A stretch of DNA of 64,000 nucleotides, taken from the NCBI GenBank assembly GCA_965659285.1, contig CBFHWB010000001.1, positions 1,797 to 65,796 of the forward strand. Direction: 5' to 3'. The translations under genes were made by a program, and so were the position numbers. Below, one piece after another: positions 1 to 64,000 of this stretch; positions within the stretch are counted from its first letter, which is position 1; every line of letters starts with the position of its first letter. The notes below the pieces were generated by a model that made no database searches, was not told where the DNA came from, and saw only the letters and a list, made by a program, of their open reading frames with translations. Source of the stretch: Planctomycetota bacterium. GTDB lineage: Bacteria; Planctomycetota; UBA8108.

Positions 1-71
1 CGCGAAAACAGGCTTCCGGACTGTCCTGAATCACGCCCCCCGGCCTGTTCGAAGGCGAGGAAGGTAGGCTC

Positions 72-743
72 ATGTATCGAATCGCTCTCCTCTACCTGGC
101 CCTCTGCCTGCCGGCTTCTCTCGGCCTCAAGCCCTTGTCGGCAGAAGATCCAGCGGCAGGAAAGCCCGCAGCCAAGAGCGGGACAAAATGGAAAAAGGAA
201 GACTTCCAGCCGGCGGAGGCCTGCAAAACATGCCACCCGCGGCACTACGAGGAATGGAGAGGCTCCATGCACGCCTACGCCATCACCGACCCTGTTTTTC
301 ACGCGATGCACCGTCTCGCGCAGAAGGAAACCGAAGGCGCCATCGGCGATTTCTGCATCGGCTGTCATGCCCCGGTGGGCACCGGAACCGGAGAGGTTAC
401 GGCCTCAACAAGCTCCCCTGAAGGACTCTCAAAAACAGCCCTGGCTGCGGTCTCCTGCGAGGTCTGCCATCGAAGCGTCCACCTCGAAGATGGCCCCCCC
501 TCCAATGCCCGCTTCAGCATCAAGCCGGGAGCTCCACTCGTCGGCGGGCTCCCCAATCCCCAGCAAACCCCGGCCCATGCATCTGTTACCAACGACAGCC
601 TCAAGAACCCTGATTTCTGCGGCAGCTGTCACAATGTGGTCAATCGCAAGGGAATCAAAATCGAGAAACCCCACGAGGAATTCCTTGCCAGCCCCTACCC
701 CGCCCGCAACACCGGCTGCCTCAACTGTCACATGCAGACCTAG
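72..743 (+). CDS. Secreted pentaheme c-type cytochrome (multiheme cytochrome c)
   Basis: N-terminal signal peptide (MYRIALLYLALCLPASLG). Five CxxCH heme-binding motifs (CKTCH, CIGCH, CEVCH, CGSCH, CLNCH). Ends at TAG 741-743, which is in frame with the next ORF. Confidence 0.8.
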   Translation: MYRIALLYLALCLPASLGLKPLSAEDPAAGKPAAKSGTKWKKEDFQPAEACKTCHPRHYEEWRGSMHAYAITDPVFHAMHRLAQKETEGAIGDFCIGCHAPVGTGTGEVTASTSSPEGLSKTALAAVSCEVCHRSVHLEDGPPSNARFSIKPGAPLVGGLPNPQQTPAHASVTNDSLKNPDFCGSCHNVVNRKGIKIEKPHEEFLASPYPARNTGCLNCHMQT

Positions 744-836
744 ACGGGACGCGCAACCCCGGATGGACCGCTTCGCAACCGTCTCCACCGACATGACTTC
801 ATTGGAGTCGACGTAGCCGTAACCCCCTTCCCACGG

Positions 837-2966
837 ATGGGCTACCAACGCAGGGAGGTTGAAGAGTTTCTGCGAACCGCGGCCAGGCTGAGCGTCTTCG
901 CGCCCGAGGCCGCGGTCGCGGGCGAAAGCTTCAAGCTCAAGGTTGACGTCAAGAACGTCGGAGCCGGACACAACCTGCCCACGGGACCATCGACAGAGCG
1001 GGAGATGTGGCTTGAGGTCATAGCCGTCAACCGGTCGGGAAAGATCCTTTTCGAATCGGGCACCCTGGACAAGCAAGGAGATATCCGAGGTGGACATGGA
1101 AACACCAAGCGGCAGGATCCCCAGCTTGCCCTCTTCACCGACCGCTTTATCGGCGAGAAAGGCGAAACGGTATTCTTCATGTGGCAGGCCCACGCCCTCG
1201 AAGAACATACGATCCCCCCACTGCAGACCCGGTCGGCAAGCTACGAATTCAAGATTCCCGAACAATTCGCGGGCGAGGAACTCAAGCTGAGTGTGCGACT
1301 GCGATTCCGGGCCTTCCCGCCGCACCAGCTCAGGCGGTTGGGAATCGGAAACCTCACCGAGCGCTTCCCCATCTTCGAACTGGGAGAATACAACAGTCCG
1401 CCAATCGTCGTTAAAAAGAGCGCCGGGCAAAAGGGCATCACCAGGGTTCCTGAGGACGTAGCCAGCCTCGTAAAAGCCATCGAAGAAGCGGCCGCCGGAA
1501 CGGTGATTTCGGTCGCCCCGGGCACCTCCGAGCTTGCCGACCCACTGAGATTTCCCGGCAAAGACTTCGTTCTCGAATCCCGGGAGGGTCCCGAGAAGAC
1601 AATCCTCTCCGGGCCGGGCACGAGACCTGCGGCGAGAGAGGCCTCCCTGCTGGTATTCACCGCAGGAGAGACCGCCGCCGCCGTCGTACGGGGTTTCACG
1701 ATCAGGAACGGCCGGGGAACCGTGCTGGATGGACGCCGGGCCGGAGGCGCCCTCCTCTGCATCAAAAGTTCTCCGACCATCGAGGGCAACATCTTCACCG
1801 GCAACGAGGCCGACACGGGAGGTGCGGCCTTCCTCCAGGATTCAGAAGCGAAATTCATCGGCAACCGGTTCACCTCCAATCGAGCCCAGGCCGGCGGGGC
1901 CATCCACATCTCATCCGGCTCCCTTGCTCTGCTCAGCAAAAACTCCTTCACCGACAACCGCGCCCCGCAGGGCGGCGCCGTCCACATTGATTCCGCCGGT
2001 GCTCTCATCCACGGCAACCGCATGACGGCAAACCGGGCCTTCTCGGGAGGGGCGATCCGGCTCATCTCGACAGCCCCGGAGGCTCCCGGCCGCCCCTGGC
2101 TGACGAGCCTCTCAAAAAACCGTCTCTACGGAAATACAGCCCGCTCCGGCGGAGCCATCCTTGCCGAGGGAGCCTGCCGGGTGCTCTCAACGCGCGATCT
2201 GGTCGCCGGCAACATAGGCGGCGGCCTCAGCCTGCTCAACGGCGCGCGGGCGGAGCTTGACCATGCGACCATCGTCGACAACCGCCTTGGCAAGGGAGCC
2301 CTGTCCTCCGAGCCCGGCTCGCCCCTGGCTGTCCGCAACTCCATCCTGTGGGGAAACCGACCCCTCGACCTGGCCGGCGAGTTCTCCTGGTCGCTGGTTG
2401 AGAACGAGGCCTTCGCAGGGGGGACCAACCTTCGCGCGCTGCCCCTGTTTCGCCCTCCCTATTCCGAATGGGAAAGATGCGGAGACCGCGGCGGCCTCTG
2501 CGTTCCGATCCTGCGTCCGGATGCCGAGACCCTCGATCCCGACAACCAGGGCCTCTACCGGAAATACACTCCAGGCCTGCTGGAGCTTTTCACCGATTCC
2601 CCCGCGGCGGACGCAGGCGACCCCGCCAGCCCTCCGGACGAAGATGGCACAAGAACGGATCTCGGATTCCTGCCAAAACTGAAATCACGGCGCCTGTTCA
2701 TTCGCGGCGATGTCGATGGGAATGGGAACATCGACGTAAGCGATGCCAGGGCGATCTTCGCGCTGGTTGATGAAAAAAGCCGGGTTGAGTGCATGGAAAG
2801 CGCGGATGTCGACGGCAACGGGATCATCGACCGCAAAGATGGCATCCAGTTGATGAACTTCGTCATGACGGGCCAGAAGCCTCCCGCCTCCCCCTGGCCT
2901 GATTGCGGGCCCACGCCCCAGCCAGGAGGCTCCCTTGGCTGCTTCAAAGACCGCTGCAAACCATAA
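837..2966 (+). CDS. Beta-sandwich plus right-handed parallel beta-helix repeat protein with a C-terminal dockerin type-I-like pair of Ca-binding repeats. No signal peptide of its own. Probably the C-terminal continuation of the upstream pentaheme cytochrome
   Basis: Repeated G-N-x-F/I-x-x-N motifs typical of NosD/pectate-lyase-like beta-helix repeats (GNIFTGNEADTGG, GNRFTSNRAQAGG, KNSFTDNRAPQGG, GNRMTANRAFSGG). C-terminus has DVDGNGNIDVSD and DVDGNGIIDRKD dockerin loops. Same reading frame as 72-743, with 31 sense codons between the TAG and the first ATG. Confidence 0.7.
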   Translation: MGYQRREVEEFLRTAARLSVFAPEAAVAGESFKLKVDVKNVGAGHNLPTGPSTEREMWLEVIAVNRSGKILFESGTLDKQGDIRGGHGNTKRQDPQLALFTDRFIGEKGETVFFMWQAHALEEHTIPPLQTRSASYEFKIPEQFAGEELKLSVRLRFRAFPPHQLRRLGIGNLTERFPIFELGEYNSPPIVVKKSAGQKGITRVPEDVASLVKAIEEAAAGTVISVAPGTSELADPLRFPGKDFVLESREGPEKTILSGPGTRPAAREASLLVFTAGETAAAVVRGFTIRNGRGTVLDGRRAGGALLCIKSSPTIEGNIFTGNEADTGGAAFLQDSEAKFIGNRFTSNRAQAGGAIHISSGSLALLSKNSFTDNRAPQGGAVHIDSAGALIHGNRMTANRAFSGGAIRLISTAPEAPGRPWLTSLSKNRLYGNTARSGGAILAEGACRVLSTRDLVAGNIGGGLSLLNGARAELDHATIVDNRLGKGALSSEPGSPLAVRNSILWGNRPLDLAGEFSWSLVENEAFAGGTNLRALPLFRPPYSEWERCGDRGGLCVPILRPDAETLDPDNQGLYRKYTPGLLELFTDSPAADAGDPASPPDEDGTRTDLGFLPKLKSRRLFIRGDVDGNGNIDVSDARAIFALVDEKSRVECMESADVDGNGIIDRKDGIQLMNFVMTGQKPPASPWPDCGPTPQPGGSLGCFKDRCKP

Positions 2967-3226
2967 AATACAGGCGCTGCCAGTTTGGAAATAACCGACC
3001 TAAATCCCAGACACTGAATTGTTTGCGTAAAGAACGGCATTTATTCGGAAAAAGACGGGAATTCCTGCACGGTTTTGTCGCTTGCCGTCGTCTTTCCCAG
3101 TAGGTAGTATTAATTCTCATTCTGACGTAAGTTAACTCTTTGCTTTACGGCTGCTTGCGTTTTTTTGAGACCGCCCTGGGGCGGCTGGAATGCGGGAAAT
3201 TGTCGTATCAACGGAGGTTCTCTCTA

Positions 3227-3958
3227 ATGAAAATGTCTCTAAGATTTCTTCTCTGCGCCCTCTTCTGCTGCGGCGCTCTGACCTTCAGCGCAGTTCTCAG
3301 CGCGCAGGATGTCGGTAGTGTCGGCACCAAGGACAATCTCGATCTGCCCGTAGATGCGGTCGGCGAGAACGTCACCGAAGAGGAAGACGCTCCCGAGGTG
3401 GTCATCTTCTACGGCCAGCAACTCGAAGGCGATGGCTTCTTCTACACCGTAGACCGCTCCGGCAGTATGCAGGACCGGGGCGAACTGGCCCGCGCCAAGC
3501 AGGAGATCGCCCGGAACATCCAGGAGTTCTCAGACCGCACCGAGTTTGGCGTCGTCTTCTTTGATTCCGGAGTGCTCAGGTACCCCTCGACCGGTCGCCC
3601 GATCGAAGCCAATGCCGGCATGAAATCGGCCGCGCTCAGTTGGATCGCCGCCGTCGGCGGCGGCAGCGGAAGCTGCTGCCAGGCGGGCATCCTCGCCGCG
3701 CTGCAATTCGCCAACTTCTCCTCTGCCCAGCGCAAGGTCGTCTGCTACGTCGGTGACGGCGGCGGAACCGGCCCCTGCGGCGGAACCGGAGGTGAATCCG
3801 GCTACCTCAACCAGACCCTCCAGCGGGTGGCTCAGCAGAACTACCAGCGCGTCACGATCAATACGATCGGGGTCATGATGAGCGGCCGCGGCATGCAGGA
3901 AACATTCCTCAGAAATATTGCCCGCGGCAATGGCGGCACCTACAAGCGGATCAATTAG
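3227..3958 (+). CDS. Secreted von Willebrand factor type A (VWA) domain protein
   Basis: Signal peptide (MKMSLRFLLCALFCCGALTFSAVLSA). MIDAS-type DxSxS motif (VDRSGSM). GGAGG-like RBS 8 nt upstream of the ATG at 3227. Confidence 0.75.
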   Translation: MKMSLRFLLCALFCCGALTFSAVLSAQDVGSVGTKDNLDLPVDAVGENVTEEEDAPEVVIFYGQQLEGDGFFYTVDRSGSMQDRGELARAKQEIARNIQEFSDRTEFGVVFFDSGVLRYPSTGRPIEANAGMKSAALSWIAAVGGGSGSCCQAGILAALQFANFSSAQRKVVCYVGDGGGTGPCGGTGGESGYLNQTLQRVAQQNYQRVTINTIGVMMSGRGMQETFLRNIARGNGGTYKRIN

Positions 3959-3982
3959 AACGCTTGAAGATCTTGAAATTTC

Positions 3983-4016
3983 AACGGGAACCCGCTTAGC
4001 GGGTTCCCGTTTTTTC
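3983..4016 (+). terminator. Rho-independent terminator after the VWA gene
   Basis: 13-bp perfect stem AACGGGAACCCGC / GCGGGTTCCCGTT with a TTA loop, followed by TTTTTT. Confidence 0.7.
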
Positions 4017-4050
4017 ATGCCCCAGGAGGACTGCCCGGCCGGACAGGATC

Positions 4051-5079
4051 TCAGGCGGAGCAGGAGAGATCATCTCCCGCCTCCGGATGCGATCGGGGCT
4101 GCAACGGGGCGAGCACCAGGAGCAGCCCGACCGCCAGCAATAGAGAATAGCGCTCTAAATCAGGGAGCACGGAAATCCATGGCCAGGACAGCCAGGACAG
4201 CGCCACGGAAAGCCCGCAGGCCGACAGCGCGAACCTTCGCAGTCCCCCAGAGCAACTGTGACGTCCCGACTCGTAGCTGAGCATACAGAGGGGCAGCAGA
4301 AGAGTCGCCGAGTTGAGCCCATCGGAGGGATCCGCCAGCAGCGCCACGAAGCAGAGGCCTCCGACCTCCCTGGCCTGCAGACCCTCGGATGGACCGGAGG
4401 ACAGCCTTCTCGCCGCCCAGAGAACCACCCCGCCCAGGAGGGCTGCAAGGCCGACAAAGACGACCCAGCCGGCTTCCGCACGAGTCTCTCCCAACAGGGC
4501 AAAGACCTGCTGACGCAGGGTCCAGCCGCCAGGGGCTGGAACACTCACAAGCTCCCTCTGCCCGATGTAGAAGGCTCCGGCAAGCAAAACGAATCCCACA
4601 GCCAGGTTGAAGCCTTTGCCCTGGCGCCAGCGGAGCGAGAAGCGCGAAATCCAGAGCCACAGGGGAAACACAATCAACTGCAGCTGCCAGGAGGCCGCGA
4701 GGGCAAAGATGACCGCTGAGAGGCCGGCCTGCCCCCTGCGATCCAGCAACAACGCTGCGCTCACAGCCAGCAGGGAAAGGCATTCGAGACCGGGAATCGG
4801 GGCCGAAAAATCAGCCAGCACAACTGGAAAAACCACCAGGGCGCCAAGGAGGCGCCCCTCGGCTGACACTGGGAGACCCACCACGCGGTCCGCCGCTCCA
4901 AGGAACCATACCAGGCTTCCCAGGCCAGCCAGGACCAGCAGGAGACGCCAGGAACCGAAGATTCCCCCCTCGCAGAAGGCGCATCCATCGGGTCCAACCC
5001 GGCCCGCGAGGATCAACAGGGAGACCGCGAGAAGAATGAGAAGGAGCGTATAGAAGAAAACGACCCGGGAGCTTTGCAT
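4051..5079 (-). CDS. Polytopic inner-membrane protein of unknown function, last gene of the oxidase cluster. Possibly a Caa3_CtaG-like oxidase assembly factor
   Basis: About 9-10 predicted hydrophobic helices. Sits immediately after the DUF420 gene. Probable start is the internal ATG (MQSSRVVFFYT). No diagnostic motif recognised. Confidence 0.4.
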   Translation of the reverse strand: MQSSRVVFFYTLLLILLAVSLLILAGRVGPDGCAFCEGGIFGSWRLLLVLAGLGSLVWFLGAADRVVGLPVSAEGRLLGALVVFPVVLADFSAPIPGLECLSLLAVSAALLLDRRGQAGLSAVIFALAASWQLQLIVFPLWLWISRFSLRWRQGKGFNLAVGFVLLAGAFYIGQRELVSVPAPGGWTLRQQVFALLGETRAEAGWVVFVGLAALLGGVVLWAARRLSSGPSEGLQAREVGGLCFVALLADPSDGLNSATLLLPLCMLSYESGRHSCSGGLRRFALSACGLSVALSWLSWPWISVLPDLERYSLLLAVGLLLVLAPLQPRSHPEAGDDLSCSA

Positions 5080-5084
5080 GAGCT

Positions 5085-5492
5085 TCAGTACAACATGTTG
5101 TAGACGATAACGCCCGTAACCGAGACGTACATCCAGATGGGAAAGGTCATCCTCCCCCACCAGCGATGCGTCTCCCAACGCTGCTTCCAGGCCAGGTAGA
5201 CCGTCCTCAGAACCATGGGCACAACCAACGCGGCAAGAATGATGTGGCTGATGAGAATGAGGAAATAGATCGTTCGAAAAAACCCTTCTCCCTCGTAGGG
5301 CTTGTGCCCGGCCAGGTAATGATAGGTCAGGTAACAGCCGAGGAAGATGGTCGAAACGAAAAAGGCCGCGATCATCAACCGGGCGTGAGCTGTCTTATGC
5401 CCGCGGCGTATGCAGACATACCCTGCGAGAAGAAGGGTTCCGCTGAGAGCGTTCAGGCTGGCATTGACGAATGGGAGGTCGTTTACTTCCAT
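5085..5492 (-). CDS. DUF420 (CtaM/YozB-like) small membrane protein associated with heme-copper oxidases
   Basis: About 135 aa with four hydrophobic helices (MEVNDLPFVNASLNALSGTLLLAGYVCIRRG...). Conserved position after SCO1 in cta clusters. The ORF-track N-terminal extension overlaps SCO1 and is unlikely to be real. Confidence 0.7.
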   Translation of the reverse strand: MEVNDLPFVNASLNALSGTLLLAGYVCIRRGHKTAHARLMIAAFFVSTIFLGCYLTYHYLAGHKPYEGEGFFRTIYFLILISHIILAALVVPMVLRTVYLAWKQRWETHRWWGRMTFPIWMYVSVTGVIVYNMLY

Positions 5493-5496
5493 CGCT

Positions 5497-6162
5497 TCAC
5501 TCCTGCTGGTTTTCTTTGATGAGAATCCGGGCCGCATCGAGAAGTTTCTCGAGATCACCGGGGACCGAGTTCGGACGGTAATAGCCCCGGATGATCCCCT
5601 TCGCATCAACCAGGGCAAACCGATCGCTATGCGGAACGCCGGACTCGGCATCGGCTTCCTGGCTGCCACCCGCGATCATCCTGAAACCCTGCTCGCAGAG
5701 CCGGACAATCTCCCCGCGGCCGCCGCGCAGAAAACTCCAGCAGCTGGAGTCGATGCCCTGCTGGCTGGAATATTGAGCCAGCTGTAGCGGGGTGTCTCTT
5801 CCGGGGTCGAGGGAAAAAGAAACGAGGCGTAATTTGCCGGCAAGATCGCCTTCATTGCGTATGGTTTTCTGGATTTTCAACAGCTCGGCAGCCATCCCTG
5901 GACAGGCGTTGCGGCAGTTGGTGAACATGAAGGTCCCGACCCAGACCTTCCCCCTGAGAGATTTTCGGCTGACCTTCGCGCCCTCCTGGTCATCCAACTC
6001 GAAGGCGGGTACCTCTCCATGACGAGCCAATACCCGGGGGCGCTCCCAGGCGACCGCATAAGCGACCACCGCAAGGATGCCAACAGCCAGCAGAGACCAG
6101 CTGAGCCAGCCGAGAACGCCCTCTGTGCCCTTTTCGGGCTTCTCCATGGTATCTGCGTGCAT
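5497..6162 (-). CDS. SCO1/SenC copper chaperone for CuA assembly
   Basis: Membrane anchor followed by a thioredoxin-like domain with a CxxxC motif (FTNCRNACP) and a downstream conserved His (VPHSDRFALVD). Confidence 0.85.
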   Translation of the reverse strand: MHADTMEKPEKGTEGVLGWLSWSLLAVGILAVVAYAVAWERPRVLARHGEVPAFELDDQEGAKVSRKSLRGKVWVGTFMFTNCRNACPGMAAELLKIQKTIRNEGDLAGKLRLVSFSLDPGRDTPLQLAQYSSQQGIDSSCWSFLRGGRGEIVRLCEQGFRMIAGGSQEADAESGVPHSDRFALVDAKGIIRGYYRPNSVPGDLEKLLDAARILIKENQQE

Positions 6163-6189
6163 TCGCCGCTCCGTCGCTTAGAAGCTTTC

Positions 6190-6783
6190 TTAAAGAATGT
6201 AGAGGATACCGAAGAAAAACACCCATACCAGCACAACCATCAGCCAGTAATAGAGAACGAGATCGACCCCGATTCTCCTGTGCTCATGATATTTTCCACG
6301 GATCGCCTGGATAATGACATAGCTCAGCAGGAGCACTCCGCCGACCACGTGCAGGCCGTGCAGGCCGGCCATGGAATAAAAAACAGTGCCGAAGATGTTC
6401 TGTGCCGGCAGTTCCTGCGCGATCAACCGGGAAAACTCGAGTAACTGTATCCCGGCAAACACCGCTCCGGAAACGAGCGTCAGGCAGAGCCAGGAAACCA
6501 GACCGATCGGATCCTCCCTGCGAATGGCGCGAGAGGCGAGGAGAATGAAAAAACCACTGAGAACGAGAAGTCCCAAATTGCCGAGAGGGAGTCCCATGCC
6601 CTGCTCTGAAAAGCCCTCCGGTTTCCAGCTCTTCGCGCCAAGACGAAGGACGATATACATTCCCACCAGCGCGCCAAAGAACATGATCTCCGCCACGATA
6701 AAGAGGTTGATGGCGAACCTGGCGTTTCCAGACTCATCCGTCGAGCCCGGCGCTCTCCTTGACTCAACCGACTCGCCGGCCAT
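6190..6783 (-). CDS. coxC: Cytochrome c oxidase subunit III
   Basis: Hydrophobic 5-helix protein resembling CoxC/CtaE. Flanked by ctaB and SCO1. Confidence 0.8.
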   Translation of the reverse strand: MAGESVESRRAPGSTDESGNARFAINLFIVAEIMFFGALVGMYIVLRLGAKSWKPEGFSEQGMGLPLGNLGLLVLSGFFILLASRAIRREDPIGLVSWLCLTLVSGAVFAGIQLLEFSRLIAQELPAQNIFGTVFYSMAGLHGLHVVGGVLLLSYVIIQAIRGKYHEHRRIGVDLVLYYWLMVVLVWVFFFGILYIL

Positions 6784-6784
6784 A

Positions 6785-7813
6785 TCACACCCCTTCAGGT
6801 ACCTTTGCTGTCAGGACCAGAACGATGAACAGAACAGGAAGATAGACGACAGAGGCGAGGACCAGCCAGCGGGCTGTCTCACGGGTCCGGGTAATACCAA
6901 ACCAGACGGCAAAGGCCAGGAAGGCGAGGCTCGATCCCAGGGCCATCCAGAAATAAAAATCCGCGGCGAAGCCAAAGACCGCCGCCGGCATCAGGCTGGC
7001 GGGAACCAGGGCGAGCGTCCAACCGACCACCCGCATAGCCGTCGCGCTGCCTTCTTTGTCGACAACCGTCAGCATCGGGAAACCGGCACGCTCGTAGTCT
7101 TCCCGGTACATCCAGGCGATCGCGAGGAAATGCGGGATCTGCCAGATGAACTGGATCGTGAAGATCGACCAGCCGGCGGAGACAAACTCGCCGGTGGCGG
7201 CGGTCAGACCGATGACCGGCGGCAGCGCCCCAGCGAAGGCGCCCACCAGCAGAGAGAAAGAAGTAACCCTCTTCAACGGCGTGTAGAAAAACACGTAGAC
7301 CCCGGTCGTCACGGCGCTCACCGCGGCGCAAAGCGGATTGACCAGAATGACAAGATAGACCAGCCCGGCAAGGGAGAGAACCATACCCAGGAACCTCGCC
7401 AGCGCCGGAGAAAAACGCCCGGCGGGAAGAGGCCGGGACGAGGTGCGTTCCATCAGACCATCGGCGTCCCTCTCAATGTACTGGTTCAGGATGCTGGAGG
7501 CGGAGGCGAGGATGAAGGAGCCGGCCAGCACATGAAGCAGCAACCAGCCATATCTCGGCGACAGCAACTGCGAAAGCGAGCCCTGCGGGGATGTGCAGAC
7601 ACCGAGTGCGAAACCTGCGAATACCGTAACCAGGGCCAGGAGATTGATCCTGAGCTTGCTCATCTGCACCAGGTCGCTCAACAAAGTTCCCCCATCCGCT
7701 CCTGTCTTCCCGGATTCATCCCGCCCCTGCCCGGTCAACGAACCGGCGGTCGGAGATGAGCCCTGCGAACTTTCAATCTGTTGGTCTACCAGGGCCGCCT
7801 CATCCATGTTCAT
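6785..7813 (-). CDS. ctaB: Protoheme IX farnesyltransferase (heme O synthase), UbiA family
   Basis: UbiA-type polyprenyltransferase helices and motifs (YTPLKRVTSFSLLVGAFAGALPPVIG). Position between ctaA and coxC. Confidence 0.85.
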   Translation of the reverse strand: MNMDEAALVDQQIESSQGSSPTAGSLTGQGRDESGKTGADGGTLLSDLVQMSKLRINLLALVTVFAGFALGVCTSPQGSLSQLLSPRYGWLLLHVLAGSFILASASSILNQYIERDADGLMERTSSRPLPAGRFSPALARFLGMVLSLAGLVYLVILVNPLCAAVSAVTTGVYVFFYTPLKRVTSFSLLVGAFAGALPPVIGLTAATGEFVSAGWSIFTIQFIWQIPHFLAIAWMYREDYERAGFPMLTVVDKEGSATAMRVVGWTLALVPASLMPAAVFGFAADFYFWMALGSSLAFLAFAVWFGITRTRETARWLVLASVVYLPVLFIVLVLTAKVPEGV

Positions 7814-8850
7814 AAGGCCGCCCCCGGCTCAGAAGCGCTCAGAAATCGAATCCGGTAGGCCCGAGCGCAAACGACCACAGCGAGAATCAGGATCAGAACT
7901 CCGACCGCCTGATGGACGCTGGCCAGGGTTTCGAAGGTACCCGTTTTAACCAACCCCGGGGCCTCATCGACCACCAGCGAAGGCGGTGTTTGATAAATGA
8001 ACGTAGCGAAGCCTAAAAACACCTGGAGAAAAAGCAGCAACAGCAGGCCCAGGGACGGATGGAGAATGCGGTCGGCCTTCGAGAGAGAGAGCACCTTGCC
8101 GACCAACAGAACGATTCCCGTGAAAACAGCGAAGGCCCAGACAATATGCACCAGGTCACCGATTGTCTGAAGCGCCTCCCCCCCACCCCCGGGCTCGAGC
8201 GTCGCGTGGCGAGGAACGGCGCCAAGCACGATCTGTACATAGATGCTGAGCACGGCGAAGAGCGCCAGGGAGCAGATGGGGTCCGCCTTGGAGAGCTTCA
8301 GCCGGGTCTTTTCACCTATCCAGCCCGGAGAGGTGACGACAGCCAGGATTGTGACGGCGGAAATAAACAACATAGCCATGCCAACATGCAGTACCGAAAG
8401 GATCGGCGGCAGCTTATATAGAACCGTCAATCCGCCCAAAATCGCCGGCGGAAGGACCAGCGCAACAACCACGATGGAAAGCAGCTTGACCCTGGGGCGT
8501 CTCTCCTTCTTGAAGGCCGCCAGGCAGGCCAGAAGCGCGAGGAATCCTACGCTCGCCATCATCAAACGATGGCCGTGTTCTACCAGCAAGCCGGGATTAT
8601 CGAGCATGCCGCCCGGGGAGGGCAGCAAATTCCCATCGAAACTGGGCCAGTTTTTGTCGACTCGGCCACTCTCGGTACTGGTAACAATCCCACCAACAAT
8701 CACGCCGAGATAGGCGACGCAGAGGGTCGCGATGGCAAGCCCGTGGAGGAGCCCGCCACCCGCGGTTGTTTCATCCGAACCAGCAGAGGCGGAGGCTCCC
8801 GAGGAACCCTCCGCGACTGGAGCTTCTTTCTTACCGCCTGCTCCAGGCAC
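7810..8850 (-). CDS. ctaA: Heme A synthase (CtaA/COX15 family)
   Basis: 8-helix membrane protein with conserved His residues in paired helices (HRLMMASVGF, HVGMAMLF, HQAVGVLI). Located between coxA and ctaB. Confidence 0.6.
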   Translation of the reverse strand: MPGAGGKKEAPVAEGSSGASASAGSDETTAGGGLLHGLAIATLCVAYLGVIVGGIVTSTESGRVDKNWPSFDGNLLPSPGGMLDNPGLLVEHGHRLMMASVGFLALLACLAAFKKERRPRVKLLSIVVVALVLPPAILGGLTVLYKLPPILSVLHVGMAMLFISAVTILAVVTSPGWIGEKTRLKLSKADPICSLALFAVLSIYVQIVLGAVPRHATLEPGGGGEALQTIGDLVHIVWAFAVFTGIVLLVGKVLSLSKADRILHPSLGLLLLLFLQVFLGFATFIYQTPPSLVVDEAPGLVKTGTFETLASVHQAVGVLILILAVVVCARAYRIRFLSASEPGAAL

Positions 8851-8853
8851 GGC

Positions 8854-10638
8854 TCACGCGGCCCCTTCTCCTGAAGGGGCATCCTCCTGGCCATCGTCGC
8901 CGCCCGCGCCTGCCGGCTCCAGCTCGCGGTCCTGCGGAAGATAGTCCTCCTCGACAAGCGCGGAGTTGTACTCGTAGGGTCCGCGATAGACTGTCGGAAG
9001 GTCGGGATGGAAGTTCCCGTGCGGCGGAGGCGAATCGAGCGTCCACTCGAGCGTGTTCGCCTTCCAGGGATTCTTTTCGGCCTTCTTGCCCCAGATCGCG
9101 CTGTAGATCAGCGCTATCAGGAAGAATACCTGGCCAAGCCCCAGCACGATGGCTGAGATGGTCATGAACTCCTGGTAGGGCTGCATATGCTCCCAGGTTT
9201 TGGAAGCCCCCTCGCCAGTATAAGCCGCGTAGCGCCTCGGCAGCCCCGCGGCTCCAACGATATGCATGGGGAAGAAGACGCAGTTGAATCCTATGAAGGT
9301 CAGGATGAAATGAATCTTGCCGAGAGTCTCGCTGAACATACGACCGAACATCTTCGGAAACCAGTAGGTGATCCCGGCGAAGACTCCGAAGAGGCTGCCG
9401 CCGAAGAGCACATAATGGATGTGGGCAACGATAAAGTAGGTGTCATGGATCATCAGATCCACCGTCGTCGCCGCCATGAAGATTCCACTGAGGCCTCCGA
9501 TGATGAACATCGAAATAAAGCCCAGGGCGTTCAGCATGGGCGTGGTGAAATGGATATTCCCGCGCCAGAGGGTACCCAGCCAATTGAAGCTCTTCACAGC
9601 CGAGGGAAGGGCGATCATCATCGTGGCAATCATGAAGTAGGTCCCGAGATAGGGATTCATGCCGCTCTGGAACATGTGATGCCCCCAGACGATGAAGCCG
9701 AGCCCGGCAATTCCGGCCATGGCGGCCGCCATGGCCTTGTAGCCGAAGATGGGCTTGCGAGCGAAAACCGAAACAATATCGGAGGCGATTCCCATGCCGG
9801 GAAGAATCATGATGTAGACAGCGGGATGGGAGTAGAACCAGAAGAGATGCTGATAGAGAAGAGGCTGGCCTTCATTGGTGAAGAAGGTGGTGCCAAAGTG
9901 CCTGTCGAGGATCAGCATGATCAGGGCGGAGGTCAGCACCGGCGTTCCGAAGAGAATCAGGATCGCCGTGATAAAGATCGACCAGACTGTAAGAGACATG
10001 CGCCCGAAGGTCATTCCAGGGGCGCGCATCTTGACGATGGTGGTCACGTAATTCACCGCGCCCATGATGCTCGACGTCCCCACGATGATCAGGCTGATGC
10101 ACCACAAGGTCTGACCGTAACCCGCTATGACGCTCAAAGATGGATACGAGGTCCAGCCGCCGGAGGCGAAGGCGCCGGACTTGAGACCGGCCTCGATGCC
10201 CTCCAGAAGGATTCCCCCGAACATGACGAATCCGGCCAACGGCATGATCCAATAGCTCAGGCCGTTGAGGAAGGGGAAGGCCATGTCGCGCGCGCCGATA
10301 TGAAGCGGAATGACAAAATTCCCGAAGGCTCCAACGAGAAATGGAATGATCACGAAAAAGATCATTACCGTGGCGTGCATGCTGAAGAGCACATTGTAGG
10401 TCTCGCCGCCAAATTGCTTCATGTCAACACCCATGAATTCGGCTTCGGGCCAGGCCAGGCGCATTCTCAAGGTGAGCGCGAGCCCTCCCCCGATAAACAG
10501 CATGAAGAGAGCCGTCATCATGAACTGCATGCCGATCGCCTTGTGGTCACGTGAGAAGACATACTTCCCCCAGAACCCCATCTCGTGGTGTTCGGCGTGA
10601 TCTTCGGTTGCGATGTTTTCTTTGGTTTCCGTAGTCAT
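8854..10638 (-). CDS. ctaD: Cytochrome c oxidase subunit I (heme-copper oxidase catalytic subunit)
   Basis: Canonical motifs WFYSHPAVYIMILPGMG and GFIVWGHHMF. 12-helix core. AAGGAG RBS 12 nt upstream of the ATG. Confidence 0.95.
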   Translation of the reverse strand: MTTETKENIATEDHAEHHEMGFWGKYVFSRDHKAIGMQFMMTALFMLFIGGGLALTLRMRLAWPEAEFMGVDMKQFGGETYNVLFSMHATVMIFFVIIPFLVGAFGNFVIPLHIGARDMAFPFLNGLSYWIMPLAGFVMFGGILLEGIEAGLKSGAFASGGWTSYPSLSVIAGYGQTLWCISLIIVGTSSIMGAVNYVTTIVKMRAPGMTFGRMSLTVWSIFITAILILFGTPVLTSALIMLILDRHFGTTFFTNEGQPLLYQHLFWFYSHPAVYIMILPGMGIASDIVSVFARKPIFGYKAMAAAMAGIAGLGFIVWGHHMFQSGMNPYLGTYFMIATMMIALPSAVKSFNWLGTLWRGNIHFTTPMLNALGFISMFIIGGLSGIFMAATTVDLMIHDTYFIVAHIHYVLFGGSLFGVFAGITYWFPKMFGRMFSETLGKIHFILTFIGFNCVFFPMHIVGAAGLPRRYAAYTGEGASKTWEHMQPYQEFMTISAIVLGLGQVFFLIALIYSAIWGKKAEKNPWKANTLEWTLDSPPPHGNFHPDLPTVYRGPYEYNSALVEEDYLPQDRELEPAGAGGDDGQEDAPSGEGAA

Positions 10639-10665
10639 GAGTCTCTCGAAGGCTCCTTGCTGAAC

Positions 10666-11676
10666 CTATTCGGCTTCCTTCTGTTCCTGGTAATAATGTA
10701 CGGGCTCGGGGAACTTCTCCGGAACCGCTGTCTTCCAGTCGTATCCGAGTTCCTTTGCCAGGTCCTCTTCACTGAGAACGAGGAAAGGCGCGTGCATGTT
10801 GGAGTGTCCCTCGCCGCAGAGCTCGGCGCAGACGATCTCGTACTTCTTACCTTCCTTGGCTGTCCCCTCCTTGATTTTGAACCAGATCTTACCGGGGTAG
10901 TAAGGAACCAGGTCCTGCTTCAACCGCAGGTGCGGCGAGAAAAAGCTGTGAAGCACCGGGTGGGTATAGATCTCGGTGTTGGCGTCGTATTTACCCAGGG
11001 AGTTCAACTCGATGAGTATGTTCACATTTTCCGGGACAACAAGCTTTGGCAGAACCTTGTCCTTGGCCAGATCGTCGAGGCCGACGGCATTGGTCGGAGA
11101 CTTGAAAGAATGCCGCTGATCCTCGAACTTCCCATCCTTGCCGGGATAGTTGAACCACCAGGCGAACTGTTCTCCGTAGACCCTGACAACAAAGGTTCCG
11201 GGCTGAACGACACCATCCTTCTCGGGATAGCCGGTCTTGATTGTCAGCCAGCTGCTGTCTCCCACCAGTTGTACAACACCGATGAAAACGAGGACTACGA
11301 CCGTGGCCAGCGTCCAGGTCACCTCGAGCTTGTTGTTGCCGTGGGTGTAGTGGGCCTTTTTGCGCCCTTCACGATTCCTGTAGCGAAAGAGGAACCAGAG
11401 CATCAGACCCTCGACGACGACAAAGGCGATCCCGGTGATCCAGAAGATCAGCACGAACAGGTCGTCCACCCCTTCGCCGTAGGTTGAAATGGCATCGGGC
11501 ATCCAGAACAGCCCGGGCTTCTCCGCCTCGTGGCCGGCAGCGGAAGCCGCCGCCGCGGCCGGCGCTTCGGCGCTCTTCTCCTGGGTCCAGGCTGGAGCGG
11601 CCAGCAACATTCCAACTACAGCCATAGCCAGCAAGGAGGTCGATCTTTTAAACCCCTGTAATCTTGTCAGAATCAT
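10666..11676 (-). CDS. ctaC: Cytochrome c oxidase subunit II (CuA subunit, aa3-type, no fused cytochrome c)
   Basis: CuA motif CAELCGEGHSNMH. Signal peptide plus two N-terminal helices. Ends with TAG. The track start at 11688 is a TTG; the probable start is ATG 11674-11676 (MILTRLQG) with an AGGAAG RBS. Confidence 0.9.
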   Translation of the reverse strand: MILTRLQGFKRSTSLLAMAVVGMLLAAPAWTQEKSAEAPAAAAASAAGHEAEKPGLFWMPDAISTYGEGVDDLFVLIFWITGIAFVVVEGLMLWFLFRYRNREGRKKAHYTHGNNKLEVTWTLATVVVLVFIGVVQLVGDSSWLTIKTGYPEKDGVVQPGTFVVRVYGEQFAWWFNYPGKDGKFEDQRHSFKSPTNAVGLDDLAKDKVLPKLVVPENVNILIELNSLGKYDANTEIYTHPVLHSFFSPHLRLKQDLVPYYPGKIWFKIKEGTAKEGKKYEIVCAELCGEGHSNMHAPFLVLSEEDLAKELGYDWKTAVPEKFPEPVHYYQEQKEAE

Positions 11677-11724
11677 TACTCGCTTCAACTTCCTGAAAAC
11701 TCTCTGGCTGTAATGAACCAGATA

Positions 11725-12633
11725 CTAACCTTTATAGGTAAATTCGAAAACGATGTTCCCTTCGACCACGGCGCCATCCTTCACGGTTATCTTCTGCGCC
11801 TTGGGGGCCTTCAGCTTACGGTCTTTCTCATGCCAGACCTCTACGGTATAGGTACCATCTCCATCAGGCAGCTTCCCGATGGAAAACTTGCCGTCCTCTG
11901 CCGTCTGGGAAAAGAACGGGTTCTTCACCACGAAGGCGTATGCGGACATCCAGGGATGAACAGAACACTGGCAGACATGCGGCCCCGCCTTCTTAAAAAA
12001 TCGATCCCGGACCTCCTCGCCGACATTCGCCATCGAAAGGTTGAAAGACAATTGGGGGATGCTCACGTTATGAAGAAATGGATCGCTGTTCCTCAGCACC
12101 ACCTGTTGATCCTTGTGCAGGGCGAAAACATGAGGGATATACTGGCACCCCTTCTGGTCTATCACGACCTTTGCAGGGTGGCCGTAGGTGGCCATGTCCT
12201 TGAGGTTGTAACGGCCTAGTCCCTTGCTGATATAGACGATGCAGTCCTTCAGGCCGCCATCGGCTCCCGCCACGATCGTCTCAGCGTTGAGAGGGCCCAG
12301 TGACTGCGCCTCGCGCTGCTTGCCGCACTCGGGCTTGGCCGAGATATCCAGAGCTACCCTGGCAGGCGCTCCAGCGATCTTGACAATTCCCGTCAATGCG
12401 ACGGAACCAAACTTCTGCTTGGGAGAACCTCCCGCTTCGCCGCCGCCGGTCTCGGAGGTTCCTGGGGTGGTTCCACTGTCCACGCCAACGCTATTCTGCT
12501 CGGACCCCCCGGGAGCCCTGGCCTGCTTCTTGGTTTCACAGCCTGAAATCAACGCCAGGAGGCCGGCAATCATCAAAACCGTGACACCGACGCCCATGGG
12601 TGAAAATCGATCTGCCTGCATTCTATCCGCCAC
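11725..12633 (-). CDS. Lipoprotein with a cupredoxin-like putative copper site plus a C-terminal carboxypeptidase-regulatory-like (transthyretin-like) beta-sandwich
   Basis: Lipobox (LLALISGCETKK). Putative ligand set His (FLHNV) then C-x-C-x-x-H-x-x-M (CQCSVHPWM). C-terminal GDGTYTVEVW...GNIVFEF is typical of CarbopepD_reg-like domains. Sits directly upstream of ctaC. Confidence 0.5.
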   Translation of the reverse strand: MADRMQADRFSPMGVGVTVLMIAGLLALISGCETKKQARAPGGSEQNSVGVDSGTTPGTSETGGGEAGGSPKQKFGSVALTGIVKIAGAPARVALDISAKPECGKQREAQSLGPLNAETIVAGADGGLKDCIVYISKGLGRYNLKDMATYGHPAKVVIDQKGCQYIPHVFALHKDQQVVLRNSDPFLHNVSIPQLSFNLSMANVGEEVRDRFFKKAGPHVCQCSVHPWMSAYAFVVKNPFFSQTAEDGKFSIGKLPDGDGTYTVEVWHEKDRKLKAPKAQKITVKDGAVVEGNIVFEFTYKG

Positions 12634-12716
12634 TCCTATTCCTTGCTCTTACCAGGTCGTTAGAACTCTGTTTCGCCATGCTCAAATGTCATAAGTTAGA
12701 GTGCAAAAAAGTCTTT

Positions 12717-14174
12717 TCAAGCCTTTTCCTCTGCCGTATCTGGCGGAGGCGGCGGCTGGGAGGAAGAATGAGCCGAGGCGGCTTTTTCGAGGTAACGAAA
12801 AACCTCCCCTGCCGTCCGCTTTCCCTCTCTAAGGCAGTCGTTGACAGAGACGCCCCGGTAGGAGTTCCCGGTCAGGAAAAGCCCTGGAGTGGCCCCCAGG
12901 CGTGCCTCAATGCCCTCCAGGAGAGCCTGGTGGCCAACCTCGTATTGGGGAATCGCCTGCTCGTATCGGTAAACTCTCTGAGCCACCGGCTTCCCCTTGA
13001 GACCGATCGCCGCCCCCGTCTCTCGCTGTATCATTTCGATCAACTCTTCATCCGGTTTTCCGACAACTTCTGGAAAACGAGCCCCCCCCGCCAGCGCCCG
13101 GACACTTACGTGACCTTCGGGGGCATGCCCTGGAAAGATGCTTGAGGTCCAGATCATGCCGAGCGTCTGCAGCCCCTCACTGGCGGGAGCCAGGAAACCG
13201 TAACCATCGAGCTCCGAATCGACATCCTCGGCCCGGTAACCGAGGCAGACAACCGCCACGGAGGAATAGGAGATGGTAGCCAGGTCTCTGCCGAGATCGG
13301 ATTGCGGCCCAGCGAACAGCGAGGCGGCGCGGCAAGCCGGAACGGCCAGGACCAGCGCCCGGGCTGTCTCCTCCCGGCCATCGGAAAAAGTAACCCGCCA
13401 GCCCTCGGCGCACGGGCTGATGCTCTCAGCCCCGAGGCCGTATTCAATGTTCTCGCCGAGCTCTCCAGCAAGCGCCCCGGAGAGCGTTCCGAGACCTTCC
13501 TCAAAGCTGTGCAAGGTGGCTGAAAACGGCGAGGTCTTGTCTTCGCCTGAAGATTTCTTTTTGCCTCTCATCCCCCTGACCAGGCTGCCGTACTCCTCCT
13601 CAAGGGCGGCCATACGCGGAAAGCAGCTCTTCATGCTCAGCGCCTCGACGTCGCCGGCATAGATGCCGGTAACCATAGGATCGAGCAGAGCGTCGACCGC
13701 CTCCTGCCCGAGACGCCGCCGGCCGAACTCCGCGATGGACTCATCCGCCGCTGCGCGGCCCCTGGACCGAAAGGGCTCGAGCAACAGCCTGAGGCGCCCC
13801 CGCAAAGAGAGCACCCCCGAGAACAGAAAACCGCGCGGACTGCGGGGAAGAGGCTTGAGCTCGCCCTCTCTCATCAGGTAGCGGTCGGAAGAGCGCGGAG
13901 AGGCCGGCAGTAGTTTCCCATCGAGCCCGAGACTGGAGATCAACTCAAGGGTGTCCGGAGCGTTGTCGAGTACGCCGTTGGGACCCTGCTCAAAAAGAAA
14001 ACCATCGACCCGTTCCGTGCCAATCGAGCCGCCGCTTCGGTCCGAAGCCTCGACGACCTTCACCGCCGGAGAGATCCCCCCCCCTGGCCGCCCGGCACGC
14101 AGATGCCGCAGAAGGAAATGCGCGGTGGACAGTCCGGAAATACCACCACCGACTACAAGCGCGTCAAATGACAT
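12717..14174 (-). CDS. hemY: Protoporphyrinogen/coproporphyrinogen oxidase (HemY/HemG-type FAD amine oxidase family)
   Basis: N-terminal dinucleotide-binding motif (ALVVGGGISGLSTA). About 485 aa, amino-oxidase family. Sits between the octaheme cytochrome gene and the oxidase genes. Confidence 0.75.
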   Translation of the reverse strand: MSFDALVVGGGISGLSTAHFLLRHLRAGRPGGGISPAVKVVEASDRSGGSIGTERVDGFLFEQGPNGVLDNAPDTLELISSLGLDGKLLPASPRSSDRYLMREGELKPLPRSPRGFLFSGVLSLRGRLRLLLEPFRSRGRAAADESIAEFGRRRLGQEAVDALLDPMVTGIYAGDVEALSMKSCFPRMAALEEEYGSLVRGMRGKKKSSGEDKTSPFSATLHSFEEGLGTLSGALAGELGENIEYGLGAESISPCAEGWRVTFSDGREETARALVLAVPACRAASLFAGPQSDLGRDLATISYSSVAVVCLGYRAEDVDSELDGYGFLAPASEGLQTLGMIWTSSIFPGHAPEGHVSVRALAGGARFPEVVGKPDEELIEMIQRETGAAIGLKGKPVAQRVYRYEQAIPQYEVGHQALLEGIEARLGATPGLFLTGNSYRGVSVNDCLREGKRTAGEVFRYLEKAASAHSSSQPPPPPDTAEEKA

Positions 14175-14237
14175 TGCTGAGCAGCGGTCCTAACTACGGG
14201 ACAGGCTCACAGCCTGGAGGCCGCCATCCTGTCGCGC

Positions 14238-17200
14238 CTAATTGCCGCCTCCTGCCTCTTCCTGGGACTCCTCACGGGGAGCGGTCGCCATCTTCTCGTC
14301 GTTCATATGGCGCAGGTACTGCAGGAGAGCGTTTACATCCGCGAGATCTTTAGCGTCAATTTCCGAAGCCGGGTTCCCGGTATACTTCTTCCTCTCCTGG
14401 AAATAGTTCGGCATCTTGGTCCCAGGCATGAAGTCAGGCGGGAAATAGAGCCAGTCCCGTGTCCACTGCGCTCGCAGCCGGCCGGCGGCCGCGTTGAGAT
14501 CCGGACCCCAGGAGCTCTTATCCCAGGGCTTTCCGGCTGCCCAGGCAGATGCCTTGCCGCCAAGTTCGCCACCAGCGGTCTGGACGGCATCCAGGGTGGC
14601 GAACCCCCCCCGCAGGAGGATCTTGCCATCGGAATCCTTCCAGACCAGGAAGTGGCTGTCACCCGGAGCGCTCAGCGGAACCTCCGCGGGAGCAACCGTC
14701 CCGGCTCCCTGGGCGAGGATCGGCAAGGTCGGTAATTCTGCGCCGCGAGGATGGCACTGGCTGCATTGCTTGCCCTTGACCTCAGCCGTACCCTTCCCAC
14801 ACAGCAGTTGCCCCTTGAGAGCCTGTTCTTTTTCGAACCTGTCCTCAGCGAAGAGCTCCTCACCATACGGAACCTCACTGACAGCCTTGAACCACTGGAC
14901 AATCAGGCGGGCCTCAGCCTGCGTAAGATTGAAGGACGGCATTCGGACCTTCAGCCAGGGCCGAATAGGACGCACGTCCTGCAGGAAGTGGAAGAACCAG
15001 TCACTCTTGACGCGCTCTCCCTGGCGCAACAGCGGCGGCGGCGCCTTGAACCTGTCGGTCAACTCTGTTCCAAAGTAGAAACGCACTCCACCCTCGCCAT
15101 AGCCCTTCACCGCGAGTTTTCGCTCGCTTACAGGACTCTCGGAAAGAACCCCGCCAAGAGCCGAGTAGTATTGCGTCGCAAGCCCCTCGAGTTCATCCTT
15201 CCTCACCCCCAGCCCGTCCGGCAGGGAATCGAGGTCTATGTCATAAGGGGTCTCCAGCATAGCGACAAGGAATTGCCCGAGCGCGCTCGATTCATCCTCA
15301 TAGGACTTGCGCATCCGTGAGATCAACCCCGCAGGATCTGCCAGGCGCTTACGCACGAAATCATAGATTCCCCGGTTAGCGAGCGTATCGGCAGGCTCTT
15401 CCTCGTTGTACATCGAATCAATGACCCGGGCTACATCCTGAACAAAGCCCGGAAGAGGATAGAAATGCCTGCGTGCGACATCGACCACCGACATGGGATC
15501 CTCGTTCGGAGTAAAGACCTGCGGCAGAGTTGCATCGGTATTCGCATCACCGGAGCTGAACTGCCCGACCTGTTGACCGAGCGGGAAGCCGGCAGGAAGC
15601 TCGATCCCGAGATTCGACCCTTGCGGACCGGCCGGCCGCGCGGCTAACCGATAGCTCTTGGCGAGCCATGTCTCCGCCTGCATGACATTGCTCCGGCCGG
15701 ACTCATCTCCAAGCGCGTTGGGATTTGGAAGGTCATCAACCGACACATAGCTGGTGGTCGCTCCGAGGCGATGACAGCCTGAACAATTGAGCTTCTGAAC
15801 CAGGCGGCTGCCACCCTCGAGGATTTTCTCCCTCTCCGAAAGATGTTTCTTCCTGCCGGGATCGACCGGGTCAGCCACCAGGCTGATGACATAGGCGACA
15901 ACCGCCTCGACCTGCTCCGGCTTGTCGTGGAACGGAAACAGCGGCATCTTCAGAAGCTCGTCGGCTCCCTTGTGGGCTAATTGCTTCGTCACCTTGTAAT
16001 CGTAGACCGGCTCTCCTGAGCTGGTCCTTCCAACAGTCACCCTGCGAGGCAGAACATCAAATCTCCGGGTGTCGCTGAGCTTGGCCTTGGCCCACTCGTG
16101 ACGCTGATGGGGGATCGCCTCGGATCCATCCTCCTGGTGGCCCCACTGCCCGAAATCCAGGCGGTCAGAGCCCTTGTCCCCCCACTTGTTGAGCTCCGCT
16201 CCAATGGGCTGGGCGCCATCGAAATAGGCGACCCTGTCGGAAGACGGCACTCCTGGATCGGGGTCCTCGTCCCTGATTCCGTTGTGGCAGCCGAAGCAGC
16301 CATAGCGGCGAACCAGGCGATGCCCTACCAGGTTGAGCTTCTCCGAGGTCGACATCGGCTTGCTGGCGTCACCGCCCTTCAACAGGGTAGCCGCCCTGGA
16401 TGTGCCATGCACCGCGCCCAGATAATAGGTCGCTATATCATCAAGAATCTTCTTTTTCGCCGGGTCGCTTTCGATTTCGGCGGCATTGGTCGTGACCAGC
16501 CCGCTCTCCCACCCTTCGTCCCGATCCTTCTTCTGGCTCTCACCAAGCGTAGCAGGGGAAGCGGATGGATGGGCCGCGAGGTCGACATCGTTATAATCAA
16601 GCGTCAGGAGATAGCTGACCATGTCGGCGACCTTCTGTTCCCCGGCGGGATCCTGGCCGGGAGCAAGCCGGAAACGAGGCATGATCGTCTCCGGATCATG
16701 CGCCTGGGGATTGAGAATCCAGCTTGAAAGCCAGTTGACCGCCTTCTTGCGTCCGAGTTCAGTCGCCAGATCGAATTTGCGAGCCAGCGGACTCAGGTCC
16801 GGCCCAAAGGTATTGTGAATCCAGCGATTGTAGACCGCATCCGCCAGTTGGCCGACGCTCTCCAGCGCGCTCTCTTCGATCTCGAGGCTCTCTTCGAGCG
16901 CCATCGATTCCTCGATCGCTCTCTTGCTCTTGCTGTAGAGTTCCTCGAGTTCGGAGCCGACATCCAGTCCCTTGAGCCAACCATAAAGATCCGAAAGTTT
17001 TGTCCCGGATTCCCGATAGGCCGCGGCAAGCAGGGGCTGCCCTTCAGCCGACTGCGCAGCCTTCTGTTCCAATGCGGCGAGAACAGCCGCCAGAGCGGGG
17101 AGAGGCTCATCATATTCACCCTCGGATTCGACCTTGATGCTGTGACACCCCATACAGCCAAGCGTCTTGACGAGTTCCCGGCCGCGAACGGGGTCTCCAG

Positions 17201-19325
17201 CCGGCGCCGCTGCGGCGGCCGGGGAGCCAACGCTGGTATTGAAAAGGTAGGTCGCAAGCCCCAACACCTCGACGCTGTTCCGCAGGTTGAAATCCACCTC
17301 TTCACTACCGCCCGATTCGTCATCGGCTGAGCCGAGAGGGCGAAGCATCTTGCCATTGGAATTAGTCAGGTCAAAGAAACGCGGCATCTTTGACGATTCC
17401 CGGAAATGCACCGGATCACGAATCCAACGCGTCAGGAAGCCCATGGAAACCTTATCTCCCAGATGCTTGAGATTGGGACCCACCTTGTTGAGCTTCCAGA
17501 CCCGATCATCCGAAGCCCCGGCGGCAACCTCGAAACCTTCGATCGTATGGCAGCCGAAGCAGCCATAGGTCCGAACCAGCTTCTTGCCCAGGTTGAGCCG
17601 CTCGGCTCCCTCAATTTCCCATTGGTCATTGTGACACTTGGTGCAGCTCGAACTGGTAAAACCGGTCGGGAGCATCGGATGCTCCTCGTAATGCTTCAGA
17701 TGCCAGTGGTACTTATCCTCCCACTCTGCCCTCTGCTCTTCACCATCCGGAGTGTGCGCGACTATGGTGAACTCGATCGCATGGCCATCTCCGTAATGGC
17801 AGGTGGTGCAACCGGTGTCCTGGTAGGTGTGAGGGCTGGCCGCCGAAAGAAACAGGTCAAGACGGGGGTGGCTGGCATAAACCGAACCCCACTTTTCATC
17901 CTGGTACCCAACGAAGCGGGGATCCGGATCGTCGATGTTGATGTGGCAGGTCTTACATCGATGCACGCGGTCGACATCCATGAAGTTGAGCGGTTCCTTG
18001 AGCCCGGGAGTCACCACCTTATCGATCTTGTAGCTCGGAGCCATGAAATCAAGAAGCGGAGCGTTACGAACCGCGTTCCTCATGGACGAATCGATCAACT
18101 GGTATTGCTTGAGGGCGCTGTTGACCGCGAGCAGGCTATTCTTCAAGCCCGTCTTCAGAACGGAATAATCGGTGGTGCCGCCGGCCACCGACGTCTCCTC
18201 CTTCAACGCCGCGTCGTAAGCAGTCTCTGCTGCCTTCGCCTCGTTCCCGGTCTTCTCCATCTTGAAGAGCTTATCGTTGAGAACCTTGACGGAGGTTTTA
18301 TTGAACTCTACGGAAAGCTCCCTGACCTTCGCGGCCGCTGACTCTGTAGGGCCATCAGCCAGCACATGTTTCTTACTTTCCTCAAAGTTGAACTTGGCGG
18401 CCTGGAAATCACCGCGATAGGCGCGCAGGGCGCGGTCAGCCTCGCTGGCCGCGAAGGCCGCGTTGTTTTTCTCCCGAAGCTTTTCTCTCAATTCGGAATT
18501 CTCGGCAACCTCTGCCTCGATCAGAACCTCCAATTTCTGGACATGGTCGACCAGCCTCAGATAATTCACATCTACCCCGGCTGCCTTTTTCGGCAGCTCG
18601 CGCTTAACCTTCGTCCCCGTGAGCTTGTCCAGAACGAGAGAGAATCCCTGGGCCAGGCTTTCAAGCTTTTCAAGCTCTCCTTCCCTGGCATTTTTCAGCG
18701 CCTCCTCGGACTCCTCGGCCTGCACATCCCTCCAATGGGCCTGGATATGCTTCCACTGGCGATCGTAATCCTGCCAGAAAACCGCCAGGGTGATCACCAG
18801 CAGCGCGGCGCTCGAGATTGCGAAGGCGACATTCAGGGCTGACACGCGATAGAGGGTGGTCTCGCTATCGGGTTCGGTAAAGATACTCTGGGAGAGCTCC
18901 CGGAAGCCTTCTCCCTCGACCAGCGAATCGACGGTCGTTACGGACTCCTTGAGAGGATCTTCCTCTGGCAACTCAGGCAATTCGGGGCCGGTGGCCTCCT
19001 CAGCCGGAGCCTCTGCGGGAGCTTCCTTGCTGGCCGTAACGACCTCGGCCGGAGCCTCTGCCTCGGCCGGAGCCTCTGCGGGCGCCTCTGACGCCGCCAC
19101 CTCCGGCGCCGGCGCAGCGGCGGCGCCCGAGCCAAGGTAGCCGCGGGTTGGCGACCAGTACTGGTCGCCTCCGCCCCCGGCGGCAGGAGCGGGAGCCGCT
19201 GCAGCCGGAGTCTCCTGGGCGGGAGGATCCGCGGCTCCAGCATCAACCGGAGTAGAAGCCGGCTGGGCTCCACTGTCGTCCAGGTAACCTCTTGTAGGAC
19301 ACCAGGGTCCTCTGTCATTCGGCAT
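14238..19325 (-). CDS. Giant (1695 aa) membrane-anchored octaheme c-type cytochrome of the bc-complex/oxidase locus
   Basis: Eight CxxCH motifs (CKTCH, CTTCH, CTKCH, CFGCH, CMGCH, CFGCH, CSGCH, CSQCH). N-terminal Pro/Ala/Glu-rich low-complexity region with a duplicated W(C/S)PTRGYL motif. One hydrophobic helix (VSALNVAFAISSAALLVITLAVFW). About 350 aa of charged coiled-coil-like sequence. Ends with TAG. Confidence 0.85.
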   Translation of the reverse strand: MPNDRGPWCPTRGYLDDSGAQPASTPVDAGAADPPAQETPAAAAPAPAAGGGGDQYWSPTRGYLGSGAAAAPAPEVAASEAPAEAPAEAEAPAEVVTASKEAPAEAPAEEATGPELPELPEEDPLKESVTTVDSLVEGEGFRELSQSIFTEPDSETTLYRVSALNVAFAISSAALLVITLAVFWQDYDRQWKHIQAHWRDVQAEESEEALKNAREGELEKLESLAQGFSLVLDKLTGTKVKRELPKKAAGVDVNYLRLVDHVQKLEVLIEAEVAENSELREKLREKNNAAFAASEADRALRAYRGDFQAAKFNFEESKKHVLADGPTESAAAKVRELSVEFNKTSVKVLNDKLFKMEKTGNEAKAAETAYDAALKEETSVAGGTTDYSVLKTGLKNSLLAVNSALKQYQLIDSSMRNAVRNAPLLDFMAPSYKIDKVVTPGLKEPLNFMDVDRVHRCKTCHINIDDPDPRFVGYQDEKWGSVYASHPRLDLFLSAASPHTYQDTGCTTCHYGDGHAIEFTIVAHTPDGEEQRAEWEDKYHWHLKHYEEHPMLPTGFTSSSCTKCHNDQWEIEGAERLNLGKKLVRTYGCFGCHTIEGFEVAAGASDDRVWKLNKVGPNLKHLGDKVSMGFLTRWIRDPVHFRESSKMPRFFDLTNSNGKMLRPLGSADDESGGSEEVDFNLRNSVEVLGLATYLFNTSVGSPAAAAAPAGDPVRGRELVKTLGCMGCHSIKVESEGEYDEPLPALAAVLAALEQKAAQSAEGQPLLAAAYRESGTKLSDLYGWLKGLDVGSELEELYSKSKRAIEESMALEESLEIEESALESVGQLADAVYNRWIHNTFGPDLSPLARKFDLATELGRKKAVNWLSSWILNPQAHDPETIMPRFRLAPGQDPAGEQKVADMVSYLLTLDYNDVDLAAHPSASPATLGESQKKDRDEGWESGLVTTNAAEIESDPAKKKILDDIATYYLGAVHGTSRAATLLKGGDASKPMSTSEKLNLVGHRLVRRYGCFGCHNGIRDEDPDPGVPSSDRVAYFDGAQPIGAELNKWGDKGSDRLDFGQWGHQEDGSEAIPHQRHEWAKAKLSDTRRFDVLPRRVTVGRTSSGEPVYDYKVTKQLAHKGADELLKMPLFPFHDKPEQVEAVVAYVISLVADPVDPGRKKHLSEREKILEGGSRLVQKLNCSGCHRLGATTSYVSVDDLPNPNALGDESGRSNVMQAETWLAKSYRLAARPAGPQGSNLGIELPAGFPLGQQVGQFSSGDANTDATLPQVFTPNEDPMSVVDVARRHFYPLPGFVQDVARVIDSMYNEEEPADTLANRGIYDFVRKRLADPAGLISRMRKSYEDESSALGQFLVAMLETPYDIDLDSLPDGLGVRKDELEGLATQYYSALGGVLSESPVSERKLAVKGYGEGGVRFYFGTELTDRFKAPPPLLRQGERVKSDWFFHFLQDVRPIRPWLKVRMPSFNLTQAEARLIVQWFKAVSEVPYGEELFAEDRFEKEQALKGQLLCGKGTAEVKGKQCSQCHPRGAELPTLPILAQGAGTVAPAEVPLSAPGDSHFLVWKDSDGKILLRGGFATLDAVQTAGGELGGKASAWAAGKPWDKSSWGPDLNAAAGRLRAQWTRDWLYFPPDFMPGTKMPNYFQERKKYTGNPASEIDAKDLADVNALLQYLRHMNDEKMATAPREESQEEAGGGN
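18938..19140 (-). repeat. Coding low-complexity tandem repeat (Ala/Pro/Glu-rich, APAEAPAEAEAPAE) inside the octaheme cytochrome gene
   Basis: Reiterated DNA units such as CGGCCGGAGCCTCTGC. The repeat is protein-coding. Confidence 0.6.
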
Positions 19326-19348
19326 CGATACTTGCCTGTGGTTTCAAT

Positions 19349-20455
19349 TCAAATGTTAAAAAAGTATTCGGGAATCGCGACGATGTATTTCAGGTTGACC
19401 GTCCAGCGAAGAACCATCTTCAGGGGCAGAGCTGCCATGCAGAGCAGGAAAAAGACCATCGTCTGGTAGCGTATAAAGCCCAGGTCCCTGTACATCTTGC
19501 GGAACACCAGGTTAGCCAATAGCGGCGGCAGGACCGCGAAGTAGGCGATGACTGTCAGGAAGCCCGGCAGCTCACGCAGAAGGATGTTGGACGGCAGAGC
19601 CCTTCCAAGCCACTCGAGATAAACATACTCGGCCAGGTTCACATTGTTGAGGGATTCGACCTTGTGGGGGTCCCAATAGGCATAGGGTCCAAAGAAATTC
19701 CAATTGGGTCCTCGCAGGAAAGTTCCAAGGATGATCAGGGTCACCCAGAGAACGATAAAGCCAAACAGGAAGGTCGAGATAGCGAAGCGGCGCTCCTTAA
19801 AAGTGTAGTAGCCGTTGCCCTTCGGATTCATGTCAATATAGGGAATCGCCATCAGGCCATTGATGATGAAGGTCGGAAAGACAACCCCGGCCAACCAGGG
19901 ATCGTAATAAACCAGCATCTCCTGCAAGCCCAGGAAGTACCAGGGCGCCTTGGATGGGTTGGGCGTCTTGACCAGGCTCGCCGGCTCCTCCAGGGGAGCC
20001 TTCAGATAGTAGGCCCAGACCAGCAGGAGTACGGTACAGAGAATCATCGCGAGAAACTCGGTGTAGACAAGGTCAGGCCAGCAATAAACCCGGCGGCTGG
20101 CCTCGCGATGCTCAAAAGTCGGCAATCCCTTGTCGATCAGACGGTCATTGATGACCATTTTTCTGAAAGCGACCCACAGCAGAAAAGCCAGAGAGAAGAA
20201 CAGGATCGTGATCGGCACGTTATCCGGTTTACCGACGATGAGCTTGAAATTCTCATCTGTGAGGCTCCAGAAATAAAAGACGATTGCGAAAGCGAAGAAA
20301 CCGCCTATGAACCACCCCCGGGTCCAGAAAGACCTGAACTGGATCATGGCCCAGAACCCGACCACGGAGAGGACGAAATACATCGTCGGCTCGAGCAGGC
20401 CATCGATGAAGTTCTTGATGAACTCCGGCAGGTGTGGAACTAACAACGCCAACAT
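19349..20455 (-). CDS. Cytochrome b C-terminal (subunit-IV-like) membrane subunit of a bc-type complex, extended version
   Basis: PEWYFL-type motif (PNPSKAPWYFLGLQEML). Multiple helices. Immediately follows the cytochrome b6-like gene. Confidence 0.8.
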   Translation of the reverse strand: MLALLVPHLPEFIKNFIDGLLEPTMYFVLSVVGFWAMIQFRSFWTRGWFIGGFFAFAIVFYFWSLTDENFKLIVGKPDNVPITILFFSLAFLLWVAFRKMVINDRLIDKGLPTFEHREASRRVYCWPDLVYTEFLAMILCTVLLLVWAYYLKAPLEEPASLVKTPNPSKAPWYFLGLQEMLVYYDPWLAGVVFPTFIINGLMAIPYIDMNPKGNGYYTFKERRFAISTFLFGFIVLWVTLIILGTFLRGPNWNFFGPYAYWDPHKVESLNNVNLAEYVYLEWLGRALPSNILLRELPGFLTVIAYFAVLPPLLANLVFRKMYRDLGFIRYQTMVFFLLCMAALPLKMVLRWTVNLKYIVAIPEYFFNI

Positions 20456-20481
20456 GTTGAAGATTCTTCTCTAATGAAAAA

Positions 20482-21255
20482 CTACATCGGGCCGGAAATG
20501 CCGCCATCCTTGCGGACCCGCCAGAAATGCACCGCTATCAACAGCCCGGCTCCAAGCGGAACCGCGATGCAATGAAGGACATAAAAACGCAGCAGGGTGG
20601 CAGCTCCGACCGTCTTGCTGCCAAGCAGGCCAAACCGAACATCACTTCCGGCGGTTACCAGTGAAACATCGCCAAGCTGGATAAAGGCTGCGCCGGGACC
20701 TTCGTGTCCCATGATCGGCGTCGCTCGCGCCATGTTGGTTCCAACCGTGATCGCCCAGATCGCCAGTTGATCCCACGGCAAGAGATAGCCTGTAAAGCTC
20801 AGCAGCAGGGTCAGCACCAGCAGGATCACTCCGACATTCCAGTTAAACTCACGCGGAGGCTTGTAGGAACCCGTAAGGAAGACCCGCAGCATATGCAGCC
20901 AGACGGTGATGACCATGAGGTGAGCGCCCCACCTGTGCAACTCACGCATGATACCGATGGGAACATGATCCCTTAGCGCCTTGATATCGTTGTAGGCGTA
21001 TTCCACCACGGGCCTGTAGTAGAACATCAGCAATACACCGGTGATCGTCTCGACCAGGAAAAGGAAGAAGGTCAACCCTCCCATGCACCAGGTAAAGCTC
21101 ATTCGAACCCCTGATTTACGCACCTTGATCGGGTGCAGGTGCAGGAAGACATTCGACAGCACCGCCAGGGCCTGGTCTCTCGGGTTGTCAGGATATTTAT
21201 GCCGGAAGATCGACTTCCAGATCTGGCTATCCGTGATGAATTTCATGAGGCTCAT
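20482..21255 (-). CDS. Cytochrome b6-like (cytochrome b N-terminal, four-His bis-heme) subunit
   Basis: Heme-ligand His pairs HRWGAHLMV...[11 protein letters not shown] and [11 protein letters not shown]...[10 protein letters not shown]. Probable start is the internal ATG ([13 protein letters not shown]); the track start is 21324. Confidence 0.85.
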
Positions 21256-21349
21256 AACGCGCCCCTCCAATCCACCCGGTCTGAGGAAAAGCGGGTGAAC
21301 CTGCAGAGGCTGTCGCCAACACAAGATCTGGTTGAACAGGTGTCCCTGG

Positions 21350-21868
21350 TCATACGCTGTACTCCATCTTCAGGAACGACTCCGGGTCATCCCACTGTCC
21401 CTTTTCCTGCTGGTATTTTTTTCCCTTGTCGATCTCGAGTTGCCCGTCAGCGGCGAGGCTGACCTTGAATCTCTCCAGCGGCCGCGGAGCCGGTCCCTCG
21501 AAGTTGATCCCGCTCGAATAGAAGCCGCTTCCATGGCATGGGCATTTGAACTTCTTCTCGGTCTCCAGCCAGTTCGGCGTGCAGCCCAGGTGGGTACAAA
21601 CCGTCGAAAGAACGAAGAATCCATCCAGGGTTCTGACGATCCAGATTCCACGTGTCTTGTAGCGCTTGTCGACGACACCCTCGCTCGAAGCCGCGAAATC
21701 GGCCGGGTAGCCAACCTTGAATTTTGTAGCCGGCTCGAAGGTGTCATTGGGAAACAGGAAACGAACACACATACCGAGACCGGCAACGCTGGCAGCGGTG
21801 AAGAGAGCCCAGCCCGTGCTTACCGCGGCGAGGAAAGAACGCCTGCCCTTGTCGTTAGTCTCACTCAT
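21350..21868 (-). CDS. Rieske [2Fe-2S] iron-sulfur protein with twin-arginine signal
   Basis: Rieske boxes [10 protein letters not shown] and CPCHGSGF. Tat motif RRSFLAAV in the N-terminal anchor. Confidence 0.9.
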
Positions 21869-22899
21869 GTGTCTTTGTCATCCAATTGCTCAAGCAGTGT
21901 CAGAGCCTTGTCCTTCACCGCCAGGCTGCGGTCGGTTTTTTTCTCCAGGAGCACATCCCTGAATTCAGAGCCCCGGAGCCTGTAGAGGCCGTCGAGAGCC
22001 TGACACATCCAGCGTTCTTTCTGCTGAACAGTCAAGCCCCTATTGTGATCTCCCCGCACTCTGTCAAGAAAGTCCCAATCGAGGATTTTCTCGAGAATCG
22101 ACGCGCCGGAATCATCGCCGAAATGCCGGGCCAGCCAGAAGGCCGTATTCCAGGATATTTCCTTGCGCTGGTCGTTCACCTGGCCCTTGAGCTTATCGAG
22201 AACGGCCCTGGCCTGGGGGTCATCGACGAGAGTTTTTTCAAGGTCGGGGCCATTACGAATCAAGATGTTCACCACGCCGCCGATGGCCAGGAACCGGCTC
22301 CCCCAGTCCCTGGGGCTCCCCGTCACCTCGACCTCGTCGAGCAGGGCGGGGATCGCCTTGCGATCACCTGACCAGGCTAACCCGGCGATCGTAGCCTGCC
22401 TGAGTTCGGCTGATATATTCTGCTGCGCGAGTTGCCCGAGAAGAAAGGGGACGGCCTGCTGAGGCTGACCGGATCGCCCAAGGGCCACGACCAGGAACAT
22501 CCTGAGCTGATCCTCACCGGAAGAGGCGTTCTCAACCAGTTGGAGGAGTTGGCTTGTCTCCTCCGGTCCCAGGTAGGGCTCTTCGCCTGTTGCCTGCTTC
22601 GCGACCAGTTGGTCTGCCAACGCCTTGGCATCCTGCAAACGCGAATGTCCACCGCCAGCCTGGATATCCCTGAGCAGGTCGGCCACGCTGCGGGTGTCCT
22701 TGGCGATCGCTCCAAAGAAAACCCAGACGAGCACCAGGACGATCACGATGAGAAAAGGGATACCGAACAGCTGCGGGAAGAGCTCGAGAAACGTCCTGCC
22801 GCCCTTGCGCGGCGGTACGGATACGACACGAACATCCTCTCTGGCCAGATCGCTTTCGCTGCCTGCGGCTGGCTGTTGCTTCCCCTCCTGGGGGTCCAT
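21865..22899 (-). CDS. Membrane-anchored HEAT (PBS-lyase-type) repeat protein, first gene of the bc/oxidase locus
   Basis: One N-terminal hydrophobic helix (FGIPFLIVIVLVLVWVFFGAI) followed by repeated helical units (LVVALGRSG, AGLAWSGD, AIGGVVNIL) characteristic of HEAT-like repeats. Stop overlaps the Rieske start (ATGA). Probable start is the internal ATG (MDPQEGKQQ). Confidence 0.55.
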   Translation of the reverse strand: MDPQEGKQQPAAGSESDLAREDVRVVSVPPRKGGRTFLELFPQLFGIPFLIVIVLVLVWVFFGAIAKDTRSVADLLRDIQAGGGHSRLQDAKALADQLVAKQATGEEPYLGPEETSQLLQLVENASSGEDQLRMFLVVALGRSGQPQQAVPFLLGQLAQQNISAELRQATIAGLAWSGDRKAIPALLDEVEVTGSPRDWGSRFLAIGGVVNILIRNGPDLEKTLVDDPQARAVLDKLKGQVNDQRKEISWNTAFWLARHFGDDSGASILEKILDWDFLDRVRGDHNRGLTVQQKERWMCQALDGLYRLRGSEFRDVLLEKKTDRSLAVKDKALTLLEQLDDKDT

Positions 22900-23101
22900 C
22901 CCTCCAGGGCTGGAGGATAGTTCAGAATCTCCGGCGACCCCCGTCACGACCTTCACTCCATCGGAACTGAAATAAAAACGGAAAATCCTGCACTTAAAGG
23001 GGTTGCAGACTTCCGTGAACTGTTTCACGAAGACTGACAAATTATAGTTACTGCCGTTGAGCAGTCAAACGGATTTAAACAGAGACTCCCGACGACATCA
23101 A

Positions 23102-24010
23102 CTACCGGCAGGTCGATTTAAGTTCCTCTAAAGAGCGGCCCAGGGACCCCCTCTCACGGCTCTTGAGAAGGCTTCCAATGTGGGCGATCGGGCTGAAGGC
23201 GACGCTGTCGGTTCCATCTGATTTTTCCGCGCGCGTAAAAACCACCGCTGGCCATGGCTGGAACTGGGGAAGAGGCAGCCAGGAGCTTGCAAGCTCCACC
23301 TGGCCTCGAACGATCTCCCCGAACAGGCAGCCTAACAGGATCATAGAATTGAGCGGTTCAGCCGCCGGCTGCCCCTCGCGCTCAAGGGTGTCACAGACCG
23401 CCCTCTCGAGCGCATCCGGCGACTCCGTGGCCAGCAGGCTCACCTTCGTCCCAAGAACGGAATGCACCAGATGCATTCCGGCCGCGCCCATCTGCTGGCA
23501 ATTTTCGGGGCGAATATCCTCCCCGAACCGGGCAACAAGACAGGCTCGTGCCTCGAATTCCCCGAAGACCGTGTCCCCTCCGATGAGCAGCAAGACCGAA
23601 GGAACCTCTTCAGCGGAGAAAAAACTCAATCGGACATTTCTTCCGCGAGGATAAGGATTGAGCCGCAAGCCGACCAGTATGTTCAATACGTTCAGCGTCT
23701 CGTTCTCCTCCCAGGAGCCGATGCTGACGACACTGATGAGCACCTCCCCATCAACCCTGGATTCGTAGAACCTGCAGAGATCCGCGCAGGGAAGCCTGGA
23801 GTTGATATCCCGGATGCTGGCAAACCCGAGGTCCGCATCTTCAAAAACGGCGCACACCTTCTCTTCGGCTTCTTCAATCCCACATCCCGGAGCAATCTCG
23901 ACAGCTGGAATATTATTAAACGGCAAAGAAGGCTCTCCGGTCCAAGCCATGCAAGCAACCCTGCGAGGACCCATTGACAGGAACAGACTGTTTTCTTCAG
24001 CTACGACCAT
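23102..24010 (-). CDS. Hypothetical protein (no recognised domain)
   Basis: 302-aa ORF with ordinary amino-acid composition. Overlapping plus-strand ORFs are Arg/Ser/Pro-rich, typical of high-GC antisense artefacts. Confidence 0.3.
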   Translation of the reverse strand: MVVAEENSLFLSMGPRRVACMAWTGEPSLPFNNIPAVEIAPGCGIEEAEEKVCAVFEDADLGFASIRDINSRLPCADLCRFYESRVDGEVLISVVSIGSWEENETLNVLNILVGLRLNPYPRGRNVRLSFFSAEEVPSVLLLIGGDTVFGEFEARACLVARFGEDIRPENCQQMGAAGMHLVHSVLGTKVSLLATESPDALERAVCDTLEREGQPAAEPLNSMILLGCLFGEIVRGQVELASSWLPLPQFQPWPAVVFTRAEKSDGTDSVAFSPIAHIGSLLKSRERGSLGRSLEELKSTCR

Positions 24011-24253
24011 TTATGGCAGCATCAGCAACAGCCTGCCATAGAAATCCCCTTTCCCCGGGCGTTCCCCGGCCGGTGACTTCAGGATAAAAACCGCCGAGAG
24101 TGACGATTTGTTCCGAAAAGGTGGAGTATTCAAAAGAAAGTTAGCCCCATCTGGCGAAAAGAGAATAGGGAATCCGCCCGCATCTGTATGATCGGGACTA
24201 CGGAAAATTTAAATTCCAGCCCGTTCTGCAGTCCAGTTGCCTGCCAGAGACCT

Positions 24254-25471
24254 ATGTCAGAAGATATTATTCGATTCAGCCAGAGGATGGACCGTCTGCC
24301 TCCCTACCTCTTCGGGACCATCAACTCGCTCAAAGATTCCAAGAGACGCGACGGGATCGACATCATCGACATGGCCATGGGCAACCCGACCGATGCCACT
24401 CCCGAGCCGATCGTCGACAAGCTCTGCGAGGTGGTAAAGGATCCCCGGAACCATCGCTACTCCGCGGCCTCGGGACTCTACAACCTGCGGCGCGAGGTCT
24501 CGAAATATTACAAATCAAACTGGAACGTCGATATCGATCCGGAAACCGAGGTCATCGCGACCATCGGAAGCAAGGAAGGCTTCAGCCACCTGTGCCTGGC
24601 TCTGCTGGGCCCCGGCGACCTGGCCTTTGTGCCGACTCCCTCCTTCCCGATTCATTCCTACGCGGTTGTGATCGCCGGCGGCGAATGCCTGGGAGTCCCG
24701 GTCGAGGACGATGAGGAATTCCTCCGCCAGATAGACGAAGCCTGCACCAAGATGGACAACAGTCCCAAGGTGCTCTTCCTCAACTACCCCCACAACCCGA
24801 CCGCGCACACTGTCGAGGCGGCCTTCTTCGAGGAGGTCGTAGGCCTGGCGCGGCGCCACAACCTGACAGTGGTCCATGATTTCGCCTACAGCCAGATAAC
24901 CTTCGACGGCTACCAGGCTCCCAGCTTCCTGTCCACGCCTGGCGCCAAGGAGATCGGCTGCGAGTTCACCACCATGTCAAAATCATTCAATATGGCGGGC
25001 TGGAGAATCGGCTACTGCGTCGGCAACCGCCGAATCATCGAAGCTCTCGGACAGATCAAGGGCTACTACGATTACGGAATCTTCCAGGCGATCCAGATCG
25101 CCTCGATCATCGGCCTGCGTCATTGTGGCGACCTGGTCAAAGAACAGGCTCTTCAGTACCAGGAGCGCCGGGATGTCCTGCTCGACGGCATGGCCCGCAT
25201 CGGCTGGGAGGACGTCACCAGTCCCCGAGCGGGGATGTTTGTCTGGGCAAAGCTCCCGCAGAAATACGCCTCGATGGGCTCCATGGAATTTGCCAGGCGC
25301 ATGATGGAAGATGCCGAGGTGGCCGTTGCCCCCGGAATCGGCTTCGGACCCGAAGGCGAAGGCTACCTCCGCCTCGCCCTGATCGAAAACCGCCCGCGCC
25401 TGCAACAGGCTGTACGGCAGATCGGACGCGCCTTCCAGAAATGGGATGCGGAAAGTTCCCAGGGAGCCTGA
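24254..25471 (+). CDS. Class I/II PLP-dependent aminotransferase (AlaA/aspartate-aminotransferase-like)
   Basis: PLP-lysine motif SKSFNMAGWRIGY. Conserved N-terminal region (MDRLPPYLF...NPTDATP). Start taken at the ATG at 24254. Confidence 0.85.
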   Translation: MSEDIIRFSQRMDRLPPYLFGTINSLKDSKRRDGIDIIDMAMGNPTDATPEPIVDKLCEVVKDPRNHRYSAASGLYNLRREVSKYYKSNWNVDIDPETEVIATIGSKEGFSHLCLALLGPGDLAFVPTPSFPIHSYAVVIAGGECLGVPVEDDEEFLRQIDEACTKMDNSPKVLFLNYPHNPTAHTVEAAFFEEVVGLARRHNLTVVHDFAYSQITFDGYQAPSFLSTPGAKEIGCEFTTMSKSFNMAGWRIGYCVGNRRIIEALGQIKGYYDYGIFQAIQIASIIGLRHCGDLVKEQALQYQERRDVLLDGMARIGWEDVTSPRAGMFVWAKLPQKYASMGSMEFARRMMEDAEVAVAPGIGFGPEGEGYLRLALIENRPRLQQAVRQIGRAFQKWDAESSQGA

Positions 25472-25489
25472 GGAAGTCCGGCCTGCGGC

Positions 25490-28363
25490 CTACTTCTCGT
25501 CGTCGGAATCGAGAGGATCGAGCAAGGCATCGCGCTCGTTCTGGAAATCCGAAACATCCCGGGTCTTAGAAGACTTTTTCTTGCCGGAACCCCTCGACGA
25601 CTTACGCCGGCTCCCGGCGCCGGCGGTCTTCCCCTTCTTCGCACGGGTTGATTTGCGCGGCTTGTCGGAAACGGCTCCCGCGGCCAACTCCTCACCGGGA
25701 ATCGTGAAGAGCTTGACAATGCAGAGCAGGCTGAAGATGGCTGCGACGACCCAGGCCCAGACAACGACAGATTTCTCCGCTGAAGCCCGGCCAGCCTGAC
25801 GCTGAGCCATCTCCTCTGACAGGGCGGCAAGGGAGGTTGAGATGCCGGCCTTCTGCTTCTGGATGAAGGCTGGATCGAGCCGGTGAACCGCTGGGCGGAG
25901 TTGCCGGGCCTTTAACGCGAGCTCCTCGAAGCGCTCTTTTTCGGCAACCTTCCCATCGACGGGATAGCCGGATTTTTCCAGGTCGAGCAGCTTCGACCGG
26001 GCCGAAGAGAGCTCCGCATCCAGGGCATCCAAGTCAGCCTTGATCTGCTGGAACGGCGCCGTCAACTCATCGTCTTCGTCTGTATATCCGTCATCCTCCC
26101 AGAGAAAATCGCCGGGCTTCAGCACTGCGTGATTCTCATGACAATCCCAGCAGACCTTCGTATGAACCGTGACGGACTCTTCGCCCTCCGAATCTTCCTT
26201 CTCACCCGAAGCGGGAGCCCTGGCCGCGAGATAATGCTCCAGGACCTCGTCGTGGCAGCTCCCGCATAATTTCCCCGCCAGCTCGGGGTCTTCATCATCA
26301 GGTCGATCCGGTCGTCCCCTGGAATCAACCAGCATCCCCTGGTGCGAATAGAGGAAGAGTCTCTTGTCCTCGGGCGTCTCAATGCTGCGATGCCACTTGA
26401 TCTCAAGCCTGGGCTTTGGAGGCTCCTTCTCTTCTTCCGGCTCCTCTTCTTTCTTCTCAGACTCATCTTCCGCAGGTTCTTCCCCCTCCGGTTTTCCAGC
26501 AGCCTCGGCGTCCGCAGGTTTTCCGGCAGCGGGCACCCCTTCTTCAGCCTCCTGGCCAGCAGGCTTTTCTTCCGCCGGTTTCTCTTCCGCCGGCTTGTCT
26601 TTCTCTGCCGGCTCTTCGGCATCTTTCTTTTCTTTCGGGGCTCCATCTTCAGCGCCTGATTTTCTTTCTTTCGCAGGTTCCTCTTCGGCCTTTTCTTTTT
26701 CGCTTTCCTCTTCAGCCGGATTGGCGTCTTTTCCGGAGTTCTCCGGCTTGGCCTCCTCTTCCACTTCCTCTTCCTCCGGCTCTTTCGAGGCTTCCTCGTC
26801 AGCTTCAAACAACAGCTCGAGAGCGAGGAGGAATTGCTCTGGAGGCGCGGTGTCAATTCCGCCATGGCAATCTACGCATTGCACTCCGGCGGCGTGATGG
26901 ACGCTTTCGGTCCATTTCTCCAGCGGCTTCTCATGTTTATGGCAGCTTCCGCAGGTCCCCCCGTCCGGCAGACCGTCCTGGCGCAACCCAGGCGTAACGA
27001 TAGCTTCATCCTCAGGCGTCTCCTCCTGCGATTCTTCCTCTTCAGCCGGACCGCCGCCGCCTCCTTCTTCCGAACCATCCTTAGCAGGATCATCGCCGGC
27101 CGAACCCGCTTCCTCTCCAGCCTGACCTTCTCCAGCGGCCTCCTTGCCGGACTCCTCGACACGCTCCGGGTAACCCTTGCTGCTGAAGTGATAACCCCAG
27201 CGCGTGGTCTCGGAGATATAGCCAAGAAAGCCCATCCCGAAGACGCCGAGAAGGAGCAGGAAGGCCAGGACCGCAAAAACCGGCCGCCGGGTGATCTTGC
27301 GCTCCTTGCCGCGGTCTATGACCGGCAACAGGAAGAGAACCAGCGCGACACCGTTAATCGTCAACACTCCGAGAAAGGCGGGATCGACACCCCAGGATCT
27401 GAGAAAAGGCAGTGCCGAGTAGAGATTGTCATCGAAGTACTTGAGGAACTGGTACATCGGCAGGAAGTACCACTCCGGCTTGATGCCCTCTGGTGTTCCA
27501 AACCTGTCGGCCGGTTCCCCGAGATGCCAGGGCCACCAGGTGGCAAAAGTCACCAGGAGAGCGAAACCGAGGTTGCAGGCGATCAAATCCCGATAGACCT
27601 GCCGTGGGAAGAAAGGCTCGCTGCCGCCCTTGGCCAGCGCCGCCTTATTGCCCAGTTCGATCTCATCGGTAACTGTGGTCTTGGGCGAGATCCCCTTCCA
27701 GGTTATCAGGGCGAGGTGATAGCCGACGAGGGCCAGCAGCAGCAGAGGCAGGATGACCACGTGGAGGGCGAAGAAGCGGCCGAGGGTGGCTCCGGAAACA
27801 TCCTCTCCCCCGCAGATGAGTTCCTTGAGCGTTGACCCGATCACCGGAAAAGAGTCGATCGCTCCAAGCCCTACCCGGGTAGCCCAGAAGGCAAGCTGGT
27901 TCCAGGGCAGCAGGTAGCCTGAGAAACAGAAGAGCATCGAGACCCCCAGCAGGAGCATTCCCACGAACCAGGTAAACTCTCGAGGACGCTTGTAGGATCC
28001 GTACCAGACGACCTTGAGCATGTGAAGCACGAGCACCACGATAATGAAACTCGCGCCCCAGGAATGCATCTGCCGGATGAGCCAACCCAGCCGGGCGTGA
28101 TACTCAATCGTCTGCACCGACTTGAAGGCCAGCGTCTCCTCGGGAACGTAGAGCGTCAGCAGGAGACAGCCGGTAAAAAACTGGAGAGCGAAGAAGAACA
28201 GGGCCAGCGCCCCCGTGGTATAGAGCCAGGACAGGCGCGTCGGAACAGGCTTGCCGGCCTGCTCTCCCGCGAGGGCGAGCATCCTCTCGCCTCCGCTTCG
28301 ATCGAGCAGCCATGCTTTCAGCCTTGCGATAGATTTCCCTGTCTTGTCCGGCAATTCTCTCAC
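25490..28363 (-). CDS. Full-length cytochrome b (b6 plus subunit-IV domains in one chain) fused to a C-terminal tetraheme c-type cytochrome domain, with a C-terminal membrane helix and polybasic tail
   Basis: His ligands (IRQMHSWGASF...HMLKVVWYGSYK and RFFALHVV...GYHLALIT). PEWYFLP motif. Acidic Glu/Lys/Pro/Ala-rich low-complexity linker. Four CxxCH motifs (CGSCH, CVDCH, CGSCH, CWDCH). Terminal helix VVVWAWVVAAIFSLLCIV followed by a K/R/S-rich tail. Confidence 0.85.
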   Translation of the reverse strand: MRELPDKTGKSIARLKAWLLDRSGGERMLALAGEQAGKPVPTRLSWLYTTGALALFFFALQFFTGCLLLTLYVPEETLAFKSVQTIEYHARLGWLIRQMHSWGASFIIVVLVLHMLKVVWYGSYKRPREFTWFVGMLLLGVSMLFCFSGYLLPWNQLAFWATRVGLGAIDSFPVIGSTLKELICGGEDVSGATLGRFFALHVVILPLLLLALVGYHLALITWKGISPKTTVTDEIELGNKAALAKGGSEPFFPRQVYRDLIACNLGFALLVTFATWWPWHLGEPADRFGTPEGIKPEWYFLPMYQFLKYFDDNLYSALPFLRSWGVDPAFLGVLTINGVALVLFLLPVIDRGKERKITRRPVFAVLAFLLLLGVFGMGFLGYISETTRWGYHFSSKGYPERVEESGKEAAGEGQAGEEAGSAGDDPAKDGSEEGGGGGPAEEEESQEETPEDEAIVTPGLRQDGLPDGGTCGSCHKHEKPLEKWTESVHHAAGVQCVDCHGGIDTAPPEQFLLALELLFEADEEASKEPEEEEVEEEAKPENSGKDANPAEEESEKEKAEEEPAKERKSGAEDGAPKEKKDAEEPAEKDKPAEEKPAEEKPAGQEAEEGVPAAGKPADAEAAGKPEGEEPAEDESEKKEEEPEEEKEPPKPRLEIKWHRSIETPEDKRLFLYSHQGMLVDSRGRPDRPDDEDPELAGKLCGSCHDEVLEHYLAARAPASGEKEDSEGEESVTVHTKVCWDCHENHAVLKPGDFLWEDDGYTDEDDELTAPFQQIKADLDALDAELSSARSKLLDLEKSGYPVDGKVAEKERFEELALKARQLRPAVHRLDPAFIQKQKAGISTSLAALSEEMAQRQAGRASAEKSVVVWAWVVAAIFSLLCIVKLFTIPGEELAAGAVSDKPRKSTRAKKGKTAGAGSRRKSSRGSGKKKSSKTRDVSDFQNERDALLDPLDSDDEK
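26380..26830 (-). repeat. Coding low-complexity acidic repeat (PAEEKPAEEK/EEEPEEEKE-like) in the cytochrome b-c fusion gene
   Basis: Reiterated GAAGA/CTTCT-rich DNA encoding an E/K/P/A-rich linker. The repeat is protein-coding. Confidence 0.55.
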
Positions 28364-28368
28364 CCAGT

Positions 28369-28818
28369 TCAGGTTGGATTTTCCAGGTAACGATCAAGAA
28401 GAACGACCGCTCCGGAACCATCATCGTCGGCGAGCGCAAACTCCCGCAGCGGCTCCTGCGGAGGTTTCCTGGTTACCTTGCCAGAGGTATCGAAGGCTCC
28501 CCCGTGACACGGACAGTGAAAGCCGCGCACGCCCTTATTCCAGTTAACGTTGCAATCGAGATGGGTACACTTCGCATCAAAGGCCCTCAGGCTGTCCCCA
28601 ACCTTGAGCACATAGACCTTTTTTCCATTGAACTGCACCGGCACCGGCTCGGCTCCAACGACATCGAAATACGAGCGGTCCTGCTCCAACTGGAGCTTGG
28701 CCTGGCGCGGCCGGCGCGGCAGGGGCCGCAGGAAATTAACCGCGGCGACCACCAATCCTCCGGCGTAAACCAACGGAAAAAGAAGCAGCGCAAGGTGCTC
28801 AAACATTCTCCGTGTCAT
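28369..28818 (-). CDS. Rieske [2Fe-2S] protein (second copy, small, N-terminal membrane anchor)
   Basis: Rieske boxes CTHLDCNVNW and CPCHGGAFD. Immediately upstream of the cytochrome b-c fusion gene with a 5-nt gap. Confidence 0.85.
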   Translation of the reverse strand: MTRRMFEHLALLLFPLVYAGGLVVAAVNFLRPLPRRPRQAKLQLEQDRSYFDVVGAEPVPVQFNGKKVYVLKVGDSLRAFDAKCTHLDCNVNWNKGVRGFHCPCHGGAFDTSGKVTRKPPQEPLREFALADDDGSGAVVLLDRYLENPT

Positions 28819-28949
28819 CGAAAGCTACTCCTGATGCGGGCCATCCACCGGACTCGACTGGTCCTCCACTTCTTCAACAGGCTTAGCATACCTCCTCTAA
28901 AGCCCTCGGTCCACAGGGACCTTAGGCAGGGGATCAAGAAGCTCAACCT

Positions 28950-29141
28950 TCAAGCTTCCCCGACCACGCAACTGCGCTCACCCAGTTGGATAACATCCCC
29001 CGCTGCCAGCCTCTTTCCACGGCGGGTTTCGACAATCCCGTTAACCGAGACCTCGCCCGCGCGGATGAGCACCTTGGCTTCACCGCCGCTCTCTACCCAT
29101 CCCTGGTATTTAAGGAATTGATCCAGCTTGAAGGTCTTCAA
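28950..29141 (-). CDS. Small S4-domain RNA-binding protein (YbcJ-like)
   Basis: S4 fold signature KLDQFLKYQGWVESGGEAKVLIRAGEVSVNGIVETRRGKRLAAGDVIQL. Probable TTG start with GGAGAAG upstream. The longer track ORF overlaps the upstream gene. Confidence 0.55.
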   Translation of the reverse strand: MKTFKLDQFLKYQGWVESGGEAKVLIRAGEVSVNGIVETRRGKRLAAGDVIQLGERSCVVGEA

Positions 29142-29166
29142 GGCGCTCGGGCTTCTCCACCCGGCA

Positions 29167-30264
29167 TCAACATCCGTCGTAGGTCTCGCAATCGATGCCG
29201 TCATCGGTCGGATCGCCGCCGCAGGCGAAGGGGCCCGGATCAGCGGGGACCGTCCCGCCAACAAAGAGGAACTGGAAAATGACAATCCCATCAGTCAACT
29301 GGACTACGCCGTTGTCGTCTGTATCCGCCGCGTCCAGACAGGAGGGCATAGCCGCTCCCATGAACAGGGTGTTGAGAATCCGGATCCCATCGGTCAGTTG
29401 CAGGGCTCCATTCCCATCGGTGTCGCCGCGCTTGAAGCGCTCCTCTGGTTCGGCCTCGGCAGGGCGAACGCTGATGCTCAGGTCCTCAGGTCCGCCGGGA
29501 ATCTCGATACCGAATTCGTCGAGAAAGCCCACGCGGAAATTATGCTCGCCACCGCCATCGAAAATCTTGACCATCAGGGTGTGGCGCCCGGGCTCGAGAA
29601 CGATGTTTCCGAGGTTCGGATAATCAAAGGGCTGATCCTGGTACATCCTGTCAAGGGCGCCTCGGGAGGCGTTGTTGACATGCAGGCTCTGCCCATCGAG
29701 GAGCAGTTGGACCGAATCGTCACTGGAGACGCCGAGGTGAATTTCAATCTCCTCCTTAACGTCAAGGTAGGTCACCGCGTAGCACATCACGTTGTCATTG
29801 TTCCCGTAGATGCTATCGAAATCGATGCGGTCATCGTCATCGTCACGATCAAACCACTCGACCCAGGTGGGCACCTCATCTGGATTGCGGCCCATTTCGT
29901 TCGGCGCCAGGCCGGTAGAAGCGGACGCGCCGTTATAGTCAGGCTCCATCGCCATTGCGCCAACCGGAACAATTTCCGTCTCTGAGGTTTCCCCATCGGT
30001 GAGATAGTCCCTGGCGATTTCTTCTTCGCCCGGAGCAGCCCCTCCATCCCGGGTAAACGGACCGAGAACCAGCCAGTTCTGGATACTGCCGAAATCGCTC
30101 ACGGAAGCCAGGCTTGCGGCCGAGGTGGCATTCGTCTCTCCTGAAATGACAAAGACAAAATCGTTTTCCGGTTCGGTAACCTCGCCGGAAAAGGTGCCTG
30201 AAACAGAATCGTCAGGTAGGACCGAATAGGTCAGTTCGGTGATATTCCCTTCACTGATGTCCAA
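29167..30264 (-). CDS. C-terminal portion of a secreted protein with dockerin-type repeats. The reading frame is open upstream to the TAG at 30370
   Basis: Dockerin-like loops DTDGNGALQLTD and DTDDNGVVQLTD, then a Cys-rich tail. No signal peptide. In frame with 30370-31386. Confidence 0.6.
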   Translation of the reverse strand: MDISEGNITELTYSVLPDDSVSGTFSGEVTEPENDFVFVISGETNATSAASLASVSDFGSIQNWLVLGPFTRDGGAAPGEEEIARDYLTDGETSETEIVPVGAMAMEPDYNGASASTGLAPNEMGRNPDEVPTWVEWFDRDDDDDRIDFDSIYGNNDNVMCYAVTYLDVKEEIEIHLGVSSDDSVQLLLDGQSLHVNNASRGALDRMYQDQPFDYPNLGNIVLEPGRHTLMVKIFDGGGEHNFRVGFLDEFGIEIPGGPEDLSISVRPAEAEPEERFKRGDTDGNGALQLTDGIRILNTLFMGAAMPSCLDAADTDDNGVVQLTDGIVIFQFLFVGGTVPADPGPFACGGDPTDDGIDCETYDGC

Positions 30265-30369
30265 TTCCCAGCGAACGATATTATCCTCGATGACCTGCCC
30301 TTCCTGTCCAACGCTGGTAATTTCCCATTGAGGCGGAACCGTCTCGGTGACCGTAACGAGTTCGGCCCG

Positions 30370-31386
30370 CTAACACACCCCCGGCCCGCGCCGACTCGAC
30401 AGCGACAGTACGACCGGGTACTCCTCACCATCCTCATAGATCGCCGTCTCTTCCCCCTCGACCGCAACCCGCCCATCCCAGAGCGACCGGGTGACCTCTA
30501 CCGGCGCCGTCCGGCAGCCGCCGATCAGGGTGATCGTCAGGTCATCGATACGAGAGGTGGCTCCCGGCTGCTGGACCTGCCCGAAGGAAGCGCCGAAGAG
30601 AACCTCGACGTTGGTCGCGTCATCCCGGGTCTGCCTGTTGTGATTCAGGCCATTGGTATCGACCACCTGGAGTTGGGGCTCCTCGGGAGGATCATCTCCC
30701 TCCTCCCAGAGCTTCATGCTGATCTGCACCGGCCCTCCATCGTCATTTCCCTGGGCGGAGACCTCGACCCAATACCATTCGCCCTGGATGATCGGAAAGC
30801 CCGGATCCGCCCTGGCATAACCTACAGCGCCGTTCGGCCATTCAAGATGAGGAACCGCCTGGTGACAGCCGGTAAACTCGGCGATCGCCAGGGTGCCGTC
30901 AAAGAACTCTCCATCAACTCCTTCGGGGTAGATGACACAGGCGTAGCCTCTCTCCAGCGAGGCATCGAGCTCCGCATTGGGCCCATCAAAAACCCCCACC
31001 CTTCCCCGCATGTAGATCAGCATCTCGCTGATGGTCTCGAGATTCACGAGGGCCCTCAAGCGGTAGTCCTTCGATCCCTCGGGAAAGATCTCAGCGACCG
31101 TATTCGGATAGAGACTGGCAAGCGCGATCCCTGAGACGGCGTGGTTGGTCATCAACAGGCTGCCATCATTGATCTCGAGACCGCCGACCGGATACAGATC
31201 CCCGCAAAGATCAACAACGCCCGGATGGAAGAAATCCTCCAGTTCCTCCGGCTCCTCGAATTCATAGACCAGCAGATCCTCTTCCTCCTGCTTGCCCTGG
31301 GCCTGCAGAAGAATTGGAGAAGCAAAAAACAAGGCGAAGAGCGCCACCCACAAGCCACAAAGAAGATTCCCGGCTTTTAACATCAA
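30370..31386 (-). CDS. N-terminal portion (with signal peptide) of the same secreted dockerin protein, ending at an in-frame TAG
   Basis: Signal peptide MMLKAGNLLCGLWVALFALFFASPILLQA. Stop TAG at 30370-30372. The 35 downstream codons are sense and protein-like. Confidence 0.6.
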   Translation of the reverse strand: MMLKAGNLLCGLWVALFALFFASPILLQAQGKQEEEDLLVYEFEEPEELEDFFHPGVVDLCGDLYPVGGLEINDGSLLMTNHAVSGIALASLYPNTVAEIFPEGSKDYRLRALVNLETISEMLIYMRGRVGVFDGPNAELDASLERGYACVIYPEGVDGEFFDGTLAIAEFTGCHQAVPHLEWPNGAVGYARADPGFPIIQGEWYWVEVSAQGNDDGGPVQISMKLWEEGDDPPEEPQLQVVDTNGLNHNRQTRDDATNVEVLFGASFGQVQQPGATSRIDDLTITLIGGCRTAPVEVTRSLWDGRVAVEGEETAIYEDGEEYPVVLSLSSRRGPGVC

Positions 31387-31643
31387 TATCCCCTCCTCGT
31401 AGAGGCGGTCCGCTTATTTCAGAACTCAGGCAGAGCGACCCAAACGTTCTGCTTTACTAATTGTAGATACTCAACAGTCCCTCTACAAACCCTTATTGAT
31501 AGCGAAGAGCCCGGCCCTGAAGCTCTCAATGTCCGCAGGCGAAGCAAAACGGTTGGCCACGCCCCGCATCCCCGTGTTAGAAGACCAGTCTCAGCGTCAG
31601 GATGGCCCGGAAAAAACAATTCGGCAACAAGGAGATTTCCCCC

Positions 31644-32945
31644 GTGGCAACCATTACAGGCCTTACCGTCCGCGACATCCGCATCCCGACCTCGGACAGC
31701 CTCACCGGATCCGATGCGATGAACCCTGACCCTGATTACTCGGCGGCCTACGTAGAACTCCAGACCGACCATCCCGATGGACTCGCAGGCCACGGCCTGG
31801 CCTTTACAATCGGCCGCGGCAACGAGCTCTGCGCCGCCGCGGTTGAGGCCTGGAAGCCCTTCGTCATCGGGTTGGACCTTGACGACATCAGGGCTGACAT
31901 GCGCTCCTTCTGGAGAAGGCTGACAGGCGACAGCCAACTGAGATGGGTCGGTCCTGAGAAGGGAACCGTTCACATGGCCTCTGCGGCGATCATCAACGCC
32001 GCCTGGGATCTCCTCGCCAAGCTGGAGGGGAAGCCGCTCTGGAAGCTGCTGGCGGATATGAGCGCCGAGGAGTTGGTCGCCTGCATCGACTTCACCTACA
32101 TCTCAGATCTGTTGACCCCCGAGGAAGCGGTCGAATTGCTGCGGGAAAAGGAAACCGGCCGTGAGGCCCGGGAGCAGGAAATGCTGGAGCGCGGATTTCC
32201 CGCCTACACGACATCTACAGGCTGGCTCGGTTACGAAGATGAAAAGATCAGGGATCTCTGCCGGCAAGCCGTAGAAGATGGATGGTCGCACGTCAAGATC
32301 AAGGTTGGAGCCGACCTCCAGGATGACATCCGCCGATCGTCGATCATCCGTGAAATGATCGGCCCGGATCGCGAGCTCATGTTTGATGCCAACCAGGTAT
32401 GGGATGTGGCTGAGGCCATCGAGAACATGAAGCACCTTGCGGAATTTTCACCGCTCTGGATCGAGGAGCCCACCAGCCCGGATGATGTTCTCGGCCACGC
32501 GGCCATCTCCAGGGCCGTCGCCCCCATCGGAGTGGCCACCGGAGAGTGCTGCCAGAACCGCGTGCTCTTCAAACAGTTCCTGCAGGCCGAAGCAATCCAG
32601 TTCGTTCAGATCGACAGTTGCCGACTCGGTGGAGTCAACGAGGTTCTCTCCGTGCTCCTCATGGCCGCCAAGTGCGGCGTGCCGGTCTGCCCTCACGCCG
32701 GCGGCATCGGACTCTGCGAACATGTCCAGCACCTCGCGATCTTCGACTACATCAGGGTCGGCTGCAGCCTGGAGAACCGCGTGATCGAATACGTCGACAA
32801 CCTGCATGAGCACTTCGAGAACCCCGTCACGATGCGCGACTGCCGCTACCTGCCTCCACAGGCTCCCGGTTACTCGACCACCATGGTCGAAGCCTCCCTC
32901 GATCACTACGAATTCCCCTCGGGAACAGCCTGGAGAGACCGCTGA
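31644..32945 (+). CDS. Enolase-superfamily (mandelate racemase subgroup) acid-sugar dehydratase, most similar to L-fuconate dehydratase
   Basis: N-terminal TITGLTVRDIRIPTS...GSDAMNPDPDYSAAYV. KxK motif (HVKIKVG). Metal ligands in DANQ/EEP context. Probable GTG start at 31644 with AAGGAG RBS; track start is 31602. Confidence 0.7.
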   Translation: MATITGLTVRDIRIPTSDSLTGSDAMNPDPDYSAAYVELQTDHPDGLAGHGLAFTIGRGNELCAAAVEAWKPFVIGLDLDDIRADMRSFWRRLTGDSQLRWVGPEKGTVHMASAAIINAAWDLLAKLEGKPLWKLLADMSAEELVACIDFTYISDLLTPEEAVELLREKETGREAREQEMLERGFPAYTTSTGWLGYEDEKIRDLCRQAVEDGWSHVKIKVGADLQDDIRRSSIIREMIGPDRELMFDANQVWDVAEAIENMKHLAEFSPLWIEEPTSPDDVLGHAAISRAVAPIGVATGECCQNRVLFKQFLQAEAIQFVQIDSCRLGGVNEVLSVLLMAAKCGVPVCPHAGGIGLCEHVQHLAIFDYIRVGCSLENRVIEYVDNLHEHFENPVTMRDCRYLPPQAPGYSTTMVEASLDHYEFPSGTAWRDR

Positions 32946-32953
32946 GACGGGCG

Positions 32954-33979
32954 CTATTTCTTCTTTTCGAGCGCGATCCTGTGACGCTTGAGCGCCTCGG
33001 AGGCATAAGCGTAGAACTTATCGAGGTCCGCTCCGAGATACCAGATCCTGCCGCGCGGACCAAGCACCAGCCAATGAGGAGCCCTGGGTATCCCGAGGGT
33101 CTTCACCAGCGGGGAGGAGAATCCCTTGCCATCATGAAGCTGCGCCCAGGGGATCTTCCAACGGTCCCGCGCCGTCTCAAAGGCTCCCTTGTCGGTGTCC
33201 AGGTTCACCCCGAAGATCATCACCTTGCCCTTAAGTACGGGATATTTCCTGACGGCCTGCTCAAGGGATGATTCAGGATTCCTGCCAAGGGTCTCGATGA
33301 ACTGTCCGTGTTTTGCCGTATCTGACCTCCAGAAATGGACTAATGTCACTTTCCCCGCCAGATTTATGAGATTTAATTTGGCTTTTTTTCCGCCTTTTCT
33401 AACCACAACTTCAAAAGCCGGCATATCCCGGCTCGTCAACAGGGCGAGGTACCTCAAGGGACCTTTAGCTTTTGCAGCCCAGTCGGAACTGGGAAATCCA
33501 TCTACCAGCTGAGCAAAATATTCCCGAGCTCTGTCGGACTCATCCCTCAAAAAGGAATCGCTCGCAAGCAGGTAGAGTCCCTGGGCCTGGCCGGCCGGGT
33601 CGCCGGAATCCTCCGCCATCGCTTTCCACTGGAATATCGCGCCTGACCTATCTCCACCAATTATAAGGACTTCCGCGCATAACGAACGGACATGAGCGAG
33701 CTCCGGAGAAGACGAATTCGTTTGGATGAACTCCCTGAGTCTCTCCGCGACAGCCCGGTAGCCCTGCTGGATGGAATCTCGATCCGGATATTCCTTCTTC
33801 AGTGATTCGACGAGCTTCGCGTAACTACCACCCTCAACCCCCGTTTCATCTTCTGTACCGGCCGCCATCCCGGAGACCTGGGGGCCGATAATGATCGCTG
33901 GGAAAAGCCATAACCCGAGAAGCACACCGAATATATGCCTAACTGCAACCGCCTGGGCAAAATCAAATGATATTGACAT
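32954..33979 (-). CDS. Exported TlpA/redoxin-like thioredoxin-fold protein lacking the CxxC motif, with a helical-repeat N-terminal region
   Basis: C-terminal KVTLVHFWRSDTAKHG...LGIPRAPHWLVLGP matches the TlpA-like fold, but the CxxC position reads RSDT. N-terminal hydrophobic segment. Probable ATG at 33977-33979; track start is TTG at 33991. Confidence 0.5.
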   Translation of the reverse strand: MSISFDFAQAVAVRHIFGVLLGLWLFPAIIIGPQVSGMAAGTEDETGVEGGSYAKLVESLKKEYPDRDSIQQGYRAVAERLREFIQTNSSSPELAHVRSLCAEVLIIGGDRSGAIFQWKAMAEDSGDPAGQAQGLYLLASDSFLRDESDRAREYFAQLVDGFPSSDWAAKAKGPLRYLALLTSRDMPAFEVVVRKGGKKAKLNLINLAGKVTLVHFWRSDTAKHGQFIETLGRNPESSLEQAVRKYPVLKGKVMIFGVNLDTDKGAFETARDRWKIPWAQLHDGKGFSSPLVKTLGIPRAPHWLVLGPRGRIWYLGADLDKFYAYASEALKRHRIALEKKK

Positions 33980-34000
33980 GAAAACGAGCAAAGTTAGAAT
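33973..34000 (+). promoter_or_regulatory. Near-consensus sigma70 promoter (TTGACA-N16-TAGAAT) pointing into the AT-rich intergenic island
   Basis: Perfect -35 TTGACA, 16-nt spacer, -10 TAGAAT (5 of 6 match). The -35 box overlaps the ATG of the divergent minus-strand gene. Confidence 0.5.
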
Positions 34001-34007
34001 TCGAACT

Positions 34008-34370
34008 TAGAAAGAGAAGTTGTGCAGAGTTGCTTTTGGTCAGTTTTGTACGATTTAGGTCAGTTTTGCCACTTACTCCCGGCAGGAAGTTACAGAATAC
34101 TTCTAAATGGAGTGACTTAGCGGGCTCTCGCGGAGCAAAAAGGTGGACCGCGGAGCGTAACTTGATCCGCCGCTTCCAAAATGGAGACAACGCCAGTCCA
34201 TCCCGCCTCCATCGGAGTTAAAATACTAGAACAAGCAAGAATACGATAGGTTAAGAAAAGCCAAGGTTGTACACCACCACGTAAAATTAAGAGATAACTC
34301 CACCAACCACCAGTCTCTTAATTCCCTTGGTTTTTCTTTCTTTTTCACCCGGCTCGTCCGGGTTTTTTCG
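34008..34370 (+). ncRNA. Candidate structured small RNA (about 360 nt) of unknown class
   Basis: Bounded by the sigma70 promoter above and an intrinsic terminator (CCCGG-CTCGT-CCGGG then TTTTTT at 34347-34370). AT-rich relative to flanks. Direct repeat GGTCAGTTTTG twice. 10-bp perfect hairpin AATTAAGAGA/TCTCTTAATT at 34285-34323. No convincing CDS. Confidence 0.3.
34347..34370 (+). terminator. Rho-independent terminator (plus strand)
   Basis: Stem CCCGG/CCGGG with loop CTCGT followed by TTTTTT. Confidence 0.6.
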
Positions 34371-34436
34371 TTTTCATCCCCTCCATTTCTCCGACAGGAA
34401 GAAATGCTGAACCGGCGGTAACAGGGTAAGTCCTCG

Positions 34437-34471
34437 ATAAAAAGCGGGTGATTTTCCCGTCGATACACCCG
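34437..34471 (-). terminator. Possible intrinsic terminator for the minus-strand transporter operon
   Basis: On the minus strand: stem CGGGTG/CACCCG (6 bp, 15-nt loop) followed by CTTTTTAT, about 100 nt after the DUF4340 stop. Confidence 0.3.
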
Positions 34472-34578
34472 TCTCGAAACAGCTCCAATTTCTCCCCTGC
34501 CGACCTCGCAACCGCTGAGCAGGAAACCGCGAAACCTCACCTGGAAAAACGCGGCGCGCCGGCCCGCCGGGGAACACG

Positions 34579-36504
34579 TCAGGGTTCGCCGGTGATCTCG
34601 CTGAGATGAGCCGCGAGCTTTTCAACCAGCGCAGGAAAACCCGGCTGAAGAACAAAGGGAGACGAAAAGGAATCAACCCGACCGTAGTGAAGCCCGGCCT
34701 CACCGGCGATCTCCTGACTCTTGCCAATGGTAATCGTCCGGAAGCCTTTGTGGTCGCCGAAGAAGCTGCGCAGGTTGAGCCGCAGGTGAAAATCATGGGT
34801 GCCGATGCCGGCCCCTTCCCATGTCTCCTTGGCGAGACCGGGGGCGAAGCCCGCCACCCGGAACCGGTCACGCTCGAGAGCTCCGATGACCTTGTTGACC
34901 AGCGGCTCATCAAGTTCCTTCCCCGCCACCACGACCTGGTCACTGCTGAATGACCAGGAGCCGGCAAGGTAGGCGAGAACCCATGATGTCTTGCCCCGCG
35001 TGAGCACCAGTTCCGCCGCGTTCCCGGGCATCAATTCCGAGATGGCCCGCTCCCTGAACACAGGCGGGCCGAACTCCAGCCGGCCCGGCCATTTCGAAAT
35101 AATGAGAAAGCGGCTGCGGTCCCCCGAGCGCTCAGCTACAAAGGCATCGATCTCCGCGTCCCTCGGATCACTCGACCGCCGAAGCAGGCGAAGCGTGTGA
35201 AGCTCTCCTGTCCCGGTCTCCACCGTGATTTCCCCAAGGGCCGGAGCAGCCGGCTCCCCAGCTACAGAGGCGGGTTCATAAAATTTCTCGACCAGGAGAT
35301 CTCGCAGTTCAGCGAGAGCTTCTGGAACAACCAACCGATCTCCCCTGAAGGAGTCGTCCTTGTTCCCGGTCTCCACGATATGCCCCTTCCCTTCCTCCCC
35401 GGAGGAATCGGAAGAGGCTTTCCGAATAACAAAGGAGCCCCCCGGCCCCCGGCACCGGATCTCGGAAAACTCGACACCCTCAAAATCAAAGACCTTGGCC
35501 GTCTGATATTTCTGCGCCTCCTCGTAGAGTCTCTTCACCGGCCCCTCGAGGCCGCTGAAAACAAACCCTCCCTCACCGGCGCGAAGCCAGACGAACCGCT
35601 CCTCTCCCTCCTCAAAACTGGCTCCCACCTCCAGGCTGATCCGATCACCCCGGCGATGCTCAACCTCCAGCTTCAGGCGGGGCTTGTCGAGCCCGTATGT
35701 CGTAAGGACTTCATCCGTAACTTCTTGCGGTAGAATAAATTGCTTTATTTTCCAGGCGTTCAGTTCCGAAAGCAACGTGTCCGTCTTAACCCGGTCAGCC
35801 AGCAAGCCGGCCAGGGGAGCACCCTCGGCAAAACGCCACCGGCGAGTCTTTTCTTCCCGGCGAAACGCCTTGCGGGCCTTCTGCGAACCGTTGACCTCAA
35901 AGGCAATACAGTCGGCGGGCGCTACGGGAACGAGCGCCTTCGATCGCAGCTCATCGAGGCTGGCCGAAAAGGCTGTCCGGGCTGTGGACCGGGCCACGAT
36001 GATGGTCTTGTGATCGAGACGGGCGAAGATGTCCTCCTTCAGACCGGGATGCTGACGTCCCACCTCGATCGAATGCTCTTTGCCCTGGCGAGTTTTAAAG
36101 TTGACGGACACCCAGGGGCCGTCCTCATCGCACCACTTCCCGGCATCATCCGAGTCCTCCGGCACCTCGACCACCTTGACCATGTCGGCTATCTCCCAGA
36201 GAACTCCCTGGATCCGCGGAACGAAGCCTCGAAACTTGACCGGCTTGGTAATATTCCAACCGTATTCGCCGCTGCGCTCGAGAGAGATCTTGCGGGCGCT
36301 CGCGCCCGCCGCGGCCTCATCCGCTGACAATCCATGGACGATTTCAAACGCGACAATGTCCGCCGGCTCGACATCCCCGAACGCCTCTGCCGCGCCTGAC
36401 CAGACCTGCCTGCGGCTCTCAAAGAAGTGAGCATAGAGGGTCACCGCGATGGCGATCACAAAGAGTAAAGCAGTCGTACGATTACCCGAGCGGCCTTTTC
36501 CCAT
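34579..36504 (-). CDS. DUF4340 domain protein (partner of GldG-type ABC systems)
   Basis: N-terminal membrane anchor. 641 aa. Conserved position downstream of the GldG-like gene. Composition and length typical of DUF4340. Confidence 0.65.
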   Translation of the reverse strand: MGKGRSGNRTTALLFVIAIAVTLYAHFFESRRQVWSGAAEAFGDVEPADIVAFEIVHGLSADEAAAGASARKISLERSGEYGWNITKPVKFRGFVPRIQGVLWEIADMVKVVEVPEDSDDAGKWCDEDGPWVSVNFKTRQGKEHSIEVGRQHPGLKEDIFARLDHKTIIVARSTARTAFSASLDELRSKALVPVAPADCIAFEVNGSQKARKAFRREEKTRRWRFAEGAPLAGLLADRVKTDTLLSELNAWKIKQFILPQEVTDEVLTTYGLDKPRLKLEVEHRRGDRISLEVGASFEEGEERFVWLRAGEGGFVFSGLEGPVKRLYEEAQKYQTAKVFDFEGVEFSEIRCRGPGGSFVIRKASSDSSGEEGKGHIVETGNKDDSFRGDRLVVPEALAELRDLLVEKFYEPASVAGEPAAPALGEITVETGTGELHTLRLLRRSSDPRDAEIDAFVAERSGDRSRFLIISKWPGRLEFGPPVFRERAISELMPGNAAELVLTRGKTSWVLAYLAGSWSFSSDQVVVAGKELDEPLVNKVIGALERDRFRVAGFAPGLAKETWEGAGIGTHDFHLRLNLRSFFGDHKGFRTITIGKSQEIAGEAGLHYGRVDSFSSPFVLQPGFPALVEKLAAHLSEITGEP

Positions 36505-38123
36505 CAGGATCTCCTGAGAAAATAAACACAGACACCGAGGGCCAGAAAAATCCCTGGGAAGATCAGCACCGCGGCCAGGAAGACAAACCGTCTCAAGGAG
36601 GGATTGCCAGCCAGGTCAATTCGGCGTTCCTGGGAACGAACTCCTCCCTCGCTGACCAGTTCCTCCCTTTCGACCAGCCAGTTGACGCAGTTCATTACAA
36701 AATCACGATGGTTCCCATTCAGGAAGCCTCCCCCCTGGCTTGAGCTGTCCAGCAGCAGGCTCCCCGAGCCAAGCACCACCAGCCTGGTCGCCAGCGGCAC
36801 CCAGTTCTCAGGCGGACGATCGATCTTTTCCTGGCGGGTGGCTGCCGCCACCGTAAAGTCGCTCCGCGCCTCCTCGCTGACTCCGCTCCCCGAAGAACCT
36901 CCGCCGACAAGATAGTAGCGTTCGACCTTGTCCGAACCTCCGGTAGAGAGCAGCACATCGCTCGTGAGCCGGAATGGCGCGCCAACAGCCTTGAGAGGAC
37001 GCGGCTCCAGCAACCCCACACCAAAATCAGCCCTTCCGCCGTCTGAACCAGCGACCAGGGGCGCGGTAACGGGATGAATACTGTTGGCGCTACGGCAAAC
37101 GACCCAACTGCGGTCGGAGTAATCCTCCAGAATGGTTATCCTTGAACGAACCTTACCCTCGAGCACCTCGACTCCCCATTTCTCGAGAATACTCTCCAGC
37201 TTGCTCCTGCGCACCCCAAGGGTGACAAAGAGCTTCCCCCCGCCGGATAGATAGCCCTGGACTGCATCCAATTCCGCCTGGGTAAACGATTTTTCAGCTC
37301 CGGCGATAACCAGCAGGTCGCAATCTTCAGGAACCCGGCGACGCTGTCCCAGGTCCAGGGACGCAATGGCGAAGCCCGAGGCCTCCAGGTCATGCCGCAA
37401 GGCCATCATGGGCGAAGCTCCGCCCAGTTGAAACTCCCCGTGTCCCTGGGTGAAATAGCAACGCAGGCGTTTTCTGTGGATCAAGCGCTTGATCGCCGAG
37501 GTCATCGCCTCCTCCGCCCTGAAAGATGAGATCTGCATGGGCTCGGACGGGCTGGATGGATTCGCCGTAAAGGTAGCCACATCCTCAGGCATCACGGTCT
37601 GACGCAGCCCCTTGCCTTCTCCTGTGTGGAAGATCAGGCGGTTGAACTGGCGGGAAGAGAGATCGTATTCTTCCCGGACCAGTTCCCACCGGCTGGCATC
37701 CACCAGGGAGTTCACCTCAGCTGCCACCCGGATCAGGGGTTGCTCGGAGGAATAAATCTTCAGGAGCTCGACGGCCCTTTGAAGAGAACGGTAATGAGCC
37801 ATCTGCTTGCTGTTGTTGAGCTGAACGTAATAGGGAAAGACGACCCTGATCTCCTTCGTCACCAGCTTCAGAACCTCACGGGTTTCCGGCGAGAGCGAGT
37901 GAATCTTCTCCTCGGTAAAATCAATCCGGCCCGGATTGCGGAAAGCGATCCCGTTCACCACAAAGAGTATGTAGAGAAACAGAAGCAGGTTGAGTATGAA
38001 CCGGGTTCTCTGACCTGAGCGCCGACGCGAGCTGAAGCTCTGCGGCTCATCCGCGGCGGGCTCAACGACAACCTCTTGCGTCTCGACTGCCTGTCTGTCG
38101 GTTTCAGATGGACTCATCGCCAC
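36504..38123 (-). CDS. GldG-like ABC-transporter auxiliary protein (ABC-type uncharacterised transport system)
   Basis: N- and C-terminal hydrophobic helices flanking a large periplasmic domain. Gene order ATPase, ABC-2 permease, GldG-like, DUF4340. Confidence 0.7.
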   Translation of the reverse strand: MAMSPSETDRQAVETQEVVVEPAADEPQSFSSRRRSGQRTRFILNLLLFLYILFVVNGIAFRNPGRIDFTEEKIHSLSPETREVLKLVTKEIRVVFPYYVQLNNSKQMAHYRSLQRAVELLKIYSSEQPLIRVAAEVNSLVDASRWELVREEYDLSSRQFNRLIFHTGEGKGLRQTVMPEDVATFTANPSSPSEPMQISSFRAEEAMTSAIKRLIHRKRLRCYFTQGHGEFQLGGASPMMALRHDLEASGFAIASLDLGQRRRVPEDCDLLVIAGAEKSFTQAELDAVQGYLSGGGKLFVTLGVRRSKLESILEKWGVEVLEGKVRSRITILEDYSDRSWVVCRSANSIHPVTAPLVAGSDGGRADFGVGLLEPRPLKAVGAPFRLTSDVLLSTGGSDKVERYYLVGGGSSGSGVSEEARSDFTVAAATRQEKIDRPPENWVPLATRLVVLGSGSLLLDSSSQGGGFLNGNHRDFVMNCVNWLVEREELVSEGGVRSQERRIDLAGNPSLRRFVFLAAVLIFPGIFLALGVCVYFLRRS

Positions 38124-38884
38124 TTACGTCCGTTGACCATGTTGATGGAGAGAAACAGAAAGAGACTGGTAAATCCAAGGTAGAAAACAATGTAGCGCAG
38201 TTCGACGACCCCCCCGATGTATTCACTCGAAAAGTGGGCCTGGAAGCTCAGGTAGTGAAAGAGACGCTGCAGTTCCGGCGTCTCCCGGTAGATCCAGCCG
38301 AGAAACAGCAGCGAGAAGAACAGCAGGTTTCCGCTGAGCGACAGCACAGCAGCAACCAACTGGTTGCGGGAAAAGGTAGAGGCCAGCAATCCCAGGGAGT
38401 TGGTCATGCAGCCAAGAAAGAACAGCCCGAAATACATCGACTTGACCGGCCCCCAATCAGGCCCCGCCGGCTTCCCAAGCACCTCCAGCATCAGGACGAA
38501 GAGCAGCAGGGAAGACCAGATGAGCATATAGAACAATTGGGTAGCCAGGAACTTGCCGCAGACAACCTCCGCGGCCCGCACAGGCGCCGTCATCAGCACT
38601 TCGATCGTTCCCGTACGCTTTTCCTCGGAAAACAGCCTCATGGCCAGCAGCGGCGACAGCGGAAGAACCCAGAAGAAAGCGAAGCTGAACAGCGACCTGA
38701 TCACCAGCGTGATCTGCTGCGGATCCCGAGCGTAGTTGACGCAGTAGTAATAAAAAATCCAACCGTTGGATATCATGAACAGAAAGAGGACAACATAGGC
38801 AATAGGTGAATAGAACAGGGCCATGAATTCCCGCTGGAATATCGCCCAGGTATTCGTCACCGTGCTCAGCCGGGTTCTGCTCAT
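38114..38884 (-). CDS. ABC-2 family transporter permease (GldF-like)
   Basis: Six hydrophobic segments. ABC-2 type. Stop and start overlap with neighbouring genes. Confidence 0.8.
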   Translation of the reverse strand: MSRTRLSTVTNTWAIFQREFMALFYSPIAYVVLFLFMISNGWIFYYYCVNYARDPQQITLVIRSLFSFAFFWVLPLSPLLAMRLFSEEKRTGTIEVLMTAPVRAAEVVCGKFLATQLFYMLIWSSLLLFVLMLEVLGKPAGPDWGPVKSMYFGLFFLGCMTNSLGLLASTFSRNQLVAAVLSLSGNLLFFSLLFLGWIYRETPELQRLFHYLSFQAHFSSEYIGGVVELRYIVFYLGFTSLFLFLSINMVNGRKWR

Positions 38885-39885
38885 TCCTCACCCCCGACAA
38901 TATCAAGGAAGACATCTTCAAGGCTCAGCTCTTCAGCCGCCAGTTGGCGCAGCCTCCAGCCGCCGGAGCTGACGGCATCGAATATCGTCTCCGCCCCCTG
39001 TTCCGCATCGTTGAAAAACACCCTGTAGCGACAATAGCCGGCGCCGGGATCATCTCCCGCGCCTTCCGGCCTGTCAGTCTCCACCCTCGACACACCCGGG
39101 AGAGCCTCAAAGGCGGCGTTCACCGCCTCATGGGGCCCGCCGACCTCGGCAACTACACAGACCCTGTCGGCCAGGGAACCCTTGAGATTCTCAACCGTGT
39201 CGCCGGCGACAAGTCGTCCCCCGGAGATGATCGCCACACTGGAACAGACAAGCTCTACCTCGCTGAGTATGTGAGTAGACAGGATAACCGTCCTGTTGCG
39301 GCCAACCTCCTGGAGCAGGGATCTGAACTGCCGCACCTGCTCAGGGTCGAGCCCTACCGTGGGCTCATCGAGGATCAACACCGGTGGTTCGCCCAGGAGC
39401 GCATCCGCCAGGCCGATCCGCTGGCGATAGCCGCGCGACAGGGTTCCGATCATACGCCCGGCCACATCTACTGTCTGGGTTTCCTCGAGGGCGGCGCCTA
39501 TCCGTCCCTTCCTGTCGGCACGGGAGATACCCTTGAGGCGAGCGCGAAAACCCAGGTACTCGCCAACCCTCATATCGGGATAGATCGGAACTCCCTCGGG
39601 CAGATAACCGATCGAGTTTCTCACAGCGAGACTGTCTTCTCCCACGTCAAAGCCGTTGACGCTGACCCGGCCGGAGTCACCAGGCATAAAGCCCGCCAGG
39701 ATCCTGAGCGTCGTGCTCTTGCCTGCGCCGTTGGGACCAAGAAAGCCCAGGATCTCCCCCTCGCCCACCGAAAACGAGATCCCCTGCAGAGCCTTTACAG
39801 GACCATAGCTCTTCACCAGACCATCAACTTCGATCAGGTTTCTCGACTCAGCCAATGAATTCAACTCTCCACACCCTGCCGGCAA
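38881..39885 (-). CDS. ABC transporter ATP-binding protein (GldA-like)
   Basis: Walker A GPNGAGKST. Signature LSRGYRQR. Walker B VLILDEPT. The true start is probably an internal TTG or GTG. Confidence 0.9.
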   Translation of the reverse strand: MPAGCGELNSLAESRNLIEVDGLVKSYGPVKALQGISFSVGEGEILGFLGPNGAGKSTTLRILAGFMPGDSGRVSVNGFDVGEDSLAVRNSIGYLPEGVPIYPDMRVGEYLGFRARLKGISRADRKGRIGAALEETQTVDVAGRMIGTLSRGYRQRIGLADALLGEPPVLILDEPTVGLDPEQVRQFRSLLQEVGRNRTVILSTHILSEVELVCSSVAIISGGRLVAGDTVENLKGSLADRVCVVAEVGGPHEAVNAAFEALPGVSRVETDRPEGAGDDPGAGYCRYRVFFNDAEQGAETIFDAVSSGGWRLRQLAAEELSLEDVFLDIVGGEE

Positions 39886-40016
39886 AGCCGCCGGCAGGCA
39901 ATTTCCTGTTCAGGGATCCCCCTGAATAGACGTCAGGATCTTCTCTTCTGTTTCCACCTTCCGGCATTTTAGCCCAGAATGACTTTCCGGGGTTGAGGAA
40001 AACGGGGGGCGCAGGC

Positions 40017-41642
40017 TCAGTACTCGCGACGCTCCCTGGAAGAAGGAATTCCCTCGGCCTCGCGGTATTTCGTGACCGTACGCCGGGAGATGCTGATCTC
40101 GACCTCTTCTAATTTTCGCACAATGGCGATATCGCTCAGGGGCTTGGCCTTGTCCTCCTCTTTAATGAAATCCTTGATGCGCTGGATCACGCTGCCGCGA
40201 GCCTCCACATCTCCGCCGGATTTGGTCGCGCCGCCGGTAAAGAAGAACTTCAGCGCGTAGATCCCCCTGGGAGTCTGAATGTACTTGCCGCTGATGCCCC
40301 GGCTGATCGTTGAAACATGAACACCGAGCAGATCAGCCACATCCGCCATCTTCAACGCCCTGAGATGGCTGATGCCGTGATCGAGAAAGCCCGACTGGAT
40401 ATTGACGATCTCCTGGGCAATCTTGTGCAGCGTCGCCTGGCGTTGGCGAATCGCAGAAACCAGCCACTCAGCGTTATCGAGTTTTTTCTTCAGGTACTTC
40501 TGCAACTCGGGATCCTTGCGTGACTGACGATAGAGATCCCGGTAATGGGAACTGATCCTCAAGCGGGGAATATAATTCGAATCGACCCGGACCTCGTAGG
40601 TACCCTCGACCTCATCGACAATGACGTCAGGCTTGACGTAATGGGGAGGATCTCCCCCGAACAGCTTGCCCGGCAGCGGGTTGAGAGAGGCAATGTTCTG
40701 CACCGCGTCCTTGATCTCCTCGATACCCACGCCCAGCCCCCTGGCAATTTTAGGCAACCGGTTATGGCTGAGCTCTGAGAGGTACTCCCGGATGATCTTC
40801 TCTTCAAGGGGATAGTCCTGGCGATCCTTCTGTAACTGCAGGAGAAGGCACTCGACAATATCGCGTCCCCCGACACCGGTCGGTTCGAGATCCTGGACAA
40901 TCTCGAGGGCGACCGCTAACAGGAGCATCTCCGGGGGAGGATCGATGGAGACCCTGACCTCTTCTAGGGAATACATGAGATAGCCGCGCTCATCGATATT
41001 GAAAATAATCGAGCTGCAAAGCTCCCGAATCTCCATCACCTGCTCTTCTGAAAAATCCAGTCGAGCGGGCGCCTCGACGGCAGGAGGAGCCGACGCTCCA
41101 TTCAACTCGACCTCGGGCGCGTCTCCGTCAGGGTCCTCTTGCGCGGCGGCGGACATCTTCGCGGACGCCTCAACCCGCCGCATGGCCGCCGCGACCTCGT
41201 CGTCGCTGAGCAGGTGCACCTGGTCCTCGAGGTGATCCTGCAGGGAAATCGAACGCTCGGCGGTATTGCTCATCGCCTCGAGCTTCTCATCCTTTTCCCC
41301 ACGGTAGCTCGCCGAACTGCGCGATGGCGGAGCATCATCCTGGAAATAGCGGTCAGCCCGTTCCATTCGTTCCTGGAGAGACCCGAAAGGATCTTCCGCG
41401 GGCTCAGTTGATCCGTCGGCATCCTCTGAGGAAGTTGCCTCGGTCTGATCCGAGGAGGCATCCTCGCCGCCAGTGGCCTCCTCACTGGAGCGCTCGAGAG
41501 TTTCGTTATTCTCCAGCTCGCTATCTACACGATCCTGCAGATCCATGGAGTTCAGACAGAGAATCTCCATCGACATATACATCTGCGGCGAAAGCGTCTG
41601 GATCTGCTTGATCGCCTGGTGTTGGGAGAGACCTAATTCCAT
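40017..41642 (-). CDS. rpoN: RNA polymerase sigma-54 factor
   Basis: Region I (LSQHQAIKQIQTLSPQMYMSMEIL). C-terminal HTH and RpoN box (RRTVTKYRE). Acidic insertion in region II. Confidence 0.9.
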   Translation of the reverse strand: MELGLSQHQAIKQIQTLSPQMYMSMEILCLNSMDLQDRVDSELENNETLERSSEEATGGEDASSDQTEATSSEDADGSTEPAEDPFGSLQERMERADRYFQDDAPPSRSSASYRGEKDEKLEAMSNTAERSISLQDHLEDQVHLLSDDEVAAAMRRVEASAKMSAAAQEDPDGDAPEVELNGASAPPAVEAPARLDFSEEQVMEIRELCSSIIFNIDERGYLMYSLEEVRVSIDPPPEMLLLAVALEIVQDLEPTGVGGRDIVECLLLQLQKDRQDYPLEEKIIREYLSELSHNRLPKIARGLGVGIEEIKDAVQNIASLNPLPGKLFGGDPPHYVKPDVIVDEVEGTYEVRVDSNYIPRLRISSHYRDLYRQSRKDPELQKYLKKKLDNAEWLVSAIRQRQATLHKIAQEIVNIQSGFLDHGISHLRALKMADVADLLGVHVSTISRGISGKYIQTPRGIYALKFFFTGGATKSGGDVEARGSVIQRIKDFIKEEDKAKPLSDIAIVRKLEEVEISISRRTVTKYREAEGIPSSRERREY

Positions 41643-41844
41643 GGCGTTTCATCCGTTCCCCGGCAAGCTCATGGCCGGGTAGAGCGACTCGTAGTCAGGC
41701 TGAAAAAAAAATTCTCAGTTGAGTGAATCGACAAGTGAGTATAGGAGGCGCTTCTGCCAAAGTCAACTTAAGTGGCAGACAACCCCTTTGGAGAAAAACA
41801 CTTAGAGAACATCCTGCAGAAGGCTTCCACACCCTTGCAAATCT

Positions 41845-43497
41845 CTATCCTTCAGGCGCCTCGGAGGACCGCGAGGAAGCGGACCCCCGCTTCGCAAAGC
41901 CCAGCAGAAGGGCTCCCAGGAGGAGGCAGAGCAGCGGGAACCAATGACCCCACCTGCTGTAAATAGACTCCACCCTCCCCGGGATGAAGCTCTCGGTGAA
42001 GAGGGCGGCCTTCCAGATCTTGTTGCCACCATGAAACTCACCGGCGATGTCGACGATACCCGAGGGTCCCACGTTCGTACAGCGCAGCACGGGAATCCGG
42101 GACTCTACCGCCCTGAGAATGAACACCGAACGATGCTGGGGGATATGAGCCGTATTGCCGTACCAATAGTCCTCGGTAAGATTCACCAGGAAGTCGCTGC
42201 CGATAGCGGATTGGCGTACGTATTCCGGCAGCACCGCCTCGTAACAGATGAGATTGCGAAACCCGTTCTCGCCCAGGGTCATCAACGGGTTGTCCTCACC
42301 GAGGCTCAGTTGACCAATATTCGGCAGAGTCTTGCGCCAGGACTCGGGCAGAAGCTCAAGGCCCGGAACCCACTCACCGAAAGGCACCGGGTGGTTCTTC
42401 CTGTAGATACCCTCCTCACCATCCGTCGAAAGGTAGATCGAGATATTGTAGTTGTCCTTAGTCACGAGCTCTCCCCGGTCGCCGGGAGCTAAGGTCACGC
42501 CGAAACCTCCGAAGACCAGGGGCACCTTGAAATCATCCCGAATGAACCTTCTCCCGGTCTCCCTGTTTTCGGGATGAAGTCTCCAGCGTTGGCCTTCAGA
42601 ACCCAGATCGAGAGGGATCCCGTCCGCCCCCTCGGGCCAGAGCACCAGGCCGACGCCCGGATGCTCTCTCAGCAGCTCCCTGGTCCTCGATATATAGATT
42701 GGCGGTCCGGCCTCACGGCGCTCGCCGGGACTGAGAAAGCCCTGCACAAAACCAACCTCGATCCTGTCGTCCTCCCGCGCCGCCTGCACAGCTCCAATCG
42801 AATCGAGACGCAGCGGACCGTAGATACAGCATGCCAGCAGCAGCGTTCCACTGGCCGCCACCCTCCAGCGAGGGAAGGCCTCCACGGAGCGCCGCCAGCG
42901 AATGAGGCCCGCCACGGTAGCGCTGGTCAGGAAGACCAGCGCGCTCAGACCGCTTGTCCCCAGGATGTCGACACACTGCAGAAACCAGTCGCGGCCGTAC
43001 AGGGCGCCTCCGAGATGCCACGGCCACAGCCGCGGATAGTAATGTTCGAGACCGATCCAGAGCGGCAGCACGAGCAGAACCTGCAGGCTGTTGCGGCATC
43101 GCCCGAGGGCCAGGCCCATGAGAACCCATGGAACCGCCTCGTAGAGAACCCAGAGAAGGTACACCAGCAGCGACAGGAGCAGGCCCATGCCGGTGAACTC
43201 GTTGATGGTGTGCCAGACCCAGGAAAAGGAGATCCCCACGAAGGTCATACCGCAGATGCCCCCCAGCAGAGCCCCCCTCTTCTTCCCGACGCCCTGCGCG
43301 GCAAGCAATAGGGGGAAGAGAACCAGGAAGATCAACAGGTCGAGCTGGTAGGGCCGCCCGAAGATCGGAAAGGAAAGAATGCCGAGAACACCGCTCAAAA
43401 CGGCCCCGGCGATGCTGGCTCGAGACAGCCTGGGAGCGCGTTCTCCACCGGGAACAGGAGGTTTTTCCTCTGAAGAGCTCATACTGTGATTGTGCAC
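41845..43497 (-). CDS. lnt: Apolipoprotein N-acyltransferase
   Basis: N-terminal polytopic membrane domain plus CN-hydrolase domain with catalytic Cys in NLICYEAV. Confidence 0.85.
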   Translation of the reverse strand: MHNHSMSSSEEKPPVPGGERAPRLSRASIAGAVLSGVLGILSFPIFGRPYQLDLLIFLVLFPLLLAAQGVGKKRGALLGGICGMTFVGISFSWVWHTINEFTGMGLLLSLLVYLLWVLYEAVPWVLMGLALGRCRNSLQVLLVLPLWIGLEHYYPRLWPWHLGGALYGRDWFLQCVDILGTSGLSALVFLTSATVAGLIRWRRSVEAFPRWRVAASGTLLLACCIYGPLRLDSIGAVQAAREDDRIEVGFVQGFLSPGERREAGPPIYISRTRELLREHPGVGLVLWPEGADGIPLDLGSEGQRWRLHPENRETGRRFIRDDFKVPLVFGGFGVTLAPGDRGELVTKDNYNISIYLSTDGEEGIYRKNHPVPFGEWVPGLELLPESWRKTLPNIGQLSLGEDNPLMTLGENGFRNLICYEAVLPEYVRQSAIGSDFLVNLTEDYWYGNTAHIPQHRSVFILRAVESRIPVLRCTNVGPSGIVDIAGEFHGGNKIWKAALFTESFIPGRVESIYSRWGHWFPLLCLLLGALLLGFAKRGSASSRSSEAPEG

Positions 43498-43541
43498 GCT
43501 CCTGCCAAGGTATCAAGGGAGGCTGGCATGCCCCCGGAACA

Positions 43542-45179
43542 TCAGGATCTTCTCCTGCGCAGTCCCTTCAGCAACATCGCGCCTTCTTCCATTCTGAATA
43601 ACCGGCTGAGAAGAAAATAAACCGCTGCCGCGGCCAGGATGACTGTGAGAACCAGCCCGATCAATGCCGGCTTGCCGTAGGCTCCTGACTCGAGCTCCAG
43701 CCACTTCGAAGCCTGCCAGACCGCACCGCCCATCAGGGCTGAGCAGAATCCGCAGCCCGCCAACGACCTCAGCAGCGCGCCAAAGTCAAAATACCTCACC
43801 CGTGACCTCATCAGAGTCAACAGCAACAGAACCTGGACGATCGCGGCGACCGAAGCCGCCAGGGCGATCCCCGTATAGCCCATCGGGCCGCTGGACAACC
43901 ACCAGGCCAGCGGAAGACAGACCAGGAGATTCAACGATGCCGCCAACACGGGAGTTCTTATGTTTTTCATGGCGTAAAAGGCGGACACGAGCACCCGCGA
44001 AAGACCGACAAAGCAGAGACCGATGATGTGGAACTGGAAAGCATCGGCGGTCAGGCTCAGCGAGCTCTCGTCGAACTGCCCACTCTGGAACAGCATGGAA
44101 ACGATCGGCTGCCGCAAGAGATAGAGGCCAACGGCGCTTGGAACCGTAATGAAAAGACTCAGGCGCAGCACCAGGCCAAGCGTGTCGGCGAAACCCTCGT
44201 CGTCCTCATCCGCGGCCAGGCGGGAGAGCGTCGTCAGGCTGACAGTGTTCAACGCGAAGACGAATACCCCCAGCACGACCTCCATGAGCCGGCTCGAATA
44301 GCCAAGGGCGGAGACGTACCCATCGTCCTCAAACCTCCAGGCGAGGAGAGACGAGAGGAAGATGTTGATCTGGTAGATCCCGGCCCCGAAAACCACCGGC
44401 AGGAAGAGCTTGCAGATATCACGCACGCCGGGGTGGTCCAGGACAGGCCACTGAAGACGTGGACGAACCCCCAGCTTCCAGACGAGAGATGCCAGCAGGA
44501 AGAACTGCAGCATGCCTCCGAGGATCACCGCCCCCGCGAAGACGTAGACCTCGTCCCCGGGAAAATACGGAGCGGCCAGCCAGCCCGTGGCAATAAATAC
44601 CAGGTTGAAGAGAACCGGAGAGAACGCCGGACCGGTGAAGCTTCCATGGGCATGCAGGATCCCCTGGAACGATGCCGCCAGGCCGATGAAGAGCAGGTAG
44701 CAGAAAAGAATCTTCGTCAGCTCGATGGTGAGCTCGACCTTCCCGGGCTCGGTCAGCTGGTTGAAATTCAACACCGCCGAGAGCAGGTAGCCACAGAGGA
44801 GAAAACCGGCCAGGGTCACAACAGCCACAAGCAGGAACCAGGCAAAGAGGTATTTCTCACGAACTGTTTCCAGCTCCTCCCGGTCTCCCCCACGTTCGTA
44901 GCGCGTCAGGACAGGCACAACAGCGCTGGACACCGCTCCCTCGGCTACCAGGCTGCGCAGCATATTGGGAATCTGAAAGGCCAGCTGGAAGGCATCGGCA
45001 AAGAGACCGGTGCCAAGGAAGAAAGCGCGCGTCGACTCCCGCAGCAGCCCGAGAATCCGGCTGAACAGGGTCAACAGGCCGATCGAAAAGACACTGCGGA
45101 GGTCAGGTCCTTTTGCCTCCCGCTTCCCGCTCTCTTCTAGCTCTTCACTCTTTTCCATACCACCTGCCGCTGCGCTCAT
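43542..45179 (-). CDS. murJ: Lipid II flippase MurJ (MviN)
   Basis: MurJ signature RxxGxxRE...DAFxxAFxIPNxLRSL...AEGA (LGLLRESTRAFFLGTGLFADAFQLAFQIPNMLRSLVAEGA). 14 helices. Confidence 0.9.
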   Translation of the reverse strand: MSAAAGGMEKSEELEESGKREAKGPDLRSVFSIGLLTLFSRILGLLRESTRAFFLGTGLFADAFQLAFQIPNMLRSLVAEGAVSSAVVPVLTRYERGGDREELETVREKYLFAWFLLVAVVTLAGFLLCGYLLSAVLNFNQLTEPGKVELTIELTKILFCYLLFIGLAASFQGILHAHGSFTGPAFSPVLFNLVFIATGWLAAPYFPGDEVYVFAGAVILGGMLQFFLLASLVWKLGVRPRLQWPVLDHPGVRDICKLFLPVVFGAGIYQINIFLSSLLAWRFEDDGYVSALGYSSRLMEVVLGVFVFALNTVSLTTLSRLAADEDDEGFADTLGLVLRLSLFITVPSAVGLYLLRQPIVSMLFQSGQFDESSLSLTADAFQFHIIGLCFVGLSRVLVSAFYAMKNIRTPVLAASLNLLVCLPLAWWLSSGPMGYTGIALAASVAAIVQVLLLLTLMRSRVRYFDFGALLRSLAGCGFCSALMGGAVWQASKWLELESGAYGKPALIGLVLTVILAAAAVYFLLSRLFRMEEGAMLLKGLRRRRS

Positions 45180-45359
45180 GCCGCGAAGCGCTTACCACGG
45201 GTACTCCAGCGGAACATTACAGGCTTCCGCTTTACGCCGTATTTCCCGGGCTCCTCAGCCGGGAGTGTCTTTATAGGGGGAATCAGCCGATACCGCCTGA
45301 AAAAAACATAAAACCTGCTTATCGCCACCTCGATACCCCGTAAAAAGGGTGAAAAGGTA

Positions 45360-45388
45360 TTGTCATGGACCCTGCCGTCCTGTATTTT
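45360..45388 (+). promoter_or_regulatory. Putative sigma70 promoter for rpsU (TTGTCA-N17-TATTTT)
   Basis: -35 TTGTCA at 45360-45365, 17-nt spacer, -10 TATTTT at 45383-45388, about 65 nt upstream of the rpsU start. Confidence 0.35.
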
Positions 45389-45454
45389 TGGCCATTCACG
45401 AATGCCTTACCGCATCGTGACTTACAGGTATTCAGTACGGATCGGAGAAACCAT

Positions 45455-45670
45455 TTGGCCATCAAGGTAACCATACGCGCCGGCGAACCGGGCGAACGCT
45501 TCCTGCAGCGTTTCAAGCGCATCTGCTCCAAGGATGGGCTTTTCAAGGAGATCAAGAAGCGGTCTTTCTACGAAAAGCCTTCGGAGAAGAAGCGTCGCCG
45601 TGCCAAGGACGCCCAGCGAGCGCTCCGCAAGCGCATCGCGAGAGCCGAACGCGCTCGCAAGGGTAAATAG
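45455..45670 (+). CDS. rpsU: 30S ribosomal protein S21
   Basis: AIKVTIRAGEPGERFLQRFKRICSKDGLFKEIKKRSFYEKPSEKKRRR matches S21. TTG start with GGAGA RBS 7 nt upstream. The track ORF is N-terminally over-extended. Confidence 0.85.
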   Translation: MAIKVTIRAGEPGERFLQRFKRICSKDGLFKEIKKRSFYEKPSEKKRRRAKDAQRALRKRIARAERARKGK

Positions 45671-45716
45671 TCCCCACCCGATCCTCCGAACGCCCGACGG
45701 CTCCGAACGAATGTCG

Positions 45717-46355
45717 TTAGTCATTAGAACAGGCTCTCGCCTCGCTGAAGAGCTTTCGGATCAGCTCTCCGTCCTTGATGCCGGGAGACGATTCGACCCC
45801 GCTTGACACATCGATGCCGAAAGGCCTCACCTCGGCAATGGCGGCGGCAATGTTTCCCGCATCGATCCCTCCTGCGAGAAAAACCGGCCGGGTCTCCTGG
45901 CAGGCCCGGGCGATCGACCAGTCAAAGACCTCCCCTGTACCGCCGGCCTCCGTCGGACTCCAGCCATCGAGCAGAACCCTCATCTTCGAAGGATAGTCAT
46001 CCGGCCTGCTCGCCTCAAAATCCGGGCCGACCCTGAAAGCCTTCCAGACCTCGGCCGCCTCCACCGAGGCGGCGTAGCCCGGATCTTCAGCTCCGTGGAG
46101 CTGGACCGCATCGAGACCGACCTCACGAACCACCGCGTTCAGCTCGTCGAGAGCCCAATCGACAAAAACCCCGACAGCCCGGAACTCAGCACCAGAGCGC
46201 TCTCTTATCTTCGACAGAAGCGCCGCCGCTTCGACTGGGTCGATAAAACGCGGAGATGGCCGGTGAAAGATAAACCCGAGCGCCCACGCGCCCTCGTCCA
46301 GGGAGAGCAGGGCATCGTCCAGCCGCCGTATTCCGCAGATCTTGACAGGTATCAT
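45717..46355 (-). CDS. trpF: Phosphoribosylanthranilate isomerase
   Basis: MIPVKICGI...; TIM-barrel PRAI motifs. Follows trpC with a 4-nt overlap. Confidence 0.85.
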   Translation of the reverse strand: MIPVKICGIRRLDDALLSLDEGAWALGFIFHRPSPRFIDPVEAAALLSKIRERSGAEFRAVGVFVDWALDELNAVVREVGLDAVQLHGAEDPGYAASVEAAEVWKAFRVGPDFEASRPDDYPSKMRVLLDGWSPTEAGGTGEVFDWSIARACQETRPVFLAGGIDAGNIAAAIAEVRPFGIDVSSGVESSPGIKDGELIRKLFSEARACSND

Positions 46356-47149
46356 GTTACGGACTCTTCACCCTCGGCGCCGAGCAGATCGGCCAGGGTC
46401 TCTCCTGGATTCTCAGTCCGCATCAGGCTCTCGCCGATCAGGAACCCATCGACCCCCCAGCCCGCCATCATCTCGAGCTCCTCTCTCCTGAAGAAACCGC
46501 TCTCGCTGATGACCACAGCTCCCTCGGGAACCTCGGGCAGAAGAGACCTCGTGGTCTCCAGTGAGACCTCAAAGGTCTTCAGGTCGCGATTGTTGATGCC
46601 TATGATCCGGGGTGAAAAGGCAGCGAGCCTGCGTAGCTCATCGAGGCCGTGAACCTCCCAGAGAATATCCATGCCAAGCTGGTCCGCCGTAGCCGCCAGC
46701 GGCGCGGCCTCCTCATCGCTGAGGGCGGCAAGGATCAGAAGGATCGCGTCCGCTCCCGCGGCGCGGGCTTCGAACACCTGGTAGGTGTCGATGATAAAAT
46801 CTTTCCTGAGCAGGGGAACGCTGACCTTCTCCCTGATCGCGCTGAGATACTCAAGCCTCCCCTGGAAATACTCGACATCCGTCAGCACGGAAATCGCCGC
46901 CGCTCCAGCTCCGGCGTAGGCCTCGGCGATCGCCACAGGATCGAAGTCCTCGCGAATAATCCCCTTGGAAGGCGAGGCCTTCTTGACCTCGGCAACGACC
47001 CGGATGCCCTCCTGCCCCACGGAGGCCGCCAGGGAGATGGCCGGAGGCGCCTGCATGGCGGCTGCGGCTACCTCGTCAAGCGACCGCAGCTTCCGACTCT
47101 CCTCAAGCTCCACGCGCTTGGTCTCAAGAATCCGATCCAGGATGGTCAT
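46352..47149 (-). CDS. trpC: Indole-3-glycerol-phosphate synthase
   Basis: ILDRILETKRVELEE; AEVKKASPSKG; AISVLTD motifs. Confidence 0.9.
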   Translation of the reverse strand: MTILDRILETKRVELEESRKLRSLDEVAAAAMQAPPAISLAASVGQEGIRVVAEVKKASPSKGIIREDFDPVAIAEAYAGAGAAAISVLTDVEYFQGRLEYLSAIREKVSVPLLRKDFIIDTYQVFEARAAGADAILLILAALSDEEAAPLAATADQLGMDILWEVHGLDELRRLAAFSPRIIGINNRDLKTFEVSLETTRSLLPEVPEGAVVISESGFFRREELEMMAGWGVDGFLIGESLMRTENPGETLADLLGAEGEESVT

Positions 47150-48171
47150 GACCGTCCTCTGAGGCTGTCGAGCACCTTACCGGCAGCTCCGGAGTCGATC
47201 GCTTCGCCGGCCCGTGCCCCTCCCTCGGAGAGATCGGCTGCAAGTCCCTGGACTACGAGGGCGCCGCCCGCGTTGAGCACCACGGCGTTTCTGTGCGGTC
47301 CGGGCTCACCGGCGAGAAGCTTCTCGATAATCGCCGCGTTAACCGACGCGTCTCCACCCTTGAGGCTCTCCAGCGGCGAGCTCTCAACCCCGGCATCCTC
47401 GGGAACGACCTCGAATTCCCGCTGGACGCCATCGGAGAGCTCAGTTACCTGCGTGACCCCGGCGATGCTCAGCTCATCGAGTCCGCCCGCACCATGCAGA
47501 GCCCAGACCCGCTCGCTTCCAAGCGCCCCGAGCACCTCGCACATGGTGGCTCGAACCGCGGGATCGAAGACGCCGATCATCTGCCGCCTGACCCCTGCCG
47601 GATTCGTCATCGGACCGAGGATATTGAAGACTGTCCTGAGCTTGAGCTCCCCGCGCACCGGACCCACGTGACGCATGGCCGGGTGGTATTTCTGGGCGAA
47701 AAGGAAAGCGAAACCGGTCTCTTCGATCATCCGCCGCGCCTCCTCAGGCTCCAGGTCGAGCGGCACCCCCAACTGCTCGAGCACATCGGCGCTGCCGCAG
47801 AGCGACGAAGCCGAGCGGTTGCCGTGCTTGGCCACCGGCACCCCGCACCCGGCCACGACCAGCGAGGCCGCGGTAGATATGTTGAAGGTTCCCGATCCAT
47901 CACCTCCAGTCCCGCAGAGATCAACCATTCCCTCGCGGTCTGGCTCGATCCTTACGGAAGCTTCCCGCATACCCTCCACCAGGCCGGTGATCTCCTCGAC
48001 CGTCTCGCCCCGAACCCTCAGGGCCAGCAGGAAGGCGGAGATCTGCACAGGAGAAGCCTCTCCTGAGAGGAGGGCGCCCATGGCCTCCCGCGCCTGCTGG
48101 CGCGACAGGGCCCGGCCATCGGCCACGATGGAAAGAAGAGGGGCTATCGAAGGCGTCGCATTGTCACTCAT
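47146..48171 (-). CDS. trpD: Anthranilate phosphoribosyltransferase
   Basis: VDLCGTGGDGSGTFNISTAAS and AKHGNRSASS motifs. Confidence 0.9.
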   Translation of the reverse strand: MSDNATPSIAPLLSIVADGRALSRQQAREAMGALLSGEASPVQISAFLLALRVRGETVEEITGLVEGMREASVRIEPDREGMVDLCGTGGDGSGTFNISTAASLVVAGCGVPVAKHGNRSASSLCGSADVLEQLGVPLDLEPEEARRMIEETGFAFLFAQKYHPAMRHVGPVRGELKLRTVFNILGPMTNPAGVRRQMIGVFDPAVRATMCEVLGALGSERVWALHGAGGLDELSIAGVTQVTELSDGVQREFEVVPEDAGVESSPLESLKGGDASVNAAIIEKLLAGEPGPHRNAVVLNAGGALVVQGLAADLSEGGARAGEAIDSGAAGKVLDSLRGRS

Positions 48172-48742
48172 GGCTGAATTTCTCCGCAGCTCTCGAGAAA
48201 GTTGGAGAGGATGACCTTCCCCTCCGCGGTAAGAATAGACTCGGGATGAAACTGTACCCCATAGGTAGGGTGCTCGCTGTGACGCAGCCCCATGATGATC
48301 CCGTCAGCGGTCTCGGCGGTAACGACCAGGGTCTCAGGAAGATCCTCCCGCTCAACCACGAGCGAATGATAGCGCCCGGCCTCGAAGGGGCTGGAGACCC
48401 CTGCGAAGAGCCCGCTCCCGTCATGGGTCACCTCGCTCGACTTGCCGTGCAGGGGGTGGACTCTCCCGATCTTCCCTCCCATGGCGAAGCCGATCGACTG
48501 GTGGCCCAGGCAGACACCCAGGATCGGCACCTTGCCGCTCTGGCTTCGGATCAGGTCGACGGAAATACCGCCCTCCTCAGGATGCCCCGGCCCCGGTGAA
48601 ACGATAATTCCCGCCGGCGCCAGCTCATCGATCTGCTCCAGGGAGATCCTGTCGTTCCTGTGGACGACGGGGTCGGCTCCCAATTCACCGATGAACTGCA
48701 CCAGGTTGTAGGTGAAGGAATCATAGTTGTCGATGACGAGGA

Positions 48743-48746
<4 letters not shown>
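48168..48746 (-). CDS. trpG: Anthranilate synthase component II (glutamine amidotransferase)
   Basis: MILVIDNYDSFTYNLVQ. Catalytic GVCLGHQ triad region. Confidence 0.9.
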
Positions 48747-50326
<1,580 letters not shown>

Positions 50327-50363
50327 AATAGGTGGGAAGGGTGAGATTGTCTCTCCCTGATCC

Positions 50364-50438
50364 CTAGGGAATCCACCACAGCGCGCAAACCGCCTCCAGG
50401 GCGGGTTTTTCGCAATCTGAGAGACGCGGCGCGATCAT
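50364..50438 (-). promoter_or_regulatory. trpL: trp leader peptide ORF (trpL-like) with tandem Trp codons
   Basis: ATG with GAAGGA RBS encodes MIAPRLSDCEKPALEAVCALWWIP. TGG-TGG two codons before the TAG stop. Followed by alternative hairpins and the terminator. Confidence 0.6.
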
Positions 50439-50534
50439 GGCTGGTTTCCTTCGGGCGATAATGGTCGTTAGGGCAAATAGAAGTATAGGAGTCCCCATCG
50501 CCGCAAGTCAAGCAGGGCGGCAGGCCGGAAAACC

Positions 50535-53500
50535 TCAGACCGCGAGATCACAGGATTCCCGGGATTTTCCGGTAAAGGCCTCCAGGCAGGAAGCCGTTGG
50601 AGACTCCGGCGCTCCCGCCAACAGGCCCGCCGCCGGCCCCTGGTAGAGCAGCTCTCCCCCGGCGTCTCCTCCTCCCGGGCCAAGGTCGATCAGCCAGTCA
50701 GCTCCGGCTATGACCTCGAGGTTGTGCTCGATCACCACCACCGCGTGTCCGGCGGCCGCGAGCTCCGTAAGAACCTCCACCAGCCGGGCAACATCTCTCA
50801 TATGGAGCCCCGTCGTCGGCTCATCGAAGAGGTAGAGCCCCGCCCCCCGGGTGGTCTTCGAAAGCTCGACGGCCAGCTTGACACGCTGGGCCTCTCCGCC
50901 TGAGAGGGTGGTGCTGGGCTGCCCCAGGGTCAGGTAGCCGAGCCCGAGAGAATCAAGAGCTCTCAGCGGGCGGGTCAGATCGCGAAAAGAGTCAAAAAAC
51001 CGGACACCCTCCTCCACCGTCAGCTCCAGCACGTCGGCGATACTCTTGCCGTTGTAGATGATCTCAAGCGTCTCGGGGTTGAAGCGCCTGCCCAGGCAGA
51101 CCTCGCAATCCACCGTCATGTCCGGAAGAAAGTTCATCTCCATTCGTTTCCGGCCCTGCCCGGAACAGGCATCGCAGCGTCCATCGGCGACATTGAAGGA
51201 GAAGCGCCGCGCCTCCCACCCTCGAGCGCGGGCCGCGGGGGTCGAGGCGAAGATCTGGCGAATCCGGTTCCAGAAGCCGACATAGGTGGCCGGGGTCGAG
51301 CGCGGGGTCCGGCCAATGGGCCTCTGGTCCACCTCGCGCAGCGATTCGACCAGCTCGACACCGACCACCTCACGAACGCCGGCTACAGGATCCCGAAGAC
51401 CCCGGAACTGCCTGCGAATCGACTCCTCCAGAAGATCCCTCACCAGCGTAGACTTTCCGGCCCCCGAAACGCCGGTCACCACCGTCACAGCCCCCATAGG
51501 AATCTTCACATCGATATCCTTGAGATTGTGCAGGGTGGCGCCGCGAATCTCGAGGCAGGGAGAATCATCGAGCGGCTCCGCCGCCAGCTCGAAGCTCCTG
51601 TTGTCCCGGTCCCGGAAATAGCGCGCCGTCTCGGATGTCTTGTCGGAGATGATCTCATCGAGAGCCCCCTGGACGACAACCTCGCCGCCGTGACGACCCG
51701 GGCCCGGCCCCATATCGATCACATGATCGGCCGCCTCGATGGTCGCATCATCGTGCTCGATCACATAGACGCTATTGCCCTTGTCGCGCAGATCCCTGAG
51801 AGTCTCCAGCAGGCGCTCATTGTCTCTCGGGTGCAGTCCGATCGTGGGCTCATCGAGAATATAGCAGGCTCCCCGTAGATTCGAGCCCAGGGCCGAAGCC
51901 AGCCGGATGCGCTGAGCCTCTCCTCCCGAGAGCGTATTGGCGGACCGGTTCAGGGCGAGATAATCGAGCCCGACCTCGCGCAGAAAATCAAGGCGCGAGG
52001 CGATTTCTACCAGGATAGGATCGACGACAGGCCGGTCCCGCTCCTTGACCTCCAGCGCCCCGAGAGCCAGGCTCAGCTCTTCAACAGAGAGCCGGGTCAT
52101 CTCGCCTATGCTCTTTCCTCCCACCCGTACGGCTCCCCAGCGGCGGGCGATTCTGCTTCCATCGCAGGCTGGACAGACCATCTCCGATCCCTTCCGGGCG
52201 AGATACCTGTCCCTGTCATCGGGTTCGAGGTCTCCCAGGAGCTCATCGACCATGGGCACCAGGCCAGGGAATCCGGATCGTCCCTTTCCCTCCAGCAGGA
52301 TTCCAAGAGCCCGCTTCCCCCATCGCGAGAGATCCCTGCCATCTGTGGGAAGCCCGCTGATCCCGGCAAGCTCAGCAAGGAAGGCTCTGCGAAAACCGCG
52401 CCCGAAAGGCGGCTCATCCAGGAAGGTCAGAGGACCGTTCCTCTTCGCCTCCAGGGGAGCGTCCCAGTTCTCGATCAGCTTCAGCGGATCAAGCCTGTAG
52501 AACGCGCCATAACCCGAACACTCGCCGCAGGCTCCATGACGGGAATGGAAGCTGAAATTTCTCGGGTCGGGCTCGTCAAAATCACGGCCGCAGGAGGGAC
52601 AGGATCTGTTCCTGCTGAGGAGAGTCTCCTCTCCCTGGTCATCGACAAAACGAACCACCCCCCTGCCAAGCTCAAGGGCTCGCAGGAGAGTCCTCGACAG
52701 GTCGACTCCCGCGTTCTTCCCGGCGGAAGAAAATCTCCCGAGGACCAGGTCGATGTCATGAAGCTTGTGCCGGTCGAGGCGCAGCTCCTCTTCGGGAATC
52801 TCGATCCAACCGTCATCAATACGCGCCTCGATAATCCCCTCAGCCCGCGCCTTTGAGAGAACCGTGTGGTGAAAGCCCTTCTTGCCGCGAATCACCGGCG
52901 CCAGCAGCGCGCCCCCACCGGAGGCCAGTTCCCGGACCCGCTCGAGAATCTCATCGAAGCTCCGGGGAACAGCCTCTACATCGCAGCCGGGACAGACCTG
53001 CGCGCCGGCCCGGGTAAAAAGCAGACGAAGAAAATGGTAGACCTCGGTGACGGTCCCCACGGTGGACTTCCTGCCTCCGACAGTGGTGCGTTGCTCAATC
53101 GCTACAGCAGGCGGAATGCCCTCGAGATGGTCGATGTCGGGGCGGTGCAGATCCTCGACAAACTGGCGGGCATAGGGAGACAGGCAGTCGAGGTAGCGCC
53201 GCTGTCCTTCGGAGAAAACAATGTCGTAGAGCAGCGATGATTTCCCGGAACCGCTGAGGCCGGTGACGACGACAAAGGCGTTGCGTGGAATCTCGACGTT
53301 GATGTTCTTGAGATTGTTTTCCCTCGCGCCGACCACCCGGATCACGTTCTTTCGCCGGGAGGACCGCCTGGAGGCCTTTCGTCCGGCCGTGCTCTTCCCG
53401 GCCGCCCTGAGCGCCTCGCCAACCCAGCGTCCGGTGATCGAGTCCTTCACCGCGGCGACCTCCTCGGGCGAGCCGCTGGCGACAAGACGCCCGCCGCCGT

Positions 53501-56195
53501 CGCCGCCCTCCGGCCCCAGGTCGATGAGGTGATCGGCCTGGGCCAGCACATCCACCTGGTGCTCGATCATGACAACCCCGTGTCCCCGGTCTACCAGCCC
53601 GTGAAGAACATCGAGCAGTCGGCGAATATCGTCGAGGTGGAGCCCCGTGGTCGGCTCATCCAGGAGAAAGAGCAGCCTTCCTTCCCCGCGGGTCATCAGC
53701 ACCCTGGATGCCAGCTTCAGGCGCTGGGCCTCGCCGCCGGAGAGAGTGTTGAGCGGCTGTCCAAGCTGCAGGTAGCCGAGCCCCAGGGAACCGAGGAAAC
53801 GGAGCCTCTCCGCGAGCCTCTCCTCATGGCTGAAAAAGACAGCCGCATCGTCGATGGTCAGTTGGAGAACCTCGTGAACATTGAGCTCCCCGTACCTGAT
53901 CCCCAGCACCTCCTGCCGGAACCTGCGTCCGTCACAGGCCTCACAGGTCAGCGTGACATCGGACAGGAACTGCATCTCGATCTGGACAACCCCCGCCCCC
54001 TTGCATTCCTCGCAGCGACCGCCCTTCACATTGAAGCTGAAGGCGCCGGCGTCAAAGCCGGCCTCGCGAGCCTCATCCGTGGCGGCGAAGAGCTTGCGGA
54101 TTCGGTCAAAAACCTTCGTATAGGTCGCCGGATTACCCCTGGGGGTCTTTCCGATGGGCGACTGGTCGACCAGCACGACCTCATCGACCAGCTCCAGGCC
54201 GCGAATGGAATCCACGAGCACCTCTCCCTCAACCGCCAGGCCCTGTTCCCGCTGCCAGTGACGCCAGAGAACCTGGTGGACCAGGGAGCTTTTGCCGGAG
54301 CCGGAGACCCCGCTGACGGCGGTGAAGACGTCGACCGGGATATCGACATCAAGATCCCGAAGGTTGTTCTCACGCGCCCCGGCAATCGCCAGGCAACGGG
54401 AAGCCTTCACCTTGCGGCGCTTGCGTGAGGCGGCAGCCACCCGGGACTCTCCCCTGAGGTAGGCACCGGTGAGCGAATCCCCGCTCGAGATGATCTTTCC
54501 GACAGACCCCTCAGCCACCACCTCGCCTCCAGCGCTTCCGGACCCGGGCCCCATGTCGATCACATGATCGGCGGCGGCGACAATCTCCGGATCATGCTCC
54601 ACCACCACCACCGTATTGCCGCGGTCACGCACCTGGCGCAGAATCTCGAGCAGGCGCGCGTTATCCCTCGCATGCAGCCCAATGGAGGGCTCGTCGAGAA
54701 CGAAGAGCGTGTCCACCAGCGAGGCTCCGAGAGCCGCGGTCAGGTTCACCCGCTCCACCTCCCCTCCGGAGAGCGTACGGGACTGGCGGTCGAGCGACAG
54801 GTAGCCGAGGCCGACGGAGTCCAGGTAACCGAGCCGGGAGGAGATCTCCTCCACCACGAGGCGCTCAGGCCTCTGCAGCTTCCCGGCTGCAAGCTCGGCC
54901 AGGATCCTGACGCCGGCGAGCACCGGCAGCTTCCAGAACTCCGGCAGCGTCATTCCGCCTACGCGAAAGCAGAAGGCCTCAGGCCTCAGGCGACCGCCGC
55001 GGCAGGATGGACACTCGTTGAAGCCGCGGTAGCGCGACAGGAACACTCGCACGTGCATCCTGTACTTCTTCTTTTCGAGGCTGCGAAAAAAACCTTTCAC
55101 CCCGGCCCAACCGCTCCCGCCGCCGTCGATGACGAAGGCTCTGTCCTCCCTGGAGAGCTCCTCCCAGGGAACATCCATGTCGAGTCCCCGCGCCTCGCAG
55201 GCTTTCCTGCATTTCGTACGCCAGCGGCCTGAACGCCGGCCCTTGCTCTTCCACGGCTTGATGGCACCTGAATTGAGTGACAGGCGGCGGTCGGGAACGA
55301 CCAGCCCCCAGTCGATCTCGATGATCCTGCCAAACCCGCGGCACTCCTTGCAGGCTCCATAGGGCGTATTGAAGGAGAAAAGACCGGGAGTAGGATTCGG
55401 CAAGGCCACATCGCAGGCGGAGCAGCGCAGTCCGCGCGTAAAGTCCCTCGATCCCCTCGAGGTAAGAAGTCTCATCCTTCCATGGGCTACCTTGAAGGCC
55501 TGCTCGATGGAATCTACGCGCCGCTGTCGCGAGGCGGATTTTTTCGAGAGACGGTCGACGACAATGTCCACCCGTCCGTCCTCGAGATCACCAGCCTCGA
55601 GATCAGTGATACGAACAACCTCCCCGCCGCGAAGAAAGCGCAGAAACCCCTGTCCCTGGAAGGCCGCCGAGATGACCTCTAACGACTCGAAGCCTCCGAG
55701 GGGAACGGGAGCTACGATGAGAACGGGCCAGTCCGAATCTTTGAGGGCCGCGAGGCTCTCGAGCACTGCGGTGGTATTCTCAGGCTCGACCTCCTCTGCG
55801 CACTGCGGACAATAGCCTCGTGAGCAGCGTGAATACAGCAGCTTGAGGTAGTCGTTGATTCCGGTCATGGTGCCCACCGTCGAACGTGAAGTCTTCACCG
55901 CGCCGGACTGGTCGATGGCGACCGCCGGGGGGATTCCATCGATCGAGTCCGCGTCCGGCCGGGTAAAGCGGTCAAGGAACTGCCTGGTATAGGCGGAAAA
56001 CGTCTCGACGTAGCGGCGCTGCCCCTCGGCATAGAGCGTATCGAAGGCCAGGCTGGATTTCCCCGAACCGCTCACACCCGTAATCACGGTGAGCTTGCCC
56101 AGGGGGATATCGATATCGATATCCCTCAAGTTGTTCTGACGAAGTCCGCGCAGCCGAATGGCGGCGTCGCCGTTACAGGAGTTCCTTGCGCACAT
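50535..56195 (-). CDS. uvrA: Tandem-duplicated UvrA-like ABC ATPase (1886 aa; two complete UvrA-type modules, four ABC ATPase domains)
   Basis: Walker A GVSGSGKSSL occurs four times (ITGVSGSGKSSLAFD, VSGVSGSGKSSLVHQ, VTGLSGSGKSSLLYD, VTGVSGAGKSTLVRD). Four LSGGE signatures. Cys-x2-Cys zinc modules. The second module restarts with VIRVVGARENNLKNINVEIP. Confidence 0.85.
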   Translation of the reverse strand: MCARNSCNGDAAIRLRGLRQNNLRDIDIDIPLGKLTVITGVSGSGKSSLAFDTLYAEGQRRYVETFSAYTRQFLDRFTRPDADSIDGIPPAVAIDQSGAVKTSRSTVGTMTGINDYLKLLYSRCSRGYCPQCAEEVEPENTTAVLESLAALKDSDWPVLIVAPVPLGGFESLEVISAAFQGQGFLRFLRGGEVVRITDLEAGDLEDGRVDIVVDRLSKKSASRQRRVDSIEQAFKVAHGRMRLLTSRGSRDFTRGLRCSACDVALPNPTPGLFSFNTPYGACKECRGFGRIIEIDWGLVVPDRRLSLNSGAIKPWKSKGRRSGRWRTKCRKACEARGLDMDVPWEELSREDRAFVIDGGGSGWAGVKGFFRSLEKKKYRMHVRVFLSRYRGFNECPSCRGGRLRPEAFCFRVGGMTLPEFWKLPVLAGVRILAELAAGKLQRPERLVVEEISSRLGYLDSVGLGYLSLDRQSRTLSGGEVERVNLTAALGASLVDTLFVLDEPSIGLHARDNARLLEILRQVRDRGNTVVVVEHDPEIVAAADHVIDMGPGSGSAGGEVVAEGSVGKIISSGDSLTGAYLRGESRVAAASRKRRKVKASRCLAIAGARENNLRDLDVDIPVDVFTAVSGVSGSGKSSLVHQVLWRHWQREQGLAVEGEVLVDSIRGLELVDEVVLVDQSPIGKTPRGNPATYTKVFDRIRKLFAATDEAREAGFDAGAFSFNVKGGRCEECKGAGVVQIEMQFLSDVTLTCEACDGRRFRQEVLGIRYGELNVHEVLQLTIDDAAVFFSHEERLAERLRFLGSLGLGYLQLGQPLNTLSGGEAQRLKLASRVLMTRGEGRLLFLLDEPTTGLHLDDIRRLLDVLHGLVDRGHGVVMIEHQVDVLAQADHLIDLGPEGGDGGGRLVASGSPEEVAAVKDSITGRWVGEALRAAGKSTAGRKASRRSSRRKNVIRVVGARENNLKNINVEIPRNAFVVVTGLSGSGKSSLLYDIVFSEGQRRYLDCLSPYARQFVEDLHRPDIDHLEGIPPAVAIEQRTTVGGRKSTVGTVTEVYHFLRLLFTRAGAQVCPGCDVEAVPRSFDEILERVRELASGGGALLAPVIRGKKGFHHTVLSKARAEGIIEARIDDGWIEIPEEELRLDRHKLHDIDLVLGRFSSAGKNAGVDLSRTLLRALELGRGVVRFVDDQGEETLLSRNRSCPSCGRDFDEPDPRNFSFHSRHGACGECSGYGAFYRLDPLKLIENWDAPLEAKRNGPLTFLDEPPFGRGFRRAFLAELAGISGLPTDGRDLSRWGKRALGILLEGKGRSGFPGLVPMVDELLGDLEPDDRDRYLARKGSEMVCPACDGSRIARRWGAVRVGGKSIGEMTRLSVEELSLALGALEVKERDRPVVDPILVEIASRLDFLREVGLDYLALNRSANTLSGGEAQRIRLASALGSNLRGACYILDEPTIGLHPRDNERLLETLRDLRDKGNSVYVIEHDDATIEAADHVIDMGPGPGRHGGEVVVQGALDEIISDKTSETARYFRDRDNRSFELAAEPLDDSPCLEIRGATLHNLKDIDVKIPMGAVTVVTGVSGAGKSTLVRDLLEESIRRQFRGLRDPVAGVREVVGVELVESLREVDQRPIGRTPRSTPATYVGFWNRIRQIFASTPAARARGWEARRFSFNVADGRCDACSGQGRKRMEMNFLPDMTVDCEVCLGRRFNPETLEIIYNGKSIADVLELTVEEGVRFFDSFRDLTRPLRALDSLGLGYLTLGQPSTTLSGGEAQRVKLAVELSKTTRGAGLYLFDEPTTGLHMRDVARLVEVLTELAAAGHAVVVIEHNLEVIAGADWLIDLGPGGGDAGGELLYQGPAAGLLAGAPESPTASCLEAFTGKSRESCDLAV

Positions 56196-56233
56196 GGTCT
56201 CGATTTACCCGACCTGCCGGAAAATGCAAGCTT

Positions 56234-56806
56234 TCAGGGGGTGCTCCTCTCCCGGAGTTCCCTCGTAAGATAGTCCGTCAGCTCCTCAAAAGAACCAGCC
56301 AGCGGCGCGGCGCCATCCGGGAACCCGGCTATGTCGCCCTCCTCACCCAGCCAGCAGATGAGAGGCCTGCCGTACTCGAGCGCCAGCTCGACCTCCGAGC
56401 GGGTGCCGGCCCCGCCCGGCAGGGCGACAATGACATCGGCGGAGAGCACGTTCAGATGATTTCGGCTCATTGGATCGCGGCCCCGCTCACCGCTGAGGGG
56501 AAGATGGGTCCGGATCGGTATCTCGACCCAATGATTGGGATAGCCCCCGGGAGAACCGCGTCCTCCAGCTCCGGGGCTTCCGGGAAGTATACCGATCGAC
56601 CGGCCATCCCGGCCTTCAACCGAATGGAAGGCCCGGCTCACAGACGCCATTACCCCGGCTCCGCCGCCAGTCAGGAGATGGCAGCCGTTCGCGCCGATCC
56701 ACTCGCCCAGCGGGCCGGCCAGCTCGCCGTGTTCTTCCTTTCCTGAGCCCATCACGGCCACAATGGGCTGACGAAGATCCCCTGCGGTGCTATATTCATC
56801 CTTCAT
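56234..56806 (-). CDS. LOG-family (TIGR00725-like) Rossmann-fold nucleotide-binding protein
   Basis: PGGAGTRSE motif and GGGAGVM glycine-rich loop. Start at MKDEYS. Confidence 0.7.
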   Translation of the reverse strand: MKDEYSTAGDLRQPIVAVMGSGKEEHGELAGPLGEWIGANGCHLLTGGGAGVMASVSRAFHSVEGRDGRSIGILPGSPGAGGRGSPGGYPNHWVEIPIRTHLPLSGERGRDPMSRNHLNVLSADVIVALPGGAGTRSEVELALEYGRPLICWLGEEGDIAGFPDGAAPLAGSFEELTDYLTRELRERSTP

Positions 56807-57461
56807 GAATGACTCTCTCCAAATGACCCCGCGCTCCGTCTTCCTGGGAGGTCTCATCCTCGAGGCCGCCCTGGTCGTTATCGCAATCCTGGTCAGCTAC
56901 CTGTTCTTCGATACCCCCCTGCTGAACCCCATCGGCTTCGATCGAGAGGGACTGCTCACAGGAATCGCCGCAAGCCTGCCCATGGTAGCCTATTTCTTCT
57001 TTTCACTGTCAGCATTCGGACGGAATCTCGCGCCCCTCAAACGTATCTACGACCTGCTCAGAAGAATGCTCTCACGAGCGCTGATCGAGATGCCCGCCTG
57101 GCAGATCGTTCTCCTGGGCATGGCGGCGGGAATCGGCGAGGAGTGTCTCTTCCGCGGGGTTCTTCAGCCTGTTGTCGAAGGCTGGACATCCCCCCTGACC
57201 GCAATCCTCCTGACCGGCCTCATCTTCGGATTGCTGCACGCGCTCACACCCGCCTATTTCATCCTCGCCACCATCCTGTCGATCTACTTCGGCTTCCTGG
57301 TCAACTACACGGGCAACCTGATGACACCGATACTTGCCCACGGCCTTTACGATGTCGTCGGATTCCTCCTTCTCAAACGTCTCTTCCTGAAAGACTCACC
57401 GTACGCAGAGAACGGCGACGGTGAAAAACACGAGGAAGAAGCCGAGGCTCCCGGCGACTAG
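56805..57461 (+). CDS. CPBP (CAAX/Abi) family intramembrane metalloprotease
   Basis: Motifs EECLFRG, FGLLHA, HGLYD in hydrophobic helices. Confidence 0.75.
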   Translation: MNDSLQMTPRSVFLGGLILEAALVVIAILVSYLFFDTPLLNPIGFDREGLLTGIAASLPMVAYFFFSLSAFGRNLAPLKRIYDLLRRMLSRALIEMPAWQIVLLGMAAGIGEECLFRGVLQPVVEGWTSPLTAILLTGLIFGLLHALTPAYFILATILSIYFGFLVNYTGNLMTPILAHGLYDVVGFLLLKRLFLKDSPYAENGDGEKHEEEAEAPGD

Positions 57462-57793
57462 CCCGGCGGCCAGGCAAGCTCGCGGCCGCCCAGCAGGTGA
57501 ACATGCAGGTGAAAGACGGACTGCCCCGCCCCCTCACCGTTGTTGGTCACCAGGCGGTAGTCCTCGAGTTCTTCCCGCCGAGCCACCTCGGCAGCCACCC
57601 AGAGCAGGTGGCCGAGCAGTTCCCTGTCCTCTTTCTCCATATCCGCAACCTTGACAATCGGCTTGCGGGGAATGATGAGGACATGGGTCGGAGCCTGGGG
57701 CTGGATATCCCGGAAGGCGAGTGCCCTCTCGTCCTCGTAGACGATGTCGGCAGGAATCTCCTTGTCGATGATCTTCTGGAATATGGTGCTCAT
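57458..57793 (-). CDS. HIT (histidine triad) family protein
   Basis: HLHVHLLGG histidine-triad motif. 111 aa. Confidence 0.85.
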   Translation of the reverse strand: MSTIFQKIIDKEIPADIVYEDERALAFRDIQPQAPTHVLIIPRKPIVKVADMEKEDRELLGHLLWVAAEVARREELEDYRLVTNNGEGAGQSVFHLHVHLLGGRELAWPPG

Positions 57794-57978
57794 GGACGAC
57801 TCTCCTTAGCTCTTCTCCACGGCAAACCCGGCAGGGTTCGCCGTCCGGCATTGGACTTAGCGGAGCCCAAATGCGAAAATACCTGTGCCTAAGGTGCACT
57901 GAAAACCGGACCATGTCCACGATGCGATAGGACGGGCTCCGGACGCCGACATCTTCACCGAGAGCGAGAGGCGAATCG

Positions 57979-59427
57979 ATGAGCGAAAGCCAGACCGGGA
58001 AGAGAAGACATTCCAGGCGCGCGGCCATCCGCGCCGGAGCTATCGGACTCGCTGGACTCGGGCTGGCGGAATTCAAGGCTCTTCGCGCCGAGGCCGAAAA
58101 GAACCCCGACGCTGCGACACCGAAGGCGCGCTCGGTCATCTATATCTTTCTCTCCGGCGGCCTCTCACAAATCGACAGCTTCGACATGAAGCCCGACGCG
58201 AAAAAAGAATTCCGCGGATCCTTCAAGCCGATCCCCACCGCGACGACTGGAATCCAGGTCTGTGAGCACCTGCCTCTTCTCGCCAGGCGAAGCGAATCCT
58301 GGTCCATCTGCAGATCGATGACCCATCCCTTCAACGAACACTCCGAGGGGCACATGGTCATGCTCTCGGGGCGCAGCGACCTGCCCCCGGCCTTCGATCT
58401 CAACAAGCCCAAGGAGAGCGACTGGCCGGCGATCGGGGCCATAGCCAACCAGCTCGTCAAGCCCAAGGGCGTCATGCCGTCCTCCGTCGTGCTTCCTGAA
58501 CGGCTCGTTCACAGGACCGGACGGGTCATCCCGGGACAGTTCGGTGGAGTGATGGGAAACCAGGCAGCGCCCTGGTTCATCGAGGCCTCGACCTTCAACA
58601 GCAAATCCTACGGAGCCTACCCCGAGTTCACATTCCATCATGAAAAGGGCACCCAGAAGAGATCGAACGACCTCTTCAATATTCCCCAGCTATCGCTCTC
58701 CGAGGATCTCTCGAGGACCAGGCTGCGTCGGCGAATAGAGGTGCTCGAATCCATCAACTCCCAGCAACAATCACTCCAGCGCGCGCGCCCGGTACAGGAG
58801 TTCCGGCGCTACCACGACCTGGCCCTCGGGCTGCTCGGCGACCCGAAGACCCGGGGCGCCTTTGACATCAACGACGCGGATTCAGCGACCCTCGAGCGCT
58901 ACGGAAACAACTCCTTCGGCTGGTCCCTGCTGACCGCCCGCAAGCTGGTCGAGAACGGGGTCAACCTGGTCCAGGTCAACCTGGGAAACAACGAGACCTG
59001 GGATACCCATGTCAACGCCTTCCCGAACCTCGAGAAATACCTCTTCCCACCGATGGATCGTGCTGTCTCGGCGCTCCTCGATGATCTCGGCGAGCGCGGC
59101 CTCCTCGAGGAAACCCTCCTGGTCATGGCCGGTGAGTTCGGCAGGACGCCGAAGATCTTCAGCATCGGTAAGGGAAAGCCTCCGGGTCGCGATCACTGGG
59201 GAGCGGTTCAGACGGTCTGGTTCGCCGGAGGCGGAGTCCAGGGCGGACGTATCATAGGCTCTTCGGATGCCGAGGGAGGCCAGCCGAAAGACAATCCCCA
59301 GAAGCCCGAGAACATGGCCGCGACGATGTTCTCGGCCCTGGGAATACCCCGCGACGGACACTGGATGGAGCGCCGTGGCCGTCCGCACCCGGTGTACTCA
59401 GCCGACCCGATTGAAGGACTTCTCTGA
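57979..59427 (+). CDS. DUF1501 family protein with twin-arginine signal (sulfatase-like fold)
   Basis: Tat motif RRHSRRAAIRAGAIGLAGLGLA. Length and conserved blocks of DUF1501, a family abundant in Planctomycetota and Verrucomicrobia. Confidence 0.75.
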   Translation: MSESQTGKRRHSRRAAIRAGAIGLAGLGLAEFKALRAEAEKNPDAATPKARSVIYIFLSGGLSQIDSFDMKPDAKKEFRGSFKPIPTATTGIQVCEHLPLLARRSESWSICRSMTHPFNEHSEGHMVMLSGRSDLPPAFDLNKPKESDWPAIGAIANQLVKPKGVMPSSVVLPERLVHRTGRVIPGQFGGVMGNQAAPWFIEASTFNSKSYGAYPEFTFHHEKGTQKRSNDLFNIPQLSLSEDLSRTRLRRRIEVLESINSQQQSLQRARPVQEFRRYHDLALGLLGDPKTRGAFDINDADSATLERYGNNSFGWSLLTARKLVENGVNLVQVNLGNNETWDTHVNAFPNLEKYLFPPMDRAVSALLDDLGERGLLEETLLVMAGEFGRTPKIFSIGKGKPPGRDHWGAVQTVWFAGGGVQGGRIIGSSDAEGGQPKDNPQKPENMAATMFSALGIPRDGHWMERRGRPHPVYSADPIEGLL

Positions 59428-59431
59428 GAAA

Positions 59432-61459
59432 TCACTCGTCGAGCTGGTTGAGCAGCTTCCTGGCTCCAGGGTGGCCGGGCTCCCGTTCCAGATAGCCGCG
59501 CAACAGCGAGCGGGCCCGCCCCTCACTGCCAAGCCGGATGTAGAGCTTTGCCAGGTTCAAATGGGCGGCGGGTTCGGCGGGCACCAGCGAGATGGACTTC
59601 TGAAAAGCCGAGATAGCTCCATCCGCCTCACCGAGGGCCTGGAGAACAAGTCCCAGGTTGTTGTGGCCGGAGGCATAGTCGGGATCGACCCGCACCGAGG
59701 TTTCGCACATCTTCCTGGCCTCCTTGAATCGACCGCTCTCGGCGAGTATGACACCGAGGTTACTCCACAGCTCGGGATCTTTCGAATCGAGGGCCACCGC
59801 CTTTTCATACATCTCCCGGGCTCCCTTGAGATCACCAGTTGACCGACAGACGGCTCCGAGACGTTTGTAGCCGGCGACCAGGCCGGGCTCGAGGCGGATC
59901 ACCTCTTCAAACCGCTTTCGCGCGCGCTCCGGAGCCCCTACCGTCAGCTCGATATTACCGATATTGATCAGCGACTCGATGTGTCCCGGTCTCAATTCGA
60001 GCACCTTGTTGAACACCCGGTAGGAATCCTCCAGATGTCCCTGCCTGGCGAGAGCGACCCCCAGGTTGGCCGCCGCGTCGATAAATTCCGGTTGGACCTC
60101 GAGAACTCCTTCGAAGGCCTTTCGAGCGGACCCGAGCTTTCCCGCCCTCAGATGGATGAGACCGATATTGTAGAGAGCTTCGGTCTCGCCAGGGCGTCGA
60201 ACCAGGGTGCGCTCAAAAGCCTCGAGGCCATAGGCCGGCAGGCCTGCCTCCAGGTAGGACACGCCAAGCTGGAATTCGTTTCGGAACCAGTCCGAGGAGT
60301 AATATTTCCCGGGAAAAGGAAGTCCTTTCTCCAGCCGCCCCCGCGGAGCCGCGGGGATACCGGCCGCGTCTTCGCTCAGAGACGCCCAGCCCACCCGGCC
60401 CTCGTAGATCCGCACCAGGTCTCCGGCTGAATTGAGCAGCAGGGTGCAGGGAAGTCTCAGCCCTCTCGGCCAGCGCACGACCTCCTCAACAAGCACCGAA
60501 AGCGCCAGCAGGTCCTCTGGCCCCGCGAAGGCGGCCGGAAAGCCGGCCTTTCGAACGAGCTCGGCGGTCTTCTCCGCCCCCCGGTTGGATTCACCTGTAA
60601 CGATCAGGACAGGGAGAGTGGAGCCCGAGGCGGAACGCTCTTTCTTCCACTCCGAGAGCTCGAGCACACAACTCGAACACTCAGGGGACCAGAGGTTCAG
60701 CGCCAGCGGAGCGCCCCTGTACTTGAGGAGCGACGACCTTTTACCGGCAAGGTTACGCAACTGCAGCCCCGGCAAGGTGACGGGGTCCAGCAGCCAGACC
60801 CTCCTGGAGTCCGGCGAGGCGCGGCTGAAGACTGGCGCGGAAGGCGCGGGCTCCTGCCCGCTGCGCTGGCCGAAAGGGCGAAGGGAGGGTTTCTTCGCAC
60901 CCTCTCGCAGGAAAACCTCCCGATCGGCGGGAAGATCCCTGAAAACCTGGACCAGCCCCGAAGGCCAGGTGACCTCCAGGCTGTCAACCTTGAGCGAGTC
61001 GCCAATCCCGAAGAAGAGCTCCGGTGAATTCTGGGAGAGAAAACCCGAGCCGGCCCGAAGCTCCTTCACCCTGCGCTTGCCGCCATGGCGGATCACGACC
61101 CTGGCACCGATTCCCTGGCGGTTGGACCGGCTGCCCTCGAGCCTGACCTTGAGGCGATGAAACGCAGCCCTTGAATCATTGCGCAGGATCCTGACCTGCG
61201 GCGCGTTGCGGTTCTTGACCAGGAGATCAGGGTCACCATCACGGTCATAGTCCCAGACAGCCAGTCCCCGGCCATCTTCGAGGTAATCGAGCCCTGAAAT
61301 CGCGGACTGGTTGACGAACCTGAAATCGCCCGCTCCGGCGAAGAAGCAGTTGCGCTCAAACCCCGACCAGGAGCCACCGGACCGGATCAACCTGTTGATG
61401 GCCTCCCAGGCGCCCTCGTACCTGGAGAGACGGCTTTTCACCCCGGTAGCCCGCGACAC
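59432..61459 (-). CDS. C-terminal portion of a CRTAC1-like protein: FG-GAP repeat, ASPIC/UnbV domain, thioredoxin-like CxxC domain and TPR repeats. No signal peptide; begins right after an in-frame TGA
   Basis: UnbV-like block GIGARVVIRHGG...ELRAGSGFLSQNS...FGIGD...VTWPSG. Redoxin motif LNLWSPECSSCVLEL. About eight TPR units at the C-terminus. GTG start. Confidence 0.6.
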   Translation of the reverse strand: MSRATGVKSRLSRYEGAWEAINRLIRSGGSWSGFERNCFFAGAGDFRFVNQSAISGLDYLEDGRGLAVWDYDRDGDPDLLVKNRNAPQVRILRNDSRAAFHRLKVRLEGSRSNRQGIGARVVIRHGGKRRVKELRAGSGFLSQNSPELFFGIGDSLKVDSLEVTWPSGLVQVFRDLPADREVFLREGAKKPSLRPFGQRSGQEPAPSAPVFSRASPDSRRVWLLDPVTLPGLQLRNLAGKRSSLLKYRGAPLALNLWSPECSSCVLELSEWKKERSASGSTLPVLIVTGESNRGAEKTAELVRKAGFPAAFAGPEDLLALSVLVEEVVRWPRGLRLPCTLLLNSAGDLVRIYEGRVGWASLSEDAAGIPAAPRGRLEKGLPFPGKYYSSDWFRNEFQLGVSYLEAGLPAYGLEAFERTLVRRPGETEALYNIGLIHLRAGKLGSARKAFEGVLEVQPEFIDAAANLGVALARQGHLEDSYRVFNKVLELRPGHIESLINIGNIELTVGAPERARKRFEEVIRLEPGLVAGYKRLGAVCRSTGDLKGAREMYEKAVALDSKDPELWSNLGVILAESGRFKEARKMCETSVRVDPDYASGHNNLGLVLQALGEADGAISAFQKSISLVPAEPAAHLNLAKLYIRLGSEGRARSLLRGYLEREPGHPGARKLLNQLDE

Positions 61460-61480
61460 GACCTGTCGCCAGAAGAAACT

Positions 61481-63289
61481 TCACAAATCGTCCTTATTGG
61501 CGTTGGAGATGAATCCATTGACGACATAGAGATCCTCCAGGCCGTCACCCTCGACATCCAGGAACTGGCCCGACCAGGACCAGCGCCCGAAGAAGGTTCC
61601 AGACCTCAGGCTGACGTCCTCGAAACGGCCATTGCCGAGATTTCTGAAAAGTGAATTCCCCCTCGACATCCTGCGATAGATCTCCCGCAGGCGTTCCTGC
61701 TCAAAGCGCGGCTGCCCGGCGATCCTGCCGCCGGCGGAGGACCACATGTTGCCGACATAGAGATCCATCAGGCCATCGTTGTCAACATCCTCCCAGGTGA
61801 CGCTCATGCCGTTGCCTACATCATCCACACCGAGCTCCTCCGCGACATCCTTGAACCTCCCCCCGCCTTCATTGCGATAGAGGTTGTTGCGGCCGAAATC
61901 GTTCGCGACGTAGAGATCGGGATCGCCATCCGCGTCGTAGTCGCACCACGATGCGCCCAGGCTGAAGCGCCTGTTGTTCACTCCCATACCGGCTGGACCG
62001 GTGAATTCCCTGAAACGCAGCTTCCCCTCGTTACGGAAGAGAAAATTCGGCGCCCCGTTGTTGGCATCGTGATAGGGATAGGGATAGGTCGACTGGAGCT
62101 TTGAGCCGGCCCCGGCCCAGAAAACATAGCTGAAGACGTAGAGGTCCAGGTCTCCATCCAGGTCAACATCTGCCGCCGCGCAGCCGAGCGTCGATGCGCT
62201 CTCCCTGCTGGCGACCTCCAGGCCGCTCGATTCAACCCTGCTGAACCTGCCCTTGCCGTCATTTTCGAACAGGAGAGCCTCGGTCGAGGTTACAGCCACC
62301 AGGTCAGAATCACCATCGTTGTCAAGGTCGACAAAGAGCGTGCCGCTGGTGACGTCGAGAATGTCCACCCCGGCGGCTTTGGCTGCATCGGCGAACCTGC
62401 CGTTGCCGAGATTGCGGTACAGCCGGTTCGGAAGACCCGCTGGCTGGGGAACGTAGAAATCCAGCCAGCCGTCCCCATCGTAGTCCCCAATGGAAACTCC
62501 CTGGTGACCGTAGACATCCATGCCGCTGGATGCATCGATCCTCGTTCGCCAATAGCCAACACCGCGGCTCAGCTGGGCCCGGAAGGCGCGATCCCCTCCA
62601 AGGCAATCGAGGGTGGCATCGGTGAAAGCTCTGGTCGGCGACCTGGCCCTCTCAATCTCGATGCGGTTGATCGAACGGAACCCCTGGCCATGGGACCACT
62701 CCACCCTCCAGACGGTCCTGAGCTGCAGAAAACTCCCGTCCTCACCTGTTCCATCCATCTCAAGCAGGGAGTCGGCAAGCAGCGCGCCCTTGCCGCCGGG
62801 CGCCTCCGTTGCCCTGAAAATTTTGAAGGATGCCTTCGAGACCTTACCGCAGAGAGCGCTCAGCTCAGCAAGCTGGCGACCCAGGCTTCGCGGCGCGGTC
62901 GACTCCGGCTTTCCAGCAGAGGAAGAACTCCAGGAGCGCCAGTCTCCCGCACCACCAACGGTTTCCTTCCAGGTCTTCGGCACCAGGCCTCCCGAACGGA
63001 ATCCCCCGGCCAGGAGCTTCCCCAATCCTTCGATGTCCGGCTTACCGATGACCAGCCAGGCCGAGAGCTTATCTAAAGGGATCTTGAGCTGGTCACTGGC
63101 ACGCTCAACCGACCAGTCATCCATGGCGCTGTCCACCTTCTCAAAAACCCAGTCAAGGGGTCCCTCACCGCCGCCCGCGCGTACAGGTACGTCAAGACGG
63201 TACACCTCATCCCCTGGAGGCGGCTCCTGGCAGGAAAGCGCGGGGTGAAGAAAGATGAAAAAGGCGGAGAGAACGTTAAAACGGATCAT
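61481..63289 (-). CDS. N-terminal portion (signal peptide plus FG-GAP/VCBS repeats) of the same CRTAC1-like protein, ending at TGA
   Basis: Signal peptide MIRFNVLSAFFIFLHPALSC. Repeated DxDGDGxxDL motifs (DYDGDGWLDFYV, DLDNDGDSDLVAV, DVDLDGDLDLYV, DYDADGDPDLYV). Same frame as 59432-61459 with 7 sense codons between. Confidence 0.6.
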   Translation of the reverse strand: MIRFNVLSAFFIFLHPALSCQEPPPGDEVYRLDVPVRAGGGEGPLDWVFEKVDSAMDDWSVERASDQLKIPLDKLSAWLVIGKPDIEGLGKLLAGGFRSGGLVPKTWKETVGGAGDWRSWSSSSAGKPESTAPRSLGRQLAELSALCGKVSKASFKIFRATEAPGGKGALLADSLLEMDGTGEDGSFLQLRTVWRVEWSHGQGFRSINRIEIERARSPTRAFTDATLDCLGGDRAFRAQLSRGVGYWRTRIDASSGMDVYGHQGVSIGDYDGDGWLDFYVPQPAGLPNRLYRNLGNGRFADAAKAAGVDILDVTSGTLFVDLDNDGDSDLVAVTSTEALLFENDGKGRFSRVESSGLEVASRESASTLGCAAADVDLDGDLDLYVFSYVFWAGAGSKLQSTYPYPYHDANNGAPNFLFRNEGKLRFREFTGPAGMGVNNRRFSLGASWCDYDADGDPDLYVANDFGRNNLYRNEGGGRFKDVAEELGVDDVGNGMSVTWEDVDNDGLMDLYVGNMWSSAGGRIAGQPRFEQERLREIYRRMSRGNSLFRNLGNGRFEDVSLRSGTFFGRWSWSGQFLDVEGDGLEDLYVVNGFISNANKDDL

Positions 63290-63368
63290 GACTGCCTATT
63301 AGAAACAGGCGGATCATGGTGAAGAAAGAAGTAATCTCCTGAAATCAACACCCGGGAGGCCTCGCCGC

Positions 63369-64000
63369 TCAACGCGAGGCTTCGCTCACAACTCTCCCCT
63401 CGATGATGGTTCCGACGCAATGCGTTGTGTATTCGAAAGGATCCCCATCAAAGAGGGCGAGATCACCGTCCTTCCCGACAGCCAGGGAGCCGACCCGGTC
63501 GGAGATACCGAGGATCCCGGCGGCGGAGGAGGTGATCAATTCGAGGGCGCCCTCAAAGCCGAGCCCGTTTGCCGCGGCCACAGCGGCCTCGAACAGGACG
63601 ACCCGGGTTTTCGGAACGTAGCTCTCGTACCCGCTCTGCATCGCCACCTTCAACCCGGCCTTCTTCAGGCGTGCGGCCGTCTCGAAACTCGCGTTCTGAA
63701 GAGCGCCGTTGAAGCGAGCCATCGAGGGGTGAATGATCACCGGAATGTCGGCCTTCTTCAGCTCATCGATCAGCAGGTAGGCCTCGGCTCCTCCATCGAG
63801 AATCATTCGAAAATCAAACTCCTTCTTCAGACGAAGGGCGGTCGCGATATCCTGGGCGCGATGAGCGGTAATCAGCAGCGGCACCTCCTTGCGCAGAACC
63901 GAGGCCAGGGCCGCCAACCCCAGGTTCACCGGAGGCGTATTCTTCTCTTCCTCCCCGGCCTTCGCCGGTTTCTTCTCCCGCGGCTCCAGGCTCTCCAGGT
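63369..64000 (-). CDS. Amidohydrolase-family protein, 3-prime part. The gene continues beyond the window edge
   Basis: C-terminal amidohydrolase blocks (ITAHRAQDI, VIIHPSMA, GDPFEYTTHCVGTIIEGRVV). The reading frame is open to position 64000. Confidence 0.55.
   Translation of the reverse strand, partial: LESLEPREKKPAKAGEEEKNTPPVNLGLAALASVLRKEVPLLITAHRAQDIATALRLKKEFDFRMILDGGAEAYLLIDELKKADIPVIIHPSMARFNGALQNASFETAARLKKAGLKVAMQSGYESYVPKTRVVLFEAAVAAANGLGFEGALELITSSAAGILGISDRVGSLAVGKDGDLALFDGDPFEYTTHCVGTIIEGRVVSEASR

Follow-up and report, generated by a model that had tools for sequence, protein, structure and literature searches.

A pentaheme cytochrome, beta-helix and dockerin architecture of marine Planctomycetota and an in-frame TAG in one of its genes

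Layout of the locus

The DNA analysed here (the window) is a stretch of 64,000 nucleotides from a Planctomycetota bacterium (contig CBFHWB010000001.1). Close to its start, two open reading frames lie in the same frame, with a TAG codon and 31 sense codons between them. The initial annotation had proposed to read them as one protein, and the coordinates and content of both frames are as it described. The following features were identified, all on the forward strand:

2–67, forward: 3' end of an FGE-sulfatase-like lipoprotein gene (AKTGFRTVLNHAPRPVRRRGR*, stop codon TAG at 65–67), matching the C-terminus of the protein encoded at the related locus L002
57–64, forward: Shine-Dalgarno-like GAGGAAGG, 7 nt 5' of the ATG at 72; seen in the sequence, presumed functional
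72–743, forward: ORF1, the N-terminal half (223 aa), with a signal-like hydrophobic N-terminus and five CxxCH motifs
72–143, forward: probable Sec signal peptide MYRIALLYLALCLPASLGLKPLSA, with a putative cleavage site before ED; judged from sequence features only
72–740, forward: N-terminal part of the pentaheme cytochrome domain (Pfam, PDB profile, NCBIfam ExtKL)
222–236, 354–368, 456–470, 618–632 and 717–731, forward: CxxCH motifs of ORF1 (residues 51–55, 95–99, 129–133, 183–187 and 216–220)
741–743, forward: in-frame TAG, a private nonsense codon in a conserved Tyr column (Tyr224)
744–836, forward: 31 sense codons, TGRATPDGPLRNRLHRHDFIGVDVAVTPFPR, continuing the cytochrome domain, with invariant R235/R240, H241, G245 and D247 (alignments A1 and A2)
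837–2966, forward: ORF2 (709 aa), in the frame of ORF1, from the ATG at 837 to its end at 2966; beta-sandwich, beta-helix and dockerin
882–1418, forward: Ig-like beta-sandwich 'stem' of the pentaheme fold (strands of the model, Foldseek match to 5ze8)
966–986, forward: GHNLPTG motif in the stem, with invariant His300
1431–2513, forward: right-handed parallel beta-helix with Pmp-like GGA(I/L/V)...N repeats (Pfam, model, Foldseek)
2706–2864, forward: dockerin of two Ca-loop/helix repeats (DVDGNGNIDVSD... and DVDGNGIIDRKD...; Pfam Dockerin_1, Foldseek)
2865–2966, forward: conserved Cys-rich tail P-x-P-x-C-G-x-x-P...G-C-F...C, followed by TAA (alignment A2)
3227–3958, forward: secreted vWA-domain protein, a conserved downstream neighbour (weak Pfam VWA_2 match; 61% identity to the L017 gene at the same position)

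One coding unit across the TAG

Stand-alone homologues of ~445 aa align without gaps across the TAG, and R235, H241, G245 and D247 are invariant in the 31-codon stretch. Because gapless homologues and invariant residues span the stop codon, the shared frame of ORF1 and ORF2 is not due to chance, and the conserved H241 bears out the earlier remark that these codons add His residues. A search with the fused N-terminal 449 aa yielded 207 homologues; the 120 matches listed are mostly ~430–560 aa long (range 320–714), and the best among these 120 of 207 cover 87–99% of the query.

The same continuity was observed over the full length. In marine Planctomycetota, related sequences at eight genome loci and on four additional metagenome contigs (twelve in all; 69–95% identity) each encode one protein of 962–964 aa with Tyr at the TAG column. 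The codon is TAT in L001–L003, TAC in L004–L008 and TAT or TAC in five metagenome contigs, and the nearest relative is identical to the window over the surrounding 63 nt except for TAT versus TAG. The two ORF products belong to a 90%-identity cluster of 105 members with a 964-aa representative; Tyr224 is present in all nine full-length 964-aa members read from this cluster, and an exact-sequence look-up found the window's two products on a single NCBI contig only. Tyr also occupies this column in 12 distant family members. Given Tyr in all relatives and the invariant residues in the 31 codons, the TAG reflects a T-to-G change private to this sequence. Orthologues with separate cytochrome and beta-helix genes, which would have spoken against one protein-coding unit, did not appear, as every relative found has one uninterrupted ORF. 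In our judgement, 72–2966 is very probably a single gene for a 964-aa Sec-exported protein, cut only by this private change (TAT to TAG) and with no programmed readthrough.

A full-length protein of the proposed kind, which is secreted and joins a beta-sandwich, a beta-helix and a dockerin to a pentaheme cytochrome, thus exists both in the close relatives and in the wider family. At least 12 distant clusters have the same architecture (34–47% identity end to end, 905–977 aa) and share the five CxxCH motifs, Tyr224, the dockerin and the Cys tail. The named distant members are proteins from Planctomycetota MAGs annotated only as "right-handed parallel beta-helix repeat-containing protein". A first word-indexed search gave best matches of 41–43% and no close orthologues, which were recovered via genome contigs, an exhaustive representative search and the exact-sequence look-up; the close orthologues were probably missed because CxxCH words flooded the candidate list.

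A pentaheme fold without the Cys and Sec of its relatives

ORF1 matched Pfam Cytochrome_C554 (3e-10), and a PDB profile search with the cytochrome returned the Thermochromatium tepidum pentaheme c552 (5ze8, 1e-24) and MccSep (9wt9, 1e-11). The NCBIfam model ExtKL (NF040886) matched residues 49–329 with an E-value of 1e-12, and its score of 47.2 bits lies below the equivalog cut-off of 250. The five CxxCH motifs are invariant throughout alignments A1 and A2. An AlphaFold model covering nt 744–2963 (pLDDT 81.8) predicts a beta-sandwich, then ~360 residues of beta-helix and finally a two-helix dockerin. Residues 47–225 of this model form the beta strands of the stem, for which 5ze8 is the top Foldseek match (E 1.4e-6, 183 columns, rmsd 3.3), and the GHxxP(T/S/D)G motif of the stem aligns with 'GHSIPDG-U325' of MccSep. 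With five CxxCH motifs, a contiguous C-terminal Ig-like beta-sandwich (both parts are present in the ~445-aa homologues) and similarity to solved members, the cytochrome and stem, as judged from alignments and the predicted structure, are a pentaheme (PHC) fold of the ExtKL/MccSep and T. tepidum c552 type that lacks their Cys and Sec active-site residues. Gsu2801 and the sPHC/lPHC proteins of cable bacteria belong to this fold as well. The columns of MccSep Cys239 and Sec325 are I197/E198 and Pro306 here, and Cys or Sec occurs there in no family member. Both the score below 250 bits and the lack of a His/Cys-ligated haem 2 and of an equivalent of Sec/Cys325 set the protein apart from the polysulfide-reducing MccSep/ExtKL selenoenzymes.

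MccSep/ExtKL of Geobacter sulfurreducens (PDB 9wt8/9wt9; PMC13510729) likewise combines an alpha-helical cap that contains five CxxCH haems with a C-terminal Ig-like beta-sandwich, and it has the G-H-x-x-P-x-G motif of the stem in common with the window protein. In contrast, the distal Cys239 of its haem 2 is matched by a conserved Glu (E198) at or next to that column, and its Sec325 by Pro or a variable residue. MccSep is also without the beta-helix and dockerin of the window protein, and its gene lies in a rhodanese/porin cluster instead of beside an FGE-like lipoprotein gene. The low-potential T. tepidum c552, the closest solved relative by profile (three matching stretches), has the same two-domain pentaheme plan and stem fold, whereas it is a stand-alone protein of 435 aa with Cys where the window family has Glu198 and with ~17% identity in the structural alignment.

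Haem ligands were assigned by alignment to MccSep and c552 rather than from a haem-containing model, with an uncertainty of about one residue at the Cys/Glu column. Four haems would be bis-His ligated, as suggested by four invariant His residues outside the motifs, while haem 2 may have a non-Cys and possibly open distal site beside the conserved Glu. The five haems could serve as a short route for electrons, located in the envelope or on the cell surface.

Beta-helix, dockerin and Cys-rich tail

Besides Cytochrome_C554 in ORF1, the Pfam scan matched Beta_helix (2e-12), NosD (3e-6), Chlam_PMP (1.5e-6) and Dockerin_1 (3.8e-5; 24.2 bits, above the gathering cut-off of 22.9) in ORF2. Pfam and the AlphaFold model agree with the beta-sandwich, NosD-like beta-helix and two-loop dockerin described initially. 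The beta-helix is modelled with pLDDT mostly above 90, and Foldseek placed it nearest to the P22 tailspike, PL6 alginate lyases, LnbX and RbmB. The predicted dockerin superimposes on the solved ScaB dockerin 4uyp_B over 60 columns with an rmsd of 1.1 Å, a TM(target) of 0.73 and 42% identity (Foldseek). Two tandem Ca-loop and helix segments, a score above the threshold and the predicted fold place it among the type I dockerins (PF00404), and nine of 14 full-length family members match Dockerin_1, the best with 5e-7.

Like the type I cellulosomal dockerins (ScaB, 4uyp_B), the window's dockerin contains two 12-residue Ca-binding loops, with a helix after each. Unlike them, it has an extra conserved Cys between the repeats, a Cys-rich tail and a redox cargo rather than a hydrolase. 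This Cys (C907) and C945, C957 and C962 are nearly invariant in alignment A2. Used as a query by themselves, the C-terminal 268 aa returned just three weak dockerin-only matches. A second protein of the window ends in the same dockerin and tail module and gave no Pfam or NCBIfam match. No Pfam cohesin was matched at E ≤ 1e-3 among the window ORFs scanned.

The initial statement that cohesin-dockerin systems are known only for cellulosomes was too strong: dockerins outside cellulosomes have been documented in ANME archaea (PMC9012536), and cohesin/dockerin pairs of Planctomycetes have been proposed to form non-cellulosomal complexes, the 'planctosome' (PMC6461901). ANME archaea also have the MHC type C proteins, in which a large multihaem cytochrome is combined with a pectin-lyase-fold beta-helix, with proposed attachment to carbohydrate or partner surfaces (PMC9012536). 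These resemble the window protein in the fusion of a multihaem cytochrome to a right-handed beta-helix. The likeness is one of architecture; they are archaeal, contain many more haems and an N-terminal helix, lack a dockerin and carry an unrelated cytochrome. A multihaem cytochrome that itself bears a dockerin is not described in PMC9012536, PMC5244752 or PMC6199725. In the window protein, the beta-helix may serve as a rigid spacer or as a glycan- or surface-binding arm, and the dockerin tail, the neighbouring FGE-like lipoprotein or both would be putative means of fixing the protein to an envelope partner.

A conserved FGE-like neighbour

The protein encoded upstream at L002 has 439 aa and an FGE-sulfatase domain (Pfam 1.2e-38; PDB FGE match 2e-22). 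An FGE-like gene lies directly 5' of the cytochrome gene at every locus examined (L002, L004, L017 and L019), and at L002 and L004 it stops 5 nt short of the cytochrome ATG. It still adjoins the fusion gene at L019, where the context is otherwise unrelated and the cytochrome fusion is 33% identical. An FGE-like gene is also located upstream of the stand-alone homologue P0011, with an overlap of 4 nt, and in P0131 the FGE-like domain is fused N-terminally to the cytochrome protein. The cytochrome gene is the second of a conserved pair led by the gene for the FGE-sulfatase-like lipoprotein. We rejected a true formylglycine-generating enzyme, as the two Cu-binding catalytic Cys are absent although the fold is present: the alignment of the FGE-like protein stops before the catalytic Cys region, and there is no Cys in its C-terminal 55 residues. 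Its NCBIfam matches to SenA, GldK and EgtB were all far below the cut-offs.

Origin of the TAG

The TAG marks a pseudogene of very recent origin or else results from a base-call error. In the first case the strain would be left with a 223-aa fragment lacking the distal H241 and H300 and the stem, and with a remainder lacking a signal peptide and a ribosome-binding site; low-level natural readthrough may occur. In the second case the gene would be intact. That a consensus error in one assembly hides an intact gene and a full 964-aa protein is a serious possibility, though we rate it short of an even chance. The TAG allele is confined to one contig among a cluster of 105 members, the surrounding 63 nt differ from the nearest relative at this one base only, and the gene is without signs of decay. 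Private substitutions (synonymous:non-synonymous) number 28:17 in the window lineage, compared to 24:15 in L001, 76:38 in L002 and 57:44 in L003, and this comparison revealed neither relaxed selection nor indels in the window lineage. However, the window contains two further in-frame stops (TAG at 30370–30372 and TGA at 61481–61483), and no indel errors were seen relative to L001 over 8963 nt. All three stops fall in secreted, presumably dispensable proteins and none in respiratory, tryptophan-biosynthesis or other housekeeping genes, a pattern expected from selection on real mutations and not from random errors, although this argument is post hoc.

The two readings in which the stop itself is functional fare far worse. 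Programmed readthrough or recoding, by a suppressor tRNA, pyrrolysine or codon context, would make the fusion a regulated long isoform; it would fit the perfectly kept frame, the genuine recoding of an in-frame TGA to selenocysteine in the related ExtKL/MccSep (PMC13510729, PMC5877670) and the presence of another TAG-interrupted dockerin-tailed gene in the window. We regard it as highly improbable, as the column holds Tyr codons (TAT/TAC) and never a stop in every relative, and nothing points to a special readthrough or recoded product. In relatives, Ser or Glu occupies the TAG column of the second gene, and the third stop is a TGA, leaving no common pattern among the three sites. TAG moreover ends ordinary genes of the window, namely the FGE-like gene (65–67), COX2 (10666) and a cytochrome b fusion (25490), and neither tRNA nor tmRNA genes were found in the window. 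The codon also sits inside the cytochrome fold, 5' of the two conserved distal His residues (H241, H300) and not at a domain border, and a short isoform would be deprived of two haem ligands. Selenocysteine and pyrrolysine were rejected, the codon being TAG and not TGA, Tyr in relatives and TAG a normal terminator.

A functional split into a 223-aa cytochrome and a separately translated 709-aa beta-sandwich, beta-helix and dockerin protein that associate with each other appears scarcely credible. Two-gene annotations of the pentaheme fold are known (ExtK/ExtL; cable-bacteria sPHC; PMC11976967), but the apparent split of ExtK/ExtL is really a Sec codon. The 709-aa part has no signal peptide and therefore no route of export by which to join the haem domain; starting at ATG 837, it would lose the invariant H241, and the arrangement is found on one contig only. 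An internal promoter or ribosome-binding site for a separate C-terminal protein did not emerge either: a promoter scan found no promoter-like site in 1–3300, ATG 837 is not preceded by an SD-like motif, and terminator-like matches in 1–3300 were on the minus strand only and below the level expected from shuffling.

Discussion

Taken by itself, the in-frame TAG is unremarkable, being an error or a nonsense change private to this sequence. What it interrupts is the architecture of a conserved, unannotated family of uncultured marine Planctomycetota, in which a cytochrome of the ExtKL/c552 fold is joined to a beta-helix and a dockerin. The haem domain has been overlooked because public annotation names only the beta-helix repeats, and in the literature on dockerins, Planctomycetes and multiheme/beta-helix proteins we found no description of this dockerin-tailed pentaheme family. 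Compared with MccSep, the family also appears to have an altered active site in which Glu takes the place of Cys and Sec is missing.

It may be speculated, with a probability that we consider low, that the protein is part of a redox complex at the envelope or surface of marine Planctomycetota. There, an enzyme-like pentaheme cytochrome, its haem-2 site non-Cys and possibly open, would be carried on a beta-helix arm, fixed via the dockerin/Cys-knot and partnered by the FGE-fold lipoprotein and possibly by other proteins with the same tail. In redox terms, such a complex would parallel the cellulosome or 'planctosome', and it would exchange electrons with particles or polymers that serve as substrates in the oxic ocean. 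If the dockerin docks, this would be, as far as could be found, the first multihaem cytochrome recruited by the cohesin-dockerin principle, and it would offer a testable handle on the extracytoplasmic redox chemistry of aerobic pelagic Planctomycetota.

A cytochrome and beta-helix gene interrupted by a stop codon

The initial annotation had described two open reading frames in one frame, split by a TAG (741-743) and 31 sense codons, and reading of the sequence confirmed this. The 223-aa product of ORF 72-743 has a hydrophobic N-terminal stretch (MYRIALLYLALCLPASLGLKPLSA) and contains five CxxCH motifs, and GAGGAAGG lies 7 nt ahead of ATG 72. From the ATG at 837, the frame continues as an ORF of 709 aa that ends at 2966. 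The Pfam scan that had been proposed detected Cytochrome_C554 (3e-10) in the first ORF and Beta_helix (2e-12), NosD, Chlam_PMP and Dockerin_1 (24.2 bits, cut-off 22.9) in the second. Three other genes of the window bear on the analysis:

2-67 (+): 3' end of the gene for a lipoprotein with an FGE-sulfatase domain (FGE-like gene); at the related locus L002 the same gene encodes an LGGC lipobox and a PKD-like segment
31386 to 29167 (-): second TAG-interrupted gene, with a signal peptide, 338 codons, TAG 30370-30372 and 400 more codons
63289 to 59432 (-): probable third interrupted secreted protein, with FG-GAP repeats, UnbV_ASPIC and TPR; in-frame TGA 61481-61483

A fused query of the N-terminal 449 aa, with X in place of the stop, returned 207 proteins. 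Among the 120 matches listed, most were 430-560 aa long (range 320-714) and the best spanned 87-99% of the query. The resulting homologue alignment (A1) is gap-free at the TAG, where most sequences have Tyr (CHMPxYxG), and R235, H241, G245 and D247 (numbering of the intact protein) are invariant, all within the 31 spacer codons. The proposal that these codons supply further His residues is thus borne out by H241. Together, this indicates that the beta-sandwich forms a single ancestral domain pair with the haem part and that ATG 837 is no natural start.

A scan of one genome per species recovered loci in MAGs of marine Planctomycetota, eight in total, with protein identities of 69-95%. Orthologues with separate cytochrome and beta-helix genes, which the initial annotation had considered, were not found among them, as the gene is uninterrupted in all eight (complete copies are 964 or 962 aa long) and always reads ...CLNCHMQTYTGRATPDG... 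In the nearest relative, L001, the surrounding 63 nt are the same as in the window save for TAT instead of TAG, and the remaining loci have TAT or TAC. A pattern scan of JGI metagenome contigs added five matches, one of them the same contig as locus L003, all with TAT or TAC. By exact-sequence look-up, the 223-aa and 709-aa products each occur on one NCBI contig only (89,607 nt). Both fall into a 90%-identity cluster of 105 members whose representative is a 964-aa protein. Tyr224 is present in each of the nine full-length members that were read, of which the closest differs at 23 residues.

The window is 94.6% identical to L001 across 8963 nt with zero gaps. Private substitutions were counted in four close sequences, giving synonymous to non-synonymous ratios of 28:17 for the window lineage (stop counted among the 17), 24:15 for L001, 76:38 for L002 and 57:44 for L003; these counts gave no sign of relaxed constraint on the window lineage. 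The TAG is either a very recent change or not real.

Further interrupted genes bear on this choice. An HMM built from the C-terminal dockerin and Cys tail was used on the window proteins and identified the same module at the end of the protein encoded at 29167-31386 (E 3e-19), for which neither Pfam nor NCBIfam yielded a family. Its relatives are intact (736-738 aa, best identity 93%), and their residue at the TAG column is Ser (TCA in L025) or Glu. At 59432-63289, an FG-GAP-repeat ORF and an FG-GAP/UnbV_ASPIC/TPR ORF share one frame with a lone TGA between them (...NANKDDL*SFFWRQVV...). Since a 576-aa ASPIC homologue at locus L013 aligns through this TGA, this is probably a third secreted protein cut by a nonsense codon. 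The three genes hit by nonsense codons all encode secreted, presumably dispensable proteins, and the housekeeping genes of the window are free of such codons, a pattern which, in a post hoc argument, looks more like selection-filtered real mutations than random errors.

The fusion protein could also be produced if the TAG were read through, as the initial annotation had envisaged, or recoded. A precedent exists in ExtK and ExtL, where an in-frame TGA is read as selenocysteine; however, this known recoding of the family concerns TGA at another position of the protein (PMC13510729, PMC5877670). Readthrough or recoding of the TAG is unlikely, as its site is a sense codon in every relative, TAG is an ordinary terminator elsewhere in the window (FGE-like gene, 65-67; COX2, 10666-10668; cytochrome b fusion, 25490-25492), the window contains no tRNA genes, and the break sits within the fold, ahead of the conserved H241 and H300. 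An internal promoter or ribosome-binding site for a separate C-terminal protein had also been considered, but neither a promoter-like site nor an SD-like motif was found ahead of ATG 837. Hence, the single-protein reading stands for the gene family but not for the window sequence, in which the gene is broken, without apparent readthrough, by a private nonsense change or a sequence error that is in either case nothing particular to the cytochrome gene.

Domain architecture of the intact protein

The cytochrome part has the same pentaheme fold as Thermochromatium tepidum c552 (5ze8, profile E 1e-24) and MccSep/ExtKL (9wt9, 1e-11). It matches NCBIfam NF040886 at 1e-12, yet with 47 bits against a cut-off of 250. 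The combination of a pentaheme and an Ig-like domain defines the 'PHC family', which includes c552 and MccSep/ExtKL (PMC11976967). Positions 744-2963 were modelled with AlphaFold from a 16-sequence alignment (pLDDT 81.8). The best PDB match of the modelled beta-sandwich is the 5ze8 stem (E 1.4e-6), the beta-helix of about 360 residues has P22 tailspike, PL6 alginate lyases, LnbX and RbmB as structural neighbours, and the two-helix module fits the ScaB dockerin (4uyp_B) with an rmsd of 1.1 A and 42% identity. With the Pfam matches, this supports the beta-sandwich, beta-helix and dockerin initially assigned to the downstream part. Read from the sequence, the dockerin loops DVDGNGNIDVSD and DVDGNGIIDRKD show the canonical Asp/Asn pattern.

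An exhaustive phmmer search against 1.84 billion cluster representatives revealed end-to-end alignments, at 34-47% identity, with at least 12 proteins of 905-977 aa. Each of these proteins contains about 200-235 N-terminal residues with five CxxCH, Tyr224, the dockerin and a conserved tail (P-x-P-x-CG-x-DPT-...-GCF-...-C). Dockerin_1 was reached by 9 of 14 full-length members, and the named members are Planctomycetota MAG proteins annotated as 'right-handed parallel beta-helix repeat-containing protein'.

In MccSep, four haems are bis-His, and haem 2 has His/Cys239 as ligands and Sec325 close by (PMC13510729). In the alignment of the dockerin-tailed family, four His outside the motifs are invariant (H67, H169, H241, H300). 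The Cys239 column, where c552 also has Cys, is I197/E198 in this family, with Glu nearly invariant, and the Sec column right after GHNLPTG is Pro or variable. As neither column is kept, an MccSep-type polysulfide reductase was rejected. Judging from these residues, the haem 2 distal site probably differs from that of MccSep and is possibly open.

Cohesin-dockerin systems had been described as known for cellulosomes and not for redox proteins. The first part is overstated, as non-cellulosomal dockerins occur in ANME archaea, e.g. on substrate-binding and S-layer proteins (PMC9012536), and in a proposed peptidase 'planctosome' of Planctomycetes (PMC6461901). A role of dockerins in multihaem-cytochrome adhesion has been speculated (PMC5244752), and ANME MHC-C cytochromes carry a pectin-lyase-like domain (PMC9012536). 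As to the second part, our literature search found no description of a multihaem cytochrome itself bearing a dockerin, nor of the dockerin-tailed pentaheme family. Pfam cohesin had no match in any window ORF scanned.

Gene neighbourhood and partner protein

The window amounts to an island dense in respiratory genes and includes COX1/2/3, CtaA, CtaB, SCO1 and DUF420. Between its cytochrome oxidase and cytochrome b genes lies a giant 1694-aa ORF (14238-19325, -) with Cytochrom_C, FixO and Cytochrome_C7 matches, apparently a very long multi-domain c-type cytochrome. In a 956-aa fusion (25490-28363, -), both the N and the C part of cytochrome b are joined to a multihaem c region with NapC/NrfB-like matches, and a second, split cytochrome b pair is located at 20482-21324 and 19349-20455 (-). 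A 1885-aa UvrA-like protein (50535-56195, -), about twice the normal size, has UvrA_inter, UvrA_DNA-bind and several ABC ATPase domains.

The FGE-like gene stops 5 nt ahead of the cytochrome ATG in L002 and L004, and also precedes the cytochrome gene in L017, which is syntenic with the window, and in L019, where the cytochrome fusion is 33% identical and the flanks are unrelated. Just upstream of this pair, L019 encodes a 1080-aa protein with a hydrazine-synthase-alpha (HZS_alpha) domain (3158-6400, +). Protein P0131 (1412 aa; Logan contig, 8948 nt) is a natural fusion in which the FGE-like protein precedes the entire cytochrome-beta-helix-dockerin protein on its N-terminal side, which is Rosetta-stone evidence for a functional link. 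The FGE-like protein has the FGE fold (PDB match 2e-22), and its matches to NCBIfam SenA, GldK/PorK and EgtB are far under the cut-offs. A true FGE was rejected because the C-terminal region of this protein lacks the Cys pair; the FGE-like protein may instead serve as an anchor or scaffold, or as a redox partner. The conserved downstream neighbour is a secreted vWA protein.

Of the stand-alone PHC cytochromes of about 445 aa (L010, L013, L015, L016), most are lipoproteins in which a Cys follows the signal sequence. Their genes occupy the downstream position in tight pairs, each time with a different secreted partner (beta-propeller, FG-GAP/ASPIC, FGE-like or DHOR); in L013, ASPIC/FG-GAP and TPR genes flank the cytochrome gene. 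In L015 the FGE-like gene overlaps the PHC gene by 4 nt, and the other stand-alone PHC genes come after the other secreted partners, DHOR, FG-GAP/ASPIC and beta-propeller. This variety suggests a modular role for the PHC unit as a redox partner. Paired with the FGE-like protein, the pentaheme cytochrome with a dockerin tail represents a genuine, conserved and so far undescribed variant of a known cytochrome fold.

Follow-up and report, generated by a model that had tools for sequence, protein, structure and literature searches.

Dockerin-like modules outside the cellulosome are reportedly widespread, without known cohesins. Among planctomycetes, cohesin/dockerin pairs have been hypothesised for some freshwater members of the group, under the name 'planctosome' (Andrei et al. 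2019, PMC6461901). The gene described here lies on the minus strand at 29167..31383 of the window, the 64-kb (64,000-nucleotide) stretch of planctomycete DNA that was analysed. It encodes a predicted secreted protein with a dockerin-like C-terminus, and it is interrupted by a single in-frame TAG at 30370..30372. This TAG is probably a very recent, strain-specific nonsense allele, real in the DNA, so that the gene would be a newborn pseudogene or would encode a truncated product.

On the minus strand, the open reading frame (ORF) 30370-31386 terminates at the TAG (30372-30370), after which the frame is open for 400 further codons to a TGA at 29167-29169. The whole gene comprises 738 codons plus this terminal TGA, the TAG being codon 338. 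Translation probably starts at the ATG 31383-31381, because orthologues begin MLKAG; the alternative TTG at 31386, chosen in the preliminary description, lies one codon outside it. The 35 codons that separate the TAG from the first start available downstream (TTG 30264) read RAELVTVTETVPPQWEITSVGQEGQVIEDNIVRWEL. The preliminary description held that ORFs 30370-31386 and 29167-30264 share one frame interrupted by a single TAG, and that the 35 codons past it are protein-like. The coordinates and the open frame agree with the former, and the RAELVTVTETVPPQWEITSVGQEGQVIEDNIVRWEL stretch aligns column for column with uninterrupted orthologues, bearing out the latter. A shared frame alone is weak proof of a single gene: a same-frame adjacency scan of the window flagged many pairs, including a series in the cox operon (7810-12633) that was rejected as another split gene, its four consecutive, separate genes sharing a frame by chance. 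The case for one gene rather than two is therefore made by homology and not by the shared frame.

A search with the fused product, carrying X at the stop, yielded 29 full-length orthologues of 717-765 amino acids, all from Planctomycetota metagenome bins, with 45-93% identity to the query and 90-100% coverage of it. Every one of the 29 reads through the TAG column in the alignment, and in a tblastn comparison with the product none of 22 fetched loci showed any stop; the orthologues are thus uninterrupted throughout both sets, rather than consistently split at this point. The column itself, directly 3' of an invariant Cys column, is variable and is occupied by S/E/D/A/P/T/Q/G. The 90%-identity cluster to which the protein belongs has 101 members and, among the members listed, mostly 738-residue proteins. 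Only in MAG UBA8108 (L013) does the gene look split, and there the break is a stretch of N introduced by scaffolding, located exactly at the TAG codon. Together with a typical signal peptide, the full-length orthologues sustain the original view of a secreted protein encoded by one interrupted gene. They also define a family, uncharacterised and widespread in planctomycetes, of approximately 740 residues and with a lectin-like/Ig-like/PA14-like/dockerin-like architecture.

The predicted signal peptide of around 28 residues (31300..31383, minus strand, as are all features of this gene) has its putative cleavage site after LQA, the translation reading MLKAGNLLCGLWVALFALFFASPILLQA and then QG. 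In an AF2 model made on P0001, an orthologue that is 93% identical (pLDDT 79.8 overall), this segment is a single helix of low pLDDT. It is followed by an N-terminal jelly roll of the concanavalin A or legume-lectin-like type (residues ~31-290; 30514..31293), modelled with pLDDT values mostly of 85-97. Although neither Pfam nor NCBIfam gave a match to this region, Foldseek comparison with the PDB superposed the predicted fold on lectin structures, namely the legume-lectin-like domain 5zbt (E 1.2e-7, TMt 0.66), VIP36 and more than 30 legume lectins (prob 1.0). The next domain, assigned from model secondary structure, pLDDT and alignment, is an Ig-like beta-sandwich (residues ~296-421; 30121..30498). 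In the model the TAG falls in a loop of this domain, between strands 322-329 and 342-348, and a complete Ig-like domain would therefore be encoded by neither half-ORF.

Residues ~430-640 (29464..30096) form a PA14-like domain in a model made on the window's own C-terminal half (pLDDT 79.8). The predicted beta-barrel matches the PA14 sensors of RsgI (6qdi/6qe7, E 2e-5), the PA14 sugar-binding domain of MpIBP (TMt ~0.5, prob 1.0), anthrax protective antigen and the Flo1/Flo5/Epa adhesins in Foldseek searches of the PDB. At the sequence level the similarity is weaker, the Pfam family PF07691 being reached only at E 0.08, with 13.2 bits against a gathering cutoff of 24. The NCBIfam scan of the product gave no match. 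At the extreme C-terminus, after the dockerin-like module, stands a Pro/Gly/Cys-rich tail (29170..29253) with the conserved pattern PGPxxCGxDPTxD..C.Y..C, in which, across the aligned orthologues, C722 and C739 are invariant and the G, P and D columns nearly so. Judged from these models, the most likely role of the whole is glycan binding, with the dockerin-like end holding the protein at the cell surface or in a complex.

The dockerin-like module itself is a duplicated calcium-binding loop-helix pair (29254..29439; RGDTDGNGALQLTDGIRILNTLF ... DTDDNGVVQLTDGIVIFQFLF) built on two DxDxNG..(L/I)TD repeats. Tested against the type I dockerin repeat pattern D-x-[DN]-x-[DN]-G...D, it contains two F-hand repeats of ~22 residues, DTDGNGALQLTD plus helix and DTDDNGVVQLTD plus helix, and the helices are predicted in the model at 663-675 and 696-708. 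A profile of 21 orthologous C-termini matches solved type I dockerins (3ul4_B, 1.4e-4; 4uyp_B, 1.6e-4; 1daq_A and 2mte_A, 1e-3; 2y3n_B, 1.9e-3). By contrast, Pfam Dockerin_1 (PF00404) does not match the window protein even at E <= 1; it matches 4/27 orthologues at E < 0.01, and the one Pfam family found on the module is EF-hand_7, at E 0.023. Since Pfam fails while the profile reaches solved type I dockerins, we call the module dockerin-like, an assignment at the profile and fold level and short of a confirmed dockerin. The dockerin C-terminus proposed in the preliminary description thus stands for profile and fold (E 1e-4 to 2e-3) and falls away for Pfam Dockerin_1, and the Pfam scan of the fused product amounts to the weak PA14 and EF-hand_7 matches given above. 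The further proposal that two dockerin proteins in the window imply a cohesin-bearing partner is not warranted: dockerin-like modules lacking known cohesins are common, and Pfam scans of 30 window ORFs found no cohesin domain.

The gene had also been placed directly upstream of an S4-Rieske-cytochrome b/c module, and that position is real, though lineage-restricted. The order enolase-superfamily gene (divergent), dockerin-like gene, S4, Rieske, cytochrome b/c is kept in every relative of at least 77% identity and loosely in one at 52% (L015), and orthologues at 45-49% identity sit in unrelated gene contexts. As far as these comparisons go, the adjacency is lineage-specific and carries no evidence of coupling. 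A functional link to the Rieske/cytochrome b module was considered and found unsupported, given synteny confined to the relatives just named.

The origin of the TAG can be traced through the codons at the corresponding site in relatives. The nearest, L022 (the contig encoding P0092), aligns with the window for 8156 bp at 99.2% identity and without a gap, and has TCG; TCG is present also in L007 (97.3% nucleotide identity) and L008 (93.2%), with TCT in L009 (91.8%), TCA in L001 (90.7%) and in MAG UBA8108 (L013), and GAG in L002, L003 and L006 (78-82%). Because its nearest relatives (L022, L007 and L008) carry TCG, the TAG is derived, through a single C>A change on the coding strand (TCG->TAG) seen in the forward strand as T in the window against G in the relative at 30371. 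The gene thus has a premature stop, polarised by these three contigs, where its relatives are intact, and P0092 departs from the window product at three of its 738 positions, the stop included.

Against L001, dN/dS is 0.099 upstream of the TAG and 0.133 downstream. In the window's own lineage, with L008 as outgroup, 11 synonymous and 2 nonsynonymous changes fall upstream, and 10 synonymous and 5 conservative nonsynonymous changes downstream; these counts do not differ (Fisher P = 0.40), and the downstream count departs strongly from neutrality (P = 4e-4 for 5 or fewer nonsynonymous changes among 15). There are zero indels downstream of the TAG. Neither raised dN/dS nor further lesions, the marks of relaxed constraint in a nonsense pseudogene, were therefore found beyond the stop, although the same absence of decay is also expected of an artefact or of an efficiently suppressed codon. 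The preliminary description had counted decayed downstream codons as grounds against its reading, and with a downstream dN/dS of 0.133 and no indels these are absent. If the stop is real, the lack of decay implies that it arose very recently.

Every relative is intact, even at 99.2% DNA identity, which argues for a young broken gene or a base-call error and not for a new coding trick. It is accordingly very improbable that the TAG reflects programmed recoding, whether pyrrolysine insertion or conserved read-through, or that it separates two genuinely distinct genes. The shared frame and the protein-like sequence past the stop lend something to such ideas, as does a conserved in-frame TGA at 61481-61483 of the same window, which is taken as recoding in this lineage. 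Against them, the stop at 30370-30372 occurs in no relative and is conserved in none of the 29 proteins and 22 loci. It stands inside a beta-sandwich domain rather than at a domain boundary, the ORF beyond it lacks a signal peptide and has its first start 35 codons later, and no stimulatory RNA element follows, the 90 nt after the TAG folding no better than shuffled sequences (z = -0.03). Pyrrolysine and programmed read-through at this TAG were rejected on grounds that include the absence of the stop from all relatives and the use of TAG as an ordinary stop here.

The TGA at 61481-61483 presents a different picture. It separates an FG-GAP ORF from an UnbV_ASPIC/thioredoxin-like/TPR ORF, and a SECIS-like hairpin accompanies it. 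Thirteen cluster representatives (71-99% identity) terminate at exactly the same '...DDL' as the FG-GAP ORF. In 22 of 25 metagenome loci, at merely 31-53% identity, a TGA immediately precedes the conserved SFFWRQVV, and in most of these loci the frame is open for hundreds of codons to either side. Rfam gave no meaningful match in the region. This gene is a candidate selenoprotein: by its conservation the TGA looks like a recoding site, as the TAG at 30370-30372 does not. This site, deeply conserved among relatives and accompanied by the hairpin, is of more general interest than the TAG. A codon-usage log-odds scan for further coding-flanked stops was not used, because it failed to tell real from antisense frames in this 60% GC DNA.

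When the dockerin-like tail profile was run over the window, it found exactly one other such module, in ORF 837-2966 of the plus strand, and upstream of it, in the same frame, lies ORF 72-743, which likewise terminates in TAG. The gene at 72-2966 encodes 964 residues comprising a multihaem cytochrome c554-like region, a beta-helix and a Dockerin_1 domain, the last scoring 24.2 bits in Pfam against a cutoff of 22.9 on the window stretch 744-2963. Its orthologues are single, uninterrupted 964-residue proteins with a conserved Tyr at the TAG column, and its nearest relative, L023 (99.17% nucleotide identity), has TAT where the window has TAG (741..743, plus strand). Both dockerin-bearing genes of the window hence carry a strain-specific nonsense TAG. 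Compared with 11 close relatives, the window copy of gene 72-2966 has four amino-acid singletons (L14P, Y224*, Y486S and E490D), which are somewhat radical, yet their number is within the range of 0-7 seen in other members.

Could both TAGs be artefacts of sequencing, assembly or consensus, miscalled bases or minor-variant paths in cells that in fact carry TCG? We regard this as unlikely, though the strongest of the alternatives. The TAG allele at 30370-30372 rests on one assembly, the window's own. No record of the split products (338, 337 and 365 residues) was found in public assemblies by exact look-up, and exact DNA pattern scans around the codon, over genome contigs and metagenome contigs, found no second TAG allele. 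The gene is otherwise flawless, the somewhat radical singletons of gene 72-2966 would suit poor base calls, and the scaffold break in MAG UBA8108 at the very codon hints at local assembly difficulty or microdiversity. The general error rate of the window must however be low, since its differences from two independent short-read contigs, the nearest to it, include no indels in 11.4 kb and are strongly biased to synonymous change (66 synonymous, 17 missense, 2 nonsense and 6 intergenic). Such a spectrum is, on its face, that of natural strain divergence under purifying selection and not of a noisy consensus. With 3.4% of random single-base substitutions creating stops under the window's codon usage, two nonsense errors would imply roughly 60 random errors per 64 kb, about 70% of them missense, which is not seen. 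Moreover, the probability that two random coding substitutions would strike both dockerin genes is, calculated post hoc, about 0.004, which speaks for a biological cause rather than random error.

A biological cause common to both stops is conceivable, though we would give it rather little credence: dockerin-dependent surface display may be in the course of being lost, selected against or switched off in this strain, triggered for example by loss of an anchoring partner or by pressure from phages or grazers on its surface proteins, or the background may be amber-suppressing, so that sense-to-TAG changes persist in otherwise constrained genes.

Suppression can also be considered for the TAG at 30370-30372 itself, which might be real and yet translated often enough, through an amber suppressor tRNA or leaky termination by RF1 in this strain. 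Ser (TCG) and Tyr (TAT) codons are classical amber-suppressor origins, and these are the two codons from which the TAGs of the window arose. Suppression would account for two TAGs in one strain, arising by independent sense-to-TAG changes within 64 kb in genes that are both under strong purifying selection, and for the absence of decay. A read-through product would, besides, probably work, since the TAG column tolerates almost any residue (S/E/D/A/P/T/Q/G, as above). All the same, we hold this explanation to be improbable. Of 41 curated window genes, about 10 terminate in TAG, so that general suppression would be costly with about a quarter of the genes using this stop. Backup stops are not enriched after it, their median distance being 15 codons after TAG and 16 after TGA, and the 64-kb window contains no tRNA or suppressor tRNA gene. 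RNA folding showed nothing special after either TAG (30370-30372 and 741-743), and the conserved Tyr column of gene 72-2966 is less tolerant. Nor do two TAGs call for explanation: 56% of single-base nonsense changes in this DNA are expected to give TAG, which makes two TAGs unremarkable (P about 0.31).

Under the favoured reading, that of a recent nonsense allele, the single C>A change would have converted Ser codon 338 (TCG) to TAG in the window strain, and release factor 1 would end translation after 337 residues. What is secreted would then be a fragment that keeps the lectin-like domain and roughly one third of the Ig-like domain but lacks both the PA14 and the dockerin-like module. Translated by themselves, the 400 codons past the TAG would serve no purpose, because they begin in mid-domain and encode no signal peptide. 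We infer that the TAG is present in the cells' DNA and that translation stops there. For annotation, 29167-31383 is best recorded as one gene with a premature stop, labelled as a pseudogene or a low-quality base, and not as two hypothetical proteins. Should both TAGs be real, the window strain would constitute a small natural experiment on the dispensability of dockerin-tagged exoproteins in a marine planctomycete.

Set against the hypothesised planctosome (PMC6461901), the protein is similar in that it comes from a planctomycete, is predicted to be secreted, carries a duplicated, calcium-binding dockerin-like module at its C-terminus and has no link to cellulases. It differs in its cargo, here lectin-like, Ig-like and PA14-like domains in place of peptidases, in its sub-threshold Pfam dockerin match, in the lack of a cohesin within the window ORFs scanned, and in the conserved Cys-rich tail that follows the dockerin-like module. 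Its predicted N-terminal jelly roll superposes on the legume-lectin-like and concanavalin A-like domains of 5zbt and VIP36 with TMt up to 0.66, but at an identity of merely 8-13% and without a Pfam match. Similarly, the predicted fold of residues ~430-640 is shared with the PA14 adhesins and sensors (Marinomonas MpIBP, yeast Flo/Epa and Clostridium RsgI), whereas sequence similarity is marginal (Pfam E 0.08) and the architecture is another. In its mode of interruption, the gene conforms to recent nonsense pseudogenes and truncation alleles of bacterial surface and secreted proteins, in which a single derived base change is accompanied by intact orthologues, intact near-identical strains and no further lesions. 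What sets it apart from these is the second, independent TAG in the sole other dockerin-bearing gene of the window, which hints at a shared cause.

An independent metagenome-assembled genome, UBA8108, bears on the premature TAG (30370-30372) of the secreted dockerin-like protein. In the locus fetched from it (L013, contig DODI01000563.1), a scaffold gap, recorded as a run of N flanked on both sides by an identical 22-nt sequence, lies at 3840-4133 and falls precisely at the position of that TAG codon. This gap suggests either strain microdiversity or assembly trouble at the hypervariable loop in which the TAG codon lies. The other dockerin-bearing gene of the window (72-2966, + strand) is also split by an in-frame TAG, at 741-743. 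Its product of 964 amino acids comprises a signal peptide, a multihaem cytochrome c554-like region, a right-handed beta-helix and a Dockerin_1 domain, the final CxxCH motif immediately preceding the stop (CLNCHMQT*TGR). Here the change is from TAT (Tyr) to TAG and is strain-specific: the orthologues, the closest strain being 99.17% identical, are uninterrupted.

Respiratory-chain genes are densely packed at 5497-12633 and 14238-28818. They include a cox cluster encoding CoxII and CoxI, a putative haem A synthase (an assignment made from its translation alone), a UbiA-type prenyltransferase, CoxIII and SCO1. Four genes of this cluster, at 7810-12633, share one frame by chance: an unassigned ORF and those for CoxII, CoxI and the putative synthase. 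Two Rieske/cytochrome b modules are also present. In the first (14238-19325), cytochrome b is split, and a multihaem cytochrome c of 1695 residues comes after it; the second (25490-28363) encodes a 957-residue fusion of cytochrome b to a multihaem c domain, joined through long, acidic, low-complexity linkers. Elsewhere, an ORF of 1886 residues (50535-56195, - strand), around twice the normal length of UvrA, contains two sets of UvrA-type domains, each consisting of ABC_tran, UvrA_inter and UvrA_DNA-bind. Its product has the appearance of a UvrA-like protein formed by tandem duplication or by fusion.

Unlike the TAG codons, a third in-frame stop, the TGA at 61481-61483, is deeply conserved. It joins an FG-GAP ORF of 602 residues to a UnbV_ASPIC/thioredoxin-like/TPR ORF of 675 residues (59432-63289, - strand). 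The FG-GAP ORF has the same terminal '...DDL' in 13 cluster representatives (71-99% identity), and in 22 of 25 metagenome loci (31-53% identity) the TGA lies directly 5' of a conserved SFFWRQVV, a motif that precedes the start called for the second ORF. Distant fused homologues have Asn, Ser, Gly, Glu or Asp at the TGA position. The 28 nt following the TGA are near-invariant across loci, even at synonymous sites. Beginning 11 nt past the stop is a 6-bp hairpin with a GGUCG loop (61453-61469, - strand), for which pairing across the loci compared is 95.7%, with one compensatory pair.

The gene is a candidate for a new selenoprotein or, alternatively, for a conserved read-through site. Three caveats apply: a similar hairpin can form from the same peptide motif in L027, a homologue lacking the TGA; Cys is found at the TGA position in no homologue compared; and an Rfam search of the TGA region gave no meaningful match. 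As regards the selenoprotein candidate, Sec machinery is present in some Planctomycetes (PMC4807772), and the hairpin and TGA together agree with the general description of the bacterial SECIS (PMC4605307).

Follow-up and report, generated by a model that had tools for sequence, protein, structure and literature searches.

[quoted passage not shown] It is usually a symmetric homodimer; the reaction is asymmetric, in that a single strand is damaged and a single UvrB stays behind on the DNA. The UvrA classes listed in a review by Goosen and Moolenaar (2008) reportedly include duplications. The loading of UvrB (one molecule or two) and the way in which the symmetry of UvrA is broken are debated (PMC11985968). 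The homodimer interface and DNA wedge of C. thermocellum UvrA comprise R54, Y55, F66, G80, P83 and L507, together with Y62 and Q65 (PMC12796330), and Arg(-5)/Gln(-5) are site-specific markers of the distal/proximal ATPase sites (PMC6486640). Class II UvrAs (D. radiodurans UvrA2, 2VF7; DrrC; Ecm16, 7SH1) belong to the same superfamily and are defined by having neither the UvrB-binding domain nor zinc module 1 (PMC9328131, PMC10192343); for Ecm16, drug specificity is set by the insertion domain (PMC10192343). A UvrA of roughly double length is represented by the chlamydial model NF001885/PRK00635 (1809 positions), from the PVC superphylum to which the planctomycete described here belongs as well. 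As an analogy only, the fold and function being unrelated, the SSB of Deinococcus-Thermus is likewise a fused subunit of a homo-oligomer, in which duplication and fusion gave half as many chains with non-identical domains (PMC5128194).

The gene described here, from a marine planctomycete, is a 1886-aa open reading frame with an ATG start and no internal stop, located on the minus strand of the window (the whole 64-kb stretch of DNA that was analysed). Its features are as follows.

50535..56195, minus strand: whole tandem uvrA reading frame, 1886 aa plus stop (ORF list; translation; two matches each to NF001503 and TIGR00630)
53409..56195, minus strand: N module, a complete class I UvrA unit, aa 1-929 (E. 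coli alignment, TIGR00630, AF2/Foldseek, tree)
56055..56078, minus strand: Walker A 1 (GVSGSGKS), proximal site of the N module (motif scan)
55413..55811, minus strand: UvrB-binding domain and zinc module 1 of the N module, aa 129-261 (PF17760, CxxC, dN/dS)
55002..55352, minus strand: insertion domain and zinc module 2 of the N module, aa 282-398 (PF17755)
54288..54311, minus strand: Walker A 2 (GVSGSGKS), distal site of the N module (motif scan)
53934..54014, minus strand: C-terminal zinc finger (zinc module 3) of the N module, aa 728-754 (CEEC...CEAC)
53343..53408, minus strand: inter-module linker, aa 930-951, RAAGKSTAGRKASRRSSRRKNV, basic and of low complexity (unaligned to E. coli UvrA)
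50538..53342, minus strand: C module, a second complete class I UvrA unit, aa 952-1886 (alignment, TIGR00630, AF2/Foldseek, tree)
53238..53261, minus strand: Walker A 3 (GLSGSGKS), proximal site of the C module (motif scan)
52590..52994, minus strand: UvrB-binding domain and zinc module 1 of the C module, aa 1068-1202 (PF17760, Zn1 cysteines)
52164..52529, minus strand: diverged insertion domain and zinc module 2 of the C module, aa 1223-1344 (hhalign, AF2, dN/dS)
51450..51473, minus strand: Walker A 4 (GVSGAGKS), distal site of the C module (motif scan)
51096..51176, minus strand: C-terminal zinc finger (zinc module 3) of the C module, aa 1674-1700 (CDAC...CEVC)

A motif scan recovered the four Walker A boxes, four ABC signatures and repeated Cys-x2-Cys modules that had been read from the sequence originally. 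Walker A motifs start at aa 40, 629, 979 and 1575, LSGGE signatures at aa 475, 818, 1422 and 1764, and Walker B motifs (hhhDEP) at aa 497, 842, 1445 and 1787; with four H-loops these make four complete ABC motif sets, two per half, which are conserved across 119 relatives. The 12 CxxC motifs pair as 129/258, 282/395, 728/751, 1068/1199, 1223/1341 and 1674/1697, giving six zinc modules placed as in UvrA. The C half begins anew at aa 951-952 (VIRVVGARENNLKNINVEIP...GQRRYLDCLSPYARQF), with letters identical to those first quoted for a UvrA-like restart.

Each half aligned end to end with E. coli UvrA, the N module over residues 4-940 at 41.7% identity and the C module over residues 4-934 at 43.3%, while the two modules share 41% identity with each other. 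The NCBIfam UvrA equivalog NF001503 matched the whole protein twice (2032.7 bits, cutoff 1147, E = 0), a match far above chance given this score and E value, and TIGR00630 also matched twice (1992.2 bits, cutoff 729.8). Taken singly, the halves passed TIGR00630 (N 1004 and C 994 bits against the same cutoff) and fell below the stricter NF001503 cutoff (1024 and 1015 versus 1147 bits). AF2 models, for which each half was modelled separately, had a pLDDT of 87.9 for the N module (Foldseek TM 0.88 to 3uwx_A) and 88.2 for the C module (TM 0.84 to 3zqj_A), and both models aligned along their whole length with 3uwx/2r6f/3zqj. Relative to canonical class I UvrA (E. coli b4058; G. stearothermophilus 2R6F/3UWX; M. 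tuberculosis 3ZQJ), neither half lacks a domain: ATP-binding I/II, signature I/II, UvrB-binding, insertion and three zinc modules are all there, as are the catalytic, dimer-interface and DNA-wedge residues, at 42-43% identity and TM 0.84-0.88. The reading of the protein as a pair of complete UvrA modules on a single polypeptide is fully borne out, and the gene is confirmed to comprise two complete, non-identical UvrA copies joined in one protein. Class I subunits of ~940 aa assemble as symmetric homodimers; in this 1886-aa chain two units of 41% mutual identity are fused, so its assembly cannot be symmetric. An identity as a degenerate ABC-F protein, which had been named as a possible refutation, was rejected on an NF000355 score of 146 bits (cutoff 380) and a Foldseek TM to EttA of 0.17-0.18; ABC-F proteins consist of two linker-joined NBDs in tandem and lack the domains specific to UvrA.

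When the halves were checked against canonical UvrA, both the UvrB-binding and the insertion domain were present in each. In class I UvrA the former interrupts signature domain I and is flanked by zinc module 1, the latter is flanked by zinc module 2, and the C-terminal zinc finger belongs to signature domain II. PF17760 matched the N module at 40.8 bits (aa 156-243) and the C module at 53.6 bits (profile positions 2-105 of 109). The zinc module 1 ligands of the N module are CPQC/CSAC, and its UvrB-binding domain has a dN/dS of 0.04-0.09; across the family this copy is more diverged than that of the C module, in which the Zn1 cysteines are kept in 119 of 119 relatives. Loss of the N-half zinc module 1 cysteines occurs among other double-length UvrAs. 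We considered and rejected the idea that this loss marks a dead UvrB-binding domain, because bona fide canonical UvrAs, those of Sinorhizobium and Bacteroidia, also lack these cysteines. In the C-terminal zinc fingers, the hairpin Phe is conserved in both modules, along with an EM.FL motif in the N module.

The insertion domains are less alike. That of the N module matched PF17755 (49.6 bits), is found in all 119 relatives, and has a mean identity of 48% among N halves versus 35% among canonical UvrAs. The C-module copy is too diverged for a Pfam match, in which it differs from canonical class I UvrA; it was recognised by hhalign against the N-module insertion-domain profile (99.3%, E 4e-20), by an AF2 model (pLDDT ~90) with the same strand-plus-helices pattern as the N copy, by retained Zn2 ligands, and by a dN/dS of 0.08-0.19. 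Across the family, conservation of the insertion domain is 17% in the C half versus 48% in the N half, and the C-half copy has been deleted in 50 of the 119 relatives.

All domains of both halves have dN/dS values of 0.02-0.19, and the two insertion and two UvrB-binding domains of the planctomycete protein are all retained under selection. Purifying selection acts on every domain, the sole exception being the 22-aa linker, where dN/dS against the closest relatives is 0.8-1.3. Measured from the S.TG motif (aa 923-951 in this protein), the family linker is 25-53 aa long, rich in A/R/S/P/G and 11% conserved, and the AF2 termini adjoining it have a pLDDT below 50.

More than 100 full-length relatives of 1750-1960 aa were found in independent assemblies, including isolates and complete genomes, from Planctomycetota, Verrucomicrobiota, Thermodesulfobacteriota and the chromids of Burkholderiaceae. 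They are annotated just as UvrA ('excinuclease ABC subunit UvrA'), and a full-text literature search found no paper describing or characterising a double-length UvrA; the layout is widespread in databases and apparently unstudied. Trees were built from 27 and then 33 tandem proteins with 4-11 canonical outgroups, new tandems being split at the third Walker A. The N halves and C halves formed two separate clades, each with 100% bootstrap and with mirrored topology, which points to a single ancient fusion at the origin of this family. The C halves grouped with canonical UvrAs in 56-78% of bootstraps, and the N halves formed a distinct, divergent lineage. The same fusion event would thus be shared by Burkholderia multivorans WP_045592911.1 (1974 aa), Ralstonia solanacearum QKL94620.1 (1945 aa) and Haloferula helveola P0043, since the halves of the tandems from Verrucomicrobiota, Thermodesulfobacteriota and Burkholderiaceae fall into the two clades of the planctomycete protein, again at 100% bootstrap. 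Many of these other tandems have lost the C-half insertion domain, the N-half Zn1 cysteines or both, whereas the planctomycete protein retains every domain; it is a further member of an existing double-length clade and only moderately novel. The chlamydial form, with which it was compared through the HMM only, scored 1150 bits against a cutoff of 3054, and both tandem halves matched only the N-terminal half of NF001885 (positions ~6-970), as was also the case in four other family members. This mismatch indicates that the tandem UvrA is different from, or far more diverged than, the chlamydial double-length protein.

Together, these data make it probable that the tandem protein is a single-chain, pseudo-heterodimeric class I UvrA of nucleotide excision repair; that it acts there with UvrB we infer from homology. 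Both subunits of the usual homodimer would be fused into one ~1886-aa chain, in which the two modules (N, aa 1-929; C, aa 952-1886), tethered by the flexible, basic linker of ~22 aa, would pair through the canonical interface of ATP-binding domain I. Each module is predicted to bring a UvrB-binding domain, a C-terminal zinc finger and a proximal and a distal ATPase site to a pseudo-dimer with a single DNA groove and four competent ATPase sites in all. Because its modules share only 41% identity and go back to one ancient fusion, this 'dimer' would be permanently asymmetric. The interface and wedge residues known from C. thermocellum (PMC12796330) are retained in the N and the C half alike and throughout 33 tandems, and both halves also keep the Arg(-5)/Gln(-5) markers (PMC6486640). 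The single-chain dimer put forward in the original prediction is hence the best-supported mechanism, in view of the complete modules, the interface residues and the flexible linker; the intramolecular pairing itself we infer.

The gene might instead encode a specialised second UvrA that accompanies a normal-length uvrA and serves particular lesions, stress-induced repair or mutagenesis, which we regard as unlikely though worth weighing. Burkholderia, Ralstonia and Mycetohabitans carry a canonical uvrA on the chromosome, and there the tandem family resides on chromids or megaplasmids; normal-length UvrAs also occur in other Planctomycetota/PVC (Pirellulaceae L030, Lentisphaerales L026), and the divergent, distinct lineage of the N halves would suit such a role as well. 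However, the planctomycete gene lies in a core chromosomal context among housekeeping genes, with the order uvrA-trpE-trpG-trpD kept down to relatives of 57-60% identity. The strong purifying selection on all domains, the retention of both UvrB-binding domains and the grouping of C halves with canonical UvrAs in the bootstraps given above likewise argue against a second UvrA. The 64-kb window contained no other uvrA: a tblastn search with the first half matched only the two halves themselves, and a 957-aa reading frame at 25490-28363, considered as a candidate normal-length uvrA, was rejected as a cytochrome b fusion. Neither uvrB nor uvrC was found within the window.

It is less plausible still that pairing runs between chains rather than within one, with N or C modules of different chains associating into dimers or open-ended oligomers. 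Both halves retain the residues of the homotypic Tyr-Tyr and Phe-Phe contacts across the two-fold axis, which makes N:N, C:C and N:C pairs alike plausible on chemical grounds. Against this, no lineage examined has given up the fusion or its flexible linker since the one ancient event, no stand-alone N-type protein was present among the best 150 cluster representatives, and fixed differences between N and C modules at four interface positions (56, 82, 506 and 508 in E. coli numbering) are complementary and fit a heterotypic N:C interface.

A class II protein (UvrA2/DrrC/Ecm16-like) that removes DNA-binding drugs independently of UvrB is very improbable. The odd length for a UvrA-family protein and the diverged second insertion domain might suggest one, and class II UvrAs share the ABC core and insertion domain with the tandem; but both tandem halves possess the UvrB-binding domain and zinc module 1, and Foldseek gave a TM of 0.68 to class II UvrA2 (2vf7) versus 0.84-0.88 to class I. 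No biosynthetic or efflux genes adjoin the tandem uvrA, and no biosynthetic cluster was seen. A paralogue conferring resistance to DNA-binding compounds, as had been proposed, is thus rejected, given the presence of the very domains that class II lacks and the housekeeping neighbours.

An artefact, in which adjacent uvrA genes were joined by misassembly or a lost stop codon, has only the unusual length in its favour and can be dismissed with near certainty, as full-length copies of 99% and 96% identity occur in independent MAGs (L013, L014), relatives L013-L016 contain no stops, the 90% cluster has 75 members of which several are of exactly 1886 aa, and the >100 relatives include isolates and complete genomes. 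The merged gene pair that had been named as grounds for refutation does not hold, and UvrAs of ~1900 aa are genuine genes for which frameshift or merge flags in annotation are unwarranted.

If the tandem proteins are single-chain UvrAs, the two modules may have divided their work across the family. The conserved insertion domain, for damage-specific DNA binding, would stay in the N module, and the better-conserved UvrB-binding domain would lie in the C module, whose insertion domain may diverge or vanish. Such a division appears as a family trend when sequences are compared, beyond what the planctomycete member itself demonstrates. A stronger form, in which these proteins are obligate asymmetric single-chain 'heterodimers' with the N module holding the only indispensable insertion domain, used to discriminate damage, and the C module the principal UvrB-loading domain, is offered tentatively, as possible rather than probable. 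As a natural fusion of non-identical modules, the tandem UvrA is a tool for the question of how symmetry is broken, since one ATPase site, UvrB-binding domain or insertion domain can be changed at a time. If the stronger form were true, the protein would be a scaffold for mutating each of the four ATPase sites individually and a natural experiment on UvrA2B1 versus UvrA2B2 and on strand choice (PMC11985968). That the second insertion domain has been lost repeatedly within the family indicates that one copy is enough, and on the same condition a UvrA assembly with a single functional insertion domain, and perhaps a single loaded UvrB, would suffice for excision repair over large parts of the bacterial tree.

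The gene is a single uninterrupted ORF in the ORF listing and translation:

50535-56195, minus strand, tandem uvrA, 1886 aa, ATG start

A motif scan of the product located four Walker A boxes (aa 40, 629, 979 and 1575), four LSGGE signatures (aa 475, 818, 1422 and 1764), four Walker B motifs and twelve CxxC motifs, the last forming six pairs sited as UvrA zinc modules 1–3 in each half (N half, aa 1–929; C half, aa 952–1886); alignment to E. coli UvrA identified the fourth H-loop as VYVIEHD. The scan thus recovered all of the Walker A, signature and repeated Cys-x2-Cys motifs of the original prediction, and the UvrA N-terminal-like restart that it quoted was located in the translation at aa 951–952.

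Each half is a complete class I (canonical, ∼940 aa) UvrA unit. The whole protein matched two NCBIfam equivalogs twice each (NF001503, 2032.7 bits; TIGR00630, 1992.2 bits). When cut at aa 942/943 and scored separately, the N and C halves both exceeded the TIGR00630 cutoff of 729.8 (1004 and 994 bits) and both fell below the NF001503 cutoff of 1147 (1024 and 1015 bits). The halves are 41% identical to one another across their entire length, and each aligns with E. coli UvrA residues 4 to ∼935–940 at 42–43% identity, which together with the TIGR00630 scores bears out the claim of two complete UvrA modules in one polypeptide. Pfam matches to the UvrB-binding domain (PF17760) came from each half, and to the insertion domain (PF17755) from the N half only. 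The equivalent C-half region (aa 1223–1344) retains its zinc ligands, matches the N-half insertion-domain profile (hhalign 99.3%, E 4e-20) and in the AF2 model (pLDDT ∼90) has the same strand-plus-helices pattern; the insertion domain has therefore diverged here rather than been lost, so that both domains expected of canonical UvrA are found in each half. AF2 models of the N and C halves (pLDDT 87.9 and 88.2; pTM 0.81 and 0.86) aligned over ∼950 columns to full-length class I structures using Foldseek (3uwx_A, TM 0.88; 2r6f, 0.85; 3zqj, 0.84) and more poorly to class II UvrA2 (TM 0.68). The alternative that the halves are degenerate ABC-F type proteins is rejected by both HMM score and fold, with no structural match to EttA (TM 0.17).

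A merger of two adjacent uvrA genes, or an assembly artefact, is ruled out by the recurrence of full-length relatives in independent MAGs and on chromids of isolates. A Tara Oceans MAG (L013) contains a copy 99% identical to the window protein, and ‘Planctomycetes bacterium UBA1146’ (L014) one that is 96% identical; the 90% cluster of the closest match numbers 75 members, several of them independent sequences of 1886 aa under the name ‘excinuclease ABC subunit UvrA [Planctomycetota bacterium]’. Protein searches returned >100 full-length relatives (∼1750–1960 aa, 43–97% identity), and the genome collection added tandems from Opitutia, Verrucomicrobiia and Thermodesulfobacteriota MAGs. In the plasmid collection, annotated uvrA genes of 1945–1975 aa lie on Ralstonia, Burkholderia and Mycetohabitans chromids:

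L002:3007-8931, tandem uvrA, Burkholderia multivorans chromid
L003:2986-8823, tandem uvrA, Ralstonia solanacearum chromid
L006, tandem uvrA, Mycetohabitans chromid

Nearly all of the top 150 matches to the N half in a 50%-identity representative library were double-length, and none was a stand-alone ∼950-aa N-type protein. Normal-length bacterial-type uvrA genes, 39–44% identical to the window protein, also occur in marine group II archaeal MAGs (Candidatus Poseidoniales; L031–L033, L040). On a Microbacterium plasmid (L007, NZ_CP072877.1, 196359–199213), a uvrA adjoining uvrC is split into two frames and has no CDS entry in the PLSDB gene table, which is incomplete; it probably represents either a pseudogene or an error in sequencing.

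A further possibility raised in the original prediction was a paralogue for resistance to DNA-binding compounds. [quoted passage not shown] The Arg(-5) to signature I and Gln(-5) to signature II that tell distal from proximal ATPase sites (PMC6486640) are kept in each half. Residues of the C. thermocellum UvrA homodimer interface (R54, Y55, S58, F66, G80, L81, P83, A84, I85, L507, M508, V510) and DNA wedge (Y62, Q65, F66) (PMC12796330), mapped by alignment, are conserved in both halves, in the window protein as in 33 tandem relatives. At each of the four ATPase sites, the Walker A lysine and the Walker B glutamate do not vary, and N and C halves carry fixed differences at E. coli positions 56, 82, 506 and 508.

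To place the halves phylogenetically, 27, then 33, tandems were split and aligned with 4, then 11, UvrAs of normal length, Pirellulaceae and Lentisphaerales outgroups among them, plus two class II proteins. In the distance-based neighbour-joining bootstraps, whose class II root is uncertain, all N halves and all C halves fell into separate clades, each with 100% support; the two never grouped together in any replicate, and C halves joined canonical UvrAs in 56–78%. The tandem form has a single origin, and the two clades with their mirrored internal topologies indicate one ancient fusion followed by co-divergence of the modules. In both clades, the Burkholderiaceae proteins adjoin a protein from a Verrucomicrobiia MAG (92% and 74%), which suggests that the chromid tandems were later acquired horizontally.

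The modules have diverged unequally across 119 relatives. The N-half insertion domain is never lost, and its mean identity is 48%, versus 35% among canonical UvrAs. Its C-half counterpart is the least conserved part of the proteins (17%) and is cut to less than half length in 50 relatives, at the extreme to a 14–30-residue spacer, with zinc module 2 ligands intact around the deletion (e.g. P0031, P0033, P0036, P0088, L034, L036). Conversely, the UvrB-binding domain is better conserved in the C half than in the N half (37% vs 30.5%) and closer to canonical UvrA (26% vs 20%), and 119/119 C halves retain zinc module 1, vs 83/119 N halves; since some canonical UvrAs also miss these cysteines, this is not taken as loss of function. 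The window protein is one of the family members in which every domain is retained.

Other architectures were seen among the relatives. Proteins of ∼1570–1690 aa (P0249, P0261, P0297 and ∼25 other representatives) have four Walker A boxes and a short Walker A-to-signature distance (∼330 aa) in both halves, and, judged by this crude measure of spacing, resemble tandems of units each without one ∼100–130-aa domain. P0115 (2403 aa) carries Walker A and signature motifs five times each, or about two and a half UvrA units; in P0029 (2167 aa), the N terminus is extended by ∼280 aa, possibly through a miscalled start codon.

The 22-residue linker (aa 930–951, RAAGKSTAGRKASRRSSRRKNV) has no match in the E. 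coli UvrA alignment; across the family, it spans 25–53 aa with the S.TG motif as starting point, is rich in A/R/S/P/G and shows only 11% conservation. Codon-by-codon comparison with L013–L016 gave dN/dS of 0.02–0.19 in every domain of both halves, which are thus under purifying selection, and ∼1 in the linker in close comparisons, over few sites. The gene is flanked by a TIGR00725-family gene and trpE-trpG-trpD-trpC-trpF, and the uvrA-trpEGD order is maintained in relatives down to 57–60% identity. A promoter-like match between the uvrA stop and trpE means the trp genes may be transcribed separately. The surrounding region carries cytochrome oxidase, haem A synthesis, sigma-54, MurJ, Lnt and multihaem cytochrome genes:

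50482-50511, minus strand, sigma-70-like promoter match, TTGACT-18-TATACT (10/12)
5497-11688, minus strand, cytochrome c oxidase cluster: COX2, COX1 with assembly genes CtaA, CtaB/UbiA-type prenyltransferase and SCO1/SenC
14238-19325, minus strand, giant multihaem cytochrome, 1695 aa, eight CxxCH, weak SoxX/CcoO-like cytochrome c matches
20482-21324, minus strand, second cytochrome b gene
25490-28363, minus strand, 957-aa fusion of a cytochrome b/b6 plus subunit IV-like membrane part with a C-terminal part bearing four CxxCH

The evidence best supports reading the product as a class I UvrA in one permanently asymmetric chain, whose N and C modules would stand in for the two protomers of the usual UvrA dimer. 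The single-chain dimer of the original prediction gains support in that both modules are complete and the interface residues are kept; pairing within the chain and a role in excision repair we infer from homology and those conserved residues. The main alternative is that the tandem may be a specialised paralogue, with a canonical uvrA elsewhere in the genome. No uvrB, uvrC or second uvrA lies within the 64-kb window, and in Burkholderiaceae, a canonical uvrA likely accompanies the tandem.

Double-length UvrAs are already known, being abundant in databases and routinely named UvrA, and NCBI curates an HMM for a chlamydial form (NF001885). The window protein scores 1150 bits against its cutoff of 3054, and in it, as in four other family members, both halves align solely to the N-terminal half of the model, so that the chlamydial form is distinct or far more diverged. 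A full-text literature search found no experimental or comparative study of double-length UvrAs, and the family-wide N/C asymmetry may therefore be unreported. Whether UvrA acts as UvrA2B1 or UvrA2B2, and how symmetry is broken, is debated (PMC11985968), and it is on this problem that the asymmetry of the tandem UvrA bears.
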